Virus record (IMG/VR): IMGVR_UViG_3300020196_000021
Span: 10,962 to 74,961 of that record
Reading direction: 5' to 3' (one strand)
Source: a virus
Length of the DNA stretch: 64,000 nucleotides
Position numbers and translations under genes: made by a program. The notes under the pieces are model-generated. The model made no database searches, was not told the DNA's origin, and worked only from the letters and a program-made list of their open reading frames with translations. This document shows positions 1 through 64,000 of this stretch, in pieces; position 1 is the first letter of the stretch, and each line of letters begins with the position of its first letter.

Positions 1-967
1 CGATGTCTTCCTTGAGTTCAACCTTTGCTTTGGGGAAATAAGTTTCCTTAATTGTTTCCAGTTTTGCTCTAAAGGACTCTTCGGATTCAAACTCAATTCC
101 TTCTGCAAGGGAAGCAAGCTTCTCTGCTTGGGTTTGAGCAAGACCCTTAGAAACATCGGCAATCAATGACTCTTTTACAAAAGTATTGATTTTGCCGTTG
201 AGTGACACATTTTTTTCAATTTGCTCATTGAGCTTATCTTCCATCTCATCTAATTTATTTGTCATCTCTTCTAATACATCATATCTATCTTCAGGGATTG
301 AAACATAATTTTCTTCAAAAAGACCTTTAACGCCTGCCATGAAGTTTTCCATAACTTCAAGTTTAATACCTTGGGTAATGGCAAGTTCGTTTTCTTTTCT
401 CCATTCTTCGGCAACGTAAGAAAGGAACTTGTCCATCTTCTCAGCAAATTCTGCTTTGATGGTTTCAAGTTCTTCACACATTTTATTCTCATACTGCTTC
501 GTCATTGCCTTCTCTTTATCTGCAACTTTTGCCTTAATAGCTGCTTCAAAGATAAGTTTGGTTTTTTCTTTAAACTCTTCAGAGAGTTCCTCACCAGCAA
601 TCAGCGCATTAACGTCTTCATCAACGCTAAACTCTTCAGTGGTTTCCTCTTCAGCAATAACCTCTTCGGTTTCAGAAATTTCTTCTTCTTCTTTGAGTTT
701 GCCTTTAGAACCTTCCGCTGGTTTTGCTTTGGCGTTGTTCTTGTCCTTCACTTGTGATGTACCAGTTACGGTAATCTTTGATGAATTGTCATCAGATTTG
801 TAATTCTGATTAGTAGGACCGCCAGTGTTTTGCTTCGCAGTATCTTGAGGAGCAGGGATAGATGCAGCCTGCATTGGGTCGGCACCCTTTGCACCATCTG
901 TCACTTGACGCTCCTGCAAGTTTTCTTCTACGAAAGTTTCAAATTTTTGGTCAACTGATGCTGACAT
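1..967 (-). CDS. gp22: Prohead core scaffolding protein gp22 (5' part; runs off the left end of the window)
   Basis: ATG at 965-967 with AAGGAG RBS. Reads MSASVDQKFETFVEENLQERQVTDGAKGADPMQ... then acidic coiled coil. Lies directly downstream of gp21, as in T4-like phages. Not in the ORF track because it is truncated. Confidence 0.88.
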   Translation of the reverse strand, partial: MSASVDQKFETFVEENLQERQVTDGAKGADPMQAASIPAPQDTAKQNTGGPTNQNYKSDDNSSKITVTGTSQVKDKNNAKAKPAEGSKGKLKEEEEISETEEVIAEEETTEEFSVDEDVNALIAGEELSEEFKEKTKLIFEAAIKAKVADKEKAMTKQYENKMCEELETIKAEFAEKMDKFLSYVAEEWRKENELAITQGIKLEVMENFMAGVKGLFEENYVSIPEDRYDVLEEMTNKLDEMEDKLNEQIEKNVSLNGKINTFVKESLIADVSKGLAQTQAEKLASLAEGIEFESEESFRAKLETIKETYFPKAKVELKEDI

Positions 968-1007
968 GTGCTATCTCCTTAAATATAAAGCTGTTATATT
1001 CTAAACT

Positions 1008-1015
1008 TATTTATA
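1008..1015 (-). promoter_or_regulatory. T4-type late promoter TATAAATA (for gp22)
   Basis: Exact TATAAATA on the minus strand in the gp21-gp22 gap. Confidence 0.85.
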
Positions 1016-1017
1016 AT

Positions 1018-1662
1018 TTATAATCCTTTCAGGAATTTTTCAAACGCGGCAACTTTACGCTCTTGAAGATTGTAAATGGTCGCAGCATCTAATTCATGTT
1101 TAATTGAATTAATATAACGCTCTTTTAAAACGCCATTGTTCCAAATCCACTCTTTACCTTCCATAATTCCTTCAACAAATGCATCAGGAGCAGAAGGGTC
1201 TGCTACAATGTCAGCAGCAGTTGCGAGCATAAAATCACTACGAACATAATTAGCACCTCTGCGCTCTTCTAAAGAACCAATTCCTCTAGATGAAACACCA
1301 AGTTTAACTCCTTCATTAATAAGATTTTTAGCAATCTTACCCATTGGAGTTTCTAAAAGTTTTGCTTTACCTATAAAGTTTTTACCTTCACTTTGTAAAG
1401 AAACAATTTTATGTGACACTCTATCAAGATTTACAATTGGTCCCTCGGGATGTCCAAGTTCTCCTAATGCACGACCTTTGATTACGTACTGTTCATTATA
1501 TCTTTGAACTTCTTTATCAAGAACATCAAATGGATAAATCCTTCCATTCCTATTTTTGATATCTGATTGTAAGAAAATACCTTGAATATAGTGGGTCTTG
1601 TTAGATCCACTTTCTTCTATAAGTACTTCAATTTCTTCAATCTGTTCCGTTATCAGTTTCAT
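1018..1662 (-). CDS. gp21: Prohead core protein protease gp21
   Basis: Motifs MKLITEQIE, IQGIFLQ, NRNGRIY, ALGELGHP, GVSSRGIGS, DIVADPSAPDAFV. True start is probably the ATG at 1662 rather than the 1734 of the ORF track. Confidence 0.96.
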   Translation of the reverse strand: MKLITEQIEEIEVLIEESGSNKTHYIQGIFLQSDIKNRNGRIYPFDVLDKEVQRYNEQYVIKGRALGELGHPEGPIVNLDRVSHKIVSLQSEGKNFIGKAKLLETPMGKIAKNLINEGVKLGVSSRGIGSLEERRGANYVRSDFMLATAADIVADPSAPDAFVEGIMEGKEWIWNNGVLKERYINSIKHELDAATIYNLQERKVAAFEKFLKGL

Positions 1663-1834
1663 CTGTCGTTTCTTCTGGTGTGCTCTCAAGTCCTTGGAAT
1701 AAAGATGCACCGACTCTTTGACGCTCTTGAGCAAGAACCTCTGCAGCTTTATTCATAATAATTTCTTTCACAGCATCGGATGCATCACTAAGATGATCCT
1801 TCATAATTTTATCTACAATTTCGATGGTATCCAT
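1637..1834 (-). CDS. Small acidic prohead core protein (gp67/gp68-position protein)
   Basis: 65 aa helical, acidic C-terminus; sits between portal and protease; GAGG RBS and AATAAATA upstream. Confidence 0.65.
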   Translation of the reverse strand: MDTIEIVDKIMKDHLSDASDAVKEIIMNKAAEVLAQERQRVGASLFQGLESTPEETTDETDNGTD

Positions 1835-1849
1835 AATTACCTCAATAGT

Positions 1850-1857
1850 TATTTATT
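1850..1857 (-). promoter_or_regulatory. Late promoter variant AATAAATA
   Basis: TAAATA core in the gap after gp20. Confidence 0.55.
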
Positions 1858-1861
1858 ATTT

Positions 1862-3463
1862 TTATTTTCCTGCTGCTTTTGGTGGAGCGGGAGGATTTTT
1901 AAGTTGATCAAGTGAAACCTTTTTGGTTTCCATGTCAAGTTCAGCATTTTGCTTTTCTTGAGCAATTTGATTGAGCGGATCAATTACTTGACCCGTCTTA
2001 ATTTCACTATTTATCTGTTCTTTCATCTCTTCAATTTCTTGCTCTGTAAATTTGAGCAATTGGCGCATAACATAATCTTGAGAGAAATACTTTCCAACAT
2101 ACAGATCTAATTTATCAAGTACATCCATTTTGGATTGAAGCATATCAAGTTCTGCCATTTCAGAGAATTGATTATCGTATATAAAATCATATTGTATATG
2201 CTCCTTCATCTCTTCCCAATCTTCAGGAGCAATGACTCCCTTAAGAATAAGTTGAGTTCTTAAAATATCATGAAAAAGATCTGAAAACTTTTTACGGAGA
2301 CGACCTACAAATTTAGTAAATTTAATTTCGTCTCTATTAATTTCTTCTGACTTTCCAAGATCAAAAGATTTATCACTCTCTAAACGTGATGGGGGTACAT
2401 TAAGTGCTTTGTAAAGTTGTGTTTGAAAATATTTAATATCAGTAAGTTCACCTAAATTCTGCCCTCCAGGCAGAGTGGTAATTTCTGTACCTCTTCCTCC
2501 TTCACGACGAGGTAACCAAAAATCTTCAAGCATACTCATATGCTTTTTATCATCACGGATTTCACCAGTTTGTGAATCATAAACAAGTTTATTTCTATAG
2601 CGTGACATTACCTCTCTAAGATATTGTTCCGCTTTTACTTTCGGTAAATTGCCTACATCAATGTAAAAGATTCTGCGCTCTGGAGCACGAGACAAACGAT
2701 AGATAACGATACTATCTTCAAGCATTCTTAATTGATTAAGGAACTTGATTGCTTTATGAAGATAACTTAAATTAATATTTCTACCTTGATCCATTAAACC
2801 AGAGGTTATTGATGCAATAGCATCTGGTGCAATTTTTATGCCTTGATTAGTATTATTGATTCCTTTGTTATTGTAAACAAAAAACTCAGTAACTTTACCA
2901 AAATCATGTCTCATGAATTGGTCAGAATCTACTGGAGGTTTTACTACTTGTCTTACCTTTTTAATTTTTAAAGGGTCAATATATCTTAATTCTAATATTC
3001 CTTTTGATGGATCTTCAAGATCAATTACTTTATGATAATATATTCTTCCATCAATATACCAACGCCTAAAAATTTCGTGACCAGTTTTGTCAAAATCAAG
3101 TAATCTTTTGACGTGATTAAATTCTTCTCTAATTGAATTTTTAATTGATTCTGATACTTGTAAATTTGATAGTTCTACTTCTACTGGACTATCATCTCTA
3201 TCTGAAACAATTGCTTCGTTGCTAATATCTTCGATAGCACTATCAACTTCTGGATGAAGTGCCATTTCTCTATATCTACGAATAAGAGCAACTTCGTCTC
3301 TTTTTTTCGTATCATCAAGATCTACATAATGACCAAACCATCCCCCATACGGAAGGATGGTAGAAGAAGTGTCATTATCAGAAGGAGGAACAGGGGACGC
3401 TGGTGCTTTTGCCCCCTGAATTAATTCATCCTTCTTTATTTGAAAACCAAATAACTCCGCCAT
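1862..3463 (-). CDS. gp20: Portal vertex protein gp20
   Basis: Motifs YRLSRAPERRIFYIDVGNLPKVKAEQYLR and EDFWLPRREGGRGTEITTLPGGQNLG. Confidence 0.98.
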   Translation of the reverse strand: MAELFGFQIKKDELIQGAKAPASPVPPSDNDTSSTILPYGGWFGHYVDLDDTKKRDEVALIRRYREMALHPEVDSAIEDISNEAIVSDRDDSPVEVELSNLQVSESIKNSIREEFNHVKRLLDFDKTGHEIFRRWYIDGRIYYHKVIDLEDPSKGILELRYIDPLKIKKVRQVVKPPVDSDQFMRHDFGKVTEFFVYNNKGINNTNQGIKIAPDAIASITSGLMDQGRNINLSYLHKAIKFLNQLRMLEDSIVIYRLSRAPERRIFYIDVGNLPKVKAEQYLREVMSRYRNKLVYDSQTGEIRDDKKHMSMLEDFWLPRREGGRGTEITTLPGGQNLGELTDIKYFQTQLYKALNVPPSRLESDKSFDLGKSEEINRDEIKFTKFVGRLRKKFSDLFHDILRTQLILKGVIAPEDWEEMKEHIQYDFIYDNQFSEMAELDMLQSKMDVLDKLDLYVGKYFSQDYVMRQLLKFTEQEIEEMKEQINSEIKTGQVIDPLNQIAQEKQNAELDMETKKVSLDQLKNPPAPPKAAGK

Positions 3464-3484
3464 TCCAAATTTGTAACCTACTAA

Positions 3485-4120
3485 TTATTTAGCAACGTTT
3501 TGACCAGTGAGTAATCCCTTACTACCATCTCTTGCTTTTTGACTAGTTCCTGCACCAAAGCTATCAAAGTATTGATATTGGAATTCTACATCAAACTCTT
3601 CAATTGCATCATTACTATCATATGCAACTGTAATTGGTCCAACACTAGTTGGCCAAGAACCAATTAATTTATAAGTTTTGATGGTTCCTTTATCTTCACC
3701 TTGCTGTGTAGAATCTTTAGTATTCTGTGAAATTAAAATATCTTGGAAATATGCTCCACCAGGAGTTCCACCAATAGAACCATAGTTATAGGTTCCTATG
3801 TTTTCATCAACTTTGTTTCCAAGGTTGATCCATGCTTCAAACGCAGTTCTCAAATTGAAGGTTGTAGTATTGTAAAAAGTTGCAGTCCATGATTCAAAGG
3901 TTCTATCGCCAGGAATTTTCAAAAAGCGACCACGAAATGGTACTTCAATTAATCCCTGAGTTGAACCTGGAAGTGCCGCAGATCTACAGAGAAATTTAGT
4001 TTCTCCCATCAATTCCGTTGTGTTGTTACTAATAAGAGTTGGAAATGAAATCTCAACAGTATATAAATTGGGTCTTACCCCCCCAGCTAATTTTGATTTA
4101 AAATCGTTAATGTTTGCCAT
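3485..4120 (-). CDS. gp19: Tail tube protein gp19
   Basis: Motifs GGVRPNLY, LPGS, VPFRGR, GDRTFESW, WPTSVG, IEEFDVEF; synteny. Confidence 0.95.
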   Translation of the reverse strand: MANINDFKSKLAGGVRPNLYTVEISFPTLISNNTTELMGETKFLCRSAALPGSTQGLIEVPFRGRFLKIPGDRTFESWTATFYNTTTFNLRTAFEAWINLGNKVDENIGTYNYGSIGGTPGGAYFQDILISQNTKDSTQQGEDKGTIKTYKLIGSWPTSVGPITVAYDSNDAIEEFDVEFQYQYFDSFGAGTSQKARDGSKGLLTGQNVAK

Positions 4121-4141
4121 TTGTTTTAGTTCTCCTTAAAT

Positions 4142-6856
4142 TTATTTAGCGATTGCTTCAGAGAATGAAATGCCAGTTCTTGTAGCAGTGAAGGTAAGAG
4201 TAATAAAGTTAATAGAACGAGCAGGTTGTATAAAGATGTCAGCAACAAACTCATTTCTGTCAATTACGGCAGAAGTATTGTTTGATCCATCGCAAACTAA
4301 GAGATAATCATAAAGACCTCTTCTTGCTTGAACATCTCTTAAGAATGGTTCAACAATTGCCTTAAATGAATTTCTTGTTGTTTCGTCGTTAATTTCAAAG
4401 AGTTGTGCTTTAGCAGCATTCTCAATTGCTCTTTCAAGAATAAGGAATAGGCGACGAACATTAATTCTATCAAAGGCACTTGGAGTTGCGAGAGCAGTTT
4501 TATCTCCAAAGAGAACTGGTCCTTGACCTGGGAATGAAGCGATAGGATTAATTCGATTTGAATAAAGTTCATCTCTATCAACTTTATTTGGATTCCAAGC
4601 TAATTTTGCTGCTCCTTTGATTCCACCTCTGGTAAATCCAGCAGGAGAAAACCAAGGTTCTGCACTAATTGCACTATCTGCTACCAGTCCAGCAACATCA
4701 CTATTGCATGGAATATAGCGATAGACATCATTCCATCTATCATAAACATACTTGTAATTACAATCTAAAATAAGATATGAAGTACTAACAACATCTTTAA
4801 AGAATAATTTTAAGTTCTGTACAATATCTTGATTTCTCAGTGGTAAACCAGAAGATGCAATAATGTTTCCTTTATGTGGAGAAGCAAATGCAATACAATC
4901 TTTTCTATATGATGCAATACCAGCAATATGATTAATCTTTTGACGTGTCAAATCTGCAGTACTGCACCCAGGACCAACAATAAGATAATCAAGATCAACA
5001 TTATCCAAATCTCTAAATTCATCATAAGCAGAGATAATATCAGTAATAGATACTTCCCAATCGGTAGCACCATTTGCTAATGAATATGAAATAGATCCTT
5101 TTGGAGTAAATGTTGCGGTCCTAGAAGCATTTTCAAATAAGGTATCTCCAACGTAAATATACTCACTGGAATCTGAAACTATCTTTTTGTAATAATTGAT
5201 TCCACCTTCTGGTCCTTTAGCATTGTTTGCTTTAGATGCATAAGTATAAACTTCAAGAACAGTATCTTTTGATCCACTTATTCCACCATCTTCATCTACT
5301 ACAGCAACGTGTATCGCATCTAACCCCAAAGAACTACCATAGAATGCAGCAGCATCTTCAGTCGCTACTGGTCTTGCAGCAAGAGAATTCCATTTAATGG
5401 TAGAACCAGTATATAAAGTTTTTGCTTCATACCAAGCAGAACCATCATCTACTGATGCAATGGTAAGATTGGATTGAGTACCAATGTTAACAACGTCAGT
5501 TGTAGCAAATAATTGGTTTGATTCTGGATTTGGTACATACTCATTGTTAGTATTTACAATAATAATGTGAACCGAAGTATAATTTGTCTCGCTTACTTTT
5601 ACTGTGGAAACATCAATAACTTTTCCTTTTTTAGTACCACTGGTTACGATATCTCCAACTAAAATGTTTGCATTTTCAGTTGACAATGTTAAACTTTGTT
5701 TTGGACCATTATCTATAACACAAACTCTTAAGTTATTGCCCCAAGCACCCTTTGTTCTACCTGCAAACAACCATCCAGAACTGTTGCCTAAGAACTGCGC
5801 TTCATAAACATCTGAGTTGTTGATTTTTACGGCTTCTGCTGCAATAGCAGCAGTTGCAGTGGCGGTTACACCTGGATCTGGGAAAGTAACTGTTAAGTTA
5901 GTAAAGTCACTAAAATTACCAAAGTTGGTAACCGTAACGTTAGTTACTGATCCATTACTAACTGTTGCAGTTCCTTGAAACGGAGTGGTTACTGTTCCAC
6001 TACTACTAACTGTTATTGGATAACTTTGATTTACATCATAGTTTGTACCACCACTGGTTACGGTAACTACAACGCCATTTGGTTGTGCAACTACAAGAGT
6101 TGGAGCGGTTGTATATCCAGTACCACCACTTAATACGATTGATTGTATTTGACCATTTGCTACGGTTGCAGTAGCAGTTCCTCCAGTACCACCACCACCA
6201 CTTACAGTGATCTGTGGTGCTGTCTGATAACCAGATCCTGCATTAGTGATATTAGCATTTCCAGTCAAATTGCCTCCAGAGAGGTTTCCCCCACCTGCCT
6301 CAGCTGTAGCTCTAGTTCCTCTTGCAACAGTTCCCAATGCTGTAACACCAACTGGAGAGATAGTAACTGATGGAGCAGAAGTGTATCCAGATCCAAGTTG
6401 TTCTACGACGATAGAAGATACTCTTCCTTGTGCGTTAATTATTGCTCTTGCAGTTGCTTGAGTAGCACCTGGAGTAGTTGGAGCACCAACAGTTACAGTT
6501 GGAGCACTGACATACTTTCCATTTGTTGAAGCATTGTTAACTGTAATTGCAGAAACGTAGTTACCTAATCTAGCAACTGAGTTAAATTGATTTGGGGTAT
6601 CAATTCTTACGACTGAAAGTGTACCACCATACGAAAGAAAATTAGTAGCACTTAACCAATATTCTGCGTTTTCTTCTCTTGGTTCACCAAAGACATTAAT
6701 AAGCTCACTTTCTGTTGAAATTAAAACTGGGTTTCCAATTTCTCCTTTCTTAAAAGTTGCGGCAAAACCTGCAATATTATTAAGAGTAGCGTCAGCTCTA
6801 CCGTTTGTAAGATCCTTTTCTTTAACAAGAATCCCTGGGGAGCGTAAAGTTGCCAT
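4142..6856 (-). CDS. gp18: Tail sheath protein gp18 (enlarged, 904 aa)
   Basis: N-terminal LRSPGILVKEKDLT; C-terminal PWFSPAG, LFGDKT, FDRINVRRLF, FEIND, IQPARSINFITLTF. Confidence 0.97.
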   Translation of the reverse strand: MATLRSPGILVKEKDLTNGRADATLNNIAGFAATFKKGEIGNPVLISTESELINVFGEPREENAEYWLSATNFLSYGGTLSVVRIDTPNQFNSVARLGNYVSAITVNNASTNGKYVSAPTVTVGAPTTPGATQATARAIINAQGRVSSIVVEQLGSGYTSAPSVTISPVGVTALGTVARGTRATAEAGGGNLSGGNLTGNANITNAGSGYQTAPQITVSGGGGTGGTATATVANGQIQSIVLSGGTGYTTAPTLVVAQPNGVVVTVTSGGTNYDVNQSYPITVSSSGTVTTPFQGTATVSNGSVTNVTVTNFGNFSDFTNLTVTFPDPGVTATATAAIAAEAVKINNSDVYEAQFLGNSSGWLFAGRTKGAWGNNLRVCVIDNGPKQSLTLSTENANILVGDIVTSGTKKGKVIDVSTVKVSETNYTSVHIIIVNTNNEYVPNPESNQLFATTDVVNIGTQSNLTIASVDDGSAWYEAKTLYTGSTIKWNSLAARPVATEDAAAFYGSSLGLDAIHVAVVDEDGGISGSKDTVLEVYTYASKANNAKGPEGGINYYKKIVSDSSEYIYVGDTLFENASRTATFTPKGSISYSLANGATDWEVSITDIISAYDEFRDLDNVDLDYLIVGPGCSTADLTRQKINHIAGIASYRKDCIAFASPHKGNIIASSGLPLRNQDIVQNLKLFFKDVVSTSYLILDCNYKYVYDRWNDVYRYIPCNSDVAGLVADSAISAEPWFSPAGFTRGGIKGAAKLAWNPNKVDRDELYSNRINPIASFPGQGPVLFGDKTALATPSAFDRINVRRLFLILERAIENAAKAQLFEINDETTRNSFKAIVEPFLRDVQARRGLYDYLLVCDGSNNTSAVIDRNEFVADIFIQPARSINFITLTFTATRTGISFSEAIAK

Positions 6857-6896
6857 CTGTATCTCCTAGCTATAAGTAAGTCATATTTTCTAAATC

Positions 6897-6904
6897 TATT
6901 TATA
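6897..6904 (-). promoter_or_regulatory. T4-type late promoter TATAAATA (for gp18)
   Basis: Exact consensus in the gp17-gp18 gap, followed by AGGAG RBS. Confidence 0.85.
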
Positions 6905-6916
6905 AATTATTCTTCT

Positions 6917-8599
6917 CTAGCGATACTCCCACATGTAATTTACATCTCCATATTCACTAGTTTCTTTCCATCCTTTTTCATCAGCAACAATCCAAATATT
7001 TCCCTGACTATCTATTTCATCATAAGATCCAAGACCATCATCAATGAAACCAAATGGTGCCATATCTTGATCAATTTGATTCTTTTGTTCTTCATAAATT
7101 CTTTTACGAACATCATTATCAGTCATCTCTTTGAAGTATTCTTGCGCTACCAACCACGCAAAAATAACCAAACACATTGCTAAGTCATCGTTACAACCTT
7201 CTTCTGCCTCAAAAGATTGTTTCTTTTGAATAAACGTTGTAAGTTCAGAAATAATTTCATAATCATTTACCAATAATTTATCACCTTCAACTAATTGTTT
7301 TAGGTTAGAACATCCAATCTTTTTAACAGTAGTGCTCATTTTTACACCAAGCTGTGTCTTAGCACCTGAAAATCCTTGACCAACCAATTGACCAGCACGA
7401 CCTCTCATGGAACACATCAAAAGATTATCGTATTCCAAATCATATTGTAAAATTGAAGCTACCTGATCGCCAATATCGTTGACTTCGCACAACACAAAGG
7501 CATGATTATAATTGATTGCAACTTGATGAATGATGCTAGGAAATAGCATTGGTTTGATTGAATTGTTTCTATACTTACCAACTACTCTATATGGAACGGT
7601 AGTTATATCATATAAGATAAATGCTGAATAATCATTGTTGACTCCACGAGACACGTCAACTGTCATTAAGTACTCATGATCTTCTTTTGATTCTTCATAT
7701 ATTGATAATCCCCCACTTTGATGCATTGGTTCATCATATGTCATTGTCCTCAACTTTGAGGCAGCAATAAGAGTATCAACTGATCCTAAAAATTCACATT
7801 CAAATTCTTGAGTAAACTGTCGTGCAGAAGTATTTGCAATTGTCTGTTCTTTCCATTTATCATCTCTTCCTGGTACTTCTCTCCAATGTACTTCAGTTGT
7901 AACATATTCATTCCTATTCAACTCTGCATCATGCCAGAGTTTATAGAACATGTTCATTCCATTTGGAGTTGAAATGATAATAACTTTTGTTGATTTACCA
8001 GATGAAATAGTAGGATATACAGACGAGAAAAACTGTTCAGCAATATGTGTTGGAATAAACGCAAATTCGTCTAGGAAAATTATATTAAATGACATTCCTC
8101 GCACAGCAGATGCTGATGTAGAGGCAGCAAGAATCTTAGAACCATTCTCAAGTTCCATAGATCCTTTGTTATAAACAATAATACCTTGCTGCATCCATAC
8201 AGGTAAGTTTTCATATGCCAACTGCAATCTCTGCAAAAGTTCTCTAGCAGTAGATAATTTGTTAGCAAGAATACCAATGTTTACATTATCATTGAAGATT
8301 GCATAATGAAGAAGATAAGCTACTACAGTAGTAGATTTACCTGTCTGTCTAGGTAACTTTGCAATATTGAATCTATTTTCATGAAATGTACGAATCATTT
8401 TTTCTTGAAAGTCGTACAAATTAAAAGGCACTAAACCTTCATCAAGAGAAACAATTTTAATATAATTTCTTGCAAAATATACTGGATCTTGTTTACATTT
8501 CAAATACTCTTCAATTTGATCTTGAGTGAAGTTGATTGCAACGTTCGCTTTTTTTAAATTTGGATTACCAAGATAAATCTCATTATGACTAAGAGACAT
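6917..8599 (-). CDS. gp17: Terminase large subunit gp17
   Basis: YLGNPNLK; Walker A PRQTGKST; Walker B IIFLDEFAF; ISTPNG; nuclease DVSRG and DDLAM. Uninterrupted. Confidence 0.98.
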   Translation of the reverse strand: MSLSHNEIYLGNPNLKKANVAINFTQDQIEEYLKCKQDPVYFARNYIKIVSLDEGLVPFNLYDFQEKMIRTFHENRFNIAKLPRQTGKSTTVVAYLLHYAIFNDNVNIGILANKLSTARELLQRLQLAYENLPVWMQQGIIVYNKGSMELENGSKILAASTSASAVRGMSFNIIFLDEFAFIPTHIAEQFFSSVYPTISSGKSTKVIIISTPNGMNMFYKLWHDAELNRNEYVTTEVHWREVPGRDDKWKEQTIANTSARQFTQEFECEFLGSVDTLIAASKLRTMTYDEPMHQSGGLSIYEESKEDHEYLMTVDVSRGVNNDYSAFILYDITTVPYRVVGKYRNNSIKPMLFPSIIHQVAINYNHAFVLCEVNDIGDQVASILQYDLEYDNLLMCSMRGRAGQLVGQGFSGAKTQLGVKMSTTVKKIGCSNLKQLVEGDKLLVNDYEIISELTTFIQKKQSFEAEEGCNDDLAMCLVIFAWLVAQEYFKEMTDNDVRKRIYEEQKNQIDQDMAPFGFIDDGLGSYDEIDSQGNIWIVADEKGWKETSEYGDVNYMWEYR

Positions 8600-8752
8600 T
8601 CAACGCTCCCATTTTTCAGCAGGACACGCAAGTGGCATCAAAACTTTTAATGGCATAAAACATCCACACAATTTGCATTGTTGTGTGGATGATCTAAAAT
8701 GCTCACATTCGCGGCACAATTCTAATTTCTGTTCAGGTGTCAATGGTTCCAT
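8600..8752 (-). CDS. 50-aa Cys-rich putative zinc-binding protein (DUF6171-like pattern)
   Basis: Manually translated: MEPLTPEQKLELCRECEHFRSSTQQCKLCGCFMPLKVLMPLACPAEKWER. Its stop abuts the gp17 ATG. Below the ORF-track length cutoff. Confidence 0.8.
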   Translation of the reverse strand: MEPLTPEQKLELCRECEHFRSSTQQCKLCGCFMPLKVLMPLACPAEKWER

Positions 8753-8755
8753 TAA

Positions 8756-9037
8756 TTAGCAATTCCAAGCTCTCAATGATTTATTTATTCTTGAATCTGG
8801 GTCTCGTGCAGTTTTCTTAGAAGTTAATTTCTTCTTCATGCCCTTCATTCTTGCACAAAATGACGACCTACGGGGATTTCCAACCTTTTTTGAAGGTGCC
8901 TTAAGGTCGCTTCCAGGATTCTCACGTTCGTAAGATTTTCTTCCCTTCTCATTGAGTCCACCTTTTTTATTTTGACCCTCCTTACGAGTCCATGCTGATT
9001 CTTCTAATTGCTCAGAAAACTCTTTAAATGTTTTCAT
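8756..9037 (-). CDS. Basic conserved cyanophage protein (DUF6321-like) with an MKTFKEF N-terminus
   Basis: Motifs GGLNEKGRKSY, SFCARMKG, DPDSRINKSLRAWNC. Confidence 0.75.
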   Translation of the reverse strand: MKTFKEFSEQLEESAWTRKEGQNKKGGLNEKGRKSYERENPGSDLKAPSKKVGNPRRSSFCARMKGMKKKLTSKKTARDPDSRINKSLRAWNC

Positions 9038-9058
9038 GTTAGGTTTTAGATTAAGTTA

Positions 9059-9304
9059 TTAGTTTGAATACGCAACTTTAACTGCTTTAAATCCTGCACC
9101 ACCTTCAAGTGTATCCGTTGGATCCTTCTCAACAAAAGCAATTTCATTTGCTGCCATTGTAAAACTACCAACTGTAACACCATCAATATCTTTACGAGTT
9201 ACTAATGCTGCAGTGCTAGTATTGATAACTCTAACAACAGTTGCTAAACTAACGTTAGTTGCTGATGTTAAAGTGGTTTCTGTAGCTAATACTTTAAGTG
9301 CCAT
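9059..9304 (-). CDS. Hypothetical small beta-rich virion-region protein
   Basis: 81-aa ORF tightly packed in the operon. Confidence 0.7.
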   Translation of the reverse strand: MALKVLATETTLTSATNVSLATVVRVINTSTAALVTRKDIDGVTVGSFTMAANEIAFVEKDPTDTLEGGAGFKAVKVAYSN

Positions 9305-9322
9305 AGTACTTCTTTTTATTGA

Positions 9323-9745
9323 TTATTTATTATCTATCAAACCTTGCTTAATTAATTTTGAGAGTTCTGCTGTTGAACCAACAAATAATGCATTGTTATT
9401 AGTTACATTTTGTTTTGATTTTGGTCCCTCTTCAAGATCTTGCATTTTCTTTTGAAGGTCAATTAATTTATCTGTAGCGTCTGAGACGCTTTTAATTAAT
9501 TGACCAGCAACCTCATATGCTCTGGGGTGATCAGAGGCACCAGCAACTTCTAAGATGCCATCCAAAGCCTCTTGACCTTTATCTATAATATTATATAATT
9601 GCGCTCTAGAATATTCATAATCTTTTTTAATATCTTTTTCAATATCAATATCAATATTTTTTTGTTTTTTCTTTTCGGGTGTTACTGAAATTAATTCAGT
9701 AGCAACATCTAGAGCTTGCTCAATACCATCAAATTGTTCTTTCAT
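9323..9745 (-). CDS. gp16: Terminase small subunit gp16
   Basis: Motifs DYEYSRAQLY, HPRAYEVAGQLIK, NNALFVGSTAEL. Confidence 0.93.
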   Translation of the reverse strand: MKEQFDGIEQALDVATELISVTPEKKKQKNIDIDIEKDIKKDYEYSRAQLYNIIDKGQEALDGILEVAGASDHPRAYEVAGQLIKSVSDATDKLIDLQKKMQDLEEGPKSKQNVTNNNALFVGSTAELSKLIKQGLIDNK

Positions 9746-9747
9746 GT

Positions 9748-10548
9748 TTATGAGTAGTACGCAACCGTTTCATTAAACCCAAAATCATCATCTGCAGTTA
9801 ACAAGGAATCATCAATGGCATTGATTACCCCATCATTATTAATATCAGTAAGTGCTTTTGGAGTTACTTCATATTGACGATGCCTGCTTGGAATAGTGCG
9901 ATCAGTATTTGCATACTCTTTTACTATTGCTTTTTTGATTTCGCCAACATCAGTGCTAGGACCATAGATATAAGTTTTAATAGAGAATCTTAGTGTATAT
10001 GTAATAATTCTTCTATCTTCAAAATCTCCTTCATACTTATCACTAAAATCAATAGTTGTTAAAACAATTGGAACATCTTTTACAATTAATGCATCTTCAA
10101 CAAGTTTAATACTTATGTTGAATGATGGTTGAAAAAATGGTACAATTTGCTCTATGATTTGAAGAGCATCGTCTTGAGTCCTACTTAAGATGTTTAATTC
10201 AAATTCCAAATTATATGGAACTGGTACATAAGTTTTTTTTACACCTTCGTTATCTGCATTTGAAAGACAGTATTGAACAGGACTTTGCTTTCTAGAAGGA
10301 TCATAAGACATTCCCACCATTTCAAATGATAACCTTGGCAGGGTTATGGCATTTGATCTACCCAATTCTGGTTGTTCCGTCAAACGTGCAAGGAACTTCT
10401 CTCTAGGACCATATGCCAGAGGAACCTTCATTCTCTGATAAGTAGATCCATCTTCATTAACTTTTCTAATTTCTATATTATTAAAAAGTGTGCCGAAACC
10501 AACGACACACTTTCTTATAATTTGGTTATAACTGTAATTACCTAACAT
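9748..10548 (-). CDS. gp15: Tail sheath stabilizer / completion protein gp15
   Basis: Motifs FGTLFNNI, KVPLAYGPREKF, LPRLSFE, PVPYNLEFEL, QIIEQIVPFFQP. Confidence 0.95.
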   Translation of the reverse strand: MLGNYSYNQIIRKCVVGFGTLFNNIEIRKVNEDGSTYQRMKVPLAYGPREKFLARLTEQPELGRSNAITLPRLSFEMVGMSYDPSRKQSPVQYCLSNADNEGVKKTYVPVPYNLEFELNILSRTQDDALQIIEQIVPFFQPSFNISIKLVEDALIVKDVPIVLTTIDFSDKYEGDFEDRRIITYTLRFSIKTYIYGPSTDVGEIKKAIVKEYANTDRTIPSRHRQYEVTPKALTDINNDGVINAIDDSLLTADDDFGFNETVAYYS

Positions 10549-10550
10549 GA

Positions 10551-11423
10551 TTATACATTCCTATTTCCGTATTCTCCAAATGGATTTGTTTCAGTGAAAT
10601 CTAAAATATTATCACCTGTATTTTCAACTTTGATGTTGTCAGCGTAGGTATCCTTAATATCTAGTTCATCAAAACCAGTAATATTTATAGTAAATCCACT
10701 TTGTAATCCTGTAAGAGTTTCATTCTTAACAAATTCACCGTCAAAGGATCTTAATTCCACATAAGGTGGATTGTTATTAAAGTTGATTTTATTTATTCTT
10801 GCTTTAGATCCTGATGTAGATCCAACAACTTCTTCCCCAATTTCTGGGGAACCATTTAATTGATTATAGTAATACTTAATGATAAAACCTTCATCAACTT
10901 GAGTATCAAATATTCCTTCATTTGGAACTTCATCTCTATATTCATAAAGTTCACATTTTAATTTATACGTATATAATTTACCAAATTGGTAAAATGGATC
11001 TTCATGCTCAACAAATTTAATTTCAAAAAAATTATCTGTCAAAGGAAAATGAATAATATCTCCTTCTTGTGGTCTATCTCCAACAAGCACTCCTTCAATA
11101 TTTGCCATTGACATAGTAACAAAATCTTCAAATCTCTGTCTTGAAATTACCAGAGTAATTTCATCCGTTGATCTAATACCAAATTTTGTCAGAAGGTCAC
11201 CCTGTCCTTGAAATCCATCAAAATTTTCCATGTATGCTTCTATCAAATATGCATCTGAAAATTGAGATGCGATAACTTCATTTAAGATATCATCTTTGTT
11301 TATAATTTGTCTTGGAATATAATGTATATCTAAACCAAACATTTTAATGTATTCATCAACCAAAGATTGATTAAGAAACTGTTCGTTTCTAGTACCGTGA
11401 GTAAAGTAAGTAGATCTAGGCAT
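10551..11423 (-). CDS. gp14: Neck protein gp14
   Basis: Motifs YIPR, LLTKFG, RPQEGDII, FEIKFVEHEDPFYQFG, C-terminal DFTETNPFG. Confidence 0.93.
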   Translation of the reverse strand: MPRSTYFTHGTRNEQFLNQSLVDEYIKMFGLDIHYIPRQIINKDDILNEVIASQFSDAYLIEAYMENFDGFQGQGDLLTKFGIRSTDEITLVISRQRFEDFVTMSMANIEGVLVGDRPQEGDIIHFPLTDNFFEIKFVEHEDPFYQFGKLYTYKLKCELYEYRDEVPNEGIFDTQVDEGFIIKYYYNQLNGSPEIGEEVVGSTSGSKARINKINFNNNPPYVELRSFDGEFVKNETLTGLQSGFTINITGFDELDIKDTYADNIKVENTGDNILDFTETNPFGEYGNRNV

Positions 11424-11425
11424 AA

Positions 11426-12229
11426 TTACCCTATCATATCTAATGCTGGAAGTTCATAAGAAGAACGCATTTCAATTTCTATTTTTTCTACCTCAGCAAT
11501 AGCATCATCATATAATTGTCTTCCATTCATAGTAATGCCACCAGGAAGTTGTGCTCCTTGGAACTTAATTAAATTCTGACCCCATTGCCTTTTAATTAAT
11601 GATGTCAAATAACGCTTTAAAAATGGATCATTATAAATCTGAGAGTTTGTTGTTGGATCTAAAACTCTATAGCAATCTATAATTACATATTCTCCTTCAT
11701 CAATTTGCTTAGAATCTGTATCAATATAAAGGCGATCTCTTCTTCTATTATATCTGTAAGGAATAAAAGATCCATTATTTAAAACCATATCTAATGTTTC
11801 AAGATAAGATTTAGTCATATAATAACTTAGAATATCAACTGATCCAAATTGATATAAATCATTTAAAAATAGTTGATACTCAAGACCAAAAAGATTACTC
11901 CTAATGTTACTTCCTTTAACACCAAAAATATTATTAATGCCAATTACATGATCAGGAACAACAATATAATTATTTCTTTCTTCCCATGTAGTTGTTCCTA
12001 CCGTAGTTGTAGTGTTACTACTAGTAAATCTAGTTACATCAGCAGCAGTGAATTGATGCTTTAAAAACATTCTTTCAATGCCATCAAAATGGCGCTCATG
12101 AAAATATTGAATAGCATCATCAATCAGATCTTCAATCTGATCATCATCTACGTTAATTTCCAGAACTGGTTTACCTAACCTACGTAAACAATATTCTTTT
12201 AGTTGTGCTCTTGTTGATGGTTGCGCCAT
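11426..12229 (-). CDS. gp13: Neck protein gp13
   Basis: Motifs LKEYCLRRLGKPVLEINVDDDQ and KRQWGQNLIKF..QLPGGITMNG. Confidence 0.95.
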   Translation of the reverse strand: MAQPSTRAQLKEYCLRRLGKPVLEINVDDDQIEDLIDDAIQYFHERHFDGIERMFLKHQFTAADVTRFTSSNTTTTVGTTTWEERNNYIVVPDHVIGINNIFGVKGSNIRSNLFGLEYQLFLNDLYQFGSVDILSYYMTKSYLETLDMVLNNGSFIPYRYNRRRDRLYIDTDSKQIDEGEYVIIDCYRVLDPTTNSQIYNDPFLKRYLTSLIKRQWGQNLIKFQGAQLPGGITMNGRQLYDDAIAEVEKIEIEMRSSYELPALDMIG

Positions 12230-12239
12230 TTATACGCAT

Positions 12240-12272
12240 AAAAAAGTCCTCTGCTTTATTTAGCAGAGGACT
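12240..12272 (-). terminator. Intrinsic terminator with a late-promoter core (TAAATA) across its loop
   Basis: 11-bp perfect stem (12245-12255 / 12262-12272), followed by a U-tract on the minus strand. Confidence 0.8.
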
Positions 12273-12277
12273 CATTT

Positions 12278-12472
12278 TTATTCTGCAGTTGCTACGCCTT
12301 CTGTTTCTGGCGTTGCCTCTGTTGTTTGAGTCATATTGAGTGCTTCAACTGCTCCTTGCAATCTAAAATATTGCTCTTTTTTTGAATTAATTTGAGAATC
12401 AAGATCACGAATTTCTTCAACGATCTTCTTCAGTTGCTCTTGAAAATCAGCAATCATTTGTTCAGTAGTCAT
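12278..12472 (-). CDS. Small coiled-coil hypothetical protein
   Basis: 64 aa with heptad pattern and LQGAVEAL; CATAAATA at 12502-12509 upstream. Confidence 0.7.
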   Translation of the reverse strand: MTTEQMIADFQEQLKKIVEEIRDLDSQINSKKEQYFRLQGAVEALNMTQTTEATPETEGVATAE

Positions 12473-12504
12473 AGTAGATAATTAAAAAATTACGACGCTA
12501 CTAT

Positions 12505-12891
12505 TTATGGGATTATATTTGATACTTCTTCTCTAATTGGGTTCGGTTGATTTGACCATTCTCTTACTCTATCAATAAATTCATACATATCATTTATTTT
12601 ATCTTGATCACCAGAATTTAAAATATTATTTTGTTTCCATAATGGATAAAATTTTGTAATTTGATCAAATGCAAATTGATTTATTTCATCTTGAGTATAT
12701 TCATATGAAAAATTTTTTCTATAATTTTCCTCAGGTTCTTCTACATTTTCAATATTGCCTGATTGTATTGCTGCATGTTTGACAGAGAAAGAAGATACTA
12801 ATTCAAAAGTATCTTTACCTCCCATCATATCAAATTGAGATACTGTACCGTTAAATTCTACTACTTGGGTATCTAAATTAATTACTTTCAT
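12505..12891 (-). CDS. Hypothetical protein, possibly a tail-fibre assembly chaperone
   Basis: 128 aa acidic with YPLWKQNN motif; follows fibre genes. Confidence 0.6.
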   Translation of the reverse strand: MKVINLDTQVVEFNGTVSQFDMMGGKDTFELVSSFSVKHAAIQSGNIENVEEPEENYRKNFSYEYTQDEINQFAFDQITKFYPLWKQNNILNSGDQDKINDMYEFIDRVREWSNQPNPIREEVSNIIP

Positions 12892-12900
12892 TTCATTACC

Positions 12901-13596
12901 TCAAACTCTTCTATCTACGACACCATGATGATAAATTGCTAATTCATTTACATGAATTCTAACTGGTCCTAAATTTATAATTCTAATATATGCTACACCA
13001 ATTCCCATACCAAAATCTGCACCTTTTGATAATTCTAGATAATCATCATAGTTTGTGATTCCCCATGATTGACCCCTTATAGCATAATTTTGAAATCTTT
13101 GCTCATTATTCCAAACCCTAGGTTCAGAATAGTTTGGAGTTGGTGAACCAGTAGTTTGAAACTGGTGATAGGCACCAAAATAATTTTGCAAGATTGCAAT
13201 TCTTGTTGTCGGTGGGTTTGAATATGGGTGCGGGGCATCGCCAACATGAATATTTGCGTAAAACGAAATCATATTTGCATTATTTTGAAAACTAGTTTCA
13301 TATAGATCACCTTGATTTCCATTAGGCATATTGTCAGTTTCTCCAGAAGCTACTCTTGAGAACCAAGCTTGCTGTCCAGCACGAGTTAATGTAAAATCTG
13401 CATAAGAAGTTCCACTACCACCTGCAGTTCCTGGACTATAATCACCAGAAGTGGTAAATCTCCAAGATCTACCTGGATCAGTAGAAAATCTTGGTTCTAA
13501 AGTAGTATATCCAGATGCTGGAGCAGATAATTGTAAAAAACAATCTTCGACAGCAAATCCAAGTTGTTGTTTTCCTGTATAAGATCTAAGAGCCAT
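12901..13596 (-). CDS. Hypothetical beta-rich protein (fibre-associated)
   Basis: 231-aa ORF coupled to the upstream fibre gene. Confidence 0.65.
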   Translation of the reverse strand: MALRSYTGKQQLGFAVEDCFLQLSAPASGYTTLEPRFSTDPGRSWRFTTSGDYSPGTAGGSGTSYADFTLTRAGQQAWFSRVASGETDNMPNGNQGDLYETSFQNNANMISFYANIHVGDAPHPYSNPPTTRIAILQNYFGAYHQFQTTGSPTPNYSEPRVWNNEQRFQNYAIRGQSWGITNYDDYLELSKGADFGMGIGVAYIRIINLGPVRIHVNELAIYHHGVVDRRV

Positions 13597-13598
13597 GT

Positions 13599-14750
13599 TT
13601 ATTTAACTTCCTGTAATAACATTTTGTATTTTTTTCCATTCCTATTATTTATCATGTAGATAGTATCTTCTCCTTCTTGAAGTGTCCAATCACCCCAAGT
13701 ACCATCTACATTATTTTTTGATCCCTCATTTGACATGTGAAGGTCTGCAGTAAATATATTTCTCACCCTAAATGATGCAGATCCAATATCATATGCAGCA
13801 TTTGCTTGAGGAATCATATGTCCTGAAGAATCCATTACCCATCTTTCTGTTGCTCTAGAGTTATTTGAATTGCCAGTTGCTCCAGTGTAAAATCTAATTA
13901 CAGTGCCTTCAGTTAAATTCCATCCACCACCACCAATATAAACATTATTTACTCCACCAGATCCCCATAATCCAAAACCAACCCAAGGAAGTGTAGATGG
14001 ATTCTCTGCCATTGCTGTAATTGCTGCACCTCTAGAAGCAGTACTAGCAGAAGTTGTGTTAGTAATCATGAGAGCATTATAACTTCCTTGTGAAATAGAA
14101 CTATTTAAATTTAAAGTTGCGGCGCATTGGTAGTAATTAACTCCAGGATCTACGCCAATACCCACAGTACCATCACGACCACCACTTCCATTACCCCCAC
14201 ATATTACCATTTTACGAGATTCTGCATTTCCACTTCTGGTGTAAAATCCAAAATGAGGAGATCCAGAATTAGTATATTCTAATCTTATTGAACCAAGAGA
14301 AACTAATCCATCTGCTTGCTGCTTAAAAGTTATACCTCCATAATTTCCATCACTGATTCCATGATTTGATCTAACCTCAATATCGTATCTGGTTATATTT
14401 TGAGTTCTTCCAATAATAACTGGTGCATCAGCAGAATCAATATTTGTTAAAGTTTTTGATCCAGGACCTAAAACCGTTGTTCCAAAATAGGGATTTAGAT
14501 ATGTTAATCCTTGAGCAGTAAAATCTATTCCAGGAACACCAGAAATATCATTAACTGAAAAAATAGATCCAGATGATAAATTATTATTAATTGAAAATAA
14601 TTGTCCAGCAGATCCTTCAAAAGATAAGGTATTATCATCAAGAACTCTTAATCTTATTGGATTATTATTAAATCCTTTAAAATTAATTTCTGGTAAATTT
14701 GCCGTATCTTTGGCTGGTGTTATAAGAATGTCCTTATCGGAATTCGCCAT
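13599..14750 (-). CDS. Short tail-fibre-like protein
   Basis: N-terminal LSFEGSAGQLFSINNNL; C-terminal YDIGSASFRVRNIFTADLHMSNEG..DGTWGDWTLQEG..NNRNGKKYK, a tail typical of cyanophage fibres. Confidence 0.75.
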   Translation of the reverse strand: MANSDKDILITPAKDTANLPEINFKGFNNNPIRLRVLDDNTLSFEGSAGQLFSINNNLSSGSIFSVNDISGVPGIDFTAQGLTYLNPYFGTTVLGPGSKTLTNIDSADAPVIIGRTQNITRYDIEVRSNHGISDGNYGGITFKQQADGLVSLGSIRLEYTNSGSPHFGFYTRSGNAESRKMVICGGNGSGGRDGTVGIGVDPGVNYYQCAATLNLNSSISQGSYNALMITNTTSASTASRGAAITAMAENPSTLPWVGFGLWGSGGVNNVYIGGGGWNLTEGTVIRFYTGATGNSNNSRATERWVMDSSGHMIPQANAAYDIGSASFRVRNIFTADLHMSNEGSKNNVDGTWGDWTLQEGEDTIYMINNRNGKKYKMLLQEVK

Positions 14751-14773
14751 TTTACTATATGCCCTTTACTGAA

Positions 14774-14781
14774 TATTTATG
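14774..14781 (-). promoter_or_regulatory. Late promoter variant CATAAATA
   Basis: TAAATA core in an intergenic gap. Confidence 0.6.
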
Positions 14782-14791
14782 TTTTAAAATG

Positions 14792-15640
14792 CTATTTACC
14801 AAACCTTACTTTTAAATTATTATAATTTTGATTAATTTCACCAGCAGATAATTGTTTATGATAAGCCATAATTACTGCTATCGATCCATTATAAACACTG
14901 CCACCCGATCCGTTAGTTCCTGCACCATATCCAGATGAATTGCAAGGACCCCATCTTGATCCTAAACTATATAACGGACCATTGACATCACCAACTAAAG
15001 TCACATTTTTATCTAGCACGTTATCAATATAAATTTTCATATTAGTTCCAGATTTTGCCCACACAATATTATGCCATTGATTATCATTTATAGATCCGTT
15101 ACTATCTAAGATTTGCCATGGGGCAGTATAGTACCAATATCTTGCTTTTCCTGCTCCAATACCATATGATAAATTAACTGGACCTCCATTACAATGAGAC
15201 CAAACACCTAAATCTCCACCACTTTGTGTTTTAATCCAAATTGATACTGTTATATTTGATCCAGGATAAAATGGATCATAATTAGATGGATATTGATATG
15301 CACCTGTTGTTACGTGTGGTGCAGTTGCAGCAATTCCATGCAAAATTCCAAAATCATTAGAACCATCAAATACAAAAGAACCTCCAGAATCTTCAGAAAA
15401 AGTTGGTGCTGCTGAAGCTACTTCTCCATAAGATCCAAAACCATTTGCTTTCAATGAGAATTTTTTATTTTCAGAACTTCCACTTAAATCATTCCAAAAT
15501 ACTTCATTGTTAGTAGAATTATACGAGATAGATCTTCCAGTATCAAAATATAACTTTAATTGATCTATAACTAATCCACTAATGTTTATAACATTTAATT
15601 TATATTGTGTTTTATTATCTGGTCCTGCTGAACATCCCAT
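14792..15640 (-). CDS. LamG / concanavalin A-like lectin domain protein
   Basis: Motifs LYFDTG, WNDLSG, FVFDGSND, TVSIWIK, WHNIV, IYIDN, LSAGEINQNY. Confidence 0.8.
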   Translation of the reverse strand: MGCSAGPDNKTQYKLNVINISGLVIDQLKLYFDTGRSISYNSTNNEVFWNDLSGSSENKKFSLKANGFGSYGEVASAAPTFSEDSGGSFVFDGSNDFGILHGIAATAPHVTTGAYQYPSNYDPFYPGSNITVSIWIKTQSGGDLGVWSHCNGGPVNLSYGIGAGKARYWYYTAPWQILDSNGSINDNQWHNIVWAKSGTNMKIYIDNVLDKNVTLVGDVNGPLYSLGSRWGPCNSSGYGAGTNGSGGSVYNGSIAVIMAYHKQLSAGEINQNYNNLKVRFGK

Positions 15641-16341
15641 TAGTATCCAAACCTTCCTTTGAGTGCTGTAAAGTTATTTGATATTTCTGTTTCAGTAAGA
15701 GCTCTTGAATGTGCGGTAAAAATAGCGAGTTTTCCAGTATATATTCCACAACAAGGACTTCTTACTATTCCTGGTGTAGCATTTGAAAATGTTGTTTGTG
15801 ATGCTGGAATAGAAGCAGAATTTTGAAAAACTCCATTTAGATAAAGTAAAACTGAAGCAGTTGATCTTCTATAAACAGCAACAACGTTATACCATAAACT
15901 AGAAGAAAGAGGAGACAAAAAGGGTATTCCTCCTTCTGTATAAGTTGGACCAATCAAAAAATATATTCCATTCAATCCGACGCCAAATCTATATCCATCA
16001 GCACTCCCAGCATTTGAAAATAATCCAACTTGACCGCTAGCACTATTTGGATTTTTTATCCAACAAGATAAAGTAAAGTTGCCAGTTTGTGGGATCATAT
16101 TTGAAGCAAATGTAAATCCTAATGTAGATCCCCACGATGCAGGACCAGTTGCTGAGGCAAAATTAAAACATTGTGCAACATCGGTAACAAATGGAACTGC
16201 TCCAAACATAGTTGCATTATATCTCAATCCACTTAAATCATTCCACGTAGTTCCAGTTCCTGGATAACTGTTATAATTTCCAGCATCTAAATATAAAACT
16301 AAATTTTGAGTTAATACAGATGGTGAATGGAATAAACCCAT
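15640..16341 (-). CDS. LamG / concanavalin A-like lectin domain protein (paralog)
   Basis: Motifs LVLYLDAGN..SYPGTGTTWNDLSG, FTLSCWIK, WYNVV, LYLNG, RALTETEI. Confidence 0.82.
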   Translation of the reverse strand: MGLFHSPSVLTQNLVLYLDAGNYNSYPGTGTTWNDLSGLRYNATMFGAVPFVTDVAQCFNFASATGPASWGSTLGFTFASNMIPQTGNFTLSCWIKNPNSASGQVGLFSNAGSADGYRFGVGLNGIYFLIGPTYTEGGIPFLSPLSSSLWYNVVAVYRRSTASVLLYLNGVFQNSASIPASQTTFSNATPGIVRSPCCGIYTGKLAIFTAHSRALTETEISNNFTALKGRFGY

Positions 16342-16352
16342 AATACTTTACT

Positions 16353-17318
16353 TTAAAAAATATAATCTTTTGTTATTGGATTTTCCAAAAAAATCATTCT
16401 ATCAAATAATGCTTCAGGATATGGATATGTTCCTCCATCATTTGGTAAAGCATAATTATACAAAATCATTGCTCTAATATACTTAGTTCCGTATCTAAAT
16501 GGAGTACTACTATTTCTATTTTCCCCAGTAAATGTTGTGCTTAAAGTTGTCCATGGAGAAGTTGGATACGAATTATATCCAAAAGCATAACTGTAAGTTC
16601 CTCCAGCAACTCCCCTTGCTACAGGAGTTCCAACTGGAAAAGAGTATCCATAATTAGGAAAGGTAGTAGCGTCTTCTTGATATTGTCTATTTCCCCCCAC
16701 ATAAACACTATAATTTGGTCTCGCTAATTTCAATCTCCATTCACTTCCACTTATTTGAGTAATTTCACTAAAAATTAATTCTCCATTTCCACCTTCATCA
16801 TAAAATCCTATTCTTGTATATTTCCATGGAGCACTATATTTTGGATGACTTGGTGGATATAATATTACGTTTTTAAAATATGTTGCTTGTTCCGCACTAC
16901 CCCATCCACTATTAGAAGCAATATACACATATTGATCTCCCACATTTAATTGCCTAGTTAATGTAGTATTTCCAACATCTCCACAATTTCTTAAGTCAAT
17001 AAAATTTAAATTTTCATCCCATGTTGTAAAACCAATATATGATTGCATCAATCTTCCAACAGAACTTGGATTTAAAGTTCTTGTTCTATATGAAAGAGTA
17101 TATCTTTTTGTAGTATCTACTGGTATCCATTCATTATTCCAACCAGCAGATTGCCAAGTAGAATAGCATCTTAATGAATATTTACTACCAACAATATCAT
17201 CATTAGAATCTAAAGAATAAATATCACTTGCTCCTTCAGACCATCCAGATTTACTTCCCAATTCAAAATTATAATTAGAAAAGGATCCAATATTAGTTTT
17301 TCCGTAAGCAGTAGACAT
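16353..17318 (-). CDS. Putative carbohydrate-binding (jelly-roll-like) virion protein
   Basis: Motifs NYNFELG..GW, IPVDTTKRYTLS, YIGF..DEN; aromatic-rich. Confidence 0.6.
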   Translation of the reverse strand: MSTAYGKTNIGSFSNYNFELGSKSGWSEGASDIYSLDSNDDIVGSKYSLRCYSTWQSAGWNNEWIPVDTTKRYTLSYRTRTLNPSSVGRLMQSYIGFTTWDENLNFIDLRNCGDVGNTTLTRQLNVGDQYVYIASNSGWGSAEQATYFKNVILYPPSHPKYSAPWKYTRIGFYDEGGNGELIFSEITQISGSEWRLKLARPNYSVYVGGNRQYQEDATTFPNYGYSFPVGTPVARGVAGGTYSYAFGYNSYPTSPWTTLSTTFTGENRNSSTPFRYGTKYIRAMILYNYALPNDGGTYPYPEALFDRMIFLENPITKDYIF

Positions 17319-17611
17319 TACAGTACCTTATTATAAAATTCTATGTGGTCGTAAAATTCTTTAATGTTATTTTCTAATAATTGATCATATATTGACCAAT
17401 TTGGAGATGAAAGAAATCCAACTAGTTCTTCTTTTTCATACTCTTTACTTTTATTTTCTAGATTGTTAATACATTCTGGCATATCACCTTCGTAAGATAC
17501 TACATATCTAATATTTAAAAAATCATGTATACACTCTTGTTTTGAATTTTGATCCAAATTTGTAAAATTTAATTCTACAGTTGGATCATTGATGATTACA
17601 TATTTTTTCAT
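17318..17611 (-). CDS. Conserved cyanophage hypothetical protein
   Basis: 97 aa with VSYEGDMP...Y...E...L...W pattern; translationally coupled to neighbours. Confidence 0.65.
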   Translation of the reverse strand: MKKYVIINDPTVELNFTNLDQNSKQECIHDFLNIRYVVSYEGDMPECINNLENKSKEYEKEELVGFLSSPNWSIYDQLLENNIKEFYDHIEFYNKVL

Positions 17612-17612
17612 G

Positions 17613-20600
17613 TTACTGTTCCTCAGATACTAATTCAACTTCAACTTCTAACTTTTCAATATCCTTACGTGTGGCTTGTACGAAATAGAACGCTTGCCCA
17701 CCACCTATGTATATCTTATTATTTTCAATTTTTTCAACCCATGAATTGTGATTACCAATAGAAGTAAGTTGAACAGTAATTGTATCTTCATCTACAAGAG
17801 CAATCCAGTAATCTGGAAGTTCAATTACATCAGTTGCTTTGCCACGAACATAAACTCCATGCTCTGGTCCTTCTAACGAACCATAAACAAGATCATAGTT
17901 TTCTTTAGTTGGGTGTGGAATGCGGAATGACTTAGAAGTAGCAGCAAATGAACCATTAACTTGTAACTTATAAGTGGTATTAGTATTAGTTCCAATACCT
18001 ATTTGTAAGTTATTATTGATATATAATGCTTGAGTTGCAGCAGTAAAGGAATTTGAACTACCTCTTCCAATTGTAAAGTAATCACTAAAGGAACTCCAAA
18101 TTGTATACCAAGATGAATATGATGTATTTCCTTGAACTAATCCAGTATGACTTGCACCAGTTGAGTTTAAGTTGCTTCCCTGCCACATGGTAGCAGCACC
18201 ATTTGCTCCATGATATGTCATACCAATTTCATTAATTGTGGTAGTATTACCAGCATAAATCATTTGGATTCTAGATCCATCATGACCTCTATTAATTGTT
18301 AATGGAGCACCATTTGGTTGAGTAGTCGTTACAAATAATCCACCACCAATTGAATTATTTCTAAAATAACCTTGAGTTGCTGAACTATCCGTATTGAAAT
18401 ATATTGGACTATTATCATTCTGAGCAAATACAGCACCACCTGGACTAGAAGTAATATTTAATCTATTACCTATTCCAGTAGATTCGCTAATTCCAAGATC
18501 TGATTTGATACGTAAAGGACCCGTTAAAGTACCACCAGACAGTGCAAGGTTACCACTTGCAGTACCAGTTAAGTTTGCAGTAATATTATTTGCAGCAAAA
18601 TTACCAGAAGAATCACGTTGAACTGCTTTGCTATTCGCATTAGTATCATAAATTGCACCAGTAAATCCAGAACTGAATGTAATGTTTCCAGCGTGCCATA
18701 CGTTGTTGCCATTGACTTGAAGTGCAGTGGCAGTACAATTTAATGTACCAGTTCCAAGTGTAGATGAACCACCAGAAGCAATTAATCTTACGTCAAAATC
18801 GACATTATTGCCAGAGGTATTAAAATCAATATATGCAGATGTACTTTCAACAATATTACCAAGTTCTAAGAATGCATTTCCACCTCCATCAGATCCAAGA
18901 CGTGCCTTACGTCTTGCATAAGTTTCTACTGATGTAATTCCAAAATCAGTAACTGGATAGTATTCTGCTGGGGCAGTTGCAGTACCAATCTTTTTAATTG
19001 TTGTATTTAAGTTACCAGAAATTAATTCAACGGTAAGAATTGTCCATGGATTTTCAACCTTTCTTTCATATTCAAATATTGCAGTTCCACCAGTTGCAGT
19101 TACTTGACCTGAAATATGAGTTGGGGGTACTGTACCTCCAGTATAACTACCAGTATTTGCATTAGCAACTCTGTAAATATTATGACCATAAAGAATTCTA
19201 TCATTTCTATTCAAGTTAGTTAAACCAGAAACCCACTCAGTATTTTTTTCAACATACTGTTCGCCAGTTAAGTAATTTGCAGGATCTAAATTAATTTTCC
19301 TTGCGAGTACTCTAACTGTACCTTCGTTGACATTATTTGCGGTATACAGATTTAACTGTATACCTGCTGTTCCTGCTTGAGTATCTAATGAATTTATTAA
19401 TTCTTGAGTTAAGTTATAACCTTCAATGTACACATCATAATGACCACCATTATTTGTTTGGAACGCTGGACTTGGAACTACAATTCTAAGTTCCTTATTG
19501 ATTGAATGTTCGTCTAATTGTAATGGGAGTTTAGTATTAGATATTGTATTTTCATTGATGTTCAGCGCATTTAAATACCAACGCTTATTCTTGTATTGCA
19601 GAAGATCTGCATCTAATCCAGAACCAATACCATCATTTCCATCATGCCATAATTTTCTCCAAGATGACCAAGTGTTACCTGGAGCAGATCCACTTCCCAA
19701 GAATGCAAGAGTTGCAGTTATAACTGCAGGCGTAGTTATTTGCCTTGTATTTTGAGTACCAAACTGTTCAAATGGTAAGAAAGCTTGGAAAGTTCCAGTA
19801 GCAGTTCCAGTTCTATTGTATCCCCATCCACCATCTTTGAGGGTTACTGTTGTAATAGTACCACCAGAAACTATAATGTCTGCGGTTAATCCAGAACCTT
19901 CTCCACCACCAAGAAGAACGTTTGTATACGTGCCATTTTTATAACCAGCACCACCAGAAGTAATAGTAAGAGATGATACGTGGTTTGGTCCATTACTTCT
20001 AACCCAAATATTTGTATTATCAGTTTGACCTATTTGAGCAAGTGCTCCACTAGAAAAATCAGTAGAAGAACCTGATCTTCTGAAAGTCATAACACCATGA
20101 TATAAACCACCATCTGCTAAGAATTGATTTGTATCATAACCTTGAGTATTGCTCTTCCAATTAAAGATTACACCTTCTCCAAAGTTTGAAGGTGCAAAGA
20201 TAGAAGTCCTAGTATCTACAGATTTTAATATTGTTGATGTTGCAGCATTTTGCTCAATTGAAATATTGTATGTACCAGATAATCTATCTTTTGGCAATAC
20301 GCCAGAAGATATATTTGCAGCGTTTGTAAAGAAGGAAGAATCCCTTGTATCAAGAGTATCTGCATCTAATCCAGAACCTTGACCAGTTTTTAAAGTTGCT
20401 CCTCCATTTGCACTGAAATCAAATTGACTCTTAAGAAATCTAACTACACCAAGATTACCAAATGGTTCTGCTGCAACAGTTATGCCATCAACTCTATTAA
20501 TATCAATAACACCATCATTAAATATTTTTGGTGTTGTTGCAAGAATTGCTCTTAATGATGCCGCAGAAGAACCATTTGGAGTGCCAATAATAGATGGAAT

Positions 20601-23600
20601 AGGATTAATTGCAAAATCACCAGTAAATCCAACTCCACCATCGGTGATACCAATTGTTCTAACTACACCATTAGCGATTATGCAAGTTGCTGTAGCATCA
20701 ACTCCACCACCACCTTCAAATGTAACTATTGGAGTAAAACCAAGTCCAGAACCACCATCAAGTATTCTAATAGAAGTTACAACACCATTAGAAACAATTG
20801 CTATCGCCTTAATGCTATTAATTGGTTGTGGAATTGCTTGATTGTCTTTAAAAATAATAGTTGGAGCGGTTGTATAACCAGTACCACCATTAGTTACAGT
20901 TACAGATCTTACTGTTCCATCGCTGATGAAAATAGTTCCTTTAAGACCTTCAGATCCAGTATTCCCACCAAGTAGTAAAGTATCAGTATAAGTTCCTACT
21001 GTGTAACCTGTACCACCATTTAATATTTGAATCTGTTTAATATATGAACTTGTTGTATTGTTGGAACCAATTACAATTGGGGAACCATCAGAAATACGAA
21101 GAGATGATACTGTAGGAGCAAATCTAGAATCTCCTCTAAGATAAGTTAATGAGTTAGAAGGATAATTTGCACTAATTGTTGCTAACCTTGCTGGGTTAAT
21201 AACACCACTTGTAATAAATGAGGCATCAATCGTTGATGATGTTAACTGAACCCAGTTGTTGGCATTAGAACCTGATGTATTAATTGCATCAGTCAATGAT
21301 ATTGTAATAGGAGTTGCAGAAAAATCATTAATAGTATCTACAACTGCTGTTTTAATATTATTGAGAATATTAATTCCCAATCTTGATCTAACAACACTGG
21401 TTAATACTGCTCCATTACCAGTAGCACTACTAATTGTTATTGTTCCTGCAGCAGTTGATGGTGCAGTATAATATTTACTACCTCTTGTAATTAAAGTTAC
21501 TCCAGTAATTTGACCAGAAGTTACAGTAAGAGTAGCTGTTGCAGCGACTCCGCCAGGAGGAGCACTAAATGTAACAGTATCATTTGAAGTGTATCCAGAA
21601 CCACCATTATTAATAATAACTTGCCTTACTTGTCCGATAGTAAATGATGTAACTTGACCTTGACCACCACCAGGAGAAGCTAAAGTTATATTTCCAGTAC
21701 TAAATGTATGAGATGGATTTGGTACAAACTGAAGTACTTGACTTTGCAAATCATTATTAAGAATATATGAAATTGTAGTATCTTGTTGAATTGCAATGTC
21801 TCCAGCAAGAGGTCCTTCTAATGCAAGACGTGCTGCTGTATCTGCAACAGTAAAAATATTAAATGGTCTTAGTGCTGGAAGTTGATCAATATTAATACGA
21901 CCAGATCCATCTAACTGAACAAGAGCATTTGGTGTTGGAACAGTTGAGTATGTTCTACCAATATAGATGCCCAACTGGTTTGAGATGTAATCCTTAACTG
22001 CTTTTTGAGTTGGAAGTAATTCATCTTTTGATCCTGGTCCACCAAGCTCAATAGCACCCAATGTATTATCTGCAGAAAATCCAGTAATAACTACATTATT
22101 CCCTTTAATCTTTAAGAATTCAACTTCAGAAATTGTAACTGTACCACCGAAGGTAATATTACCAGTTCTGTTTTCTACCTTAGCAAAATATCCAATCTTA
22201 AAGTCACCTAGTTCATCAGTACCTGAGGCATACACGCGACCATTGTTCTGTGATACTTGTTCAAAATCTCCAGTGTTATCAGAACCTCTCTTACCCCCAT
22301 TTTGTGGAAGAGCATTATAATTATTACCAGATCCAGAAAATTCCCAAGTATGAGAAGAAGAGTTACAAATTGAAGGTCTTAGTAAGTCAATTGGATGATT
22401 TATTAATTTAGCTTTGCTGGTTGATGAGATAGTAAACCAACCAGGGTTCCTAGTCGTCGTTACTCCACCTCCAGTAGGAATTGGACTTGATATTGAAGGA
22501 TTATCTAAAATTGCTTTAAGTAATGTATTTAATGTTTCAATAGCATTTTGCACATTAGTACAATCTGCAGTACTATACGGACCAGATGAAGAAGTTACAT
22601 CGTGAATAACTGTGTTATCTACATATGGAATTTCATCTGTCCAAGATGCTACATGATATCCATTAGTTGTTTGTTGTGAGGTTGGAATTGTGCCTTTTCT
22701 CAATAATAAGTTATTGATTGCTTTTTTTGCAAGTGTTCTTGCCTGATCAAGAACTTCCTTAGTTGCTGCTACATATCCAGAAATATGTTGAATTGCATTA
22801 CTACTAATATAAAGTTTACCAGCATCCCAAGTTGCATCATTAGCATCATTCTTAATATCCTTTGCCCATGCCTTTACAATTTCTTCTACATCACGAATGC
22901 ACTTATTTCTATTTTGATCATAAGCGTTTGTAGAAGTTACTGCTGCTAAGAAATATGCTTCTTCTGCAATATAACGAGCATTCTTTTCAAGGAGAACTGC
23001 AGCATCGGTAAATCTGTTGTAGTTGCCACGTACAACCATTGATGAGTTTGCTTGTACAATTGCAGTAACTGGAGCAACTGGAGTTGCACTAATCGTATCA
23101 TTAATAAAGAATAATGGATTTTGACCTGACTGTATCTCTAATTCAAACCCACCTGGCTTAATAATATAGTGCTCAAGTGGAGCAGTTCCTAATTGTTCAA
23201 TTTGGAATTTAGGAGTTCCAATATCTGTAAAGGTAATATTTTTAATAATACCTTTATCAAATTCGTATGCTTCTTCTCTTATACCAGATGCTCTTAATGA
23301 AAAAGTACCAAAATTAGATGCTGAGTTTGTCAGTGATGCATATCCACCAGATTCAACAATTGCCCCATCTTGAGTGAAGATACAGAAGACAGAAACCAAC
23401 TGCGTGTAACCATCGTTAAAGACCCTGTAACCCACTCCACCGAAGGAGATGATGGTGAATGCTGCAGCAACCATTGACTTGCCTTGTGGGGGCAAATTGG
23501 GTCTTCTGACGTTAGGTGTAGCAACTTTACTACCATCAATCTCTGCTCCACTGCCACCAAGGAATGAGATTACAGAAGAATTGAAAATATATGGAGATAC

Positions 23601-26600
23601 TTCAATGATTGGAAGATCATCCCAAGAATGACCAACATTAAAGAATTTATTATTGCTATCTAAGTAATGTGATGTTGCGTATGAAGTTGCTGGAAGTGTT
23701 CTGTTATTGATTCTATCAATAACAATATTCCATAAAGTATAGATTGAGTTTGCTACATCATCACAAGCAAAGAATCTATTTGCATCATAAGTATTTGAGA
23801 TTGTCTCGTCTTGATATGCAGTTATGTTTATTGACGCATCAAATTCATTACCAACTCCAGTTAATACAATCTCACTACTACTAGTTCCAAGAACTACCCC
23901 TACATTATAATTAAATCCAATTGTAAGTGGATCAGTTCCTACACTTTGAAGTGCAATTTGCCAAGTGATTCCTCGATCTTCAGAAACTAATATTTTACCT
24001 ACATTGCTAATTGTTGTTGCAGCCCAAAAACGATTGCCATCATGTACAATATTCCTTAATGGTCCATTAATAATTCCTGTTGGATTGGTTCTAGTTGCAT
24101 GATTTAAATTATCATTTGTAACTGCAGTAGTTACAATTGCAGTTAATGTATCGATTGATGTAGCAACATTTGCACATGCAGTTGCTGGATTTGAACCATC
24201 AAGTGAAATATCTGGTTTGAAGAATTGAGTTTGACCTAAGAAATTAGATCTTAATCCAGAAGTATATGAACTATTTGTCAAATAACTAGCAGTAATAGCA
24301 ATATTACGCATAGCATTTTTAGCAAGATTTCTTGCTTCATTGATAATGGCAACTGTTTGTGCCTCTTCTCCATCTACATGAGTAGTTCCAACATAGTAAG
24401 AAGCAGCATCATATACTTTACTATTACCACCATGACGTAAGTTATATGCTATTGCTTCTAAAACATCTACAACATCATCAATACAGTTTTGATTTCCTGT
24501 TGGGATTGTAAATGAATTTTCTGTTACATAATTAAATACTGCTTGTGCGGCAATTAATTTTTTATTCTTTAAAATTAAATCAGCAGCATCTTGATATCTA
24601 TCTGATTCTACGTTTGTTGTTGCTGAATTTGTTTCCCAAGTCAATCCACCATCATCACTTAATAATAAGGTTCCACTAGACAAGCCACCAACAACAGTTC
24701 TACCTTCAGTCCAACTAATTGAAATTAATCTATCTGAAGTGCCACTTTCTTGTGAAGTCCATGTTATACCATCTGTAGATACAATAATCTTGCCTTCATC
24801 GCCAATAGCAATAAATCTATCATAATCATCATTATAAATGATATCACTTAAAGAAGAACTAGTTCCACTTGTTCTGGTAATCCAACTAGTAGCATTTTGT
24901 GATGTTAAAACTAATCCACCATCACCAACTATAACATAGGTAGTTCCATTGTATGCAATTGCCTTTAATTGAGTGCTTCCAACAGTTTTGGTAACCCATG
25001 ATGTGCCATTATTTGAAATTAGTATTTTACCAGCAGCACCAACTGCAATGTATTCTGGTACTCCTCTTTCTCCTACTGCCCACTTGTTCCATACAATATC
25101 ATTTAATGGTTCTGTAGTACCAGAAGTTTGTGCATCCCACTGTAAACCGTTTGAAGATGTATGAATTGCACCGTTTGATCCAACTGCTACAAATTTTTGA
25201 TTGTCCCAAATAATCTTGCTATATGTTCCAGTATAACCAGATGGACGAGTTATTGCAGCAGTTGAACTATAATCAACGTACTGTAATTGATTACGCATTG
25301 CCTGAATAGACAGGTCTCTTGCTTGCTCAAATGCGTAAGTAGTTTCTTTAAGTTGATTCTCAATATGATCTAATGTACCACCAGTATAGTAATATTCTGC
25401 TGCTTCTTTAGTTGCAGCATTGCCACCCCAAGTTAAGTCATAATTGATTGCACTGATAATGTGCTTAACATCAGTTTGGCATTGAGTTTCATCAGGAACA
25501 ACTAATGCTGGATATTCTACCTTTGCTCTTCTTAATGCTTCTGCCGCAATACCATTCTTATTTCTATCAATAAGATCTGTAGCATCTAAGTACCTGTTTG
25601 ATGCTTTTATTGATTCTTCAAATTTACGTGGTGAGTTATCAAGAGAGAATACTACATAATGATCCGATGAAGTGACTGTAACTGCAAATGATGTGACATT
25701 ATAAACTCCACTAGGAGCGCCCAATGCTGATAAGTTTGTTGGAGTATCTTTGAATACTACAAACTGTTTACTAAAACCATCTTCTGTTTCAATTCTGTGT
25801 GAAATATATTGACGACCATTGAAACGATTAAGATCTGCAAATGCTCCTGTATTTGGGAAATTGGCAAAGTCAACATATTGCCCAACTTCATAATCATGAT
25901 AAACAGGAAGAGTAACAATTAAACCATCTGGATAGTTAATTGGATCATAGGTTACCGAAGTTACACCATATGAAGCATGAGTAGTTACATGCTTAACTAC
26001 TTGAGCATCAGGAGTTAACTGTTCACCATTACTTACTGAAAGATTATATGTTACTACTGGAGTGTTTGCTTGGTAAGTATATACTCCTCCAGTGGATTCA
26101 ATAAGACCTGTAATATTATTAACTACTACATAACCACTTTGATCTGTATTTAAATTAAATACAACTTCTTTTACTGTTCCAGTACCACCTAATGGAGAAT
26201 TTAAAACTTTTCCAACAGTTAAAAGTGAACCACCACCATTAGAAGTAAAGGTTAATTTCCATTCTTGTTCTGCTGATATTTTATGACCAAGTTGAAAAGT
26301 TCTTCCATATTGACCACCTAATGTTTTTGGATAATAGAATCTTTGTTTATCATCAAATACATAGGCATATCCCCAAGTTTTAATAGCAGTATTATTGTTA
26401 TCAACTTGATCGCGGAATGTAATACCCGTCACATAATTTTCATTGGAAGCTTTAAACATATGCTTCCCTGGATTTTGTGGTCTAATAATACACAGACGAA
26501 TATTATCACCAACAACTGAACAGAGATCAGGCAGAGAAATTGGATTATCTTCTAAATAATCTCCACCTGCAACAATAATAGTTTCTTTATCTCCAGTTGA

Positions 26601-27140
26601 TGCTGCTAACTGAGTTGCTCTTTTAATAGATCTGACTGGTTTAGTTGCAGAGCGACCGTCAAATGTATCGTTACCAATTTGAGCAGAAACATAGATACGA
26701 CCACCAACGTCATTGGTTGCAATGTTATAAACAAAGTTTGTGGTAGCAATTTTATTGCTATCATCATTAAATGCTGGAGTTGCAGAACGAGGGAAGAGAA
26801 TTTGACCAGTATTTGGATCAGTAAATGTATTAAGAACAGGAGCTTTTAAATTTAAACTTGGATTGACAATAGTATCAATATCAAGGTTTGCAATACGTGC
26901 AGTATCAGAAATAATAGATGTGGTTGTTCTAATTTGACCTTCTACATCTAATTCGTATTCTGGATCTAATGTATTAATGCCAACACGAACAAGTTTGTCT
27001 GCATTGTTTGATAATTTACCGAAAATGGCAACTTTTTCGTCAGCGCCCTGTCCAAGATCAACTCTTACACTAGTATCATTTTTAATTGAAAGGGTATTTG
27101 ACTTGATGATCTGCTTGTCAGCATTAAATTCTAAAGCCAT
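17613..27140 (-). CDS. Giant mosaic tail-fibre / virion protein (3175 aa)
   Basis: Beta-helix-like N-terminal region (IYVS..GND...SVVGDNIR); three Cys-containing helical repeats; BNR-type propeller; GxGYTxAP repeats; GSGLDADxL motifs; C-terminal KSFRIPHP...LEGPE...LPDYW domain. Confidence 0.85.
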   Translation of the reverse strand: MALEFNADKQIIKSNTLSIKNDTSVRVDLGQGADEKVAIFGKLSNNADKLVRVGINTLDPEYELDVEGQIRTTTSIISDTARIANLDIDTIVNPSLNLKAPVLNTFTDPNTGQILFPRSATPAFNDDSNKIATTNFVYNIATNDVGGRIYVSAQIGNDTFDGRSATKPVRSIKRATQLAASTGDKETIIVAGGDYLEDNPISLPDLCSVVGDNIRLCIIRPQNPGKHMFKASNENYVTGITFRDQVDNNNTAIKTWGYAYVFDDKQRFYYPKTLGGQYGRTFQLGHKISAEQEWKLTFTSNGGGSLLTVGKVLNSPLGGTGTVKEVVFNLNTDQSGYVVVNNITGLIESTGGVYTYQANTPVVTYNLSVSNGEQLTPDAQVVKHVTTHASYGVTSVTYDPINYPDGLIVTLPVYHDYEVGQYVDFANFPNTGAFADLNRFNGRQYISHRIETEDGFSKQFVVFKDTPTNLSALGAPSGVYNVTSFAVTVTSSDHYVVFSLDNSPRKFEESIKASNRYLDATDLIDRNKNGIAAEALRRAKVEYPALVVPDETQCQTDVKHIISAINYDLTWGGNAATKEAAEYYYTGGTLDHIENQLKETTYAFEQARDLSIQAMRNQLQYVDYSSTAAITRPSGYTGTYSKIIWDNQKFVAVGSNGAIHTSSNGLQWDAQTSGTTEPLNDIVWNKWAVGERGVPEYIAVGAAGKILISNNGTSWVTKTVGSTQLKAIAYNGTTYVIVGDGGLVLTSQNATSWITRTSGTSSSLSDIIYNDDYDRFIAIGDEGKIIVSTDGITWTSQESGTSDRLISISWTEGRTVVGGLSSGTLLLSDDGGLTWETNSATTNVESDRYQDAADLILKNKKLIAAQAVFNYVTENSFTIPTGNQNCIDDVVDVLEAIAYNLRHGGNSKVYDAASYYVGTTHVDGEEAQTVAIINEARNLAKNAMRNIAITASYLTNSSYTSGLRSNFLGQTQFFKPDISLDGSNPATACANVATSIDTLTAIVTTAVTNDNLNHATRTNPTGIINGPLRNIVHDGNRFWAATTISNVGKILVSEDRGITWQIALQSVGTDPLTIGFNYNVGVVLGTSSSEIVLTGVGNEFDASINITAYQDETISNTYDANRFFACDDVANSIYTLWNIVIDRINNRTLPATSYATSHYLDSNNKFFNVGHSWDDLPIIEVSPYIFNSSVISFLGGSGAEIDGSKVATPNVRRPNLPPQGKSMVAAAFTIISFGGVGYRVFNDGYTQLVSVFCIFTQDGAIVESGGYASLTNSASNFGTFSLRASGIREEAYEFDKGIIKNITFTDIGTPKFQIEQLGTAPLEHYIIKPGGFELEIQSGQNPLFFINDTISATPVAPVTAIVQANSSMVVRGNYNRFTDAAVLLEKNARYIAEEAYFLAAVTSTNAYDQNRNKCIRDVEEIVKAWAKDIKNDANDATWDAGKLYISSNAIQHISGYVAATKEVLDQARTLAKKAINNLLLRKGTIPTSQQTTNGYHVASWTDEIPYVDNTVIHDVTSSSGPYSTADCTNVQNAIETLNTLLKAILDNPSISSPIPTGGGVTTTRNPGWFTISSTSKAKLINHPIDLLRPSICNSSSHTWEFSGSGNNYNALPQNGGKRGSDNTGDFEQVSQNNGRVYASGTDELGDFKIGYFAKVENRTGNITFGGTVTISEVEFLKIKGNNVVITGFSADNTLGAIELGGPGSKDELLPTQKAVKDYISNQLGIYIGRTYSTVPTPNALVQLDGSGRINIDQLPALRPFNIFTVADTAARLALEGPLAGDIAIQQDTTISYILNNDLQSQVLQFVPNPSHTFSTGNITLASPGGGQGQVTSFTIGQVRQVIINNGGSGYTSNDTVTFSAPPGGVAATATLTVTSGQITGVTLITRGSKYYTAPSTAAGTITISSATGNGAVLTSVVRSRLGINILNNIKTAVVDTINDFSATPITISLTDAINTSGSNANNWVQLTSSTIDASFITSGVINPARLATISANYPSNSLTYLRGDSRFAPTVSSLRISDGSPIVIGSNNTTSSYIKQIQILNGGTGYTVGTYTDTLLLGGNTGSEGLKGTIFISDGTVRSVTVTNGGTGYTTAPTIIFKDNQAIPQPINSIKAIAIVSNGVVTSIRILDGGSGLGFTPIVTFEGGGGVDATATCIIANGVVRTIGITDGGVGFTGDFAINPIPSIIGTPNGSSAASLRAILATTPKIFNDGVIDINRVDGITVAAEPFGNLGVVRFLKSQFDFSANGGATLKTGQGSGLDADTLDTRDSSFFTNAANISSGVLPKDRLSGTYNISIEQNAATSTILKSVDTRTSIFAPSNFGEGVIFNWKSNTQGYDTNQFLADGGLYHGVMTFRRSGSSTDFSSGALAQIGQTDNTNIWVRSNGPNHVSSLTITSGGAGYKNGTYTNVLLGGGEGSGLTADIIVSGGTITTVTLKDGGWGYNRTGTATGTFQAFLPFEQFGTQNTRQITTPAVITATLAFLGSGSAPGNTWSSWRKLWHDGNDGIGSGLDADLLQYKNKRWYLNALNINENTISNTKLPLQLDEHSINKELRIVVPSPAFQTNNGGHYDVYIEGYNLTQELINSLDTQAGTAGIQLNLYTANNVNEGTVRVLARKINLDPANYLTGEQYVEKNTEWVSGLTNLNRNDRILYGHNIYRVANANTGSYTGGTVPPTHISGQVTATGGTAIFEYERKVENPWTILTVELISGNLNTTIKKIGTATAPAEYYPVTDFGITSVETYARRKARLGSDGGGNAFLELGNIVESTSAYIDFNTSGNNVDFDVRLIASGGSSTLGTGTLNCTATALQVNGNNVWHAGNITFSSGFTGAIYDTNANSKAVQRDSSGNFAANNITANLTGTASGNLALSGGTLTGPLRIKSDLGISESTGIGNRLNITSSPGGAVFAQNDNSPIYFNTDSSATQGYFRNNSIGGGLFVTTTQPNGAPLTINRGHDGSRIQMIYAGNTTTINEIGMTYHGANGAATMWQGSNLNSTGASHTGLVQGNTSYSSWYTIWSSFSDYFTIGRGSSNSFTAATQALYINNNLQIGIGTNTNTTYKLQVNGSFAATSKSFRIPHPTKENYDLVYGSLEGPEHGVYVRGKATDVIELPDYWIALVDEDTITVQLTSIGNHNSWVEKIENNKIYIGGGQAFYFVQATRKDIEKLEVEVELVSEEQ

Positions 27141-27166
27141 TTGCTCCTATGGTCTCCTCGTTATTT

Positions 27167-27174
27167 TATTTATC
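27167..27174 (-). promoter_or_regulatory. Late promoter variant GATAAATA
   Basis: Intergenic, upstream of the GGAG RBS of the 3175-aa gene. Confidence 0.6.
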
Positions 27175-27177
27175 TTA

Positions 27178-27948
27178 TTAATAATTACGTTCTGTATATA
27201 ATATCTCTACCTTACCACTCCATCTAATCCCACTACCTCTCAACTCTAAATTACTATTTGTTGCTACTGATGGTGTAAATGTAAGTGTTTTTGTAGTATT
27301 ATTTGCTACTGGTACAACTGACCAAGTTTGACCTGGAGGGATATTATCTTTAACAATAGTATTTAAATTTGAAGATATTGTTAAATTATTAGAAGAATCA
27401 CTTAAAATAGAAGATTCTATTTTAATAGCATATTCCCAATTTAATGAGTATGATGATACTTCTAATTCCTGCTGTAAAACTGGATTGTTTATATTGAGTG
27501 GAGTTGCAGTAGTAAATGTAAATGTATTTTTATTAGTTACAATTACATTATAATTATTATTAAATGAAGTATATGGTGCTTTAAAAATAACAGAAATTAA
27601 ATTACCTGTTGATAATCCATGATTTGCTAAAGTACAAGTTACTGTTGTACTATTTGCATTTGCATTATATACTGCTATTGGATAACCTTTCCATGTTCCT
27701 AAAAGGTAACCAGTTAAAAATATAATTCGATTTGATTCAACTTCATGAGTTGGAATCATTTCTAATGATGTAGTTGCATTATTAAGTAATCCATGAACTA
27801 CGTATTCTTTTTTAAAAGTTTTACTATTTGAATTATCTAAAATTTTTACAGTATGAGCATCAATAATATTTCTATTTTCATCAATAATGGTTGCTTCTTT
27901 TACAGAAAATCCACCTTCTGATTGTAACGATTTTAAGATTTTTGCCAT
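27178..27948 (-). CDS. Hypothetical virion structural protein
   Basis: 256 aa with a HGLSTGNLISV..NNNYNV..NTFTF beta module common in cyanophage structural proteins. Confidence 0.7.
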   Translation of the reverse strand: MAKILKSLQSEGGFSVKEATIIDENRNIIDAHTVKILDNSNSKTFKKEYVVHGLLNNATTSLEMIPTHEVESNRIIFLTGYLLGTWKGYPIAVYNANANSTTVTCTLANHGLSTGNLISVIFKAPYTSFNNNYNVIVTNKNTFTFTTATPLNINNPVLQQELEVSSYSLNWEYAIKIESSILSDSSNNLTISSNLNTIVKDNIPPGQTWSVVPVANNTTKTLTFTPSVATNSNLELRGSGIRWSGKVEILYTERNY

Positions 27949-27952
27949 GGAG

Positions 27953-30900
27953 TTATGCCAGTACTGTTTGTGATACTACTTTGACGTTATAAACTATAGT
28001 TGAAGATCCTGTAAGATCTGTTACTTTTATCGCTACATTATTCGACCCATCTAATTCAGCTTCAACATCACATAAAACTACATCAGTATATATCTTATTA
28101 CTTTCAGTATAAATGATATCAGATCCATTTGATTTGACGATATATGATATTTCTGAATATTGTCTTCTAGAAATAGTAGAGTCATCGGAAATTTCAATCA
28201 TAACCTTCCCAGAATATGATTGAGTATATGGAAATAGTGGTATTGAAGTTGAATTTCCAGATGCAGTATTAATTGTAGAAACACCAGATGCAATTCTTGA
28301 ATCTTTTAAATTAAATTGTCTTAAATCTTTATCAAATAATTTAATATAACTTGATGCTACATTTTGACCATATAAATTATTTACAAGAAATTCTCCATTA
28401 ATACCAAATTTTATAAATTCTCTATATGATGAGGTTAATGTAAACGATAGTCCACCAGAAGAAACTGCTGCTATTCTTGCTGCAGATCCATCACTGGTAA
28501 ATTCGAGTATACTACTTCCAAGAATCAATTTATCAGAATTGAATACTATATTTTGACCAGGGTTTGTGAACGTTAACTGACCATAAATGTTTCTTACATA
28601 TTTTAATTCCGCTGTTCCATTTGCAAAATTATTTCCAGTAGTATTTGTTGGAGCAGTTGTGCCAAGTGTACCTGATTGCATAACCATGTACACATTGATT
28701 CCATAATAAATGAATACACTTGGTTGATTGCCTGTTGGTGCAGTTACTGTTCCACCAGAAGTCCATTCTGGAATTCCATTTATATCAGTAGCATCTATTG
28801 ATGTTATTTTTTGCAAAACAATTTTATTCTGTTCAACCTGCATAGATTGAACACCATCATTTACAAATCGTATAATATTATCATCATCTCCTGGATTTAA
28901 TTCTGCACTAATATAAGTATTTCCATCAACATCTCTTACGCCACCAAGAGAAACAAAATAATTTCCATTAAAACCTTCAAATCTAGATTCATTTGTATTA
29001 AATCTAATTGCTCCTGCTCCAGGTGCAGGAGGTCTTTCTGCGGTGCTTCCAGATGGAACAACTAATGCTTTTGATCCACTAATTTCAACTAAAGCATTTG
29101 CAGAAATTACAAGATTGCCAGGAGTGATTTTATTAATTTGGTTATTAGTTATTGATAACGAATCATTAATATTAATACCTGAAGTAGTACTTACTTTTAA
29201 TTGTTTTGAAGTTATAGATCCATCAATTGGATCAAGTTTAATTACATCTGTAGAAGTAGCAGCACCAAATTGATAGAAATATTCTTGTCCATAGAATCCT
29301 AAAGATGCAGTACCATTTGTAACTGTTCCAGTTGTATGGATAGGTGCATTTATTCCAAAAGTACCACTGGCAGTTACTTCATAAAAATTAGATTGATGCT
29401 TTACATAAGATCCAGATTGCACTTGAGCATTTGCTGTCCAATTTGTATAAACTGGTCTAAATGAGTTTGGAAGGTAAATTTTATCTCCTTCTTCATATCC
29501 AATTCCTAAATTATTGATCTCAGTTACTGTTACTACTCCAATAGTTTCAACTCTAAATTTAAAACTAGTAGTTGGAACTGTTGATGGTATTGCCGCATTA
29601 GTTATTGTATCAACATATGTCATACTTGCGGGATCTACCGTGAGTAGATCAAATACCTGATATCCAGATCCGCCGTCAACTATTGTAATTGAAGTTACTT
29701 TTCCACCAACAACTTCAATGTCTGCTTTTGCGCCAGTTCCTCCAGTGGAAGTTCCAATTGTAGCAACTTTAAAATTAAATCCAGATCCACTAGTTAATGT
29801 TGATACTGTTAAAGTTGCACCACTACCAACGTTGGTTTCTAATACTTGTATTGTACCATAATACGCAGAATTATTTGCTGAAATATAATAATATGTACCT
29901 GGAATATTAGGTGTCCAAGTTATGACTCCAGATGAAGCACCATTATTCGTAACACCTGCAACATTATAGGTCGGATCATATCCACTATATGCACCTAATT
30001 GAGATACAATATAAAATGCATTATTTACTAATCCATTTCCTGGAGCACTTACATCAAAAGTCAAATCATCAAATTTATTTACTGTTAATGTTGGATTTGT
30101 TCCTGTGGCAGAACCAGTAAAAACATAACCAGAAGGAGAAGTATCTGTTACATTATACGTGTATGTTGCAGTACTATTAAAACTAGTGGTATCTACTGAT
30201 AAAGTATCGCCTGATACATATCCTGCTCCTGGTTGGTTTATAGTTGCAGATGTTATAAGACCCCCAGAAACAGTAATATTTGCTGTTGCTCCTTGACCTA
30301 ATGAACCAATATTAGTTAAAGTTACATTATTATAATTACCGTTTGCATAATTTGATCCACCAGAAGTTATAGATAATTGATTAATTTGTGATCCACCTAA
30401 ATTGGATACATTTGCAGATAATGTATCATTTACTGTGTATCCAGATCCACCATTTGTTATTGATATATTTGTTACAGAACCAGAAGCAATAGTAACTGTT
30501 GCTTTAGCAAAATTTCCAGTTCCACCAGTCAATGGGACATTTGTGTATGTTCCATTGATATAATTTGATCCACCATTTAAATTAGAAGTAGTTAATACTG
30601 AACCACCTGGAAGAACAGAATAAATTAAAGGAATATCTACATAAGTTGCATCAGTATATCCAAAACCTTGTTCAGTAAGAATACCATCAAATGCAACAGT
30701 AACATCAAATCTTAATCCACTTCCACTTCCACCTAAAACTTCTTGATTTGTATATTTTCCTAATTGATATGCTGAACCTTTTTGTATTGTTGGATCAGCA
30801 AAAGATACAGTTACAAAATTTGTTTTTTTATAAAAATCTGTTCTATCTGCAGAAAATCTTAATATTCTTCCTTGATCTCCAACAGCACTAAATTTGCCAT

Positions 30901-33900
30901 GACCTTCTCCATACTCTGCAAAAAATCCTGTTCTATTCCACAATGTAGAATGTGGATCTGCATCAAACTTTATAGATGGTTCAGTTACTGATCCAAATGA
31001 TGCAACAATATTATTAAGTGCTTTTATATCTCCTTGTGCTCTAATATTGCCGTTTACTTCTAATTTTTCAGTATCATAGATGTTTAATGGATCACCAAGA
31101 TCTAAATTTGATGGAAAACCAATAGCAACAAATGCGTTTTGCTTTTCACTAGCTAACCAAGTTGTATCTTTTGATTCTAAATTTCCACTAAATGTCGCTT
31201 TAGTTTCAAAAGATTGAATTTTTACATGTTCTAAGAAAGAAGTTATTTTATATTTTAAGAAATTATTAAATGGTCCAGTACCAAAATTTGACTCTGCAGC
31301 ACTAAGAATATCATTTATATCATATTTACTTGTACCAAAATCAGTTATTGTTACTGATGTTACTGCTGAATCGACAGAAGATACAGTATAAGTAAATCCA
31401 CTACCACTTCCAAATGTACCAGTTAATACATTACCAACTTGATACCCTTGTCCAAATGATGTTATAACTACACTAGATACAGTTTGAGTCGTAATACTTG
31501 TAGTTATTGTTGCTACAGCACCAGTTCCAGTACCAGATACATTTGCTAATTGAACAGTATATGTTCCAGGTATGTAACCACTTCCAGCATTTGATATTGA
31601 TCCACCAGAAATACCACCACCAGTAACTACAATAGTCGCTTTTGCTCCAGATCCATTACCACCAGTTAAATCAACATTTGTATAAGTTCCTGCTGGATAT
31701 CCTAATCCATCAGTAATAATACCAGCAAATTCTCCAGAATATGTTGTGATATCATCATAAAATTTGGAAGATCCTGTGGTTGTAGATGTATTTACTGTAA
31801 GTGTTCCAATAGTAGCATTACTAATATTAGAACTATCAATAGAAATACTTTGATTTGATACAATATTTCCACCTACAGTTATGTCACCTGTAAAATTAGT
31901 ATTGCCAGTAATTTGTAAATCATCATTTACTTGTACTAAGCTATTTCCCTGAGCAGTTAATACTAAATTTCCAGTAGAAGTGCTAATTGTATTTGCATTT
32001 ACAGAACCAATTCTAATGTTTCCAATACTAAGAGGAGAAGTTTGTACTAACCCAGTTCCTGATATTATTTGATTTGAAGAAAGTGTTAAATTACCAACAT
32101 TAATTGAAGTTGGTAAAATCGTAGTAGCATTCCCTGCACTTGAAACAATTAAATTATCAAATGTTGTTGTACTAGATCCAGATCCAGCAAAAGATACTGT
32201 TCCTTTTTCTTGATCTATAATAAATGTTGTTCCTACTCTAAAATCACCATTTTGGTCAACGCTTGTGAACAATGCACGACCATTATTAGTTTCAATTACT
32301 TCATTTGCCTGATTAACCTGACTAATATCATTATCTTCATTTTTACCAGTACCAATATAACTAAAATTATGAGTAATACAATATAATCTTACTCCCTTTC
32401 CGTTTGCAGTAAGACCTCTTTCTCCATAAATTGAAGCTGATCCAATTGAACGAAGTTCTGCACCAAATGCAGTGTAATCTGCCAAAGTTACAAAATTAGC
32501 AGTTCCACCAGCAGAAGTTCTAATATCTTGTGATGCAATACCTCCATCAATAATTTCAGTACTTCCATTCAATCCTTCAAATTGAAGAAGAAGAGAGGTA
32601 TTGATACTAGCAGTAAATGCCGTTGTTGAAGGAGTAAAAGTTCCAGTATATCTAGATACTCCTTTTGAAATTCTTACTTCATCAATATATCCCTTATAAG
32701 CATATGCACCATTAGGATCTGCACCAATTCTAACTGGACGTACAGGATAATTGTTTGTATCAGTATAAGTTGATCCAACTTGAGTTCCATTGATGAATAA
32801 TCTTGTTGATGATCCTGATCTGGTTAAAGCAACATGGTTCCAAGCATTAAGAGTAACCGATCCAACAGGTCCAACTCTATAATTACTATTATAATAGAAG
32901 TATATCGCACCAGTGTCACTCTGACCTAAGATAATTCCATTAGTATCACTAGTGGTAGTTCTAAAGTCAAAGATAGTTCTATATGAAGTAAACTCAGTAG
33001 GATATACCCAGCACTCTAATGCAAAATCTCCAGTTGCACTAGTAGTTGTTGTACCAGCTGCTACATTAATCACACCAAACATATTTGTGTGATTTTGACA
33101 CTGGTAATAATAAGTGCCAGGTGTTACTCCAGCTGTATTCCAAGTAATTGTTCCCGTTGTAGATCCATTATTTGTTATTGTGCCTGTTGTTGTTCCGTTA
33201 CCTACACCACCACCAGTGCCTGTGATTTGTGCTGTCTTAACCCAAAATGGATGACTGGCGCTAACGTTTACATTAAATACTAATATATCTCCTGCAACTA
33301 CGTTGAGAGTTGGAGCAGTTCCACTTGCACTTCCAGAAAATTGGTAATTATTTGTACTACCAGTGTTTGCAGTTACAGTATACGTATACGTTGTGCTTGC
33401 TGGTGGACTAGGATTACTTGCAGCTCCAAAGTTAAAATCAGAAGAACTTGCTACTGATAAGTAATCTCCAGTTCCATCTAATATTAAAGAACTATTACCA
33501 AATTTTTTAATAGCAGTACTAATTTGAGCATCACCATTAACAATTACCTGCTTTGGAGTTAATGATGATTGTAACGCCTCAACAAAATTACCTGTTCCTT
33601 GACCAGTAAGGTAAATATATGTACCATCATTTTGATTAATAGTACCAGATGCTAAAACAGTTGTACCGTCAGTATCATATTGAGTTATAGTATTACCAGC
33701 AGCAAATGTGCCAGACATACCATTGAATTTTAATCTTGCTCTTCCCTGACCAGCAAATCCTGTTCCGCCTGGATTTTCTCCAATAACGCTATCTGCAGCA
33801 AAATAAGTAAATGAATTTAACCATTCACATCTAGCACCATTTTTTAAATATAATCCAACTGAATTAGGTACAACAAATGTACATTCATTAAATAATATAG

Positions 33901-34675
33901 ATGCTTCTGCTGAATTAGTTGCAACTACTCCACCATCAATTAATACGCCTCTTCCTGCATCTCCCTGTGCATATCCTCTTGGATCGGATCCAGTGGTTAC
34001 ACTACCTTTAGTAATTACAGAACAACGCTGAACATAAGGTCTTCTTCCTGAAACACTTATAGTATATCCAGATTTTGTTCTAAATGCATATCCAGTATCA
34101 TTTACTGAATCATAATAAAAATCAGTAACTGTAATATTTTCTATATTACAGTTACTTTGAATTAAAAACGCATCTTTATTATTAGTACCAACTGTTGGTT
34201 TAATAAAAGTGGTTTTGAATCCAGCACCAGAAATTGAAACCCCAACTGGAACTGTTAATGGAAAAGTTTCAGTATAAACTCCTGAACCCACAACGACAGT
34301 ATCCCCATCAGTAGCATAATTATCAAGACAATATTTTAATGAGGAAAACGCCGTCATTGGCGTTTTGCCCCATGAATTTGAACCAGTAGTAGAACCGTGT
34401 CTAGGATTTACAGAACCAAGTATTGCTTTGTCTGTTCCATTTTTTGAAACATACCAAGTTTTTCCGACTCCATCAGTAATCAAAGATGAAAACATTGATG
34501 GAACAATGGTTTCATCGTTTGGATCTGCGTTTAGAACTTCTTGAATAGTACCATTATTATTTACAAATAATGTCCTATCAGCAATATTAAGAGCTACTTC
34601 TTTGTCGTAAAGATCAGAAGTCGTCGGTGCTGAGTTCGGTGTTAGGGATCTCTTTAACTTGATTCTGGTTGCCAT
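27953..34675 (-). CDS. Giant mosaic tail-fibre protein (2240 aa)
   Basis: Mtd-N-like start (RIKLKRS..P); beta-helix region; LamG domain with an inserted cupredoxin-like domain; GxGY repeats; GAIRFNT..RFEGF motif. Confidence 0.85.
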   Translation of the reverse strand: MATRIKLKRSLTPNSAPTTSDLYDKEVALNIADRTLFVNNNGTIQEVLNADPNDETIVPSMFSSLITDGVGKTWYVSKNGTDKAILGSVNPRHGSTTGSNSWGKTPMTAFSSLKYCLDNYATDGDTVVVGSGVYTETFPLTVPVGVSISGAGFKTTFIKPTVGTNNKDAFLIQSNCNIENITVTDFYYDSVNDTGYAFRTKSGYTISVSGRRPYVQRCSVITKGSVTTGSDPRGYAQGDAGRGVLIDGGVVATNSAEASILFNECTFVVPNSVGLYLKNGARCEWLNSFTYFAADSVIGENPGGTGFAGQGRARLKFNGMSGTFAAGNTITQYDTDGTTVLASGTINQNDGTYIYLTGQGTGNFVEALQSSLTPKQVIVNGDAQISTAIKKFGNSSLILDGTGDYLSVASSSDFNFGAASNPSPPASTTYTYTVTANTGSTNNYQFSGSASGTAPTLNVVAGDILVFNVNVSASHPFWVKTAQITGTGGGVGNGTTTGTITNNGSTTGTITWNTAGVTPGTYYYQCQNHTNMFGVINVAAGTTTTSATGDFALECWVYPTEFTSYRTIFDFRTTTSDTNGIILGQSDTGAIYFYYNSNYRVGPVGSVTLNAWNHVALTRSGSSTRLFINGTQVGSTYTDTNNYPVRPVRIGADPNGAYAYKGYIDEVRISKGVSRYTGTFTPSTTAFTASINTSLLLQFEGLNGSTEIIDGGIASQDIRTSAGGTANFVTLADYTAFGAELRSIGSASIYGERGLTANGKGVRLYCITHNFSYIGTGKNEDNDISQVNQANEVIETNNGRALFTSVDQNGDFRVGTTFIIDQEKGTVSFAGSGSSTTTFDNLIVSSAGNATTILPTSINVGNLTLSSNQIISGTGLVQTSPLSIGNIRIGSVNANTISTSTGNLVLTAQGNSLVQVNDDLQITGNTNFTGDITVGGNIVSNQSISIDSSNISNATIGTLTVNTSTTTGSSKFYDDITTYSGEFAGIITDGLGYPAGTYTNVDLTGGNGSGAKATIVVTGGGISGGSISNAGSGYIPGTYTVQLANVSGTGTGAVATITTSITTQTVSSVVITSFGQGYQVGNVLTGTFGSGSGFTYTVSSVDSAVTSVTITDFGTSKYDINDILSAAESNFGTGPFNNFLKYKITSFLEHVKIQSFETKATFSGNLESKDTTWLASEKQNAFVAIGFPSNLDLGDPLNIYDTEKLEVNGNIRAQGDIKALNNIVASFGSVTEPSIKFDADPHSTLWNRTGFFAEYGEGHGKFSAVGDQGRILRFSADRTDFYKKTNFVTVSFADPTIQKGSAYQLGKYTNQEVLGGSGSGLRFDVTVAFDGILTEQGFGYTDATYVDIPLIYSVLPGGSVLTTSNLNGGSNYINGTYTNVPLTGGTGNFAKATVTIASGSVTNISITNGGSGYTVNDTLSANVSNLGGSQINQLSITSGGSNYANGNYNNVTLTNIGSLGQGATANITVSGGLITSATINQPGAGYVSGDTLSVDTTSFNSTATYTYNVTDTSPSGYVFTGSATGTNPTLTVNKFDDLTFDVSAPGNGLVNNAFYIVSQLGAYSGYDPTYNVAGVTNNGASSGVITWTPNIPGTYYYISANNSAYYGTIQVLETNVGSGATLTVSTLTSGSGFNFKVATIGTSTGGTGAKADIEVVGGKVTSITIVDGGSGYQVFDLLTVDPASMTYVDTITNAAIPSTVPTTSFKFRVETIGVVTVTEINNLGIGYEEGDKIYLPNSFRPVYTNWTANAQVQSGSYVKHQSNFYEVTASGTFGINAPIHTTGTVTNGTASLGFYGQEYFYQFGAATSTDVIKLDPIDGSITSKQLKVSTTSGININDSLSITNNQINKITPGNLVISANALVEISGSKALVVPSGSTAERPPAPGAGAIRFNTNESRFEGFNGNYFVSLGGVRDVDGNTYISAELNPGDDDNIIRFVNDGVQSMQVEQNKIVLQKITSIDATDINGIPEWTSGGTVTAPTGNQPSVFIYYGINVYMVMQSGTLGTTAPTNTTGNNFANGTAELKYVRNIYGQLTFTNPGQNIVFNSDKLILGSSILEFTSDGSAARIAAVSSGGLSFTLTSSYREFIKFGINGEFLVNNLYGQNVASSYIKLFDKDLRQFNLKDSRIASGVSTINTASGNSTSIPLFPYTQSYSGKVMIEISDDSTISRRQYSEISYIVKSNGSDIIYTESNKIYTDVVLCDVEAELDGSNNVAIKVTDLTGSSTIVYNVKVVSQTVLA

Positions 34676-34829
34676 TTATAGCATTCTCTTGTTGTGACTT
34701 TTCTATAATACTATTTAACCTATTTGTCAAATCTTTAACTTTTGCTTCTAATACTACATTAGTAAGGGTCAAGTCAGAAACCTTTTTTTGAAGGATTGAA
34801 ATCAAAACATTAACATCTATTTCATTCAT
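34614..34829 (-). CDS. Small coiled-coil hypothetical protein
   Basis: GAGG RBS; LQKKVSDLTLTNVVLEAKV; overlaps the next gene by 62 nt. Confidence 0.6.
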   Translation of the reverse strand: MNEIDVNVLISILQKKVSDLTLTNVVLEAKVKDLTNRLNSIIEKSQQENAINGNQNQVKEIPNTELSTDDF

Positions 34830-34837
34830 AAGTTACC

Positions 34838-37066
34838 TCAGGTAAATGTTCCTCCGTCAACTGTATCTGTCCATACTGGAATACCAGCAGCAGTTACAGT
34901 TAAAATTTGGAATGAAGTTGCAACATCAGGACCAACTCCTGGATTTGCCATATTAGCAGCAGCAGTTTCTTTGAGTTCTCCAATTCCGTTTCCGTAAAGA
35001 ATTCCATTAGTATTAAATTCACTTCTACCAGTACCACCAAATTGGACCGCTAAATCATTGTCTAATTCAAGATCACCAATTAATACTGTTCCTCTAGTTG
35101 AAATAACAGAAATTACTCTCAGTAAAAGATCATCTGTTCCAACTACACCACCAATTAAATTACCACTAATAGTTAAAAGATCACCTTCTTGATAATAAGT
35201 TCCAGCAGAGGTAATAGTAATTGTGCTAATTGCACCAGAACCATTTCTGGAAACAGATACTACTAATCCAGACCCACTTCCACCAGTTGGATTTAATGAA
35301 GGATATAATTGATTTGCTGCACCAGCAAGAGTTGTTCCACTAGATACATCTAAATCATTTTTTTCACGCTCTACTGATCCAACTCCACCCACTGAATGAG
35401 TGAAAACATTATTTGTATTTGTAGCATCTTCAATAAATGTAAATGCACCTAAACCATCAGATCCTCCAGTTCTATCATATCCAAAGAATCCATGTTTAAT
35501 TGAAGTTCCATTGTGATATGTATATTGAATACCACGGTCCATTCCATCGTTTGAACCTTGAACAATATCAATAGATTCTCCAAGATTAATTGCACCTGAA
35601 ATACCATTAGATAAATTTAAAATTGTAGTTTCAAATACAGATTTATCTGTAGGTTCTTTAACAAGAATTAAAAGTTGTGGGGATCCAGTATTTGCTTTGG
35701 TTAAAGAACCACCTTCATAATATGAACTTTCTCTTAAGGATAATGTAGGAGAAACTGTAATTCTTACTGTATTAGTAGTTTGAGTTTGGTATGTACCAAT
35801 TTGCTCATAATTTGTACCATTATAAAAATAAATTGGCGCTCCTATACTTGGAGGAGTAGCGAACCCTCCAGCAGAAACGTGAAAAACAACTTCAATACTA
35901 GTGATGGTTCTACCACCAGTTCCAACATTATCTCCTGTTACCAAGGATCCAGTATTGATACCAGAAGGATTATCAATATTAATTGCAGAGGTTCCTGCGA
36001 TAGCATTTGCAGATAATACTTTTTGAGATGTTTGATCACCAATGTTAAAGATTGGATCATTAACTGTAACTTGAGTTGAGTTTATAGTAGTGGTTGTACC
36101 AGCAACTTGAAGATTACCACGAATGATTAACTCCCCAGAAGCATCTCCGCTTGCTGGATCTGGATCTAAAATAATTGTGGATCCAGAAGTTGTTGAAATT
36201 GTATTGCCATCAAATCTTAAATTATCAATATTAAGTTGACCTGTTTGATTAACAGTAACATTGGAATTTGTTACTGTGCCTTCAAATGTAACTCCATTTT
36301 TAAATGATGTAGTCGAATTTACAGTTAAGATATCGCTAGATGATGTACCAAGAATTGCATTATCATCTACCCTAAGTTCTTTAATCCAAGCAGTTTTATC
36401 TACACCTAGTCCACCAGAAATCTTAACAGCACCTGTAGTTCTGCTAGATGATTCCGTTACGTCTGAGAATTGAACTGCAACTCCATTATCATATTGCCAA
36501 TCCGCCCCATCAACACGAATTATATTTAATTGAGTTGCATCATATCTGATACCACCATTTCCAACACTACCAAATTGAATTTTTAAATCATCATCTAAAC
36601 GAAAATCTGGGGTATTTAACCCAACTCTATCTAATCTTAAGACATTAGCAGTAGCATCAAATTTTAATTCAATATCACCTGTAGTACCAAATTCCAATTC
36701 TTGTTCATCTTCAATAACAAGTTTACCAAAACCATTTGCTCTGAAAATGAGATCAGTATCAGTAGTATCTGTTTCTACTACGTTGCCGTCAAGATTAATA
36801 TCATCTACTCTAAAGCGATTTATCTTTGAGTTATTATCTACAATAACCCCAGAATTCGCAGTAAGAGTTCCATGAACATGATCAAGCATGTCAGTGAAAT
36901 ACTTACCGCCAATAACTTGTACTGTGGTATTATTATCACCAATAAAAATCCTATCACCACGATTTACTTGAGTGCCAGTTCCAACTGTTACTGCAAGTTC
37001 ACCGAATTCTAATGAAGATGGTACTGTGGTGCCAGTACTTCTTTTTATAAGGATGGTTGATGCCAT
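34838..37066 (-). CDS. Tail fibre / baseplate-associated fibre protein (742 aa)
   Basis: Motifs MASTILIKRS..P..LEFGELA, IGGKYFTD, TGAVKISGGLGV, GNLQVAGTTTTINST, DRGI, C-terminal DGGTF. Confidence 0.8.
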   Translation of the reverse strand: MASTILIKRSTGTTVPSSLEFGELAVTVGTGTQVNRGDRIFIGDNNTTVQVIGGKYFTDMLDHVHGTLTANSGVIVDNNSKINRFRVDDINLDGNVVETDTTDTDLIFRANGFGKLVIEDEQELEFGTTGDIELKFDATANVLRLDRVGLNTPDFRLDDDLKIQFGSVGNGGIRYDATQLNIIRVDGADWQYDNGVAVQFSDVTESSSRTTGAVKISGGLGVDKTAWIKELRVDDNAILGTSSSDILTVNSTTSFKNGVTFEGTVTNSNVTVNQTGQLNIDNLRFDGNTISTTSGSTIILDPDPASGDASGELIIRGNLQVAGTTTTINSTQVTVNDPIFNIGDQTSQKVLSANAIAGTSAINIDNPSGINTGSLVTGDNVGTGGRTITSIEVVFHVSAGGFATPPSIGAPIYFYNGTNYEQIGTYQTQTTNTVRITVSPTLSLRESSYYEGGSLTKANTGSPQLLILVKEPTDKSVFETTILNLSNGISGAINLGESIDIVQGSNDGMDRGIQYTYHNGTSIKHGFFGYDRTGGSDGLGAFTFIEDATNTNNVFTHSVGGVGSVEREKNDLDVSSGTTLAGAANQLYPSLNPTGGSGSGLVVSVSRNGSGAISTITITSAGTYYQEGDLLTISGNLIGGVVGTDDLLLRVISVISTRGTVLIGDLELDNDLAVQFGGTGRSEFNTNGILYGNGIGELKETAAANMANPGVGPDVATSFQILTVTAAGIPVWTDTVDGGTFT

Positions 37067-37275
37067 CAGAAGCTACCCCCGTTTACTGTTACGTTATTTA
37101 ATACATTTCCTGATTGGAATCTACTTGTTGCAGCATTATAAATTAGAATATATCCATCTTGCAAACCATTTGTTAAGACATCAACGTCACCTAAATTTTG
37201 CAATGTAGCTGCACCGCCAAGTGCTACTCTTGATACTTGTGGAGATGCTTGATCTCCAAATCTAACCCTTGCCAT
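37066..37275 (-). CDS. Small fibre-like structural protein
   Basis: Motifs LQNLGDVDV..DGYILIYNA and C-terminal NGGSF. Confidence 0.65.
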   Translation of the reverse strand: MARVRFGDQASPQVSRVALGGAATLQNLGDVDVLTNGLQDGYILIYNAATSRFQSGNVLNNVTVNGGSF

Positions 37276-37614
37276 TTAGAGTGTTACTCCTTCTACTACT
37301 GTTAAAACACCTTCTAATACTCTAGATTTATAATTAGAATTGCTGGTCAAAACAACATCATAAACATAACGTCCTGGTGTCATGGTAGAAGTTACTGTAT
37401 TTGGTAATGATAAAGTAACGGAACCTGTATTTTGTGGAGGGTTTATATTCACATTCATAGTAACAGATGTGCTACTTGTATAATGTTTTTTGATCAAAGA
37501 TTGACCAGTATACCCAGTCAAATTGAACTGAGAACCATTATCGTTGGTTACAAAAAATGTAGTTTGGAAATCACTTCCTTGGTAAACAACTAAATTGGTT
37601 ACAGCAGCTAACAT
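37276..37614 (-). CDS. Conserved virion structural protein (Ig-like fibre adaptor)
   Basis: Motifs QGSDF, LTGYT, GRYVYDV, RVLEG, GVT. Confidence 0.7.
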   Translation of the reverse strand: MLAAVTNLVVYQGSDFQTTFFVTNDNGSQFNLTGYTGQSLIKKHYTSSTSVTMNVNINPPQNTGSVTLSLPNTVTSTMTPGRYVYDVVLTSNSNYKSRVLEGVLTVVEGVTL

Positions 37615-37636
37615 TATAGTATTCCTACTTCAAGTG

Positions 37637-37644
37637 TATTTATA
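37637..37644 (-). promoter_or_regulatory. T4-type late promoter TATAAATA
   Basis: Exact consensus, intergenic. Confidence 0.85.
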
Positions 37645-37884
37645 CTAATTGCTATTCTTATTTACCAGTTCTAGCAATAAATTTTTTATCTCTGCTATTT
37701 CTAATTTTAAATTATTGATATCTTCTTCGGCAGTTTCTAATTTTATTTCCTGTTCTCTTTTTTTATTTCTTTGGGACACATATTTAAAATATGCCTCTTG
37801 GTCTGTGTTTACTATAGAATTTGTTTTTAGGTCACGATACAGACCATCGTGACCTTCAACTGGGATTAAGCTAGAGCTATACAT
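37645..37884 (-). CDS. Conserved small coiled-coil protein
   Basis: VEGHDGLYRD..TNSIVN motif followed by a coiled coil; typical position after the VrlC-like gene. Confidence 0.72.
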   Translation of the reverse strand: MYSSSLIPVEGHDGLYRDLKTNSIVNTDQEAYFKYVSQRNKKREQEIKLETAEEDINNLKLEIAEIKNLLLELVNKNSN

Positions 37885-40800
37885 CTTAAATCTTTAATAA
37901 TCGGAGCAACGGCAGCATTACGAGATCTCATTCTTAATTTGATTGTATATTTACTAAATGTTTCGTTTGCATTTGCAGTGTTATAATTATAAGAAAGATC
38001 AATAAATCTAAGTTCATCCTTTTTATTATAATTTGCTGTTGTTAGTTTTTCCCAAGGTATTTGATTGTAATCACTTTCATCACCAGTTAGTAACTTAACA
38101 TAAACATCAACATCACAAACAGAAGGATTATAAGAAGCAAATTCAATTCTCAACCCTGTACATGGATTTGCAAGAGTTGCTATTTTTGTAATATAGTTTG
38201 CTGCATTGTAATCATGAATTGGATCAATTGCAATATTAAAAGTGTCATTGGGAGATGGTGGAGAATTAAAGAAATATTGTTTTTTAAATTCTGTTGAATC
38301 AAAATCAGTAACTCTATTGTTAGTAGTCACTAAACTAACTCTATTTTTATCAATAATAGGACTTAAATTTTCCTTAGTACTAGAAAGAACCAATCGCATG
38401 GTTGCTGATTTTGCACCAATCATTTGTTTTTCTTCATTTAAGTTTGAAGCAATCAAATATGGAACAGAAAGTAAATTATTCTCATTTAAAACTATTGGAA
38501 AGAAGTCAGAATCTCTAATATAAGATTTTTGATTAGGTGAAGTATATGTGGAAGGATTTGAATAAGAAGACGAACCAATAGAAGTACCAGTAGTACCAGA
38601 GTATGAAGCCAAAATTGAAGTTCCTGGTAATTCTTTATATGTAACAAGAGGTTCAAATTGAGTATACTGTATGTTCTGACTTACAAATACTTTATCTCCA
38701 CCAATCGTTAAATTAGTTGCTGATGTTCTAGTTATTGGTAGATTAATTTGATAACTATCAAGTGTTATCCATTCTAAATTGCTGTGAATCGTATTAATCA
38801 ATGTTAATGGAACTCCATCGATTACATAATTTTCGACCTGCCATTCTTCATCTGCTTTAAATCCATCAGATGGAGCAGTTCCAGAAATTCTTGCAAGTGT
38901 TGTGATTGTATAATTTCCATTTGTATCCGCAGTTCCAACTGTAGTTGGATTGTAACTATATACAACTCCACCAATTTTTAAATAACCAGGATTTGTATTT
39001 GTTGGAGGACTTCCATTAATATTTGAAGTATAATAGAATGCTGTTCTATTGCCGTTTACTGTAATTGCGCCTGGAGCACCACTCCAATTTACAGATAAAG
39101 TTGCATACTGTTCAGAACTTACTCCAGTAATGTCTACAAATGATGCAGGATCATGCATACCATGATTAGTGTGATTTACTTTTATTCTATTTGAATTTAC
39201 ATTTAATTCAATTGGATCTCTTCTCAATTGAGTATATTGAAGTGATCCGCTATTATCGTTCACCCAATTGATAGTAGGTGATTCATTAATATTAAATGAT
39301 GCTCTATAAATCTTAAATTTAAAATCTTGCATTTCTGATGTTGTCCATGTAGATGCATTCTGTGATTTGAAAAGAACACCAGCATATGGTTGTTTAGATA
39401 TTTTTTCTCCACTTAAGTCATCTTTACCCATTTCAGAAAGCCAAACTCTATATTCAACTGAAGATGTTAATAGTGCAAAACAATATTCTTTTCTTTCTGC
39501 AAGATAAATTGGAGTATCAAAAACAAAAGTAGTCACAGCACTTGCATCTTTAGAAACAGAGACATTACTTGGATCTTTATTGATTGTGCCTAAAATCTCT
39601 GGAGATGGATACCCATTAACCATCTCTCTAATCTGCATAGTTACTGGAAGATTAGAATCTTTTGTGCTAAAGTATACATCAATTTTTGTAATAAAACATC
39701 CACCACTTTCTTCTATCAAGAATGATTGTGCAAGAGGGTCATACCAACCTCCAACTCTAGTGGAAGTTGACGAACTAGTTAACATTCTACTATCACTTAC
39801 AGTATCTCTAACAACCTCTGCATTTCTAACTAATAATGTATCTTGTTGTTTTGTAAGAATTGTTCCACTTGCAGTATAAGATGCTTCTGCAGAGCTGTCA
39901 ACAACTCCAGGTATTAATGAATTGATTGGACTATCAGATACCCTGAATACTGATTCCCCAACTTTAAATCTTGGATTTGCATCATCATTTGGATCTGGAA
40001 TGTAAAAACTTAATTGCACGTTGCCTAATTCATCGGCAATCAATTTTTTATTGATGACTGTTGCTGTAGCACCACTTGTTAATCCAACAATGGTATCTCC
40101 CTCAAGTACATATCCACCCATTTCAGATGTATTTAATACTTGCATTGATGGAATGTCAAGATTTAAAAATGTAGATGTTGATGTGTAGGAAGTTGCAGTA
40201 ATTGTTTCACCATTATATGGATTTACTGTGTATGGACGACCCAAATTATCAATACCAGATCCTGGAGCAACAAGTTTTGCTCTAAATTTTCTATTTACAT
40301 TGCCAGTTACGATAATATCTTCATCAATTTGGAATGCAACGGAAGATGCTGCCATAGCAATTTCTAAAATTTTTGGAGTTACAAAAGATGTAACATCTCT
40401 ACCATCAAAAAATGCATATACTCTAATATTTGGTTTCAATCTAAATGAAGTCACTGAAATATTTCTAGATCTCTTCCAATATGCGTATTTAGTATCTACT
40501 ACTCTATCTCCAAGAACTTTTCTCTCTGTTTTTGGGGTAACTCTAGGTCTAATTCCAGATCTAGTTTGGAATCTATCTGTTCTAGTTGTTGTTTGTTCAA
40601 CGTTTCTTATTGGACCTCCACCTTCTGTCCACGTTTGGGTTGTTACAGAAGTTGATGACCATTGAGTTTTCCAAGCATTCCATTCAATAGGAGCAAAACC
40701 TGTATTCCTATCAACACCCATTGCAAAGACAGTAGCAGAATAATCACCCTCAACTTCTGTTAGTGATTCTGGTAATCTATTTTCATCAATCCAATCATCT

Positions 40801-43800
40801 GATGCTGGAAATACAAAAGCAAGACCAACCCAGGAACTAACAGCAAATGGGTTAACATTTTCCACAACTGCTGCATAATTTTGCTCAATTAATAATTTAT
40901 CAGTATAATCAAGCATAATAAAATCACCTTTAATATATTTTGTAGGTGTTTCTTGATACTTCAATGCAACATTGGTAGTATAATGAGGTGGGCGCAATTC
41001 CCCAAGAGCACTATCAATAGCACATTTATAATTTGGATGATCAGATTGTCCTATTGAATGAGAAGTAAAATTATCAACTAAAAATCCATTTTTTAATCGA
41101 TTATTTCCATTTGAATCTTCTATAAACAAATTAGCTGTATCTGTTTCCAGCAAACTAAGTTGAGTATAATATTCTACATTATCAAGGCGTTTTTCTAAAT
41201 TGCCAATATCTCGCATTGTATATCTTTTGTTATTATATCTTCTTATAATAACATCATCCAAACTCCTAACATAAGGAGGCATTGATATGGACAACACTTT
41301 CATAGCATTAGCTAATGAATCTGTTGGGGGTTTTGGTTTTAATGCTGCTACTCCTTTTTGAGAAAGGAATTTGCCATTTTTATCAAGATATAAATCATCA
41401 ATTCTACCAAGATAGTATTCTATATCGCCATCAGTTGTTCCAGATGGAAAAAGGTATTCTGAAGTGATATAGTTAGTGTTTCCATATGATAATAAATTAG
41501 TATTCGCTAAAATTTCATTAGCATTAATTGTATATGGTGCATTATATTCGCCTGATGTTGTACTGACATAAGTATCTAATTGATTGATTCTCCAATCAAT
41601 TAGATCATTTAAATATACTCTATTTCCATCATAATTATATGATGGAATTTCATCAATATCAGCATCATAATATGAATTTACCGTATAGAATTGACCTGAT
41701 GTTACTTGATCTTTGAAATGATCCATGATAACAACAAGATCTCCAGAAATAACGCTATCTGAAGATACTTTTGTTAAAGTTGAAAATTCAAATGTCTGAT
41801 CTCTTTGACCATCATCTAACATATAGCGAGATTTTATATCAGGCAATCCATTATTATTAATTACAGAAATAGTGCCAGTTGATGAACTTAAATATCCAAA
41901 AATATCTTCATTTATAGCAAAATTTGTCTGACTAATATAAGTAAAATAAATTGCATTTACATCTTGCTTTATAATTCTACCTTTAGCCCCACTTGATTTT
42001 CCAACAATTACTTCACCAATTTTAAATACTCCAGCACCAGCATTTAATGTAATTTTGGGAAGAATTGATTCGGTTAATGTACCAGACGAAGTATTGTAAA
42101 TTGCATGAATTTTGGATACTCTAGTTGTTCCTAAAGAAATTGTAGTATCATTTACATTATATTTGTTAGCAATATTTGCTAATCTCAATGCTCTCATTTT
42201 TTTGAGAGATGCTAATTTTATACTTGGGACGTTAATTTTCTCTGGACCAATTAATATGTATGCAGTTCCAGAAGAAACAGCAGATCCACTAAAAACAAAA
42301 GTTAAAGTACCACTACCATCGATTGCAAGATTGCTAATTGTTCTTTCTGTAGTTCCAGCATCTCCATTAATTCTTAATGTGTAATCTGCTGCATTTTTTG
42401 AATAATAACTTCTACCACTAATTGTTATTGTAGTTGTAGATCCTGTTGAACCAATATATTTTGTAAAAACATCTTGTACTTTAGTATCAGTTAAAGATTT
42501 AATTACACTTGTTTCATAAACTGGAAAAAATAATGGGTTAAATGCTCCACTAATTTTATCAATTGTTTTTATGACTCCACCAGTTGATGTATTTGGCGTA
42601 GTTGTATAAGTAATTGTTCCCGCAAATCTTATCTTTTTAATAGAAGATAAATTATATGAAGTTGATATAAATCTTATATTTGCTAATCTAATAATTATAT
42701 AATCTGATGATCCACTATCGACTTGTTCATAGGATAGCATTATTGCATATCCTATTACAGCATCATTAGTATCTAATAACGGTACAATAGAATTTAATGA
42801 TGAAGTAAGTTGAGAATATGTTATGTGATTATTATTAGAAGAGTTGCTGATTCTAAATTCTATAGATCTAGCATCTGTTCTAATAGTTGCATTTCCAAGT
42901 AATTCAGTTGCTCTTGGTTTTTTAATATCAACATAAGTAGTTGCTAATGTTTCTAATTCATATCCTCTAACATAAGATTTACCAGGAGATACATTTATTT
43001 CAAATAAATCTTTGGATGGAGTATTTCCATCATCTGTACTATTAATTGATGAAAAGATACCATTATTAATACCATCATTGAAGCATTCGTCTTTTGAAAA
43101 ATCGTATGGACGAACTTCATAATCTCCAGATTCATCATAAGTTCTTCTTGCAAATGTATCTTCTAATGTTTTTGCTAACTGTGCTCTGGATGAAGATACT
43201 ATTTCTTTAACATACCCCTTTTCTAATCTGAGAAGTTCAATAAAATCAGTAACAGAAGTATCATCTAAACTTTTTTTAGTTAAAATCGCTGTTAACTTAA
43301 ATCTATGTGCCCCTGGCGCAGAATAATTTGAATATCCTTGTGATGGATCAGTAAGAGAAATGTCATCCTCTGGGGTTACAATCTCTTCTAATATTTGTAA
43401 ACCAACCTTATATGATGGTGTAGTTCCAAATTGATCTAAGATTATTTCTTGCTCTTCAACATTAACAAAATACCCTTTTGTATAATATATTCCGCTTGTT
43501 ATTTTTGCGGCAGATCCAATAGAAGTTGGATTTAAACTAATACACTTTGCGAAATCAGTATTTTTTTGAATTACAGTATTGCCAATGCTAAATGAATTTT
43601 CTGCAATTAATATTTCATCATTACCAAAGGTTCCATTTGTATTAGTAGTGCTTGCACTCAAATACTTTACATATAACGTTGTAAATCCTTTTTCTGACTG
43701 ATCAGATGTTAAAGCATTGACAACTTTAGCACGAATACCAGAAGTATTTCCAACAATTGTCTGTCCTACAATATATTGAGAAAGAATATCAGCAGAAATT

Positions 43801-44054
43801 CCAAAATACTCTTCTTCAATTAAAATTGCATAGTAAGTAAGGTCATATCCAATTTGACCAGGAACAACCATAGCACCTTCTTTATAGATGCTAGAACCAA
43901 AATTTTCAATTTGATTTTGAAGTATTGATTGTATTGTTGTTAACTCTCTAGCCTGAAGAGGATATCCAGGTCTAAACAATACTTTATGAAATTTTTTCTT
44001 TGCATCAAAATCCTCAAAATATGGAGGAGTGTTCAGATTAGTTGACTGGGGCAT
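37866..44054 (-). CDS. VrlC / DUF4815-like large virion structural protein (2062 aa)
   Basis: Motifs PYFEDFD..FHKVLFRPGYPLQARELT, APGAHRFK, RRTYDESGDY, RYTMRDIG, DPLAQSF, LFKSQNASTW. Confidence 0.88.
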   Translation of the reverse strand: MPQSTNLNTPPYFEDFDAKKKFHKVLFRPGYPLQARELTTIQSILQNQIENFGSSIYKEGAMVVPGQIGYDLTYYAILIEEEYFGISADILSQYIVGQTIVGNTSGIRAKVVNALTSDQSEKGFTTLYVKYLSASTTNTNGTFGNDEILIAENSFSIGNTVIQKNTDFAKCISLNPTSIGSAAKITSGIYYTKGYFVNVEEQEIILDQFGTTPSYKVGLQILEEIVTPEDDISLTDPSQGYSNYSAPGAHRFKLTAILTKKSLDDTSVTDFIELLRLEKGYVKEIVSSSRAQLAKTLEDTFARRTYDESGDYEVRPYDFSKDECFNDGINNGIFSSINSTDDGNTPSKDLFEINVSPGKSYVRGYELETLATTYVDIKKPRATELLGNATIRTDARSIEFRISNSSNNNHITYSQLTSSLNSIVPLLDTNDAVIGYAIMLSYEQVDSGSSDYIIIRLANIRFISTSYNLSSIKKIRFAGTITYTTTPNTSTGGVIKTIDKISGAFNPLFFPVYETSVIKSLTDTKVQDVFTKYIGSTGSTTTITISGRSYYSKNAADYTLRINGDAGTTERTISNLAIDGSGTLTFVFSGSAVSSGTAYILIGPEKINVPSIKLASLKKMRALRLANIANKYNVNDTTISLGTTRVSKIHAIYNTSSGTLTESILPKITLNAGAGVFKIGEVIVGKSSGAKGRIIKQDVNAIYFTYISQTNFAINEDIFGYLSSSTGTISVINNNGLPDIKSRYMLDDGQRDQTFEFSTLTKVSSDSVISGDLVVIMDHFKDQVTSGQFYTVNSYYDADIDEIPSYNYDGNRVYLNDLIDWRINQLDTYVSTTSGEYNAPYTINANEILANTNLLSYGNTNYITSEYLFPSGTTDGDIEYYLGRIDDLYLDKNGKFLSQKGVAALKPKPPTDSLANAMKVLSISMPPYVRSLDDVIIRRYNNKRYTMRDIGNLEKRLDNVEYYTQLSLLETDTANLFIEDSNGNNRLKNGFLVDNFTSHSIGQSDHPNYKCAIDSALGELRPPHYTTNVALKYQETPTKYIKGDFIMLDYTDKLLIEQNYAAVVENVNPFAVSSWVGLAFVFPASDDWIDENRLPESLTEVEGDYSATVFAMGVDRNTGFAPIEWNAWKTQWSSTSVTTQTWTEGGGPIRNVEQTTTRTDRFQTRSGIRPRVTPKTERKVLGDRVVDTKYAYWKRSRNISVTSFRLKPNIRVYAFFDGRDVTSFVTPKILEIAMAASSVAFQIDEDIIVTGNVNRKFRAKLVAPGSGIDNLGRPYTVNPYNGETITATSYTSTSTFLNLDIPSMQVLNTSEMGGYVLEGDTIVGLTSGATATVINKKLIADELGNVQLSFYIPDPNDDANPRFKVGESVFRVSDSPINSLIPGVVDSSAEASYTASGTILTKQQDTLLVRNAEVVRDTVSDSRMLTSSSTSTRVGGWYDPLAQSFLIEESGGCFITKIDVYFSTKDSNLPVTMQIREMVNGYPSPEILGTINKDPSNVSVSKDASAVTTFVFDTPIYLAERKEYCFALLTSSVEYRVWLSEMGKDDLSGEKISKQPYAGVLFKSQNASTWTTSEMQDFKFKIYRASFNINESPTINWVNDNSGSLQYTQLRRDPIELNVNSNRIKVNHTNHGMHDPASFVDITGVSSEQYATLSVNWSGAPGAITVNGNRTAFYYTSNINGSPPTNTNPGYLKIGGVVYSYNPTTVGTADTNGNYTITTLARISGTAPSDGFKADEEWQVENYVIDGVPLTLINTIHSNLEWITLDSYQINLPITRTSATNLTIGGDKVFVSQNIQYTQFEPLVTYKELPGTSILASYSGTTGTSIGSSSYSNPSTYTSPNQKSYIRDSDFFPIVLNENNLLSVPYLIASNLNEEKQMIGAKSATMRLVLSSTKENLSPIIDKNRVSLVTTNNRVTDFDSTEFKKQYFFNSPPSPNDTFNIAIDPIHDYNAANYITKIATLANPCTGLRIEFASYNPSVCDVDVYVKLLTGDESDYNQIPWEKLTTANYNKKDELRFIDLSYNYNTANANETFSKYTIKLRMRSRNAAVAPIIKDLRCIALA

Positions 44055-44055
44055 G

Positions 44056-45486
44056 TTAGAACTCTAAGATAATTTTAAAATCTTCTGTTTGATCCTTTGC
44101 TCTGGAGATCGTACTCCTATTATCTATGTAGATGATTTCTCCAGATCCTCTAGATAGTCCAGAGGATTTTACTGAAGTATTTCCTGCCGCAATAGTAGCA
44201 GTTTCTTGATCTGCACCAATACTAATGGTATCGCCAGGTAAGAAGGATGCTCTTGTACCATTAGAAGCCATTCCAAAACCAACTTCATTTTCTTGAGTGA
44301 AATATATGGTTTTGGTAGTATTTTCATAATGAACAATTCTTCCAGTAGCAGCAGTTTCTGTTACCCCTAATGCTCCAGATGAGTGTGCAGTAACACGTAT
44401 TTGTAAATCATTATATTCTATTGTGCCATTTAAAGCAGATGCCAAAACTAATTGTTTTGTGCCAATAGCAACATCAGTTCCTGAAGTAGTGACAATAGGA
44501 TTATACAATACTCCAACAATACTAAAATCATTACCAAAAACAAAATCATCTTTATCTAATTTTGCGTGAAGTGCAATTCGGTATGCACCAAGTTCTCTAC
44601 CAATTGATACTGCCGTACCTTCTTTTGGTGAAATAATTGGAATTAATGATCCTCCTCCACTTCCTAAATTAATTTGTCCATATGTATATGCACTCCCTGG
44701 ATTAATTACTAATACCGATGTTATTGCTCCAGATTGAGAAACTGAAGTGATTTTTACTTTTCCGCCAGTACCATCACCAACAATATCATATTCTGAATTG
44801 GCAGTATATCCTGTTCCTGCAGATTCAATAACTACATTATAAATGGAACCTCCAAAATTTGCAGACGCTGGTAATTGGTTACTTACTGGAATTGAAATTG
44901 GAATTGGAATATATTCATCAGTTTTGAATTTTTCAAAATCATTAGCATTGACAGTAAACATGTATTTCCACAGATACCCGTCAGATAATGTGAATGGAGC
45001 AGCACTTACTGAAGATGGTTGTACTGTAGAAGGAGAATTTTTATTATTAGATAAACACTTATACACTTTATATTCTGATGTCACCACATAATAGTTTGTT
45101 TCATATAAATGTTGTTCAAAATTTAAACCTTGAACATAAGTATTTGTAGTTCCAGCAGAAGTTAATAGTTTACCATAATCATCTCGGTAAATATCATAAA
45201 TTGTTCCTTCTATCCATTTATTATTTCTAATAACCTGTCTTATTTCAGCAGAAGGAATCTTTTTAAGACCTATTATTTGATCATATAATCTAAATGAATC
45301 TTGCTGATTATCTGTTGGATCTAAAACAACTCCATCAATCCAAGCAACGGATTTTGCAAAAAATAACCAAATTGTAGTACTTGGTACACCTAATGCAGTA
45401 AGAGTTTGATTCTCACCAACCTCAATTGCTTCTTTAAATTTTTCAGCAAATATTACTCTAAATTTATCCGTTAAAATTGCTGCCAT
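44056..45486 (-). CDS. gp8: Baseplate wedge subunit gp8
   Basis: Motifs YKVYKCLSN, DGYLWKYMF, SGEIIYIDNR..ISR..DQTEDFKIILEF. Confidence 0.9.
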   Translation of the reverse strand: MAAILTDKFRVIFAEKFKEAIEVGENQTLTALGVPSTTIWLFFAKSVAWIDGVVLDPTDNQQDSFRLYDQIIGLKKIPSAEIRQVIRNNKWIEGTIYDIYRDDYGKLLTSAGTTNTYVQGLNFEQHLYETNYYVVTSEYKVYKCLSNNKNSPSTVQPSSVSAAPFTLSDGYLWKYMFTVNANDFEKFKTDEYIPIPISIPVSNQLPASANFGGSIYNVVIESAGTGYTANSEYDIVGDGTGGKVKITSVSQSGAITSVLVINPGSAYTYGQINLGSGGGSLIPIISPKEGTAVSIGRELGAYRIALHAKLDKDDFVFGNDFSIVGVLYNPIVTTSGTDVAIGTKQLVLASALNGTIEYNDLQIRVTAHSSGALGVTETAATGRIVHYENTTKTIYFTQENEVGFGMASNGTRASFLPGDTISIGADQETATIAAGNTSVKSSGLSRGSGEIIYIDNRSTISRAKDQTEDFKIILEF

Positions 45487-45505
45487 TTTCTAAACGTTTT
45501 ATTGT

Positions 45506-45513
45506 TATTTATA
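45506..45513 (-). promoter_or_regulatory. T4-type late promoter TATAAATA (for gp8)
   Basis: Exact consensus in the gp7-gp8 gap. Confidence 0.85.
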
Positions 45514-45518
45514 GGACA

Positions 45519-48500
45519 TTAGAAGTTATATATTAAATTTGTGCCAACTGTTAATGTTTGATATTCATTAATTAAATTATCAGCAGTTAATGTATATCCA
45601 AGAAAATTAGTCCAGTTTGCTGTAGTAACTGGTTTCGCAGTGTCAGTTAATTTGATGTATATAATTTTATCAATTATATCAAAATTTACAACAGTAAATT
45701 CACTAGTATTTGCATTGCCACCAAAATAATAAGTACTTAAATCAGAAGCAGATCCACTAACTTTTAATATTTGATTAAATGGTAAATCTACAATTTTTAA
45801 ATTTTGCAATTCATCTTTACTACCAACAATCAATTGATTTCTAGGAACAAAAGAAACATAAGTAAAATCAACCATTCTTTTTGGGAAATTTGTTCCTGCT
45901 GGAATTATAAAAGATATTTTATTTGTATCATCATCAGGAGATGTTGGAAAATCAGAAGAAACATTATTTATTTTTATACTTGGTATTGATGTAGTAAATA
46001 ATGTTTTACCAGTTAATGGATATGGAGATGGCGTACCGATTTGGAATATACTTGAATTTATTGTTCTTCTTGATCTTAATGATTCTCTAACTCTAGCTGA
46101 TTTGATTAAATCAGTTTTCCACCAATTATTTCCCCTATCAGATCCCAATTCAATTCCATTTGACGCTTCATATAAAACTCCAAATGATTCAGTTACAGAT
46201 AATTTAGTAGCACTAGTTTTTTGAAGGATTCTTCTAGGTGATACTTCATTATATTGTAAAAGAATATCATTTGGTTCAACCGCGACATCAATATCAATTG
46301 TATTATAATCAGATTGTGATCCAACAAAAATATATCCTTCAAAATCTGATCCTCTTTTTGGAGGAGAATTGAAATCAATAATACTTCCTAATAATTTATA
46401 AGAACTTAGTGAATCACTATATGCTTCTAAACGACCAGATTCTGTTGTAGATGGAATTTGATAAACTCCATCTATGAATAAAATTAAATTAGCAGATATA
46501 TTTGCTTCTGGTCTATTATTTGAGATTAAACTAAAAATTTCTCCAGTAACACTTCTTAAATCAAAATTAGTTTTAATTGAATTAAATTGAGAAGATATAT
46601 TTTGAATTGAAATAGTTTCTCCAACATAGAAACAATTAAATGGGGTACTATCTGTTGGTGGTTCATTAAATTGAATTTCTGAATACTCATCTCCATCATT
46701 TGAAGTATTGTTTGGATTATTTTCAATAATTGTATATGATGATCCTCTTTTTTGAAGAATGCCGTTAACAATAACAAAAATGTCTTTATTTGCTTCAATG
46801 TAAACTGAATTTCCATCCTTCAATAATGGGAATCTTGTTTTATTTGAATCAAATCCTCGTGCAAATCCACTACATTCCAATGAAACTGGAGTAATTTTCG
46901 TTACATTTGATCCATTTGAATGTACATTTGGAATAATTGATGCAAGTTGTCCTCTTAAAACTGTTAAAACATTAGATGAAATATTAGTAATTTTCATAAC
47001 TTCAACATCATTAACTAAAATATAATCATCATTAGCAAATCCACTTGAACTTACAACATTAATTGTGGTATCGGAAGATAATACCATATATGATTCATCG
47101 AGAGTTGTTTGTGTTGATGTTTCTGAAGAAGACACATATCCACTTAATAAAGTTGTACCGCTACTAAACGCATTATCTCGATTGACCTGAGTAGTATTAA
47201 TTTTGACAACAACTAATTCTCTATGATTAAATCTAATTGAATTATTTAAGGGTAATGTTATAGTGAGAGAAGATGTACTAATATTTCTTAAAGTTACTGT
47301 TGAATTTATTTTGTTTATAGAAGTAATTTCTAATTCATTTCCATCAACAGAAGTTAATCCTATTGCAGGATCAAAGACAACTCTATCCCCAACAGAAATT
47401 CCAAGAACGCTATTTAAATTAATTGTTATGGTATTATTTGGAGCAACAACAGTAGAACTAACAGATTGAATTACTGTTTTTCTGATTTGCTTATCAATAA
47501 TATTATCAACAATAGCATTAGATCCATTAGTTGGGGATACAATATAATCGCCAACAATTAAATTAGAAACATTATTTTTTATAAAAATTCTATTTTTAGA
47601 TATATCATCAAATTGATAATTTGGAGTGGAACCCAATGCTCCAGAAACATCTTGTCTTTGATATAAAAGACCTACGAATTGTCTTCCAACTTCAATATCA
47701 CCTTTAAAATATTTTTGAGGTGGTTCAGTAAAATTAATTTTTCTAATACCACTAGATCCAGCAAGGTATGAAACAAATGGAGTTTGAACTACACCATTAA
47801 TATCAAGAATATATTGATTTGAATCAATTACTAAACCAACTGGGATATCAGTTTGACCATCTTCAATTTTATAATTATACAATTCGCTAAGAATATTATG
47901 AGATGATGTTTCTAAAGAAACTAATTTTGGATCAATATAAACAACCAACGAGTCATAATTAAATGAATAGTTAAAAATTACATTGTTTGATGAATTTAAA
48001 CTATAATCAGAAGTTTTAATCAATATACCATCTACAAATATAAAATAACTTTCTTTTGATACAGTTACTGGTTTTGAAGCAATTGAAATTGCATTTCCAC
48101 TAGTTACAGATCCATTTGTAAACTGATTTCTATGAGAACCAACTATACATCTTGCTGATATTTGAGAACCAGCGGGAATACTTTCACTGAACACTAAATT
48201 GCCAGCAGACAATGTATATGAATCTGAACTTGATTGAAGGACACCATCTACAAAAACTAACCAATCGCTGGCATTGTAATTAGATCCAACAACTGCTGAT
48301 GGGAATGCAGATCCATTTTGTTGAATTAATGGGAACGTTGTAGATGCAGAAGTTGTAATTTCATTAAAACCATAGATTACATTTGCTTCATTTAATTGAC
48401 GATAAAAAAGAACATCACCACCTGGCATCAATTGTCCTGCATTTTCTACAGATTCAAAACTAAAAGTTTTATCAGCATCAGTTACAGTCCAAGAATCTCC

Positions 48501-51500
48501 GTAAGTTTGAACAATATTATCCAAAATTACAAGCATTTGATCAATACTATAATTGGTAATATACTTATCAGTTACTCCGTCATCATTTTTTGGTTGAATT
48601 GGGTCAATGACCTTTAATTCAAATGATGTTTTTATACCATTAAACTCATTAGAAAAATCCTCAAATGCTGCAACTACAGAAGTTTTAATATTTTTTACAT
48701 CAGTTAATAGTTTATTAGCAACCTGAACTTCATCAACTGAGATATTTTTTGTAATCAGATAATTATATTTTTGATTCAATCTCACAATAGAAGATACATC
48801 AGTAGATATTGTTACTTTTGTTTCTGATGTAACTGGTAATTTTGCACGTTGATTGATTTTAGTTTTTGCAAATAAATTATATCCTGCTGGATGAGCGGTT
48901 GAAATATAATTTTCTCTCCATTTATCTACGGGGACATTGGATGATATCTCATAAGCAAATTTTTGATATCTAAAACTATCTTGTAATTTAAAAATATTTT
49001 CGCCAAGGAATGAATTTTGACTTAAGAAAAGTTTTGGTTGTTCTAAATATGCTCCAAGTTTTAATGATGTATTAACCCCATCAACAAAATCTATTTTACC
49101 ATATGATTCAGAATTAACTCCTCTTATAATATCATTTACTTTTAATTCATATTGCAATCCAGTTATTCTTAATATTGAATTATTTTTTTGCCATCCTTTT
49201 ATAGTTGACACATATCCAAAAGTATTTGGGTTATCATTGATAATAACTTTTTCATTTGCAAAGAAATCAGATTTATCAATAATTAAAGTTATTGATGCTT
49301 TTCTTTCATTCAATAAAACTTTATAATATTGTACTTGTGCGTTTGTTGGCACAGAGATATAATCTAATGGATTAACATAAGTTTGTGATGCTAAAGTTAA
49401 TTTTGATTTAATCGATGCTGTTTGTAAATCTGCAAAAAATGTTACAGTCGATTCTTGATATTTTAAATTGGAATTTGTATCTAAGTAATATGCTCTTACT
49501 TTATAAGAATCATTTTCTTGGAAATAATCAGTAAAATCAAATTTAAATGACAAATCACCATTACTATTGATTGTTGTAAAATATGTTTTTTCGACATCTA
49601 TAGTAGGTGCTGATGAATACGAAACTCCAGGATAAATTATATCTACTGAAATTACTTTTTCATTATTTACATTTACTATCAAGGATGCATGTTGAGTATC
49701 TCCATCTCCTAATCCTCCACCTTTAATAACTGGACTGTTTGAAAATAAATATCCATCTCCTGGATCATCAATTCTATACGAAACAACTTTATAATTATTT
49801 TTTAACTTAGCTATTATTGGAAAAGAAATAACAGGTGAATACGATGGATTTGGACTATATCCATAACCATTTGATGCATTAGCAATAGATTTAACTGATC
49901 CAACAGTGCTAGAGAATGCTTCTAAAGTAGCGCCAACTCCATTTGCAGTTACAAATCCAGTTACACTAGGGAGAATTTTATAATCAAATCCACCAGAAGT
50001 CAAAGTTGCTTTATGAATTGGTCCATTTGCAACTTTTGATGTAGTAATATAATTAATAGTATTTGAATTGTAATCAGTAAATAGTGGATTTCTATCTATA
50101 TAAAACTCAAAATAATTTGAAGTAGAATTCTCAATATAAAATTCACCATTATAAGGTTCAAATCTAATATTTAACTTTACATCTCTATAAATTCCCTGAG
50201 ATTGTAAAGTAATACGCATTATAACATTAGTTAAATCTGAAGATTTTGGTACAATAGTAAATTTTGTTATTTTACCACTACCATCAAGTTCAATTGTGTT
50301 GTCAATATCAAAATATTCTTTTTGTTTATCTAATTCAGTAGAAAAACTAAAAAATTGAACAGTTATTGGTTCAACAGATTGAACATTAAAAATATATTTA
50401 CTTCTTTCATACATTTCAAGAGTGCTTCCATTAGTATAGGTTTCACTCCCTTTAGTTATTGTAAAATTAACTGGATTTATTGTAAAATTAACATTATAGT
50501 TATTTTCAAGTTTTCTAGATGCATTAACTGTAATCTGATCTCCCTGTACCAATCCATTTCCATTTGAAGTAAATCTAGATAGAATTCTATTTTCCTGATA
50601 TGATTTTACTTTTGCATTAATATATCTTAATTTAGTAACTATTGATCTTGGATAATGAAGTGATCTTACAGTATTGAATGATTGTCTTTCTACAGTAAGA
50701 ATGTGCTTAAAATTTGATCCTATTATATCAATATTTGATACTATATTTGCTTTAATATAAGTTTGACTTGTTAATAATTCAATTCTAGGATTAGACATGA
50801 TTGAACCATTAACAGTAATACCTGTTTGGTTTGGTGGTTGATCAAAAACTAAATCACTTACATCTCCATTTGCATTTAATACTACAGTTCCTTGAGCAGG
50901 TACTTGAGCACTACTATTAAGTTGCAAAATACCATTAATGAAAAGATAATAAGTATTTGCTCCAGTAGTTCCACTTCCATCTTTTATTTTGGTAAATAAA
51001 TTCTGAATTGTTTTGGTTACAGTAATGTTAACAACTTTGAAAATTTCCTCATCTACTTTAATAATATCTCCGATATTAAATTTTGAACTATCAAAAACTG
51101 GTAATTCACTCAACAAAGTAACAGTAGATCCATCTGCATGAGGTGTTTGAATTGAATTTATACCTCTTTCAACTAAGATCTTATCAGAACTTGCCTTATA
51201 CTTCACCAACATGTATTCGTCATCAATTTTTATATACTTATTGATAGTTAGGGAGAAAAAGTCATCAATTGTACAATTTGTAAATCCAAATATACTTAAA
51301 TAAGTTGTAGCACTATCGATGTCAGAATCTAATGTACATTTAGTTTCTAATCCATTTATAACTGCCACTGTAGCATTAGTTCCAGTTAATTCGTTGGAAA
51401 TTAAAACTTCTGGTGTTAATGTAGAGTCAAAAATGGGTTCTCCACTAGATGGATTATTACCAGTAACATTTTTTAAATATGCATATCTATCATTCTGATT

Positions 51501-54500
51501 GACAGAATGTATTACTGCACTAAATCCATCTGCTGTTTTTATTGTCGATCCATTTGAAAATGGAGTTGATTCATCATAGTATTCTAAGTAATCATATTCA
51601 GTAAATGTTGTTGATACTATGTCTTTTCCTTCTATAACACTAACAAATCCAGCTGCACCAAATCCACTAGTTTCAGTATTATTGAATATTAGTTTATCTC
51701 CAATTTTATATCCAGAACCGCCGTCAACAATATTAATTGATTGGACACTAGCTTCTGTTGATGATGGAATTGACTCTACAATAAAACTTCCAGGATCTAA
51801 TGGTCTAGTTTTTTTGTATACATCTGTTGCTGGATCTAAATAACGACTTAAATTAAAAATTTGATTTAATAAAGGAATCTCAGATAAATTGAATTCTGAA
51901 TATGTTTTTCCTGAAAATTCAGATCCCACGAAGTAAGGAAATCCCAATTGCTTATTATTAAGATCAACTGTCATAAAATAAGCATATACTCCATTTGGAA
52001 ATTCAGGAGTTATGCAGTACCTTCCGTTTTGCCTGTCTAAAGTAGCTTGAGAAGGAGACCAATAATAATCTTCTTCAAATGATCCAATTGCATAATTTTG
52101 AAGACCTCCATTTGCAGAAGGCAATAATCTAATTGGATTTAAATTGGTCTCAATTTTTTTCCAACCAGAAACCATTTTTTTGATAGTTGATTCTTCAAGT
52201 GGATTTTGATATCCATATGGACCATAAATTGGACTACCATCTAGGGACCATCCAATTATAGGAGAATGCTTTGTAGAATCAGTTAAATTTACATTAACTA
52301 AACTTTTTTTTAATTTTAATTGTTTTGGTGCCCCAATAATTGTATATTTTTTGGGGAATACTTTATCAGACGCTGGAATGATAGTACTTGAATATTGATA
52401 TGATTTTCCAGATTCTACAGGAACAGGATCAAATTCATAAGAATTATTTTCCCCATATGTCAAAAGTAAAGTTTTTAAATCTGATGGAAGAGGATTATTC
52501 TCTATAATATTGATTCTAAATTTATTATCAATAATTTGACCAGATACGTTTTCTTCAAAAATAATTTCAAATTTAATAGGATTAGTCCTATTAAATCCTC
52601 TTACAAAATGAAAACCTTCATATCTTAATACATATAAATCTGATACTTGATTTGCAGTGTTTAATCTCATTTCTACATTATCTAATCCCCAAGTATCAAG
52701 TCCAGCACTAGTTCGTGTGTAATTTGGTTGTATTAATTTAAATCTAATAAAAGGATCTAATAAAGGACCTTCAAGCCTTACAGTAATGGGTTTCCAACTT
52801 CCACCTCCATAAGTATCAATTGAATACATTGAAAATGGAGTCCAAGTTGCACCATTATTTTTACTGTATTGAAGTTGTACAGGTTCATTTACTTCTGGAG
52901 AGTTTCCAATTGTATTAGGAGGAGCAGAATAAATTAAATCAAATTTAAAAAATCCTCCATTAAGAGTATTAAATGGTTGCGTTGTAAATGATCTTGTGGG
53001 CAAACCATTAAAATAAAGTGCAGAAGTATTTGGACTTGGCCAATTATTTGTGTTTTCTGCTCCAAAAACAGAAGCAATAATGTCAACGGTAACTGTATTT
53101 GATCTTTCTACATAACTGTCAAAAAACCTATCAATAATTAAATCATCTTTTCCTATTTGAATTGATGCACCTAAAGAAGTTGGGGTAAGTTGCTCTGCTG
53201 CCCATCCTTCTAATGCCAATGGATTATTTTCATTGAAGAAAATAAATCCATTTGTACTTACGAAAAGGTTTTCTCCTTTTTTAACTAAAGTTGGAGTGTT
53301 TGAAGTTGTTCCAAATCTAATATCAAAAGGCACTTTTAATTGTAAATATCCATCGTCAACTAAATCAAATCCTACCTCGTTAACTAAATCAACAACTGGT
53401 ACATTTGCAGAATAGGTAACACCTTCATAAGTAACTGAAGTTAATCCATTTTGAGTAACTGAAGTATTTTGTTGGTACGGTACTTCTTCAAATTTTGGAA
53501 TTATTGTTTCAATATTTTGAAGTACTTCTGTGCCAAAAAGTAATCCTCCTGTTGAAGAATCATAATTTGGATCATTATCAGTATTATAATTGTTAAGTAA
53601 TGTCCAATTATCTACAATTGGATTTAAAAGTGATTCAGAACCAGATTCAAAAATTTGAATACTTGTTCCAAATTGAGAATAGTTAATACCTCCGTTTAAA
53701 ATTTTATATTCAATTACTGCTCCTGTTACAGTATTGATTTTAGATATAATTTTTGCTCCCTGTCCCTTTCCAGTAGAATCAACTATTTTGACAATTGGTG
53801 GTGACTTATAGCTTTGACCATTATTAACTGGGGTTATTTCAGTAATTACTCCACTTTCAATTGTTAATATTGCAGTAGCACCTTCTCCAAATGTAGTTAA
53901 TATGGAAGGATTGTCATTGTATTTTGATCCAGGATTTGTGATATTAACTCTATGAATTGGTCCTGCAACTAAACAAGATAATACTGCTTCTTCAGTAGAC
54001 GCATTGGCATCATTGAAGAAATTTGGGCTTATTCTTAATGTTGGTTGTTTTGAATACCCATATCCAGGATCAATAACTTTTACTCTAGTAATTTTTCCCT
54101 TTACAACAACAGGTTCTAAAACGGCAGATCTAAATTTACTATTAAATTCAGTATCTGTTGGATCTTTATCTACAGTTATAATAGTTGTTGCTGGATATCC
54201 TTTTCCAAAGGATTCCACATAAATTTCTTTAATAGAACCATTGACAACTAAATTTCCTAATGCAGTTGTGCCACCACTGATTTTTGGTGCAGTAAATGTT
54301 ATTACTGGTGGACTTGAAACATTATAATCTGAACCACCATCAGTAACAGTAACTGTTTTAAGTGATCCTCTAGTAATGACGACGTTACTTTTCCAATTTA
54401 ATATTGGTGTGCCATCAACTAAAAATCCAACAGGTGCATCTGGCGTTGTTTTTTCTTTAAATCCTTCAAGAGATTTTGTATAAATTAAAGGTATTTTTAT

Positions 54501-55922
54501 AAAATGTTCAGCATCTTCAACTTTAACATTTGATGGTGTTGAAAATGAATAATAAGGAATTCCTGAACTATACAGATAAACTGCTTCTTGATCTGTATAT
54601 AAAGATGCAACTCCAGCAACTAAATTTTTATTCAAATTTACTGGAATATTTTCATTAGTTACCCAAGAAGTTAATAATAAATTTGATATATTAATTGATA
54701 CGTCTTTTACAAATCCAATATCACCTTCTTGATAATAAGTATAATTTTTTAATATATCATATCCCACTACACCAGAGAAAATTAAGAAGTATGAATCTGG
54801 TCTATCTTTTACTGATGCTAAAGTAGAAAGATCATAAATTCTTTGCCCAATTGAATAAAAACTTGGAATTTCTTCTAATTCAAAATAATTATATTCTTTT
54901 CTTGAATATTTTACAAGATCATCACCTATTCTCAGAAAACCAACTTCTGGAAATCCAAATGTAGTATCTACATATAATCTATTGTTGATAATGTATTGAG
55001 TTATAATTGCAAATTGAGTTGCTACAATATTTTGCCCATTGCTTACCTCAAGTTCATAAACTTGACTTGAAGCAGCAAAGTTATTCTCTACCGTTTGAAC
55101 ATTAAATTCCTTACCATTCTGTACAAGAATTTTATCAACAAGATCTGGAATGTAATAATTATCTAACGACTCTGTACGAACAATAAATTTTGTCTGATAA
55201 ATTGCATCAGATGGAGCAAGTAATTGGGATTTGTAATTAGTAATCTCAGGAACATTTTGGAAAAGATATTTAAAGTAGAATTCAATCCCTTTTGGAGTTC
55301 CTTTACTTAAATAGAAATCTTTGATTCTTTTTAGGATTAAATTAAAATTAAGTTTATCTTTATTTTCTATTAAAGAATTTTGTGGATAATTAACTAAAAA
55401 TTGCTGTCTTAATTTATCAAGAAAATATAATAAGTAATTGAAAGATTGATTTAAAACAATAGAAGATGCAATATGCTTTGCTGGTTCTGTTTTAATATTT
55501 GGAACAAATCCATCTTCATAAGTTAATTCATTATAAGTGTAACCTCTTATGCAACCTTTAAATACAGTAATTTTATAAACATTAAATTCATCAGTAATAT
55601 ACTCTCTTTCCTTATATAAAATTACTTCGTCATCAATTTTAAGCAATCCATCAGTTCGTGGAAACTTAACGTGACCAATTACTGAAATTTCAGTATCTGT
55701 GATAGAAATAGGTTCTTTTGTAGATGCTTTTAAATCTATTTCTGCATAGGTATCAATATCTGTAATATCTAACAACCCATTGATTAAATCAATAGGATTG
55801 CCATTGGACTCCAGAAATTCATAATAACTTTGTAAAAATTTTACAAGAGTTGGATATTGATCTTGATAGAAAACTGGAAATTGATTTTGTACAGAACTAG
55901 ATACAACCGATTGATTAAACAT
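45519..55922 (-). CDS. gp7: Giant baseplate wedge initiator gp7-like protein (3467 aa) with YHYH-like and other inserted domains
   Basis: N-terminal QFP..FLQSYYEFLE and IKDFYLSKGT; LQDSFRYQKFAY..HPAG; between gp6 and gp8. Confidence 0.85.
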   Translation of the reverse strand: MFNQSVVSSSVQNQFPVFYQDQYPTLVKFLQSYYEFLESNGNPIDLINGLLDITDIDTYAEIDLKASTKEPISITDTEISVIGHVKFPRTDGLLKIDDEVILYKEREYITDEFNVYKITVFKGCIRGYTYNELTYEDGFVPNIKTEPAKHIASSIVLNQSFNYLLYFLDKLRQQFLVNYPQNSLIENKDKLNFNLILKRIKDFYLSKGTPKGIEFYFKYLFQNVPEITNYKSQLLAPSDAIYQTKFIVRTESLDNYYIPDLVDKILVQNGKEFNVQTVENNFAASSQVYELEVSNGQNIVATQFAIITQYIINNRLYVDTTFGFPEVGFLRIGDDLVKYSRKEYNYFELEEIPSFYSIGQRIYDLSTLASVKDRPDSYFLIFSGVVGYDILKNYTYYQEGDIGFVKDVSINISNLLLTSWVTNENIPVNLNKNLVAGVASLYTDQEAVYLYSSGIPYYSFSTPSNVKVEDAEHFIKIPLIYTKSLEGFKEKTTPDAPVGFLVDGTPILNWKSNVVITRGSLKTVTVTDGGSDYNVSSPPVITFTAPKISGGTTALGNLVVNGSIKEIYVESFGKGYPATTIITVDKDPTDTEFNSKFRSAVLEPVVVKGKITRVKVIDPGYGYSKQPTLRISPNFFNDANASTEEAVLSCLVAGPIHRVNITNPGSKYNDNPSILTTFGEGATAILTIESGVITEITPVNNGQSYKSPPIVKIVDSTGKGQGAKIISKINTVTGAVIEYKILNGGINYSQFGTSIQIFESGSESLLNPIVDNWTLLNNYNTDNDPNYDSSTGGLLFGTEVLQNIETIIPKFEEVPYQQNTSVTQNGLTSVTYEGVTYSANVPVVDLVNEVGFDLVDDGYLQLKVPFDIRFGTTSNTPTLVKKGENLFVSTNGFIFFNENNPLALEGWAAEQLTPTSLGASIQIGKDDLIIDRFFDSYVERSNTVTVDIIASVFGAENTNNWPSPNTSALYFNGLPTRSFTTQPFNTLNGGFFKFDLIYSAPPNTIGNSPEVNEPVQLQYSKNNGATWTPFSMYSIDTYGGGSWKPITVRLEGPLLDPFIRFKLIQPNYTRTSAGLDTWGLDNVEMRLNTANQVSDLYVLRYEGFHFVRGFNRTNPIKFEIIFEENVSGQIIDNKFRINIIENNPLPSDLKTLLLTYGENNSYEFDPVPVESGKSYQYSSTIIPASDKVFPKKYTIIGAPKQLKLKKSLVNVNLTDSTKHSPIIGWSLDGSPIYGPYGYQNPLEESTIKKMVSGWKKIETNLNPIRLLPSANGGLQNYAIGSFEEDYYWSPSQATLDRQNGRYCITPEFPNGVYAYFMTVDLNNKQLGFPYFVGSEFSGKTYSEFNLSEIPLLNQIFNLSRYLDPATDVYKKTRPLDPGSFIVESIPSSTEASVQSINIVDGGSGYKIGDKLIFNNTETSGFGAAGFVSVIEGKDIVSTTFTEYDYLEYYDESTPFSNGSTIKTADGFSAVIHSVNQNDRYAYLKNVTGNNPSSGEPIFDSTLTPEVLISNELTGTNATVAVINGLETKCTLDSDIDSATTYLSIFGFTNCTIDDFFSLTINKYIKIDDEYMLVKYKASSDKILVERGINSIQTPHADGSTVTLLSELPVFDSSKFNIGDIIKVDEEIFKVVNITVTKTIQNLFTKIKDGSGTTGANTYYLFINGILQLNSSAQVPAQGTVVLNANGDVSDLVFDQPPNQTGITVNGSIMSNPRIELLTSQTYIKANIVSNIDIIGSNFKHILTVERQSFNTVRSLHYPRSIVTKLRYINAKVKSYQENRILSRFTSNGNGLVQGDQITVNASRKLENNYNVNFTINPVNFTITKGSETYTNGSTLEMYERSKYIFNVQSVEPITVQFFSFSTELDKQKEYFDIDNTIELDGSGKITKFTIVPKSSDLTNVIMRITLQSQGIYRDVKLNIRFEPYNGEFYIENSTSNYFEFYIDRNPLFTDYNSNTINYITTSKVANGPIHKATLTSGGFDYKILPSVTGFVTANGVGATLEAFSSTVGSVKSIANASNGYGYSPNPSYSPVISFPIIAKLKNNYKVVSYRIDDPGDGYLFSNSPVIKGGGLGDGDTQHASLIVNVNNEKVISVDIIYPGVSYSSAPTIDVEKTYFTTINSNGDLSFKFDFTDYFQENDSYKVRAYYLDTNSNLKYQESTVTFFADLQTASIKSKLTLASQTYVNPLDYISVPTNAQVQYYKVLLNERKASITLIIDKSDFFANEKVIINDNPNTFGYVSTIKGWQKNNSILRITGLQYELKVNDIIRGVNSESYGKIDFVDGVNTSLKLGAYLEQPKLFLSQNSFLGENIFKLQDSFRYQKFAYEISSNVPVDKWRENYISTAHPAGYNLFAKTKINQRAKLPVTSETKVTISTDVSSIVRLNQKYNYLITKNISVDEVQVANKLLTDVKNIKTSVVAAFEDFSNEFNGIKTSFELKVIDPIQPKNDDGVTDKYITNYSIDQMLVILDNIVQTYGDSWTVTDADKTFSFESVENAGQLMPGGDVLFYRQLNEANVIYGFNEITTSASTTFPLIQQNGSAFPSAVVGSNYNASDWLVFVDGVLQSSSDSYTLSAGNLVFSESIPAGSQISARCIVGSHRNQFTNGSVTSGNAISIASKPVTVSKESYFIFVDGILIKTSDYSLNSSNNVIFNYSFNYDSLVVYIDPKLVSLETSSHNILSELYNYKIEDGQTDIPVGLVIDSNQYILDINGVVQTPFVSYLAGSSGIRKINFTEPPQKYFKGDIEVGRQFVGLLYQRQDVSGALGSTPNYQFDDISKNRIFIKNNVSNLIVGDYIVSPTNGSNAIVDNIIDKQIRKTVIQSVSSTVVAPNNTITINLNSVLGISVGDRVVFDPAIGLTSVDGNELEITSINKINSTVTLRNISTSSLTITLPLNNSIRFNHRELVVVKINTTQVNRDNAFSSGTTLLSGYVSSSETSTQTTLDESYMVLSSDTTINVVSSSGFANDDYILVNDVEVMKITNISSNVLTVLRGQLASIIPNVHSNGSNVTKITPVSLECSGFARGFDSNKTRFPLLKDGNSVYIEANKDIFVIVNGILQKRGSSYTIIENNPNNTSNDGDEYSEIQFNEPPTDSTPFNCFYVGETISIQNISSQFNSIKTNFDLRSVTGEIFSLISNNRPEANISANLILFIDGVYQIPSTTESGRLEAYSDSLSSYKLLGSIIDFNSPPKRGSDFEGYIFVGSQSDYNTIDIDVAVEPNDILLQYNEVSPRRILQKTSATKLSVTESFGVLYEASNGIELGSDRGNNWWKTDLIKSARVRESLRSRRTINSSIFQIGTPSPYPLTGKTLFTTSIPSIKINNVSSDFPTSPDDDTNKISFIIPAGTNFPKRMVDFTYVSFVPRNQLIVGSKDELQNLKIVDLPFNQILKVSGSASDLSTYYFGGNANTSEFTVVNFDIIDKIIYIKLTDTAKPVTTANWTNFLGYTLTADNLINEYQTLTVGTNLIYNF

Positions 55923-55924
55923 AT

Positions 55925-57769
55925 TTAACTAGATACTGGAATTTGTCCTACGCCTGATGATCTTGATGCTGATGTAATTTGATCAAGTATTGTCACCACA
56001 GTAATATCTTCCTCAGAAATTAAAAGATAAAGATCTCTTAATGATATAATGTCATTTGATGCTGGTTTTACTGAAAATTCAATATATCCAGAACCATTTG
56101 TTGCAGAGTTAATATTAATAGCACTAATATTTATTTCACCCTTGTTATAGTCAATATTGCCAATATTTTTATTATAATAGATTTTCTTACTTCCATCAAT
56201 TCTATAAATTGCTATTGTATTAGTACCAAGTTTTTCAAAGTAGAAATTGTAAAGTGGATTTTCGCCAGTAATTTTAAAAGCAGTTGATGTTACTTCAGTA
56301 GATTCTGATATTCTATTACCATAACACACTTGATAAGATGCAAAAATATTAGAAAGAATGGGAAGATTCTTTCTCATTCTAATTCTAGTGATATTAGATG
56401 TAATGCCAGGATCTACGCTATCAACTAATGATACTAACTTACTATGCTTAAACTTGCCTTTAAATTTGTTTACATCTTTAGATTCACCGAATGAGAATAT
56501 AGTTTTGCGAACAAGTTCTGAAATTTCTTGTTGAGATCTTCTAGTTTTATTGGAATCATAATAAACATAACTTTCAACTTCCAAATAAAGATATGAAGGA
56601 TCTTTTATTTCTGGAATAACTGAAAGAATAGTGTATTCTTTAATTGATTTTAATAAATTCTGTTTTCCTGTCGTAGTTAACGCTTCTGATCCTTTTGGTT
56701 TAGCAACAATAAAAACTTTACCATACTGTGGTGGATCTGCATCTTCTCCACCATAAACAGTTAATGATTCTAAGTTTGGAACTACTCTATTAATTAAAGT
56801 TTCATAATCTCTGATAGTTACTGCTCTATTTTGTGCAGCATAGTATCTTGGAGCAAGATATTTAATTGATGTAATAGATTCTGGTTGTGCTCCACCAGCA
56901 GATGCATTAATGACAGTAATTGTTGAATCTACATCTGAAATTATTTGAGAACCATATTCCAATGATCCTATAAATTCAAACGATGCACATTCATTAGCAA
57001 TATCTTTGTCTGTAATAAAATACTCAATTGAAATAATATCCTTATTTTGTAATTTTCTACCAAATGTATTGTCACCAAAAATTAATTCAAACTGTTCGTT
57101 TTTATTTTCTTGAATAAAAAAGATTTTATCTGTTGGTCCAACTTCTGTAATATCTACTGCTTTCTTATATGATTGGGGAACACTAAATCCAGGTTCTTGT
57201 ACAGATACCCTAGTAAGTTCTACATCTGAATCAGCATTAGGAATAATAAATCTTTGAGATGTTGAGGTATCATTTACATAGTTTGAATTTAAAATATTCC
57301 CTTGGTAGATATCAATTTCATTAAATGTAATTTTTCGTATACCATTTATATCAACATACGATTCTCTTGTAATGTCATCTAAAATTGAAAATGTATGACT
57401 TCCAGATCCATTACTACCAATGAAGGAAATACCTTTCTTCATTGTTAAAGATTTGATATTTGGTGATACCTGAACATCAAATGTAATAGTTGCCTTTGAT
57501 GCAACAGCAGATCTTGGAGTGTATCCTACTAATTTAGCAAGAGATACTACGTTTTCACGAATAGACGCACTATCAAAAAATGCCTCATTAGCAACAAGGT
57601 TTGCATTCATTGCCGTATAATAAGTATTATACGACAAAACATCGATCAGTTGTGATAAAACTGATCCTTCAAAATTATAATCAGTGAAAACTTCTGATGA
57701 TCTGAGGTACTCTTTTAAACTTTTTTTGATATCATCAAAATCTAAATTAGTTAACTGATTAAAAGCCAT
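55925..57769 (-). CDS. gp6: Baseplate wedge subunit gp6
   Basis: Motifs LDFDDIK, FTDYNFEGS, LVGYTPRS, QNRAVT..DY, GGEDADPPQYGKVFI. Confidence 0.95.
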   Translation of the reverse strand: MAFNQLTNLDFDDIKKSLKEYLRSSEVFTDYNFEGSVLSQLIDVLSYNTYYTAMNANLVANEAFFDSASIRENVVSLAKLVGYTPRSAVASKATITFDVQVSPNIKSLTMKKGISFIGSNGSGSHTFSILDDITRESYVDINGIRKITFNEIDIYQGNILNSNYVNDTSTSQRFIIPNADSDVELTRVSVQEPGFSVPQSYKKAVDITEVGPTDKIFFIQENKNEQFELIFGDNTFGRKLQNKDIISIEYFITDKDIANECASFEFIGSLEYGSQIISDVDSTITVINASAGGAQPESITSIKYLAPRYYAAQNRAVTIRDYETLINRVVPNLESLTVYGGEDADPPQYGKVFIVAKPKGSEALTTTGKQNLLKSIKEYTILSVIPEIKDPSYLYLEVESYVYYDSNKTRRSQQEISELVRKTIFSFGESKDVNKFKGKFKHSKLVSLVDSVDPGITSNITRIRMRKNLPILSNIFASYQVCYGNRISESTEVTSTAFKITGENPLYNFYFEKLGTNTIAIYRIDGSKKIYYNKNIGNIDYNKGEINISAININSATNGSGYIEFSVKPASNDIISLRDLYLLISEEDITVVTILDQITSASRSSGVGQIPVSS

Positions 57770-58161
57770 TATACTCTTTCTAATACGAGGTTAAGTGATT
57801 GAATATCTAAAGGAATTCCAATTATGCTATAATTAATATCTATAGCTATTGAATTAGAATCAATACTAGAATTGACTTTTATAGTCACTATTTCGACCCT
57901 TGGTTCATATGCTCTTATTGCATCTGACAATGCTGCCTCTATTGTGGCATTTGTGGTGCCATCAAAATTCTCAAATAGTGTTAAAGATGCATTTGAACCA
58001 AAAAATGGTAAGAATGGTCTTTCAAATTTAGCTGTAGTAACAATATTTTTGATTGATTGTCTAATGGCATCCTCATTCTTTAGTGTCGCCACATCGCCAG
58101 TGATTGGATTACGTGTTAATGTTGGGTTAAGATCAACAAATTTTTTAGAAATTTGCGCCAT
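57769..58161 (-). CDS. gp25: Baseplate wedge subunit gp25
   Basis: Motifs AIRQSIKNIV, ERPF..FGS, YEPRV. Confidence 0.92.
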   Translation of the reverse strand: MAQISKKFVDLNPTLTRNPITGDVATLKNEDAIRQSIKNIVTTAKFERPFLPFFGSNASLTLFENFDGTTNATIEAALSDAIRAYEPRVEIVTIKVNSSIDSNSIAIDINYSIIGIPLDIQSLNLVLERV

Positions 58162-58194
58162 TTTGCCTTCCTTTATACACTATATAGCGGTAAA

Positions 58195-58395
58195 TTAGAC
58201 GAACCACTCCACATAATCATCAAAACCATCTTTTCCGCCACATTGGCGAGAAAGACGGTCATCTGGCACTGTATATTTTGCTTTTTTTGCTAGTTTTAAG
58301 TACTTTTCTGATGCTAAATTAGTAATCAGAACCAGTGTTCCATGCTCTTTTTGCATGATTTCTGGAATAAAATCTGGATTTGGTGAGTTTGCCAT
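58195..58395 (-). CDS. Conserved cyanophage hypothetical protein
   Basis: 66 aa, MANSPNPD..., with AAGGAGG RBS (inside a hairpin). Confidence 0.75.
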   Translation of the reverse strand: MANSPNPDFIPEIMQKEHGTLVLITNLASEKYLKLAKKAKYTVPDDRLSRQCGGKDGFDDYVEWFV

Positions 58396-58396
58396 T

Positions 58397-58441
58397 AAAA
58401 AACCTCCTTAAATTCTGTTTCCAGAACTTTTAAGGAGGTTT
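58397..58441 (-). terminator. Long GAAA-tetraloop hairpin with U-tract that also sequesters an AAGGAGG RBS
   Basis: Minus strand reads AAACCTCCTTAAAAGTTCTG-GAAA-CAGAATTTAAGGAGGTTTTTT-A-ATG. Confidence 0.7.
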
Positions 58442-58474
58442 CTATCTCCAAAAATATTTATTTTTGGACTTTAT

Positions 58475-58627
58475 TCAGGATTTTCCTTGACCACGATACC
58501 TTTTTTTACGTCCATTGCGAGAAGAAGCACTCAGAAGTGTATTTTTTGAGCACCCTTGACGTGTTTTTTTCGGTCCACTTGGTTTAAATTCAATACGAGC
58601 TAATCCAACTTTTGATCTGGCAGCCAT
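58475..58627 (-). CDS. 50-aa highly basic protein
   Basis: Manually translated: MAARSKVGLARIEFKPSGPKKTRQGCSKNTLLSASSRNGRKKRYRGQGKS. Has its own sigma70 promoter. Confidence 0.8.
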   Translation of the reverse strand: MAARSKVGLARIEFKPSGPKKTRQGCSKNTLLSASSRNGRKKRYRGQGKS

Positions 58628-58654
58628 AGATTCGGATTTTTTAACTACTTGACT

Positions 58655-58683
58655 AGTATAGCAGGGATTTGGGGAGTTGTCAA
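58655..58683 (-). promoter_or_regulatory. Near-consensus sigma70 promoter TTGACA-N17-TATACT
   Basis: -35 at 58678-58683, 17-nt spacer, -10 at 58655-58660. Confidence 0.88.
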
Positions 58684-58689
58684 GAGGGT

Positions 58690-58995
58690 TTAGAAGATAC
58701 CTGCAAAGACATTATATGACCCCTGAGCAATTTTATCGCCACATGCGATCTGATCACCAATCCTACCAGGGGGTCTCATGTTAAAATAAACGTTCAGAGG
58801 ACCGTCTGAGATCGGTCTAAAGGTGTGTGGAGGAGGGCATTGGGCACATGGACATGCATGGGGGGCAAACAGGTCTCCAATCCTGCCTGCAGGGATCATA
58901 TTGACATAGACATTTTGTGATGCTTGAGTCAACGCTGTTGGTGGATAGCAAATATGCCCAGTGGACATTGCTCCAATGTATGTGCAACCTTTCAT
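58690..58995 (-). CDS. PAAR-repeat spike tip protein (gp5.4-like)
   Basis: Motifs GH, NVYVN..PAGRIGD..PH, H..I..G..NVYFN..PPGRIGD..CG..IAQGS.NVF. Confidence 0.9.
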   Translation of the reverse strand: MKGCTYIGAMSTGHICYPPTALTQASQNVYVNMIPAGRIGDLFAPHACPCAQCPPPHTFRPISDGPLNVYFNMRPPGRIGDQIACGDKIAQGSYNVFAGIF

Positions 58996-58997
58996 AG

Positions 58998-59756
58998 TTA
59001 ACCTATAATTTCTAGTATTTGTTCGTCAGACAAACGACCTGTCTGACTATTTACCTTATTTACAAACCTTCGTGAGGCAATGTCTTTATCATCGTACACA
59101 ATTTGTTTAATTGGGAATGTTCCTGCTCCAATTCCGCATGAACTTGTAACGATTACCGTAAATTGCACAATAATCATGTAGTTTGGATCTGGATAATAAT
59201 GCTGCATATGATTATGACCACTAGGAATCTCAGCCTCCATTCCAGTAACAGGTGTCCCTGCAATCGGCAACCCCCCTAACGGATTTTTATAGATTGATCG
59301 AAGAGTAGCAGATCCTTGATTTAAAGTTCCATAGGTTGCTGGATACCCACTTGGAGATGTTGTAGTGGTCGGTAAATGAATAACACCACCAGGAAGATCA
59401 TTACGATACTTATATTGCTTGTTAGGAAATAGATAATCCGTATAAGTACCCGTAACGGTCATTGTAATTGTACCAGGAAAGGTACATGTTGCTGTCGCCA
59501 CACCAGTCCCCAAGGTAGCACTACCGCTTGTACCTGATGTACTGATTAATGTGACGATTAAACCAGGATCTCCAAAATATGCAGAAGGGCTTACTACTGG
59601 TTGGAAACTAGGCACAGTGACTGTAAAAACCTCTGGTACTCCAGGTGGAATTGGTGGGCATATCACACCAGTCCAAATATTTGGAGTCCAAACGACTGGT
59701 TTCATCACAATACTAGGTTGTGGTTGAATTGGTGTATAAACGGTAGGAACTGGCAT
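58998..59756 (-). CDS. Pro/Thr-rich hypothetical protein (paralog of the C-terminal half of the next ORF)
   Basis: 252 aa; shares LFPN, EIP..M..Y..DP, V.FTV and GAG motifs with 59756..61240. Confidence 0.7.
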   Translation of the reverse strand: MPVPTVYTPIQPQPSIVMKPVVWTPNIWTGVICPPIPPGVPEVFTVTVPSFQPVVSPSAYFGDPGLIVTLISTSGTSGSATLGTGVATATCTFPGTITMTVTGTYTDYLFPNKQYKYRNDLPGGVIHLPTTTTSPSGYPATYGTLNQGSATLRSIYKNPLGGLPIAGTPVTGMEAEIPSGHNHMQHYYPDPNYMIIVQFTVIVTSSCGIGAGTFPIKQIVYDDKDIASRRFVNKVNSQTGRLSDEQILEIIG

Positions 59757-61240
59757 TATTTGACTCTCCTGACACCTTGAGCATCTAAAACATCTTCAAA
59801 AAGTTCTACACCAATTCTCTGATCATTCATTACATATAATGTTGTACTCCATGATCCTGCACCATGAGAGGGTACGTTTGCAATATTTGATGGTATATAA
59901 CGATAAGTAATACCACTATTATCAACAAAAAATGCAGTTCCACTGGGTCCTACATCAGGAGGGACATCGGGTGGAAGACCAGGACTAACAAGTCCACCAA
60001 CTTCAACCAAATAGGTATTACCGCCATTAGTTACATAAGACCCAGCAGTTAAGGTAAGACCAATCGCCCATGCAATTGCATTTAATGATGGGATAACACT
60101 AGTCACAGTAAAATTTAATACTACATCTAGATCTTGACCTGGATCTTGTACATACTTCATAATCATAGCATTCGCTGGTATCTCTTCAGATAAATCTCTC
60201 ACAATACCCGTTCCATTCTTATTTTGTTGATCAATACGATATGCATCAATAAACGTATTGGGATCAACAGGTAATACTTTATCAATCGTACTTGTTCCTG
60301 TCTGCGTTACCCATTGAGTATTTGTAATTGTTGCTTTGGTCTGTGTTATGTTACCATTACCATCTACTACTGCATCTGCAGTACTTGTCTGTATTACATC
60401 AAATGCTCTTGGATATTCTGTTGGTACAGAAATCTTCAAATGCCCTGATACTGGAGTATAGGTCTTTGGTAATCTTGTCTCTGCGTCAAATTTCTCAAAA
60501 TAATATTCCCAAGTATCATTTGGAAATAACTTTTTCCCAAACTTACCTCTGACTTCAATGTCAATTGTTTGTGGATATGTAGCAGTCATACTAATCGTAC
60601 CACTCGTACTTGTAGCAGTTGCAGTAACACCATCACTTCTCCTAAATGTAACCGTTGCATCATCATCCAAATATGGTGCAGTACTTCCAATATTAGGAAC
60701 CATACTATTAAATGTAATCGTAAAGGTCTCATTCCTTACAATACTTCCAACTGGTTCTGATGATGAACAACTTATAAAATAAAAATTATTTGGTTGACTC
60801 GCCCACTTTGGTTTTCCATAAACATCAAATCCAATTGCCTCTAATCTAATATCCATCGTCCTCCTCTGATTTAACGATGGTTCAGCAACCTGATTGCCAT
60901 TCTCATCAAAACAACATCCTGTATAATTATTGTTCAATGATTCACCAAGTTCCTCACCAATATACACAATCCTATTACGTATATTACTATACTCACTCAC
61001 ATTGAACTGAGTATTATTACACGCATCACGTGTAAAATTTGTCGGTAACTTTTCTTGCTGACGAAAAGAAGTCCCTGGGATACCTCTCAGCATACCAGAG
61101 ACACTTGGTAATGGTGTCGCAGCAGTTCCCCTTGGAAATTGCCCAGTCGTTGTATTCCCCTTGTCTACATCGTAGAGAACATCAATCTGAAATGGATTCA
61201 CTCCAATTGGTTCATTGATCTGCTTATAATATGGCATCAA
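59756..61240 (-). CDS. Hypothetical structural protein (494 aa) with a CBM-like insert
   Basis: Long ORF translationally coupled on both sides. Confidence 0.72.
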   Translation of the reverse strand: MMPYYKQINEPIGVNPFQIDVLYDVDKGNTTTGQFPRGTAATPLPSVSGMLRGIPGTSFRQQEKLPTNFTRDACNNTQFNVSEYSNIRNRIVYIGEELGESLNNNYTGCCFDENGNQVAEPSLNQRRTMDIRLEAIGFDVYGKPKWASQPNNFYFISCSSSEPVGSIVRNETFTITFNSMVPNIGSTAPYLDDDATVTFRRSDGVTATATSTSGTISMTATYPQTIDIEVRGKFGKKLFPNDTWEYYFEKFDAETRLPKTYTPVSGHLKISVPTEYPRAFDVIQTSTADAVVDGNGNITQTKATITNTQWVTQTGTSTIDKVLPVDPNTFIDAYRIDQQNKNGTGIVRDLSEEIPANAMIMKYVQDPGQDLDVVLNFTVTSVIPSLNAIAWAIGLTLTAGSYVTNGGNTYLVEVGGLVSPGLPPDVPPDVGPSGTAFFVDNSGITYRYIPSNIANVPSHGAGSWSTTLYVMNDQRIGVELFEDVLDAQGVRRVK

Positions 61241-61491
61241 TCCTCACTGTCTTCCAAATAATTTAACATGAAAAAGTCCTCTGCTCCTTCGTAATCTCTA
61301 AAGTAATACGTGTCGCCATCTGGAGCATTTAAAATAAACTTGTCGATAAAACTATCGTAATCAATCATAGGATCTTTTGATACATTCATTATGGCATCCT
61401 CATAAAACTCTTCATAACTTTTACTATCCCAATCGTCAAAATTTACATGATCTGTCCAATTTTCGTCGAAACTATAACTTGGCGTATTCAT
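61237..61491 (-). CDS. Small acidic, aromatic-rich hypothetical protein
   Basis: GGAG RBS; 84 aa. Confidence 0.7.
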   Translation of the reverse strand: MNTPSYSFDENWTDHVNFDDWDSKSYEEFYEDAIMNVSKDPMIDYDSFIDKFILNAPDGDTYYFRDYEGAEDFFMLNYLEDSED

Positions 61492-61700
61492 TGTGTCTCC
61501 ATACGACTATTGTATATATTTGGGTATTGAACGTTTTTACCCAGAAAAAAATTTTTCATTTTGGCGTTAATACGAAGTCCCTGGGGGACCTTTGTAGGTT
61601 AAAGGGACCCTTGGCATTTTAAACGCACGGCTTCGCCTTATATAAGGGCGCTAATCGCGCCACTGTTTTATACTTAGTGCCGTGGCAGTTAGTTACATCG

Positions 61701-61722
61701 AAGGGGGGCGATGTGCCCCCCG
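61701..61722 (-). terminator. GC hairpin closing the early cassette array
   Basis: GGGGGGC-ACATC-GCCCCCC-TT just after the stop of 61730..62020; weak U-tract. Confidence 0.5.
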
Positions 61723-61729
61723 CTCAGTG

Positions 61730-62020
61730 TCACCAAACGAGGCGGGTGAACGTTACACCATCAGCGTGCACACAGTGCTCATTGATCCAGAAACCAAGGG
61801 ACACAGTAGGCATCAGTTTCAGCGCAGCGATTGCGCGACGGGATACACCGAGATAGAGGTAGGAGTTGCCGTTCTTGAATGTAGCAATCACCGTTCCATA
61901 CTTGATGCTCGCCTGAATCTTAGCGATGGCGCTACTGTTGCGCTCTGGGGTCTTGATCAGTTCGATGCTGTCCTGATCGGTGCTGATCTGGGGGAGAGCG
62001 ATGGGGGAGTTGATGGTCAT
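61730..62020 (-). CDS. Early minigene A, KTSC-like domain
   Basis: SSAI...TFKNG.SYLY.GV...SLG.WIN pattern matches KTSC. Confidence 0.7.
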   Translation of the reverse strand: MTINSPIALPQISTDQDSIELIKTPERNSSAIAKIQASIKYGTVIATFKNGNSYLYLGVSRRAIAALKLMPTVSLGFWINEHCVHADGVTFTRLVW

Positions 62021-62044
62021 GGTCTGTTTGTGGTTGACTCTGTG

Positions 62045-62103
62045 ATTCTAGGCGCGGGGGGAGGGAGGAGGGGGGCAGGAAGTGCCACCCCCTCGATTGT
62101 CCA
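62045..62103 (-). promoter_or_regulatory. Early promoter module 1
   Basis: Minus strand TGGACA-N10-TGGCAC, 31 nt, TAGAAT. Confidence 0.75.
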
Positions 62104-62280
62104 TCAGATGGCGCTGGTGCCCTTGGCGACCCACAGGGCAAGACGCATCGTGCTCGCCTTGGCGACTGCCTCAGCGGCGCGACCCTCGGCAAGCGCCTGC
62201 TTTTTCAGGGGGGAACGCTGAGCATCGGGGGCACCGATGAGAACGTTGCGAGCGATCTGGAGGGTTTGCTGTTTGGTCAT
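62104..62280 (-). CDS. Early minigene B (58 aa, Ala-rich, basic)
   Basis: MTKQQTLQIARNVLIG...; start set by the leader of the upstream module. Confidence 0.7.
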   Translation of the reverse strand: MTKQQTLQIARNVLIGAPDAQRSPLKKQALAEGRAAEAVAKASTMRLALWVAKGTSAI

Positions 62281-62307
62281 GGTTTGGTTCGTTTGGTTGA
62301 TGTGATC

Positions 62308-62366
62308 AGTATAGAGGGGGAAGGGGGCATCCGTCGCCCCCTGATGGACAGATCCTAGAGTGTCAC
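62308..62366 (-). promoter_or_regulatory. Early promoter module 2
   Basis: GTGACA-N10-TGTCCA, 31 nt (containing a GC hairpin), TATACT. Confidence 0.8.
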
Positions 62367-62518
62367 TCCTCAGGACCGAAGCAGGACTCAAGGCAAAATG
62401 CCTCCAGTTCCTGGTCGTCATCCCACAGCGAGAAGGTGTCGTCATCCTCCAGATCTTCCCAGAAGGTCTCGATCAGTTCGTCGATCTGCTGGTCATCGGT
62501 CAGGGTGAAAGTGGTCAT
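62363..62518 (-). CDS. Early minigene C (51 aa, extremely acidic)
   Basis: MTTFTLTDDQQIDELIETFWEDLEDDDTFSLWDDDQELEAFCLESCFGPEE. Confidence 0.7.
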   Translation of the reverse strand: MTTFTLTDDQQIDELIETFWEDLEDDDTFSLWDDDQELEAFCLESCFGPEE

Positions 62519-62545
62519 AGGTCGGTGTCGTTGGTTGACTTGATC

Positions 62546-62604
62546 AGTATAGAGGGTCAATGGGCGCGGGTGGGGGTGCTGAGGGACACCTTGGGAGGTG
62601 GCAC
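62546..62604 (-). promoter_or_regulatory. Early promoter module 3
   Basis: GTGCCA-N10-TGTCCC, 31 nt, TATACT. Confidence 0.8.
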
Positions 62605-62715
62605 CCGCTGATCGCTCTCATGGAGGAGGTGGACTGTCCAAGATGCCACCACAACGCTGACGGAACAGAATAGCATGATGGCGATGGATCGCCGCAGGTC
62701 GTTGTCCGTGGTCAT
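62557..62715 (-). CDS. Early minigene D (52 aa, one predicted TM helix)
   Basis: MTTDNDLRRSIAIMLFCSVSVVVASWTVHLL...; TGATG overlap with minigene E. Confidence 0.6.
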   Translation of the reverse strand: MTTDNDLRRSIAIMLFCSVSVVVASWTVHLLHESDQRVPPPKVSLSTPTRAH

Positions 62716-62900
62716 CAGGCGACAACCTCCAACCAGGCGATGGGTTTGCCATGGGTCAGACGCCACACGATCATAGGAGCGCCTCCCTCGTCAACTGACC
62801 AATCGAAGGCGATGTCCCTGGCAGTGTCGAGATCAGGGGCGAACTCAGCACCGTGCTGATCGAAGGTGCCGAAGGATTTGGGTTGGATTGCGAAGGTCAT
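62715..62900 (-). CDS. Early minigene E (61 aa)
   Basis: MTFAIQPKSFGTFDQHGAEFA...AFDWSVD..IVWR..WLEVVA. Confidence 0.72.
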   Translation of the reverse strand: MTFAIQPKSFGTFDQHGAEFAPDLDTARDIAFDWSVDEGGAPMIVWRLTHGKPIAWLEVVA

Positions 62901-62921
62901 TGGTTCTCTGTTGATGTGATC

Positions 62922-62979
62922 AGTATAGGCGCTCAGGGCATCTCACAGGCGCCAGGGAGGACACTGTTGTAGGTGGCAC
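62922..62979 (-). promoter_or_regulatory. Early promoter module 4
   Basis: GTGCCA-N10-TGTCCT, 30 nt, TATACT. Confidence 0.8.
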
Positions 62980-63109
62980 AGCGGGCGGCGGTCTGTTGGT
63001 TGACTGCCTGAACGGTGTCAGCAGCGAACTCGATGGCAGCAGATCCTACAGCAGCGATAGGAGCGTAAAAGGCAGCGCCAAGGGCAAGGGTGAGGAGGGT
63101 CTTGGGCAT
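62933..63109 (-). CDS. Early minigene F (58 aa, signal-peptide-like N-terminus, 2 Cys)
   Basis: Manually translated: MPKTLLTLALGAAFYAPIAAVGSAAIEFAADTVQAVNQQTAARCATYNSVLPGACEMP. Confidence 0.7.
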   Translation of the reverse strand: MPKTLLTLALGAAFYAPIAAVGSAAIEFAADTVQAVNQQTAARCATYNSVLPGACEMP

Positions 63110-63135
63110 GGTTTGGTCGTTTGGTTGTTGTGGTT

Positions 63136-63194
63136 AGTATGGCAGGAAATGGGGGGCATTGCAACCCCCCTGTGGACAGTTCAGAGATCGACCA
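63136..63194 (-). promoter_or_regulatory. Early promoter module 5
   Basis: Degenerate TGGTCG-N10-TGTCCA, 31 nt containing a hairpin with TTGCAA at the -35 position, then TGn-CATACT. Confidence 0.75.
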
Positions 63195-63438
63195 TCATGT
63201 CGTTCATCTCGTCTGCGTCGATCTTAGGGTCGTTCCATGCCACACCGTCGCCAGTGGCACCGAGCATCCGCCCAATCTGCCCTTCCATCATACACCGCTG
63301 GAACTTCTCCCAGGGGGTCTCCCAATCGGCACAGTAGGTCACACACGCTTTGGCGGTGTTGTAGAGGAACTCATCGTTCTGAACCCAGAGGGAAGCGTTC
63401 CAGGTTTCGTAGTTTGCCCAACCGTTGTAGGTGGTCAT
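63181..63438 (-). CDS. Early minigene G (85 aa, YNGWxNYETW family)
   Basis: MTTYNGWANYETWNASLWVQNDEFLY...TGDGVAW; start set by the leader. Confidence 0.78.
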   Translation of the reverse strand: MTTYNGWANYETWNASLWVQNDEFLYNTAKACVTYCADWETPWEKFQRCMMEGQIGRMLGATGDGVAWNDPKIDADEMNDMMVDL

Positions 63439-63465
63439 GGTTCGGTTCGTTTGGTTGATGGGTTT

Positions 63466-63523
63466 AGTATGGCACCCCCTAGGATGGGTTTGTGGGTTGG
63501 GTGGACAGTGCCTCAACTGCCAC
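63466..63523 (-). promoter_or_regulatory. Early promoter module 6
   Basis: GTGGCA-N10-TGTCCA, 30 nt, TGn-CATACT. Confidence 0.78.
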
Positions 63524-63667
63524 AACGCGACCAGTTTGGAGGTAGAAGTCCTCAGCGAGTTGGACTGCCTCTTCATAGGTGTCCGCGAAGAACGTGAAGA
63601 AGTCACCAGAGACATCGCGTGAGAAGGTGGACACGATGAACGGTTTGGACTGGGAGGAGGTGAGCAC
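63479..63667 (-). CDS. Early minigene H (62 aa, GTG start)
   Basis: Contains FADTYEEAVQLAEDFY; follows promoter module 7. Confidence 0.62.
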   Translation of the reverse strand: MLTSSQSKPFIVSTFSRDVSGDFFTFFADTYEEAVQLAEDFYLQTGRVVAVEALSTQPTNPS

Positions 63668-63692
63668 TTGGGTGTCCGTTTGGTATGGACTC

Positions 63693-63751
63693 AGTATAGA
63701 GGGTCAGGGGGTCAGTGGCGGTCGCTGTTGTGCCACTTGTCATAGTGTCCA
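63693..63751 (-). promoter_or_regulatory. Early promoter module 7
   Basis: TGGACA-N10-TGGCAC, 31 nt, TATACT. Confidence 0.8.
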
Positions 63752-63839
63752 CTACCCTCTAGACAGACCGCCACCTAGGACCTAACCTAGAGGGCGGGAG
63801 GGGAGGGAAGGAAAGGCAGCGAAGCGACTGCCCAGTTGG

Positions 63840-64000
63840 TTATACTAAGACGTGGCAATAATCAATGGATTTGATACACCAACCTGTCCAGGATGTGATC
63901 TCTTCAATGAGATCATCTTCATCATCTGCCTCCCAGATGTTTCCTACTGTGTCGTCGATGATGTCATTCATCTCAGCAGATGTGATCTCATCTTCAGGGG
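63840..64000 (-). CDS. Acidic early protein, 3' part (start lies outside the window)
   Basis: Reads ...PEDEITSAEMNDIIDDTVGNIWEADDEDDLIEEITSWTGWCIKSIDYCHVLV*. Confidence 0.7.
   Translation of the reverse strand, partial: PEDEITSAEMNDIIDDTVGNIWEADDEDDLIEEITSWTGWCIKSIDYCHVLV

Follow-up and report, generated by a model that had tools for sequence, protein, structure and literature searches.

A T4-like cyanophage uses three helical modules as building units of a giant tail-fibre protein that is baseplate-proximal; with near certainty, these modules are diverged but true homologues of phycobiliproteins (PBPs), closest to the beta subunits. The alignments show that both bilin sites of the beta subunit are retained in these modules as the residue pairs Cys82-Asp85 and Cys153-Asp39. 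Because both cysteines are kept together with their partner aspartates, the presence of a pigment on the virion, and light sensing by it, have become testable.

The modules are encoded in the window, i.e. the whole stretch of 64,000 nucleotides that was analysed. The ORF list and its translation place the module-carrying gene, which encodes 3175 aa, at 17613..27140 on the reverse strand, and thus confirm the giant protein of the original prediction. Its assignment as a fibre protein is likewise supported: judged by sequence, the gene sits in the baseplate/fibre block of a T4-like cyanophage, with gp6, a gp7-like giant gene, gp8 and a gp10-like baseplate gene as neighbours, and the protein matches the PHROG family phrog_5342 ('tail fiber protein') with E 0. 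Further matches were found to phrog_4527 ('short tail fiber') and phrog_17885, and the annotation of the homologues in P-HM2 and S-CAM4 reads tail fiber or YapH. Modules are also carried by SSM1_102 (T4-GC969), a giant different from the 3175-aa protein of the window, and the T4-GC969 protein was detected by mass spectrometry in purified S-SM1 virions (PMC3037559).

The three repeats begin at aa 516, 848 and 1376, and their predicted homology was confirmed: the N-parts align without gaps over approximately 78 residues and match the family HMM with E values of about 1e-33 to 1e-41. All six cysteine codons that had been named (C554/C1126, C886/C989 and C1414/C1527) lie at the coordinates given for them, and the helices said to close each repeat with a second cysteine are real, as the full-module HMM covers modules 2 and 3 whole and the C-part of module 1 separately. 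The N-part of module 1 (aa 513-629; 25254..25604, reverse strand) comprises helices A, B, E, F' and G (HMM E 3e-33 to 3e-41) and carries D519 (Asp39-equivalent), C554 (Cys82-equivalent, codon 25479-25481) and D557 (Asp85-equivalent). Its C-part (aa 1102-1147; 23700..23837, reverse strand) consists of the end of the G-H loop and helix H, contains C1126 (23763-23765) as the Cys153-equivalent and matches positions 113-157 of the full-module HMM (E 0.0015). Repeat 1 is therefore split, as had been suggested, with a helix H that would pack on the N-part. Module 2 is complete (aa 845-1011; 24108..24608, reverse strand; full-module HMM E 9.5e-56, HMM positions 3-158), with the site residues D851, C886 (24483-24485), D889 and C989 (24174-24176). 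Module 3 is complete as well (aa 1372-1549; 22494..23027, reverse strand; HMM E 8.4e-49) and carries N1375, D1379, C1414 (22899-22901) in the sequence C-I-R-D, D1417 and C1527 (22560-22562). Across the family, N-parts and C-parts are in balance (239 vs 223).

In the AF2 model, a seven-bladed beta-propeller lies inside module 1, and module 2 lies inside this propeller. The first propeller part (aa 630-844; 24609..25253, reverse strand) interrupts the G-H loop of module 1, and the second part (aa 1012-1101; 23838..24107, reverse strand) separates module 2 from the C-part of module 1. A 651-aa model that includes the split module 1 has helices at model residues 16-116 (module 1 N-part), 348-510 (module 2) and 621-645 (module 1 C-part, pLDDT ~85), and strands at model residues 121-340 and 530-599 for the first and second propeller parts, respectively. 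Fold searches with this model returned propeller matches. The best Foldseek match was Ycf48 (TM 0.72), with alignments covering both propeller parts, and the VIA alignment spans model residues 122..598 (Z 29.5, rmsd 2.4 over 278 residues). PF14870 is present on some homologues of the giant protein.

The assignment to the PBPs is based on profiles and on the predicted fold. When a profile built from 61 modules was searched against PDB sequences, the best 60 of 114 matches were all PBPs or PBP-like proteins, with beta chains first (E 3.1e-7). PF00502 was matched singly by 23 of the 61 modules (best E 5.7e-6), no other Pfam family recurred, and a precomputed PF00502 match is found on many homologues of the giant protein. 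The modules of the window score 20.3-21.6 bits, slightly below the cut-off of 22.2; the N-part of module 1 aligns with profile positions 20-139 of 155 (E 4e-4, 20.7 bits). No match was obtained with module 2 alone against PF00502 or with repeat 3 alone in a phmmer search of the PDB, and an ESM Atlas search gave uninformative scores of at most 0.80. The NAY..R motif, by which the original prediction had connected repeat 3 with phycocyanin beta, is not part of this basis: it is one residue off the phycocyanin beta register, and the profile places a 7-residue deletion in the loop.

The AF2 model of module 3 (pLDDT 91.2, pTM 0.90) has the anticipated globin-type fold of PBPs, with predicted helices A, B, E, F', F, G and H. 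All top Foldseek matches were PBP beta chains (TM 0.55-0.59), and VIA ranked phycoerythrin beta (5aqd_M) first among 48,161 chains, with Z 15.4 and an rmsd of 2.6 A over 148 residues. Lower Z values were obtained for allophycocyanin and ApcE (~13), for haem and sensor globins (~10) and for the RsbR N-domain (~10). The N-terminal X-Y helix hairpin is absent, alignments begin at PBP residue 25-35, and helix A opens each module directly after the preceding domain. Because the X-Y helices are missing and the modules sit in a fibre, assembly into (alpha-beta)3 phycobilisome discs is unlikely.

In the profile alignment, the first cysteine corresponds to Cys82 and the second, in agreement with the position claimed for it, to beta-Cys153; C554 also falls on Cys82 when module 1 is aligned to phycoerythrin alpha. 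The Cys82/Asp85 pairs of the window are C554/D557, C886/D889 and C1414/D1417, with the aspartate at +3. C1126, C989 and C1527 align with the Cys153 of the 'GDC' sequence, and D519, D851 and D1379 with Asp39, the residue that in PBPs forms bonds to the pyrrole nitrogens of the bilin at beta-153 (PMC6614406). The C-part aligns weakly with PBPs when taken alone (domain E-values in the hundreds), and the Cys153 assignment of its cysteine is made from the position before helix H. Conservation, counted over 118 homologous giant proteins, is at least 99% for both cysteines: the Cys82-equivalent is kept in 442/443 modules and the Cys153-equivalent in 409/411, together with Asp85 (439/442), Asp39 (423/425) and Asn47 (425/425). 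Identity between modules is otherwise only ~25-33%.

The modules thus share the fold from helix A to H, the Cys82/Asp85 and Cys153/Asp39 pairs and Asn47 with PBP beta subunits (CpcB, CpeB/MpeB and cryptophyte beta chains; PF00502), but differ from them in several respects. Without X-Y helices they have no alpha-beta dimer interface, and they are embedded in virion proteins of 2-5.5 thousand aa, whereas PBP beta subunits are free proteins of ~170 aa. The residue at the propionate-binding Arg84 is mostly Asp (D 49%, R 38%, T 9% of modules), and within the window the sequence C-x-R-D occurs in module 3 only. Compared with PBPs, the profile alignment shortens the B-E loop by 7 residues across Asn72-Arg77, and equivalents of Asn72 and Arg77/78 are missing. 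In PBPs, the alpha partner shapes part of the beta-153 pocket; the modules are without an alpha partner.

The module was found in 312 phage records, all of them cyanophages, and in none of ~550 non-cyanophage T4-like records. One to 11 modules occur per protein, in tandem and nested arrays; 27 free-standing small forms are mostly gene fragments on contigs of ~1 kb. Co-occurrence with cpeT was analysed in 29 complete or near-complete genomes, 24 of them module-positive and 5 module-negative; the IMG/VR supplement of 80 gp6 loci consisted almost entirely of short fragments and provided one usable, 96%-complete contig. The co-occurrence with lyase and bilin synthesis genes that had been proposed holds for one class of genes and fails for the other. 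CpeT is clearly present in 22 and weakly in 1 of the 24 module-positive genomes, but in none of the 5 module-negative ones (Fisher p 5e-5 to 2e-4 over 29 genomes, with kinship ignored and 3-4 independent contrasts). The gp6 tree contains three independent pairs on well-supported branches, and four on the best tree; cpeT goes with the module in 2-3 of them and never in the opposite direction (sign test p >= 0.25). In S-PM2, Syn1, S-RIM44 and S-H9-2, cpeT lies 1.2-1.9 kb upstream of a module-rich giant gene. The strict form of the relation, modules only where CpeT is present, is contradicted by S-B43, which has modules and no CpeT match; in ACG-2014f, the CpeT match is sub-threshold only. A link with bilin synthesis is not borne out, as pebS and ho1 are present in P-SSM2 and S-SSM7 (Table 3, PMC3037559), in which the profile search found no module. 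MA10 has an S-type lyase without modules, and together these three phages point to host-directed uses of such genes. The window's own record, a 75 kb fragment that is 41%-complete, contains none of cpeT, pcyA/pebS and ho1.

We give close to, but less than, an even chance to the proposal that the modules carry a covalent bilin on the virion, a reading that draws on the retained site residues, the modelled fold and the co-occurrence with cpeT. During infection, the modules would be loaded with phycoerythrobilin or phycocyanobilin of host or phage synthesis. The second cysteine, i.e. the beta-153 site, would be served by CpeT, the T-type lyase of the phage, and the first by a host S-type lyase or by autocatalysis. 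The assembled virion would then bear pigment on its fibres. The likeliest use, and the most speculative step, would be a light-driven change of the fibres by which adsorption is confined to the light period. That the virion itself is a photoreceptor, with bilins made or attached via phage pebS/pcyA/ho1 and cpeT and with adsorption in daylight only, is rather unlikely in our estimate, although it would account for the orphan phage lyase as well as for an adsorption that depends on light and not on host photosynthesis. Coloured or fluorescent virions have, to our knowledge, not been reported. The mostly lost propionate-binding arginines, the shortened B-E loop, the missing X-Y helices and alpha partner, the small number of independent contrasts for cpeT and the exceptions to its co-occurrence also count against a bilin on the virion. 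P-HM1, P-HM2 and S-PM2 require light for adsorption, and P-SSM2 adsorbs in the dark (PMC6628666). By profile, P-HM2 and S-PM2 are module-positive and P-SSM2 is module-negative; in P-HM1, a fibre homologue was seen by blastn.

A serious possibility, though short of an even chance, is that the modules are free of pigment: a host PBP gene would have been captured and reduced to a compact, insertion-tolerant helical spacer from which long fibres are built. The cysteines would then form intermodule or interchain disulfides or serve as metal ligands in the extracellular virion, the aspartates would be kept for structural reasons, and the link with cpeT would reflect shared ancestry or ecology. Arrays of 1-11 modules, both tandem and nested, do resemble a structural repeat, paired invariant cysteines of extracellular proteins are usually disulfides, and the propionate-binding Arg, part of the B-E loop and the X-Y helices are lost; in addition, the co-occurrence with cpeT is not significant after phylogenetic correction, and S-B43 and MA10 are exceptions to it. 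Such a spacer, however, leaves unexplained why Asp85 and Asp39, which in PBPs are known to bond the bilin, persist at 99% or more beside both cysteines while the rest drifts to ~25% identity, and why cpeT is missing from all 5 module-negative genomes. Furthermore, if the match to the PBP beta fold holds, a disulfide between the two cysteines of one module, the obvious pairing, is unlikely, because the two sites are ~39 A apart in this fold (38.7 A between the two bilins of one beta subunit; PMC6614406).

It is improbable that the Cys/Asp sites hold another ligand (for example haem, a different tetrapyrrole or a metal ion) or that the old chromophore cleft recognises the host surface. The globin-like fold, the Z of ~10 for sensor globins and the RsbR N-domain, and the altered bilin pocket would suit such a role, but PBPs outscore haem globins (Z 15.4 vs ~10), the best 60 of the 114 profile matches are all PBPs or PBP-like, and conservation falls precisely on the bilin pairs. 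A resemblance by chance or by convergence of a helical repeat is very improbable: although the window modules score just under the Pfam cut-off, repeat 3 alone has no PDB match and middling Z-scores come easily to helical folds, the profile E of 3e-7 with only PBPs or PBP-like proteins among the best 60 of 114 PDB matches, the 23/61 modules matching PF00502 and no other recurring family, the first rank among 48,161 chains (2.6 A over 148 residues), and the matching register of both Cys and both Asp speak against it.

A bilin-bearing fibre would bear on two puzzles, both of which are now testable. CpeT and bilin synthesis genes occur in many T4-like cyanophages, including phages of Prochlorococcus, which has no phycobilisomes, and the roles of phage cpeT, pebS and pcyA have been termed 'a mystery' and 'unresolved' (PMC3037559). 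The second puzzle is the adsorption of S-PM2, P-HM1 and P-HM2, which occurs only in light and does not depend on host photosynthesis. For both, a virion protein in which dozens of PBP-type candidate bilin sites are conserved offers a concrete candidate. We know of no virus particle that bears a chromophore and responds to light; if pigment is bound, the phage would be the first such virion and the modules a new source of small, insertion-tolerant bilin-binding domains. If no pigment is bound, a host photosynthesis protein would still have been turned into a structural repeat of the virion, with an unusual nesting of domains within domains.

In gene position, PHROG families and size, the 3175-aa protein matches the giants of T4-like cyanophages (gp7-like, gp10-like, 'YapH' and T4-GC969), for which we found no description of PBP-like modules in the papers and annotations examined, where they are named only structural, tail-fibre or hypothetical proteins. 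The PBP-like domain of ApcE, the core-membrane linker of the phycobilisome, resembles the modules in being a PBP fold set into a large protein of several domains; VIA gave Z 13.1 for 4xxi_A, and 11-12 for ApcE chains of full length. ApcE likewise contains an insertion in a loop, and its bilin is attached with no separate lyase. It is, however, a host protein with one such domain inside the phycobilisome, whereas the phage modules are repeated and nested in a virion protein. Members of the PBP family outside the antenna are also known from non-photosynthetic bacteria, namely the bacterial fluorescent protein 8u0f and the bilin-biosynthesis-associated globins (PMC10151467), a paper in which phages are mentioned for bilin reductases only and not for PBP-like proteins. 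In contrast to the phage modules, these are small, free-standing proteins; the module profile matched 8u0f_C over positions 5-143 (E 5e-5), and Foldseek found it as well.

The window matches only Synechococcus and Prochlorococcus phages in blastn searches (e.g. P-HM2 and S-CAM4) and is DNA of a T4-like cyanomyovirus; it comes from an IMG/VR fragment of 75 kb. The giant fibre gene (17613-27140, minus strand) encodes a protein of 3175 aa and has a gp10-like baseplate gene on one side and more fibre genes on the other. Within this protein, three repeats start at aa 516, 848 and 1376, and their N-terminal parts align without gaps over about 78 residues. The six cysteines and their codons are located exactly where the original prediction had placed them. 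A family HMM matches these modules at E 1e-33 to 1e-41, and its application to all ORFs of the window revealed no second module-bearing ORF. The C-terminal 130 residues of the protein (aa ~3039-3170; window 17613-18100, minus strand) match two unnamed families, phrog_28536 (E 1e-31) and phrog_17490 (E 1e-28), and may constitute a fibre-tip or chaperone-like domain.

Homology of the modules to phycobiliproteins (PBPs), with the beta type as the closest relative, is well supported, because Pfam, profile, AF2, Foldseek and structural searches agree. Among Pfam families, only PF00502 (Phycobilisome protein) matches recurrently; the window's modules reach 20.3-21.6 bits, below its cut-off of 22.2, and a precomputed PF00502 match is present on many of the >600 giant homologues. 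In A1, an alignment of 61 contiguous modules gathered from IMG/VR loci, 23 modules match PF00502 singly and no other family recurs. The A1 profile matched 114 distinct PDB sequences (best E 3.1e-7), the best 60 of which are all PBPs or PBP-like proteins with beta subunits on top. The PBP fold proposed for the repeats is also borne out by the AF2 model of module 3, which was generated with A1 (pLDDT 91.2, pTM 0.90) and for which the top Foldseek matches are all PBP beta chains. A structural search against 48,161 chains put phycoerythrin beta at the top (Z 15.4, rmsd 2.6 A, 148 residues), followed by allophycocyanin and ApcE (Z ~13) and by haem and sensor globins (Z ~10). Unlike PBP beta subunits, the phage modules lack the N-terminal X-Y helices.

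Modules 2 (aa 845-1011) and 3 (aa 1372-1549) are contiguous in the full-module HMM search, whereas module 1 is split, as anticipated: its N-part spans aa 513-629 and its C-part aa 1102-1147 (the latter at E 0.0015). The AF2 model of aa 500-1150 (pLDDT 84.3, pTM 0.76) displays the order helices, strands, helices, strands and one long helix, and propeller structures align across the two blocks of strands (Z 29.5, 278 residues, model 122..598). In the predicted architecture, the G-H loop of module 1 therefore houses a seven-bladed beta-propeller (window 23838-25253 (-); aa 630-844 and 1012-1101), which in turn houses module 2. The top Foldseek match of the propeller is the photosystem II assembly factor Ycf48 (TM 0.72); the sequence similarity between the two is not significant (E 0.29). 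A match to PF14870 is present in some homologues. Across the family, proteins contain 1-11 modules, and N-parts and C-parts are in balance (239 vs 223). Some homologues (P0097, P0106, P0071 and P0060) exhibit the order N N N N F C C C C, in which 4-5 N-parts precede one full module and a matching run of C-parts. This arrangement seems to reflect serial nesting, in which every module would be inserted into the G-H loop of the preceding one.

The residues equivalent to the two bilin-attachment sites of PBPs are almost invariant among the modules. In the register of the profile-to-PBP alignments (A1), the first Cys aligns to Cys82 and the Asp at +3 to Asp85, while the second Cys aligns to Cys153 of the G-D-C motif that precedes helix H, and the Asp that is conserved within R-x-x-D-A corresponds to beta-Asp39. 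Counted over 118 proteins, the Cys82 equivalent is present in 442/443 modules, the Asp85 equivalent in 439/442, the Asp39 equivalent in 423/425 and the Cys153 equivalent in 409/411; apart from these site residues, identity among modules is about 25-33%. In phycocyanin, it is Asp39 to which the bilin at beta-153/155 is bonded through its pyrrole nitrogens (PMC6614406). On these grounds the modules could bind bilin, for which we see a little less than an even chance. The Arg84 equivalent is mostly not Arg (49% of the modules have Asp there and 38% have Arg) and the B-E loop is shortened by 7 residues in the profile alignment, with the Arg77 and Asn72 equivalents among those missing; both features count against bilin binding, and a purely structural, pigment-free role of the modules is nearly as likely. 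The bilins carried by a single beta subunit are 38.7 A apart (PMC6614406), which argues against an intra-module disulfide.

Co-occurrence of the modules with lyase and bilin synthesis genes, which had been suggested as a check, was largely seen for cpeT and not for pebS and ho1. In A1 and PF06206 searches of 28 complete Kyanoviridae genomes and one 96%-complete contig, the T-type lyase CpeT was clearly present in 22 of the 24 module-positive genomes, below threshold in ACG-2014f and missing from S-B43, and was found in 0/5 module-negative genomes (P-SSM2, S-SM2, S-SSM7, DSL-LC02 and MA10; Fisher p 5e-5 to 2e-4 over the 29 genomes). A gp6 tree shows 4 switches of the module state, and its well-supported branches provide 3 independent pairs, in which cpeT changes in the same direction in 2-3 and in the opposite direction in 0; these pairs are too few for significance in a tree-aware test. 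Thus, the link between modules and CpeT is strong but not strict. In one clade (S-PM2, Syn1, S-RIM44 and S-H9-2), cpeT is located upstream of a module-rich gene that encodes 3.8-4.0 thousand aa, at a distance of 1.2-1.9 kb. Contrary to Table 3 of PMC3037559, which gives Syn1 as CpeT-less, a 187-aa ORF of Syn1 (NC_015288, 19950-20462) about 1 kb upstream of the 4026-aa module-bearing frame matches PF06206 at E 1.5e-35. According to the same table, P-SSM2 and S-SSM7 carry pebS and ho1, yet both are module-negative, so these genes do not track the module. The module- and CpeT-negative MA10 has a gene for a 161-aa lyase of the S type, CpeS-like (PP110483, 171161-171571, minus strand; 36.9 bits summed), and therefore phage lyases can occur without fibre modules. 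What pcyA and pebS do in phages has been called 'a mystery', and the role of cpeT 'unresolved' (PMC3037559). In clusters A and B of the T4-like cyanophages, every lyase is T-type, the class serving the beta-153 site (PMC10665884, PMC10452541).

Darkness prevents the adsorption of P-HM1 and P-HM2 but not that of P-SSM2, and the light requirement of S-PM2 for adsorption is independent of photosynthesis; light-sensitive receptors or tail fibres were proposed by the authors (PMC6628666). In profile searches, P-HM2 and S-PM2 are module-positive and P-SSM2 is module-negative, which fits this pattern for two light-dependent phages versus one dark-adsorbing phage; P-HM1 has a fibre homologue by blastn only.

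All 312 module-bearing phage records detected by tblastn are cyanophages, although the window's gp6 as query matches ~550 other T4-like records in addition to 459 cyanophage records; thus, at tblastn sensitivity, the module is absent from the non-cyanophage relatives. The module carrier of S-SM1, SSM1_102, is T4-GC969, which Sullivan et al. found in purified virions (PMC3037559). The modules of many other cyanophages (S-SM1, Syn33, S-RIM2, P-SSM4 and others) reside in an open frame of 6-7 thousand aa downstream of gp6, probably the gp7-like giant baseplate gene; the window's own gp7-like ORF (45519-55922 (-), 3467 aa) contains no module according to the family HMM. Since the modules are carried by the fibre gene here and by the probable gp7-like frame elsewhere, they move between different virion proteins. 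Our literature search found no paper on PBP-like modules in phage structural proteins.

At the contig end (window 62001-64000), G+C is 0.565 compared with ~0.33 elsewhere in the window, no tRNA or Rfam match was obtained, and an ORF (63181-63615, minus strand) matches DUF7249 (E 4e-35); this segment may stem from a foreign insertion or from a join made during assembly. In the RefSeq record of S-PM2 (NC_006820, 165928-177267), 16 tRNA features, all with locus tag S-PM2t009, lie within the CDS of a 3779-aa 'short tail fiber protein', which looks like an annotation coordinate error.

Follow-up and report, generated by a model that had tools for sequence, protein, structure and literature searches.

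Seven dyad-bearing promoter cassettes, mostly without a -35 box, resemble an early-gene element of T4-like cyanophages

An early-gene regulatory element in T4-like cyanophages was reportedly described by Doron et al. in 2016 for phages Syn9 and P-TIM40, where it is said to be repeated before small genes of the early region and to replace the T4 early-promoter pattern. To our knowledge, no factor reading this element has been identified to date. The PeSLs of phages RB49 and phi1 are sigma-70 promoters with polyG/polyC stem-loops at various promoter positions (Arbiol et al. 2010, PMC2839356). On the host side, the yfr2 promoters of marine picocyanobacteria contain a palindrome, CGRE1, to which in Prochlorococcus the GntR regulator PMM1637/PlmA binds (PMC6191309). 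This palindrome is confined to yfr2 promoters in MED4 (PMC6191309, PMC6778093) and starts at -55 to -57 (PMC6191309). PMM1637 has been proposed to govern induction at these host promoters (PMC6191309). Phages are not mentioned in this CGRE1 literature (PMC6191309, PMC6778093).

The window analysed here comprises 64,000 nucleotides of a 75-kb contig. Between positions 61730 and 63751 it contains eight tiny genes, none with an assigned function, arranged in seven one-promoter units, with modules M1 to M7 all on the minus strand (Table 1). This stretch would belong to an uncultured, AT-rich T4-like cyanomyophage and form the terminal part of its early small-gene region. Each module is composed of a 22-bp dyad, a gap of 30-31 nt, a -10 hexamer, an A/C-rich, G-poor leader without a Shine-Dalgarno sequence and a start codon. 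The seven dyads proposed in the first-pass annotation of this DNA were all located at their assigned positions, followed after 30-31 nt by the -10 hexamers it had listed (TATACT in four modules, CATACT in two and TAGAAT in one). The leaders are A/C-rich as claimed (74-96% A+C) but measure 21-27 nt rather than 21-30 nt. In agreement with the same annotation, a -35-like hexamer (TTGCAA, 17-nt spacing) was discovered only in M5, the other six modules having at most 3/6 matches to TTGACA, so that six of the seven units are promoter cassettes without a -35. Both CATACT copies (M5 and M6) possess an extended -10 (TGn), which is also absent from five of the six -35-less promoters. If transcription starts about 7 nt past the -10, the dyad is, as had been suggested, a fixed-geometry site with its centre near -54, spanning approximately -65 to -44. 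With arms of the form GTGNCA/TGKCMC and a 10-nt centre, it is neither an NtcA (GTA-N8-TAC) nor a CRP (TGTGA-N6-TCACA) site.

The dyads of M3, M4 and M6 fall inside the 3' ends of upstream reading frames, and the upstream stop codon lies within the left arm in M2, in the dyad spacer abutting the right arm in M5, and just before the dyad in M1. ORF4, the start of which overlaps the stop codon of ORF5 (TGATG), lacks a promoter of its own. Strong G/C hairpins (-14 to -24 kcal/mol), devoid of U-tracts, are present in M1, M2 and M5 and after ORF1; there are none in M3, M4, M6 and M7. A search of positions 58000-64000 against Rfam revealed no RNA family, and the sequences of ORF7 and ORF1 gave no useful match among solved structures. 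An integron-like system was considered and rejected, since the repeats are promoters and neither an integrase nor a fold resembling attC was seen.

Table 1. Features of the small-gene array in minus-strand order
Feature	Position	Strand	Remarks
M7 dyad TGGACA-N10-TGGCAC	63730..63751	-	Non-coding DNA 5' of first cassette; matrix score 11.0 bits forward, 18.1 reverse complement
M7 -10 TATACT	63693..63698	-	25-nt leader to GTG start
ORF8, 62 aa, GTG start	63479..63667	-	No family match; 3' end encodes M6 dyad
M6 dyad GTGGCAGTT..CACTGTCCA	63502..63523	-	Within ORF8; best-preserved palindrome; 18.0 bits
M6 -10 CATACT + TGn	63466..63471	-	Leader 27 nt
ORF7, 85 aa, DUF7249 / phrog_871	63181..63438	-	DNA identity 72-81% to Synechococcus myophage genes
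M5 dyad	63173..63194	-	Left arm coding, degenerate; right arm AACTGTCCAC after TGA stop; 17.7 bits
M5 G6/C6 hairpin, -16 kcal/mol	63151..63170	-	Contains TTGCAA (63159-63164), the array's only -35-like hexamer
M5 -10 CATACT + TGn	63136..63141	-	Leader 26 nt, 96% A+C
ORF6, 58 aa, hydrophobic N-terminus	62933..63109	-	3' end encodes M4 dyad
M4 dyad	62958..62979	-	Within ORF6; 10.6 bits
M4 -10 TATACT	62922..62927	-	6 nt 3' of ORF6 stop; leader 21 nt
ORF5, 61 aa, phrog_6036	62715..62900	-	Homologues in 5/5 related loci
ORF4, 52 aa	62557..62715	-	Hydrophobic, membrane-spanning-like stretch; 3' end encodes M3 dyad
M3 dyad	62583..62604	-	Within ORF4; 15.8 bits
M3 -10 TATACT	62546..62551	-	Leader 27 nt
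ORF3, 50 aa, acidic, C-terminal FGPEE	62363..62515	-	TGA stop is part of M2 left arm GTGACA
M2 dyad	62345..62366	-	18.8 bits
M2 G/C hairpin, -14.3 kcal/mol	62322..62342	-	Between dyad and -10
M2 -10 TATACT	62308..62313	-	Leader 27 nt
ORF2, 58 aa	62104..62280	-	Homologues in 5/5 related loci
M1 dyad	62082..62103	-	Adjoins ORF2 stop; 11.2 bits
M1 G/C hairpin, -17.7 kcal/mol	62065..62094	-	Overlaps M1 right arm
M1 -10 TAGAAT	62045..62050	-	Leader 24 nt
ORF1, 96 aa, phrog_7365	61730..62020	-	Last cassette
G7/C7 hairpin closing the array, -23.7 kcal/mol with flanks	61703..61721	-	Without U-tract

To score the dyad, a 25-column matrix was built from 16 modules, all of them in other phages (L007, L009 and L010). 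On the coding strand of the island the seven dyads outrank every other position (10.6-18.8 bits, the next best scoring 9.3), and the 10.6 bits of the weakest dyad were reached in none of 3000 shuffles. Since their reverse complements also score 6.8-18.1 bits, the two-fold symmetry is genuine but uneven. Across the whole contig, the combination of a dyad with a correctly spaced -10 recovered the seven modules and one further match, at 28649 on the plus strand, which we take to be chance. The arms are conserved, with the 10-nt centre and the 30-nt spacer varying freely. The window dyads are weak forms of a 22-24 bp palindrome, GTGaCAGTT-N4-AACTGtcCAC. They are degenerate, with TGTCCA instead of TGTCAC in the right arm and a left arm that is wanting in M5, and no window copy passed a search for the consensus palindrome with up to 3 mismatches.

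Small genes of Syn9, S-PM2, S-RIM14 and five related uncultured phages are preceded, at an equal distance, by this palindrome. In Syn9 the dyad, spacing and -10 lie before small genes of the gp60-gp92 region, and the same arrangement occurs in S-PM2, S-RIM14 and L007-L012. Allowing up to 3 mismatches, the palindrome matched three times in Syn9, twice in S-RIM14 and six times in S-PM2, as opposed to zero matches for the reversed control pattern in all three. A strict right-arm plus -10 pattern gave no match in Syn9, the modules of which the matrix did recover. The cassette type is defined by such a palindrome ending 29-31 nt before a -10 hexamer, and the seven window sites reach their 10.6-18.8 bits in the same register. 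The kinship to an upstream element of cyanomyophage early promoters, raised in the first-pass annotation, is borne out by the presence of the same modules in Syn9. Because palindrome and distance are shared with Syn9 and the other phages, we read the modules as the early-gene element reported for Syn9, as judged from the Syn9 sequence and the description attributed to that element, supplemented with PeSL-like G/C hairpins. Compared with that element the window copies are weaker, lack a -35 in six of seven cases, and stand in a block far above genome GC. The dyad element is of a known type and does not constitute a new promoter class. That the seven cassettes represent the known cyanomyophage early-promoter type, with a dyad read by a protein, we consider probable (roughly 0.7). 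The window would then provide a clear and compact example of this cassette from a lineage in which it works without a -35, and its dependence on a dyad-binding factor should therefore be easy to test.

A comparable site precedes a cyanobacterial RNA. With the phage-trained matrix, 17 of 30 Cyano-1 loci were found to have a dyad whose end lies 36-45 nt upstream of the RNA start, against 1.5% of control windows; these loci come from cyanobacteria other than the marine picocyanobacteria that are the likely hosts. The Cyano-1 RNA is presumably the Yfr2 family. The distance predicted from the phage geometry is about 41 nt, and in Tolypothrix PCC 7101 (9.4 Mb) the degenerate palindrome matches once, 43 nt before a Cyano-1 RNA. 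The exact pattern is present in only 7 of 401 cyanobacterial genomes. Among the matches listed from bacterial contigs, most are in unrelated bacteria, and Cyano-1 lies downstream in only one of six cyanobacterial loci; six further cyanobacterial loci with the exact pattern had no Rfam match. In five small genomes RF01701 was not found, and the 2-mismatch pattern gave only chance-like matches.

Like the 22-bp phage dyad, CGRE1 is a palindrome (21-22 bp) upstream of the -10 with GT..AC-type arms 13-14 nt apart (PMC6191309). The arms themselves differ, being GTTG or GTTA in CGRE1 (PMC6191309), GTGACA in the Cyano-1 loci studied here and TGTCCA or TGGCAC in the window. Furthermore, the host site serves small-RNA genes only, whereas the phage dyad serves protein genes. 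Assuming a start 7 nt past the -10, the phage dyad is predicted to begin at about -65, approximately one helical turn beyond the start of CGRE1; in one GC-rich genome (L144) the offset is 36, nearer the published CGRE1 position. The first-pass annotation knew of no binding factor. One candidate can now be named, since the match of the dyad in arms and distance to the Cyano-1 palindrome, taken here to be CGRE1, points, tentatively, to host PlmA/PMM1637 as its best candidate reader. This Yfr2-family match offers a testable proposition, and PlmA in this role would couple early phage expression to the host stress circuit.

Host RNA polymerase with its primary sigma factor would initiate at these promoters only if assisted by a protein that binds the dyad as a dimer. 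It is fairly probable that this protein activates transcription: the absence of a -35 from six of seven promoters, five of which are also without TGn, is typical of promoters that depend on an activator. The dyad might alternatively be a shut-off operator, at which a repressor (host PlmA or a phage early or middle protein) closes the early promoters as the middle phase begins. Temporal classes do require shut-off, and GntR-family regulators are often repressors. Moreover, with -10 boxes close to the consensus, two of them preceded by TGn, the promoters might conceivably show some basal activity unaided. However, a site centred near -54 is clear of the polymerase footprint, unlike usual repressor sites, and this, together with the -35-less promoters and the proposed role of PMM1637 in induction, renders shut-off unlikely.

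Returning to activation, a broader proposal can be made, which we regard as somewhat less likely than not. T4-like cyanophages may have copied the host Yfr2 promoter, their early promoters being CGRE1 look-alikes switched on by PlmA, and the AT-rich lineage of the window may be the extreme case, in which the -35 has gone, the promoters lie in the ends of upstream genes and the early genes use host-like, GC-rich codons. If this is true, the start of infection would be wired to the nitrogen and light stress circuit of the host, and the GC-rich codon regime would permit translation of early genes before phage tRNAs appear.

When related phages are compared, cassette boundaries fall at the modules, as they do at PeSLs and as had been anticipated in the first-pass annotation. 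The comparison of cassette order which it recommended showed that both order and content differ between the window and L007-L012. Around the DUF7249 gene, homology between the window and L010 starts at the upstream module, continues as far as the right arm and hairpin of the next module downstream, and then stops, its breaks falling within the flanking modules. At 40-44% identity in the flanking protein, the relatives are too distant for single cassette events to be traced. As the units resemble one another they would supply homology for ordinary recombination, which may reorder, add and remove cassettes in the manner of the PeSLs of coliphage RB49. In both systems a repeated early promoter, joined to a polyG/polyC stem-loop, precedes orphan genes in a plastic part of the genome; the unit takes in the stop codon of the gene before it, and genes are gained, lost and reordered where the units stand. 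PeSLs possess a full -35 and -10, AT-rich DNA upstream and a Shine-Dalgarno sequence; the window modules, in contrast, are without a -35 except in M5, have the dyad in place of the AT-rich DNA, lack a Shine-Dalgarno sequence and contain a stem-loop in three of seven cases. Of the two boxes that characterize a PeSL, the -10 is found in 7/7 modules and a -35 with at least 4/6 matches only in M5. If the gene upstream stops soon enough, the hairpin occupies the gap between dyad and -10, and it would most likely stop or stabilise the upstream message. The array indicates, for a second phage group, that small genes are exchanged at repeated promoter units.

From the coincidence of modules with cassette boundaries it could be argued that no protein reads the dyad, which would be kept only as homology for recombination or as an RNA hairpin ending the upstream message. 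A perfect palindrome could form an RNA hairpin, but the asymmetry of the window copies makes them fold poorly, and that task is already performed by the separate G/C hairpins. Conserved arms with a free centre and spacer are the pattern of a protein site, and the same arms occur at the same distance before host RNA genes, which are not mobile. This explanation is consequently very improbable.

The array lies in a GC-rich island with a GC3 of 63-76%, compared with 11-25% in the structural genes. GC content jumps from approximately 32% to 55-60% within 100 bp. The block stops 170 bp short of the contig end, and lower-GC sequence resumes in between. Five related phages, with genomes of 32-37% GC, have a block of 50-61% GC at the same place, directly upstream of a homolog of the 494-aa gene; one of them is a 186-kb contig, 99% complete. 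At the block's 3' end these relatives have gene families and gene order in common, and they also share the following intergenic region, for which no supported consensus RNA fold was obtained. The AT-rich flank had no match to phage records using megablast, and the island-flanking sequence CACTAAGTATAA shows no enrichment in the window. That the block is foreign, whether as a contig-end assembly chimera or as DNA acquired very recently from a Synechococcus phage, and the array hence uninformative on this phage, might be suspected from the abrupt jump, the proximity of the contig end and the approximately 80% identity of the DUF7249 gene to Synechococcus phage genes, but is scarcely credible given the return of lower-GC sequence, the genes and intergenic region common to the relatives, their blocks at the same place and the GC profile of S-PM2. 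Because the relatives share the GC contrast, the island is no chimera. In S-PM2 the same rise in GC is observed.

From the sequence alone, the first-pass annotation had described seven copies of a promoter of fixed geometry upstream of small genes in the window. All seven dyads (modules M1 to M7, with M7 heading the first cassette and M1 the last) were recovered on the minus strand, as were the spacer of 30 or 31 nt between dyad and -10 in 7/7 modules and the -10 hexamers TATACT (four copies), CATACT (two) and TAGAAT (one). Both CATACT copies carry TGn, and M5 alone has a -35-like hexamer (TTGCAA, 17 nt spacing), the remaining six modules matching TTGACA at three of six positions at most; these details agree with the original description. 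The leaders between -10 and start codon are A/C-rich as claimed (74-96% A+C), but measure 21-27 nt instead of 21-30 nt, and no Shine-Dalgarno sequence occurs in those of the seven modules. The seven promoter units, tightly packed, hold eight reading frames of 50-96 aa (ORF8 first, ORF1 last), the start of ORF4, which has no promoter of its own, being located on the ORF5 stop codon. G-run/C-run hairpins (-14 to -24 kcal/mol) lie between dyad and -10 in M1, M2 and M5, where the end of the preceding gene leaves room, and another follows the last gene; a U-tract is present in none of these. The coding strand of this early block is C-rich and G-poor.

The dyads were scored with a 25-column matrix trained on 16 modules taken from three further phages (loci L007, L009 and L010), the window being kept out to avoid circularity. 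The seven window dyads gave 10.6-18.8 bits and were the top seven positions on the coding strand of the island, followed by one at 9.3, and 0/3000 shuffles reached 10.6 bits. Two training modules come after genes homologous to those that precede M2 and M5; M3, M4, M6 and M7 have no homologous-gene counterpart in the training set and still scored 10.6-18.0. The earlier reading of promoters with a factor site and without a -35 element is sound. The symmetry of the dyads is real though uneven, because the reverse complements also score 6.8-18.1 bits. Across the full contig, correctly spaced pairs of dyad and -10 were confined to these seven sites and one in a structural gene, the latter of which we take to be a chance match.

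Coordinates of the modules and neighbouring features in the window and in related phages
Feature	Sequence	Coordinates	Strand	Remarks
GC-rich block	Window	61700-63830	minus	All genes on this strand
M1 dyad	Window	62082-62103	minus	Stop codon immediately 5' of dyad
M2 dyad	Window	62345-62366	minus	TGA stop forms part of left arm GTGACA
M3 dyad	Window	62583-62604	minus	Lies within final codons of upstream gene; -10 5-7 nt past stop codon
M4 dyad	Window	62958-62979	minus	As M3
M5 dyad	Window	63173-63194	minus	Stop codon inside dyad spacer, immediately 5' of right arm
M6 dyad	Window	63502-63523	minus	As M3
M7 dyad	Window	63730-63751	minus	
Conserved intergenic stretch	Window	61492-61700	minus	~200 nt, non-coding
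Counterpart of this stretch	L009	5045-5335		
Counterpart of this stretch	S-RIM14 (L002)	255-440		Conservation partial
136-aa reading frame	L009	5327-5737		Also in L008
TTAGTATAA motif	Window	63852-63860		Before island
Partial phrog_2460 frame	Window	63840-63998	minus	Truncated by contig end; GC 42%
Dyad-promoter module	Syn9 (L141)	44773-44860		Annotated gp61 start at 44804

The window forms the final 64 kb of a 74,961-bp IMG/VR virus contig (completeness 41%, CheckV). Because the window codes for portal, sheath, large terminase and T4-type baseplate wedge proteins, the virus is a T4-like myophage. At the DNA level, the window is matched best by Synechococcus and Prochlorococcus myophages. Five related uncultured phage loci (L007-L012) were located through the homologue of a 494-aa gene adjoining the island, and their modules form an ungapped alignment at a constant distance to the -10, with the consensus GTGaCAGTT-N4-AACTGtcCAC. 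The matrix detects these modules before small genes of Syn9 (gp60-gp92 region) and S-PM2. With three mismatches or fewer, the consensus matched 3 times in Syn9, twice in S-RIM14 and 6 times in S-PM2; a reversed control pattern gave 0 matches in these three genomes. S-RIM14 has the full design of 24-bp palindrome, 7 nt, TTGCAA, 17 nt and CATACT. The window dyads are thus weak copies of a family-wide element. Doron et al. (2016) reportedly described a novel regulatory element of early genes in Syn9 and P-TIM40 that is shared across T4-like cyanophages and with which the window element appears identical on the basis of the Syn9 sequence; the promoter element here is of an already known type. GACTTCAGTTCAAAC, a part of the leader 3' of the -10, is found in S-PM2, L009 and L012. 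That S-PM2 and uncultured phages so distant have it in common suggests selection on the untranslated leader itself, which is perhaps a translation signal working without a Shine-Dalgarno sequence. The annotated start of Syn9 gp61 falls within a module and may be too early, since the ATG after the leader lies ~50 nt downstream.

A degenerate form of the palindrome matched once in the 9.4-Mb Tolypothrix PCC 7101 genome, 43 nt before a gene for Cyano-1 RNA (RF01701), which we take to be the Yfr2 family. The 110 nt upstream of 30 Cyano-1 loci out of 121 cyanobacterial genomes, a set without the yfr2 promoters of marine picocyanobacteria, were scored with the phage-trained matrix. Sites that score 5 bits or more and have their end 36-45 nt 5' of the RNA start (~41 nt is expected from the phage geometry) were present at 17/30 loci versus 1.5% of control windows at the same offsets and, at any offset, 12/30 loci reached at least 9 bits versus 1.4%. 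The palindrome of yfr2 promoters, CGRE1, is bound by the GntR regulator PMM1637, which is present in all cyanobacteria and linked to nitrogen-starvation and high-light induction (Lambrecht et al. 2018, PMC6191309); MED4 carries the motif at yfr2 promoters only (PMC6778093). The published start of CGRE1 is -55 to -57, whereas that predicted for the phage dyad is -65, about one helical turn further out; a shift by one turn does not change the helix face on which the site lies. The host regulator PlmA (PMM1637) might be the reader of the phage dyad.

The modules had also been likened to PeSLs, the cassettes of phages RB49 and phi1 in which an early promoter is joined to polyG/polyC stem-loops and recombination within the repeated modules has been described (PMC2839356). 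This comparison is apt. Cassettes differ among relatives. The common order is fam3, fam12, fam4, fam0, fam5, conserved intergenic region, fam6 and fam7, with differing content upstream. Families 11 and 3 exchange positions between L008 and L012, DUF7249 is confined, among the window and its five relatives, to the window and L010, ORF6 precedes fam3 in the window, and ORF4 and ORF8 are private to it. The DUF7249 cassettes of window and L010 share ~80% identity through the gene, stop codon, right arm AACTGTCCAC and hairpin start, past which identity decays and different genes come next. The pattern is consistent with recombination inside the modules, as in PeSLs, among relatives too distant for single events to be traced.

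The conserved intergenic stretch, between the last cassette and an 84-aa gene, is kept across relatives. It contains one to four CACTAAGTATAA-like repeats and blocks such as TAACCTACAAAGGT and AAAAAATTTTT; a consensus RNA fold for it was without support. A late-promoter-like GATATATAAAA occurs in this stretch of the window and three relatives, and a motif similar to CACTAAGTATAA, TTAGTATAA, precedes the island. L008 and L009 are the only loci with a reading frame inserted between this region and fam6.

The block has a GC content of 55-60% versus ~32% for the genome, and GC3 is 63-76% in the eight small genes versus 11-25% in structural genes. A chimera or fresh import was ruled out, since the five relatives (genome GC 32-37%) carry a block of 50-61% GC in the same place, one of them on a 99% complete contig, and S-PM2 shows the same rise there. 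The block is thus a maintained trait, with two codon regimes in one genome. There are two candidate explanations: early genes may be adapted to the tRNA complement of a GC-rich host, being translated before phage tRNAs appear (background in PMC3152331, PMC11726456), or GC-biased repair in a recombination hot spot may shape the block. The "host takeover" role proposed for the eight genes is a guess, as they have no known function. Upstream of the island lies the partial phrog_2460 frame, acidic and similar in composition to ORF3; the early region evidently extends past the contig end.
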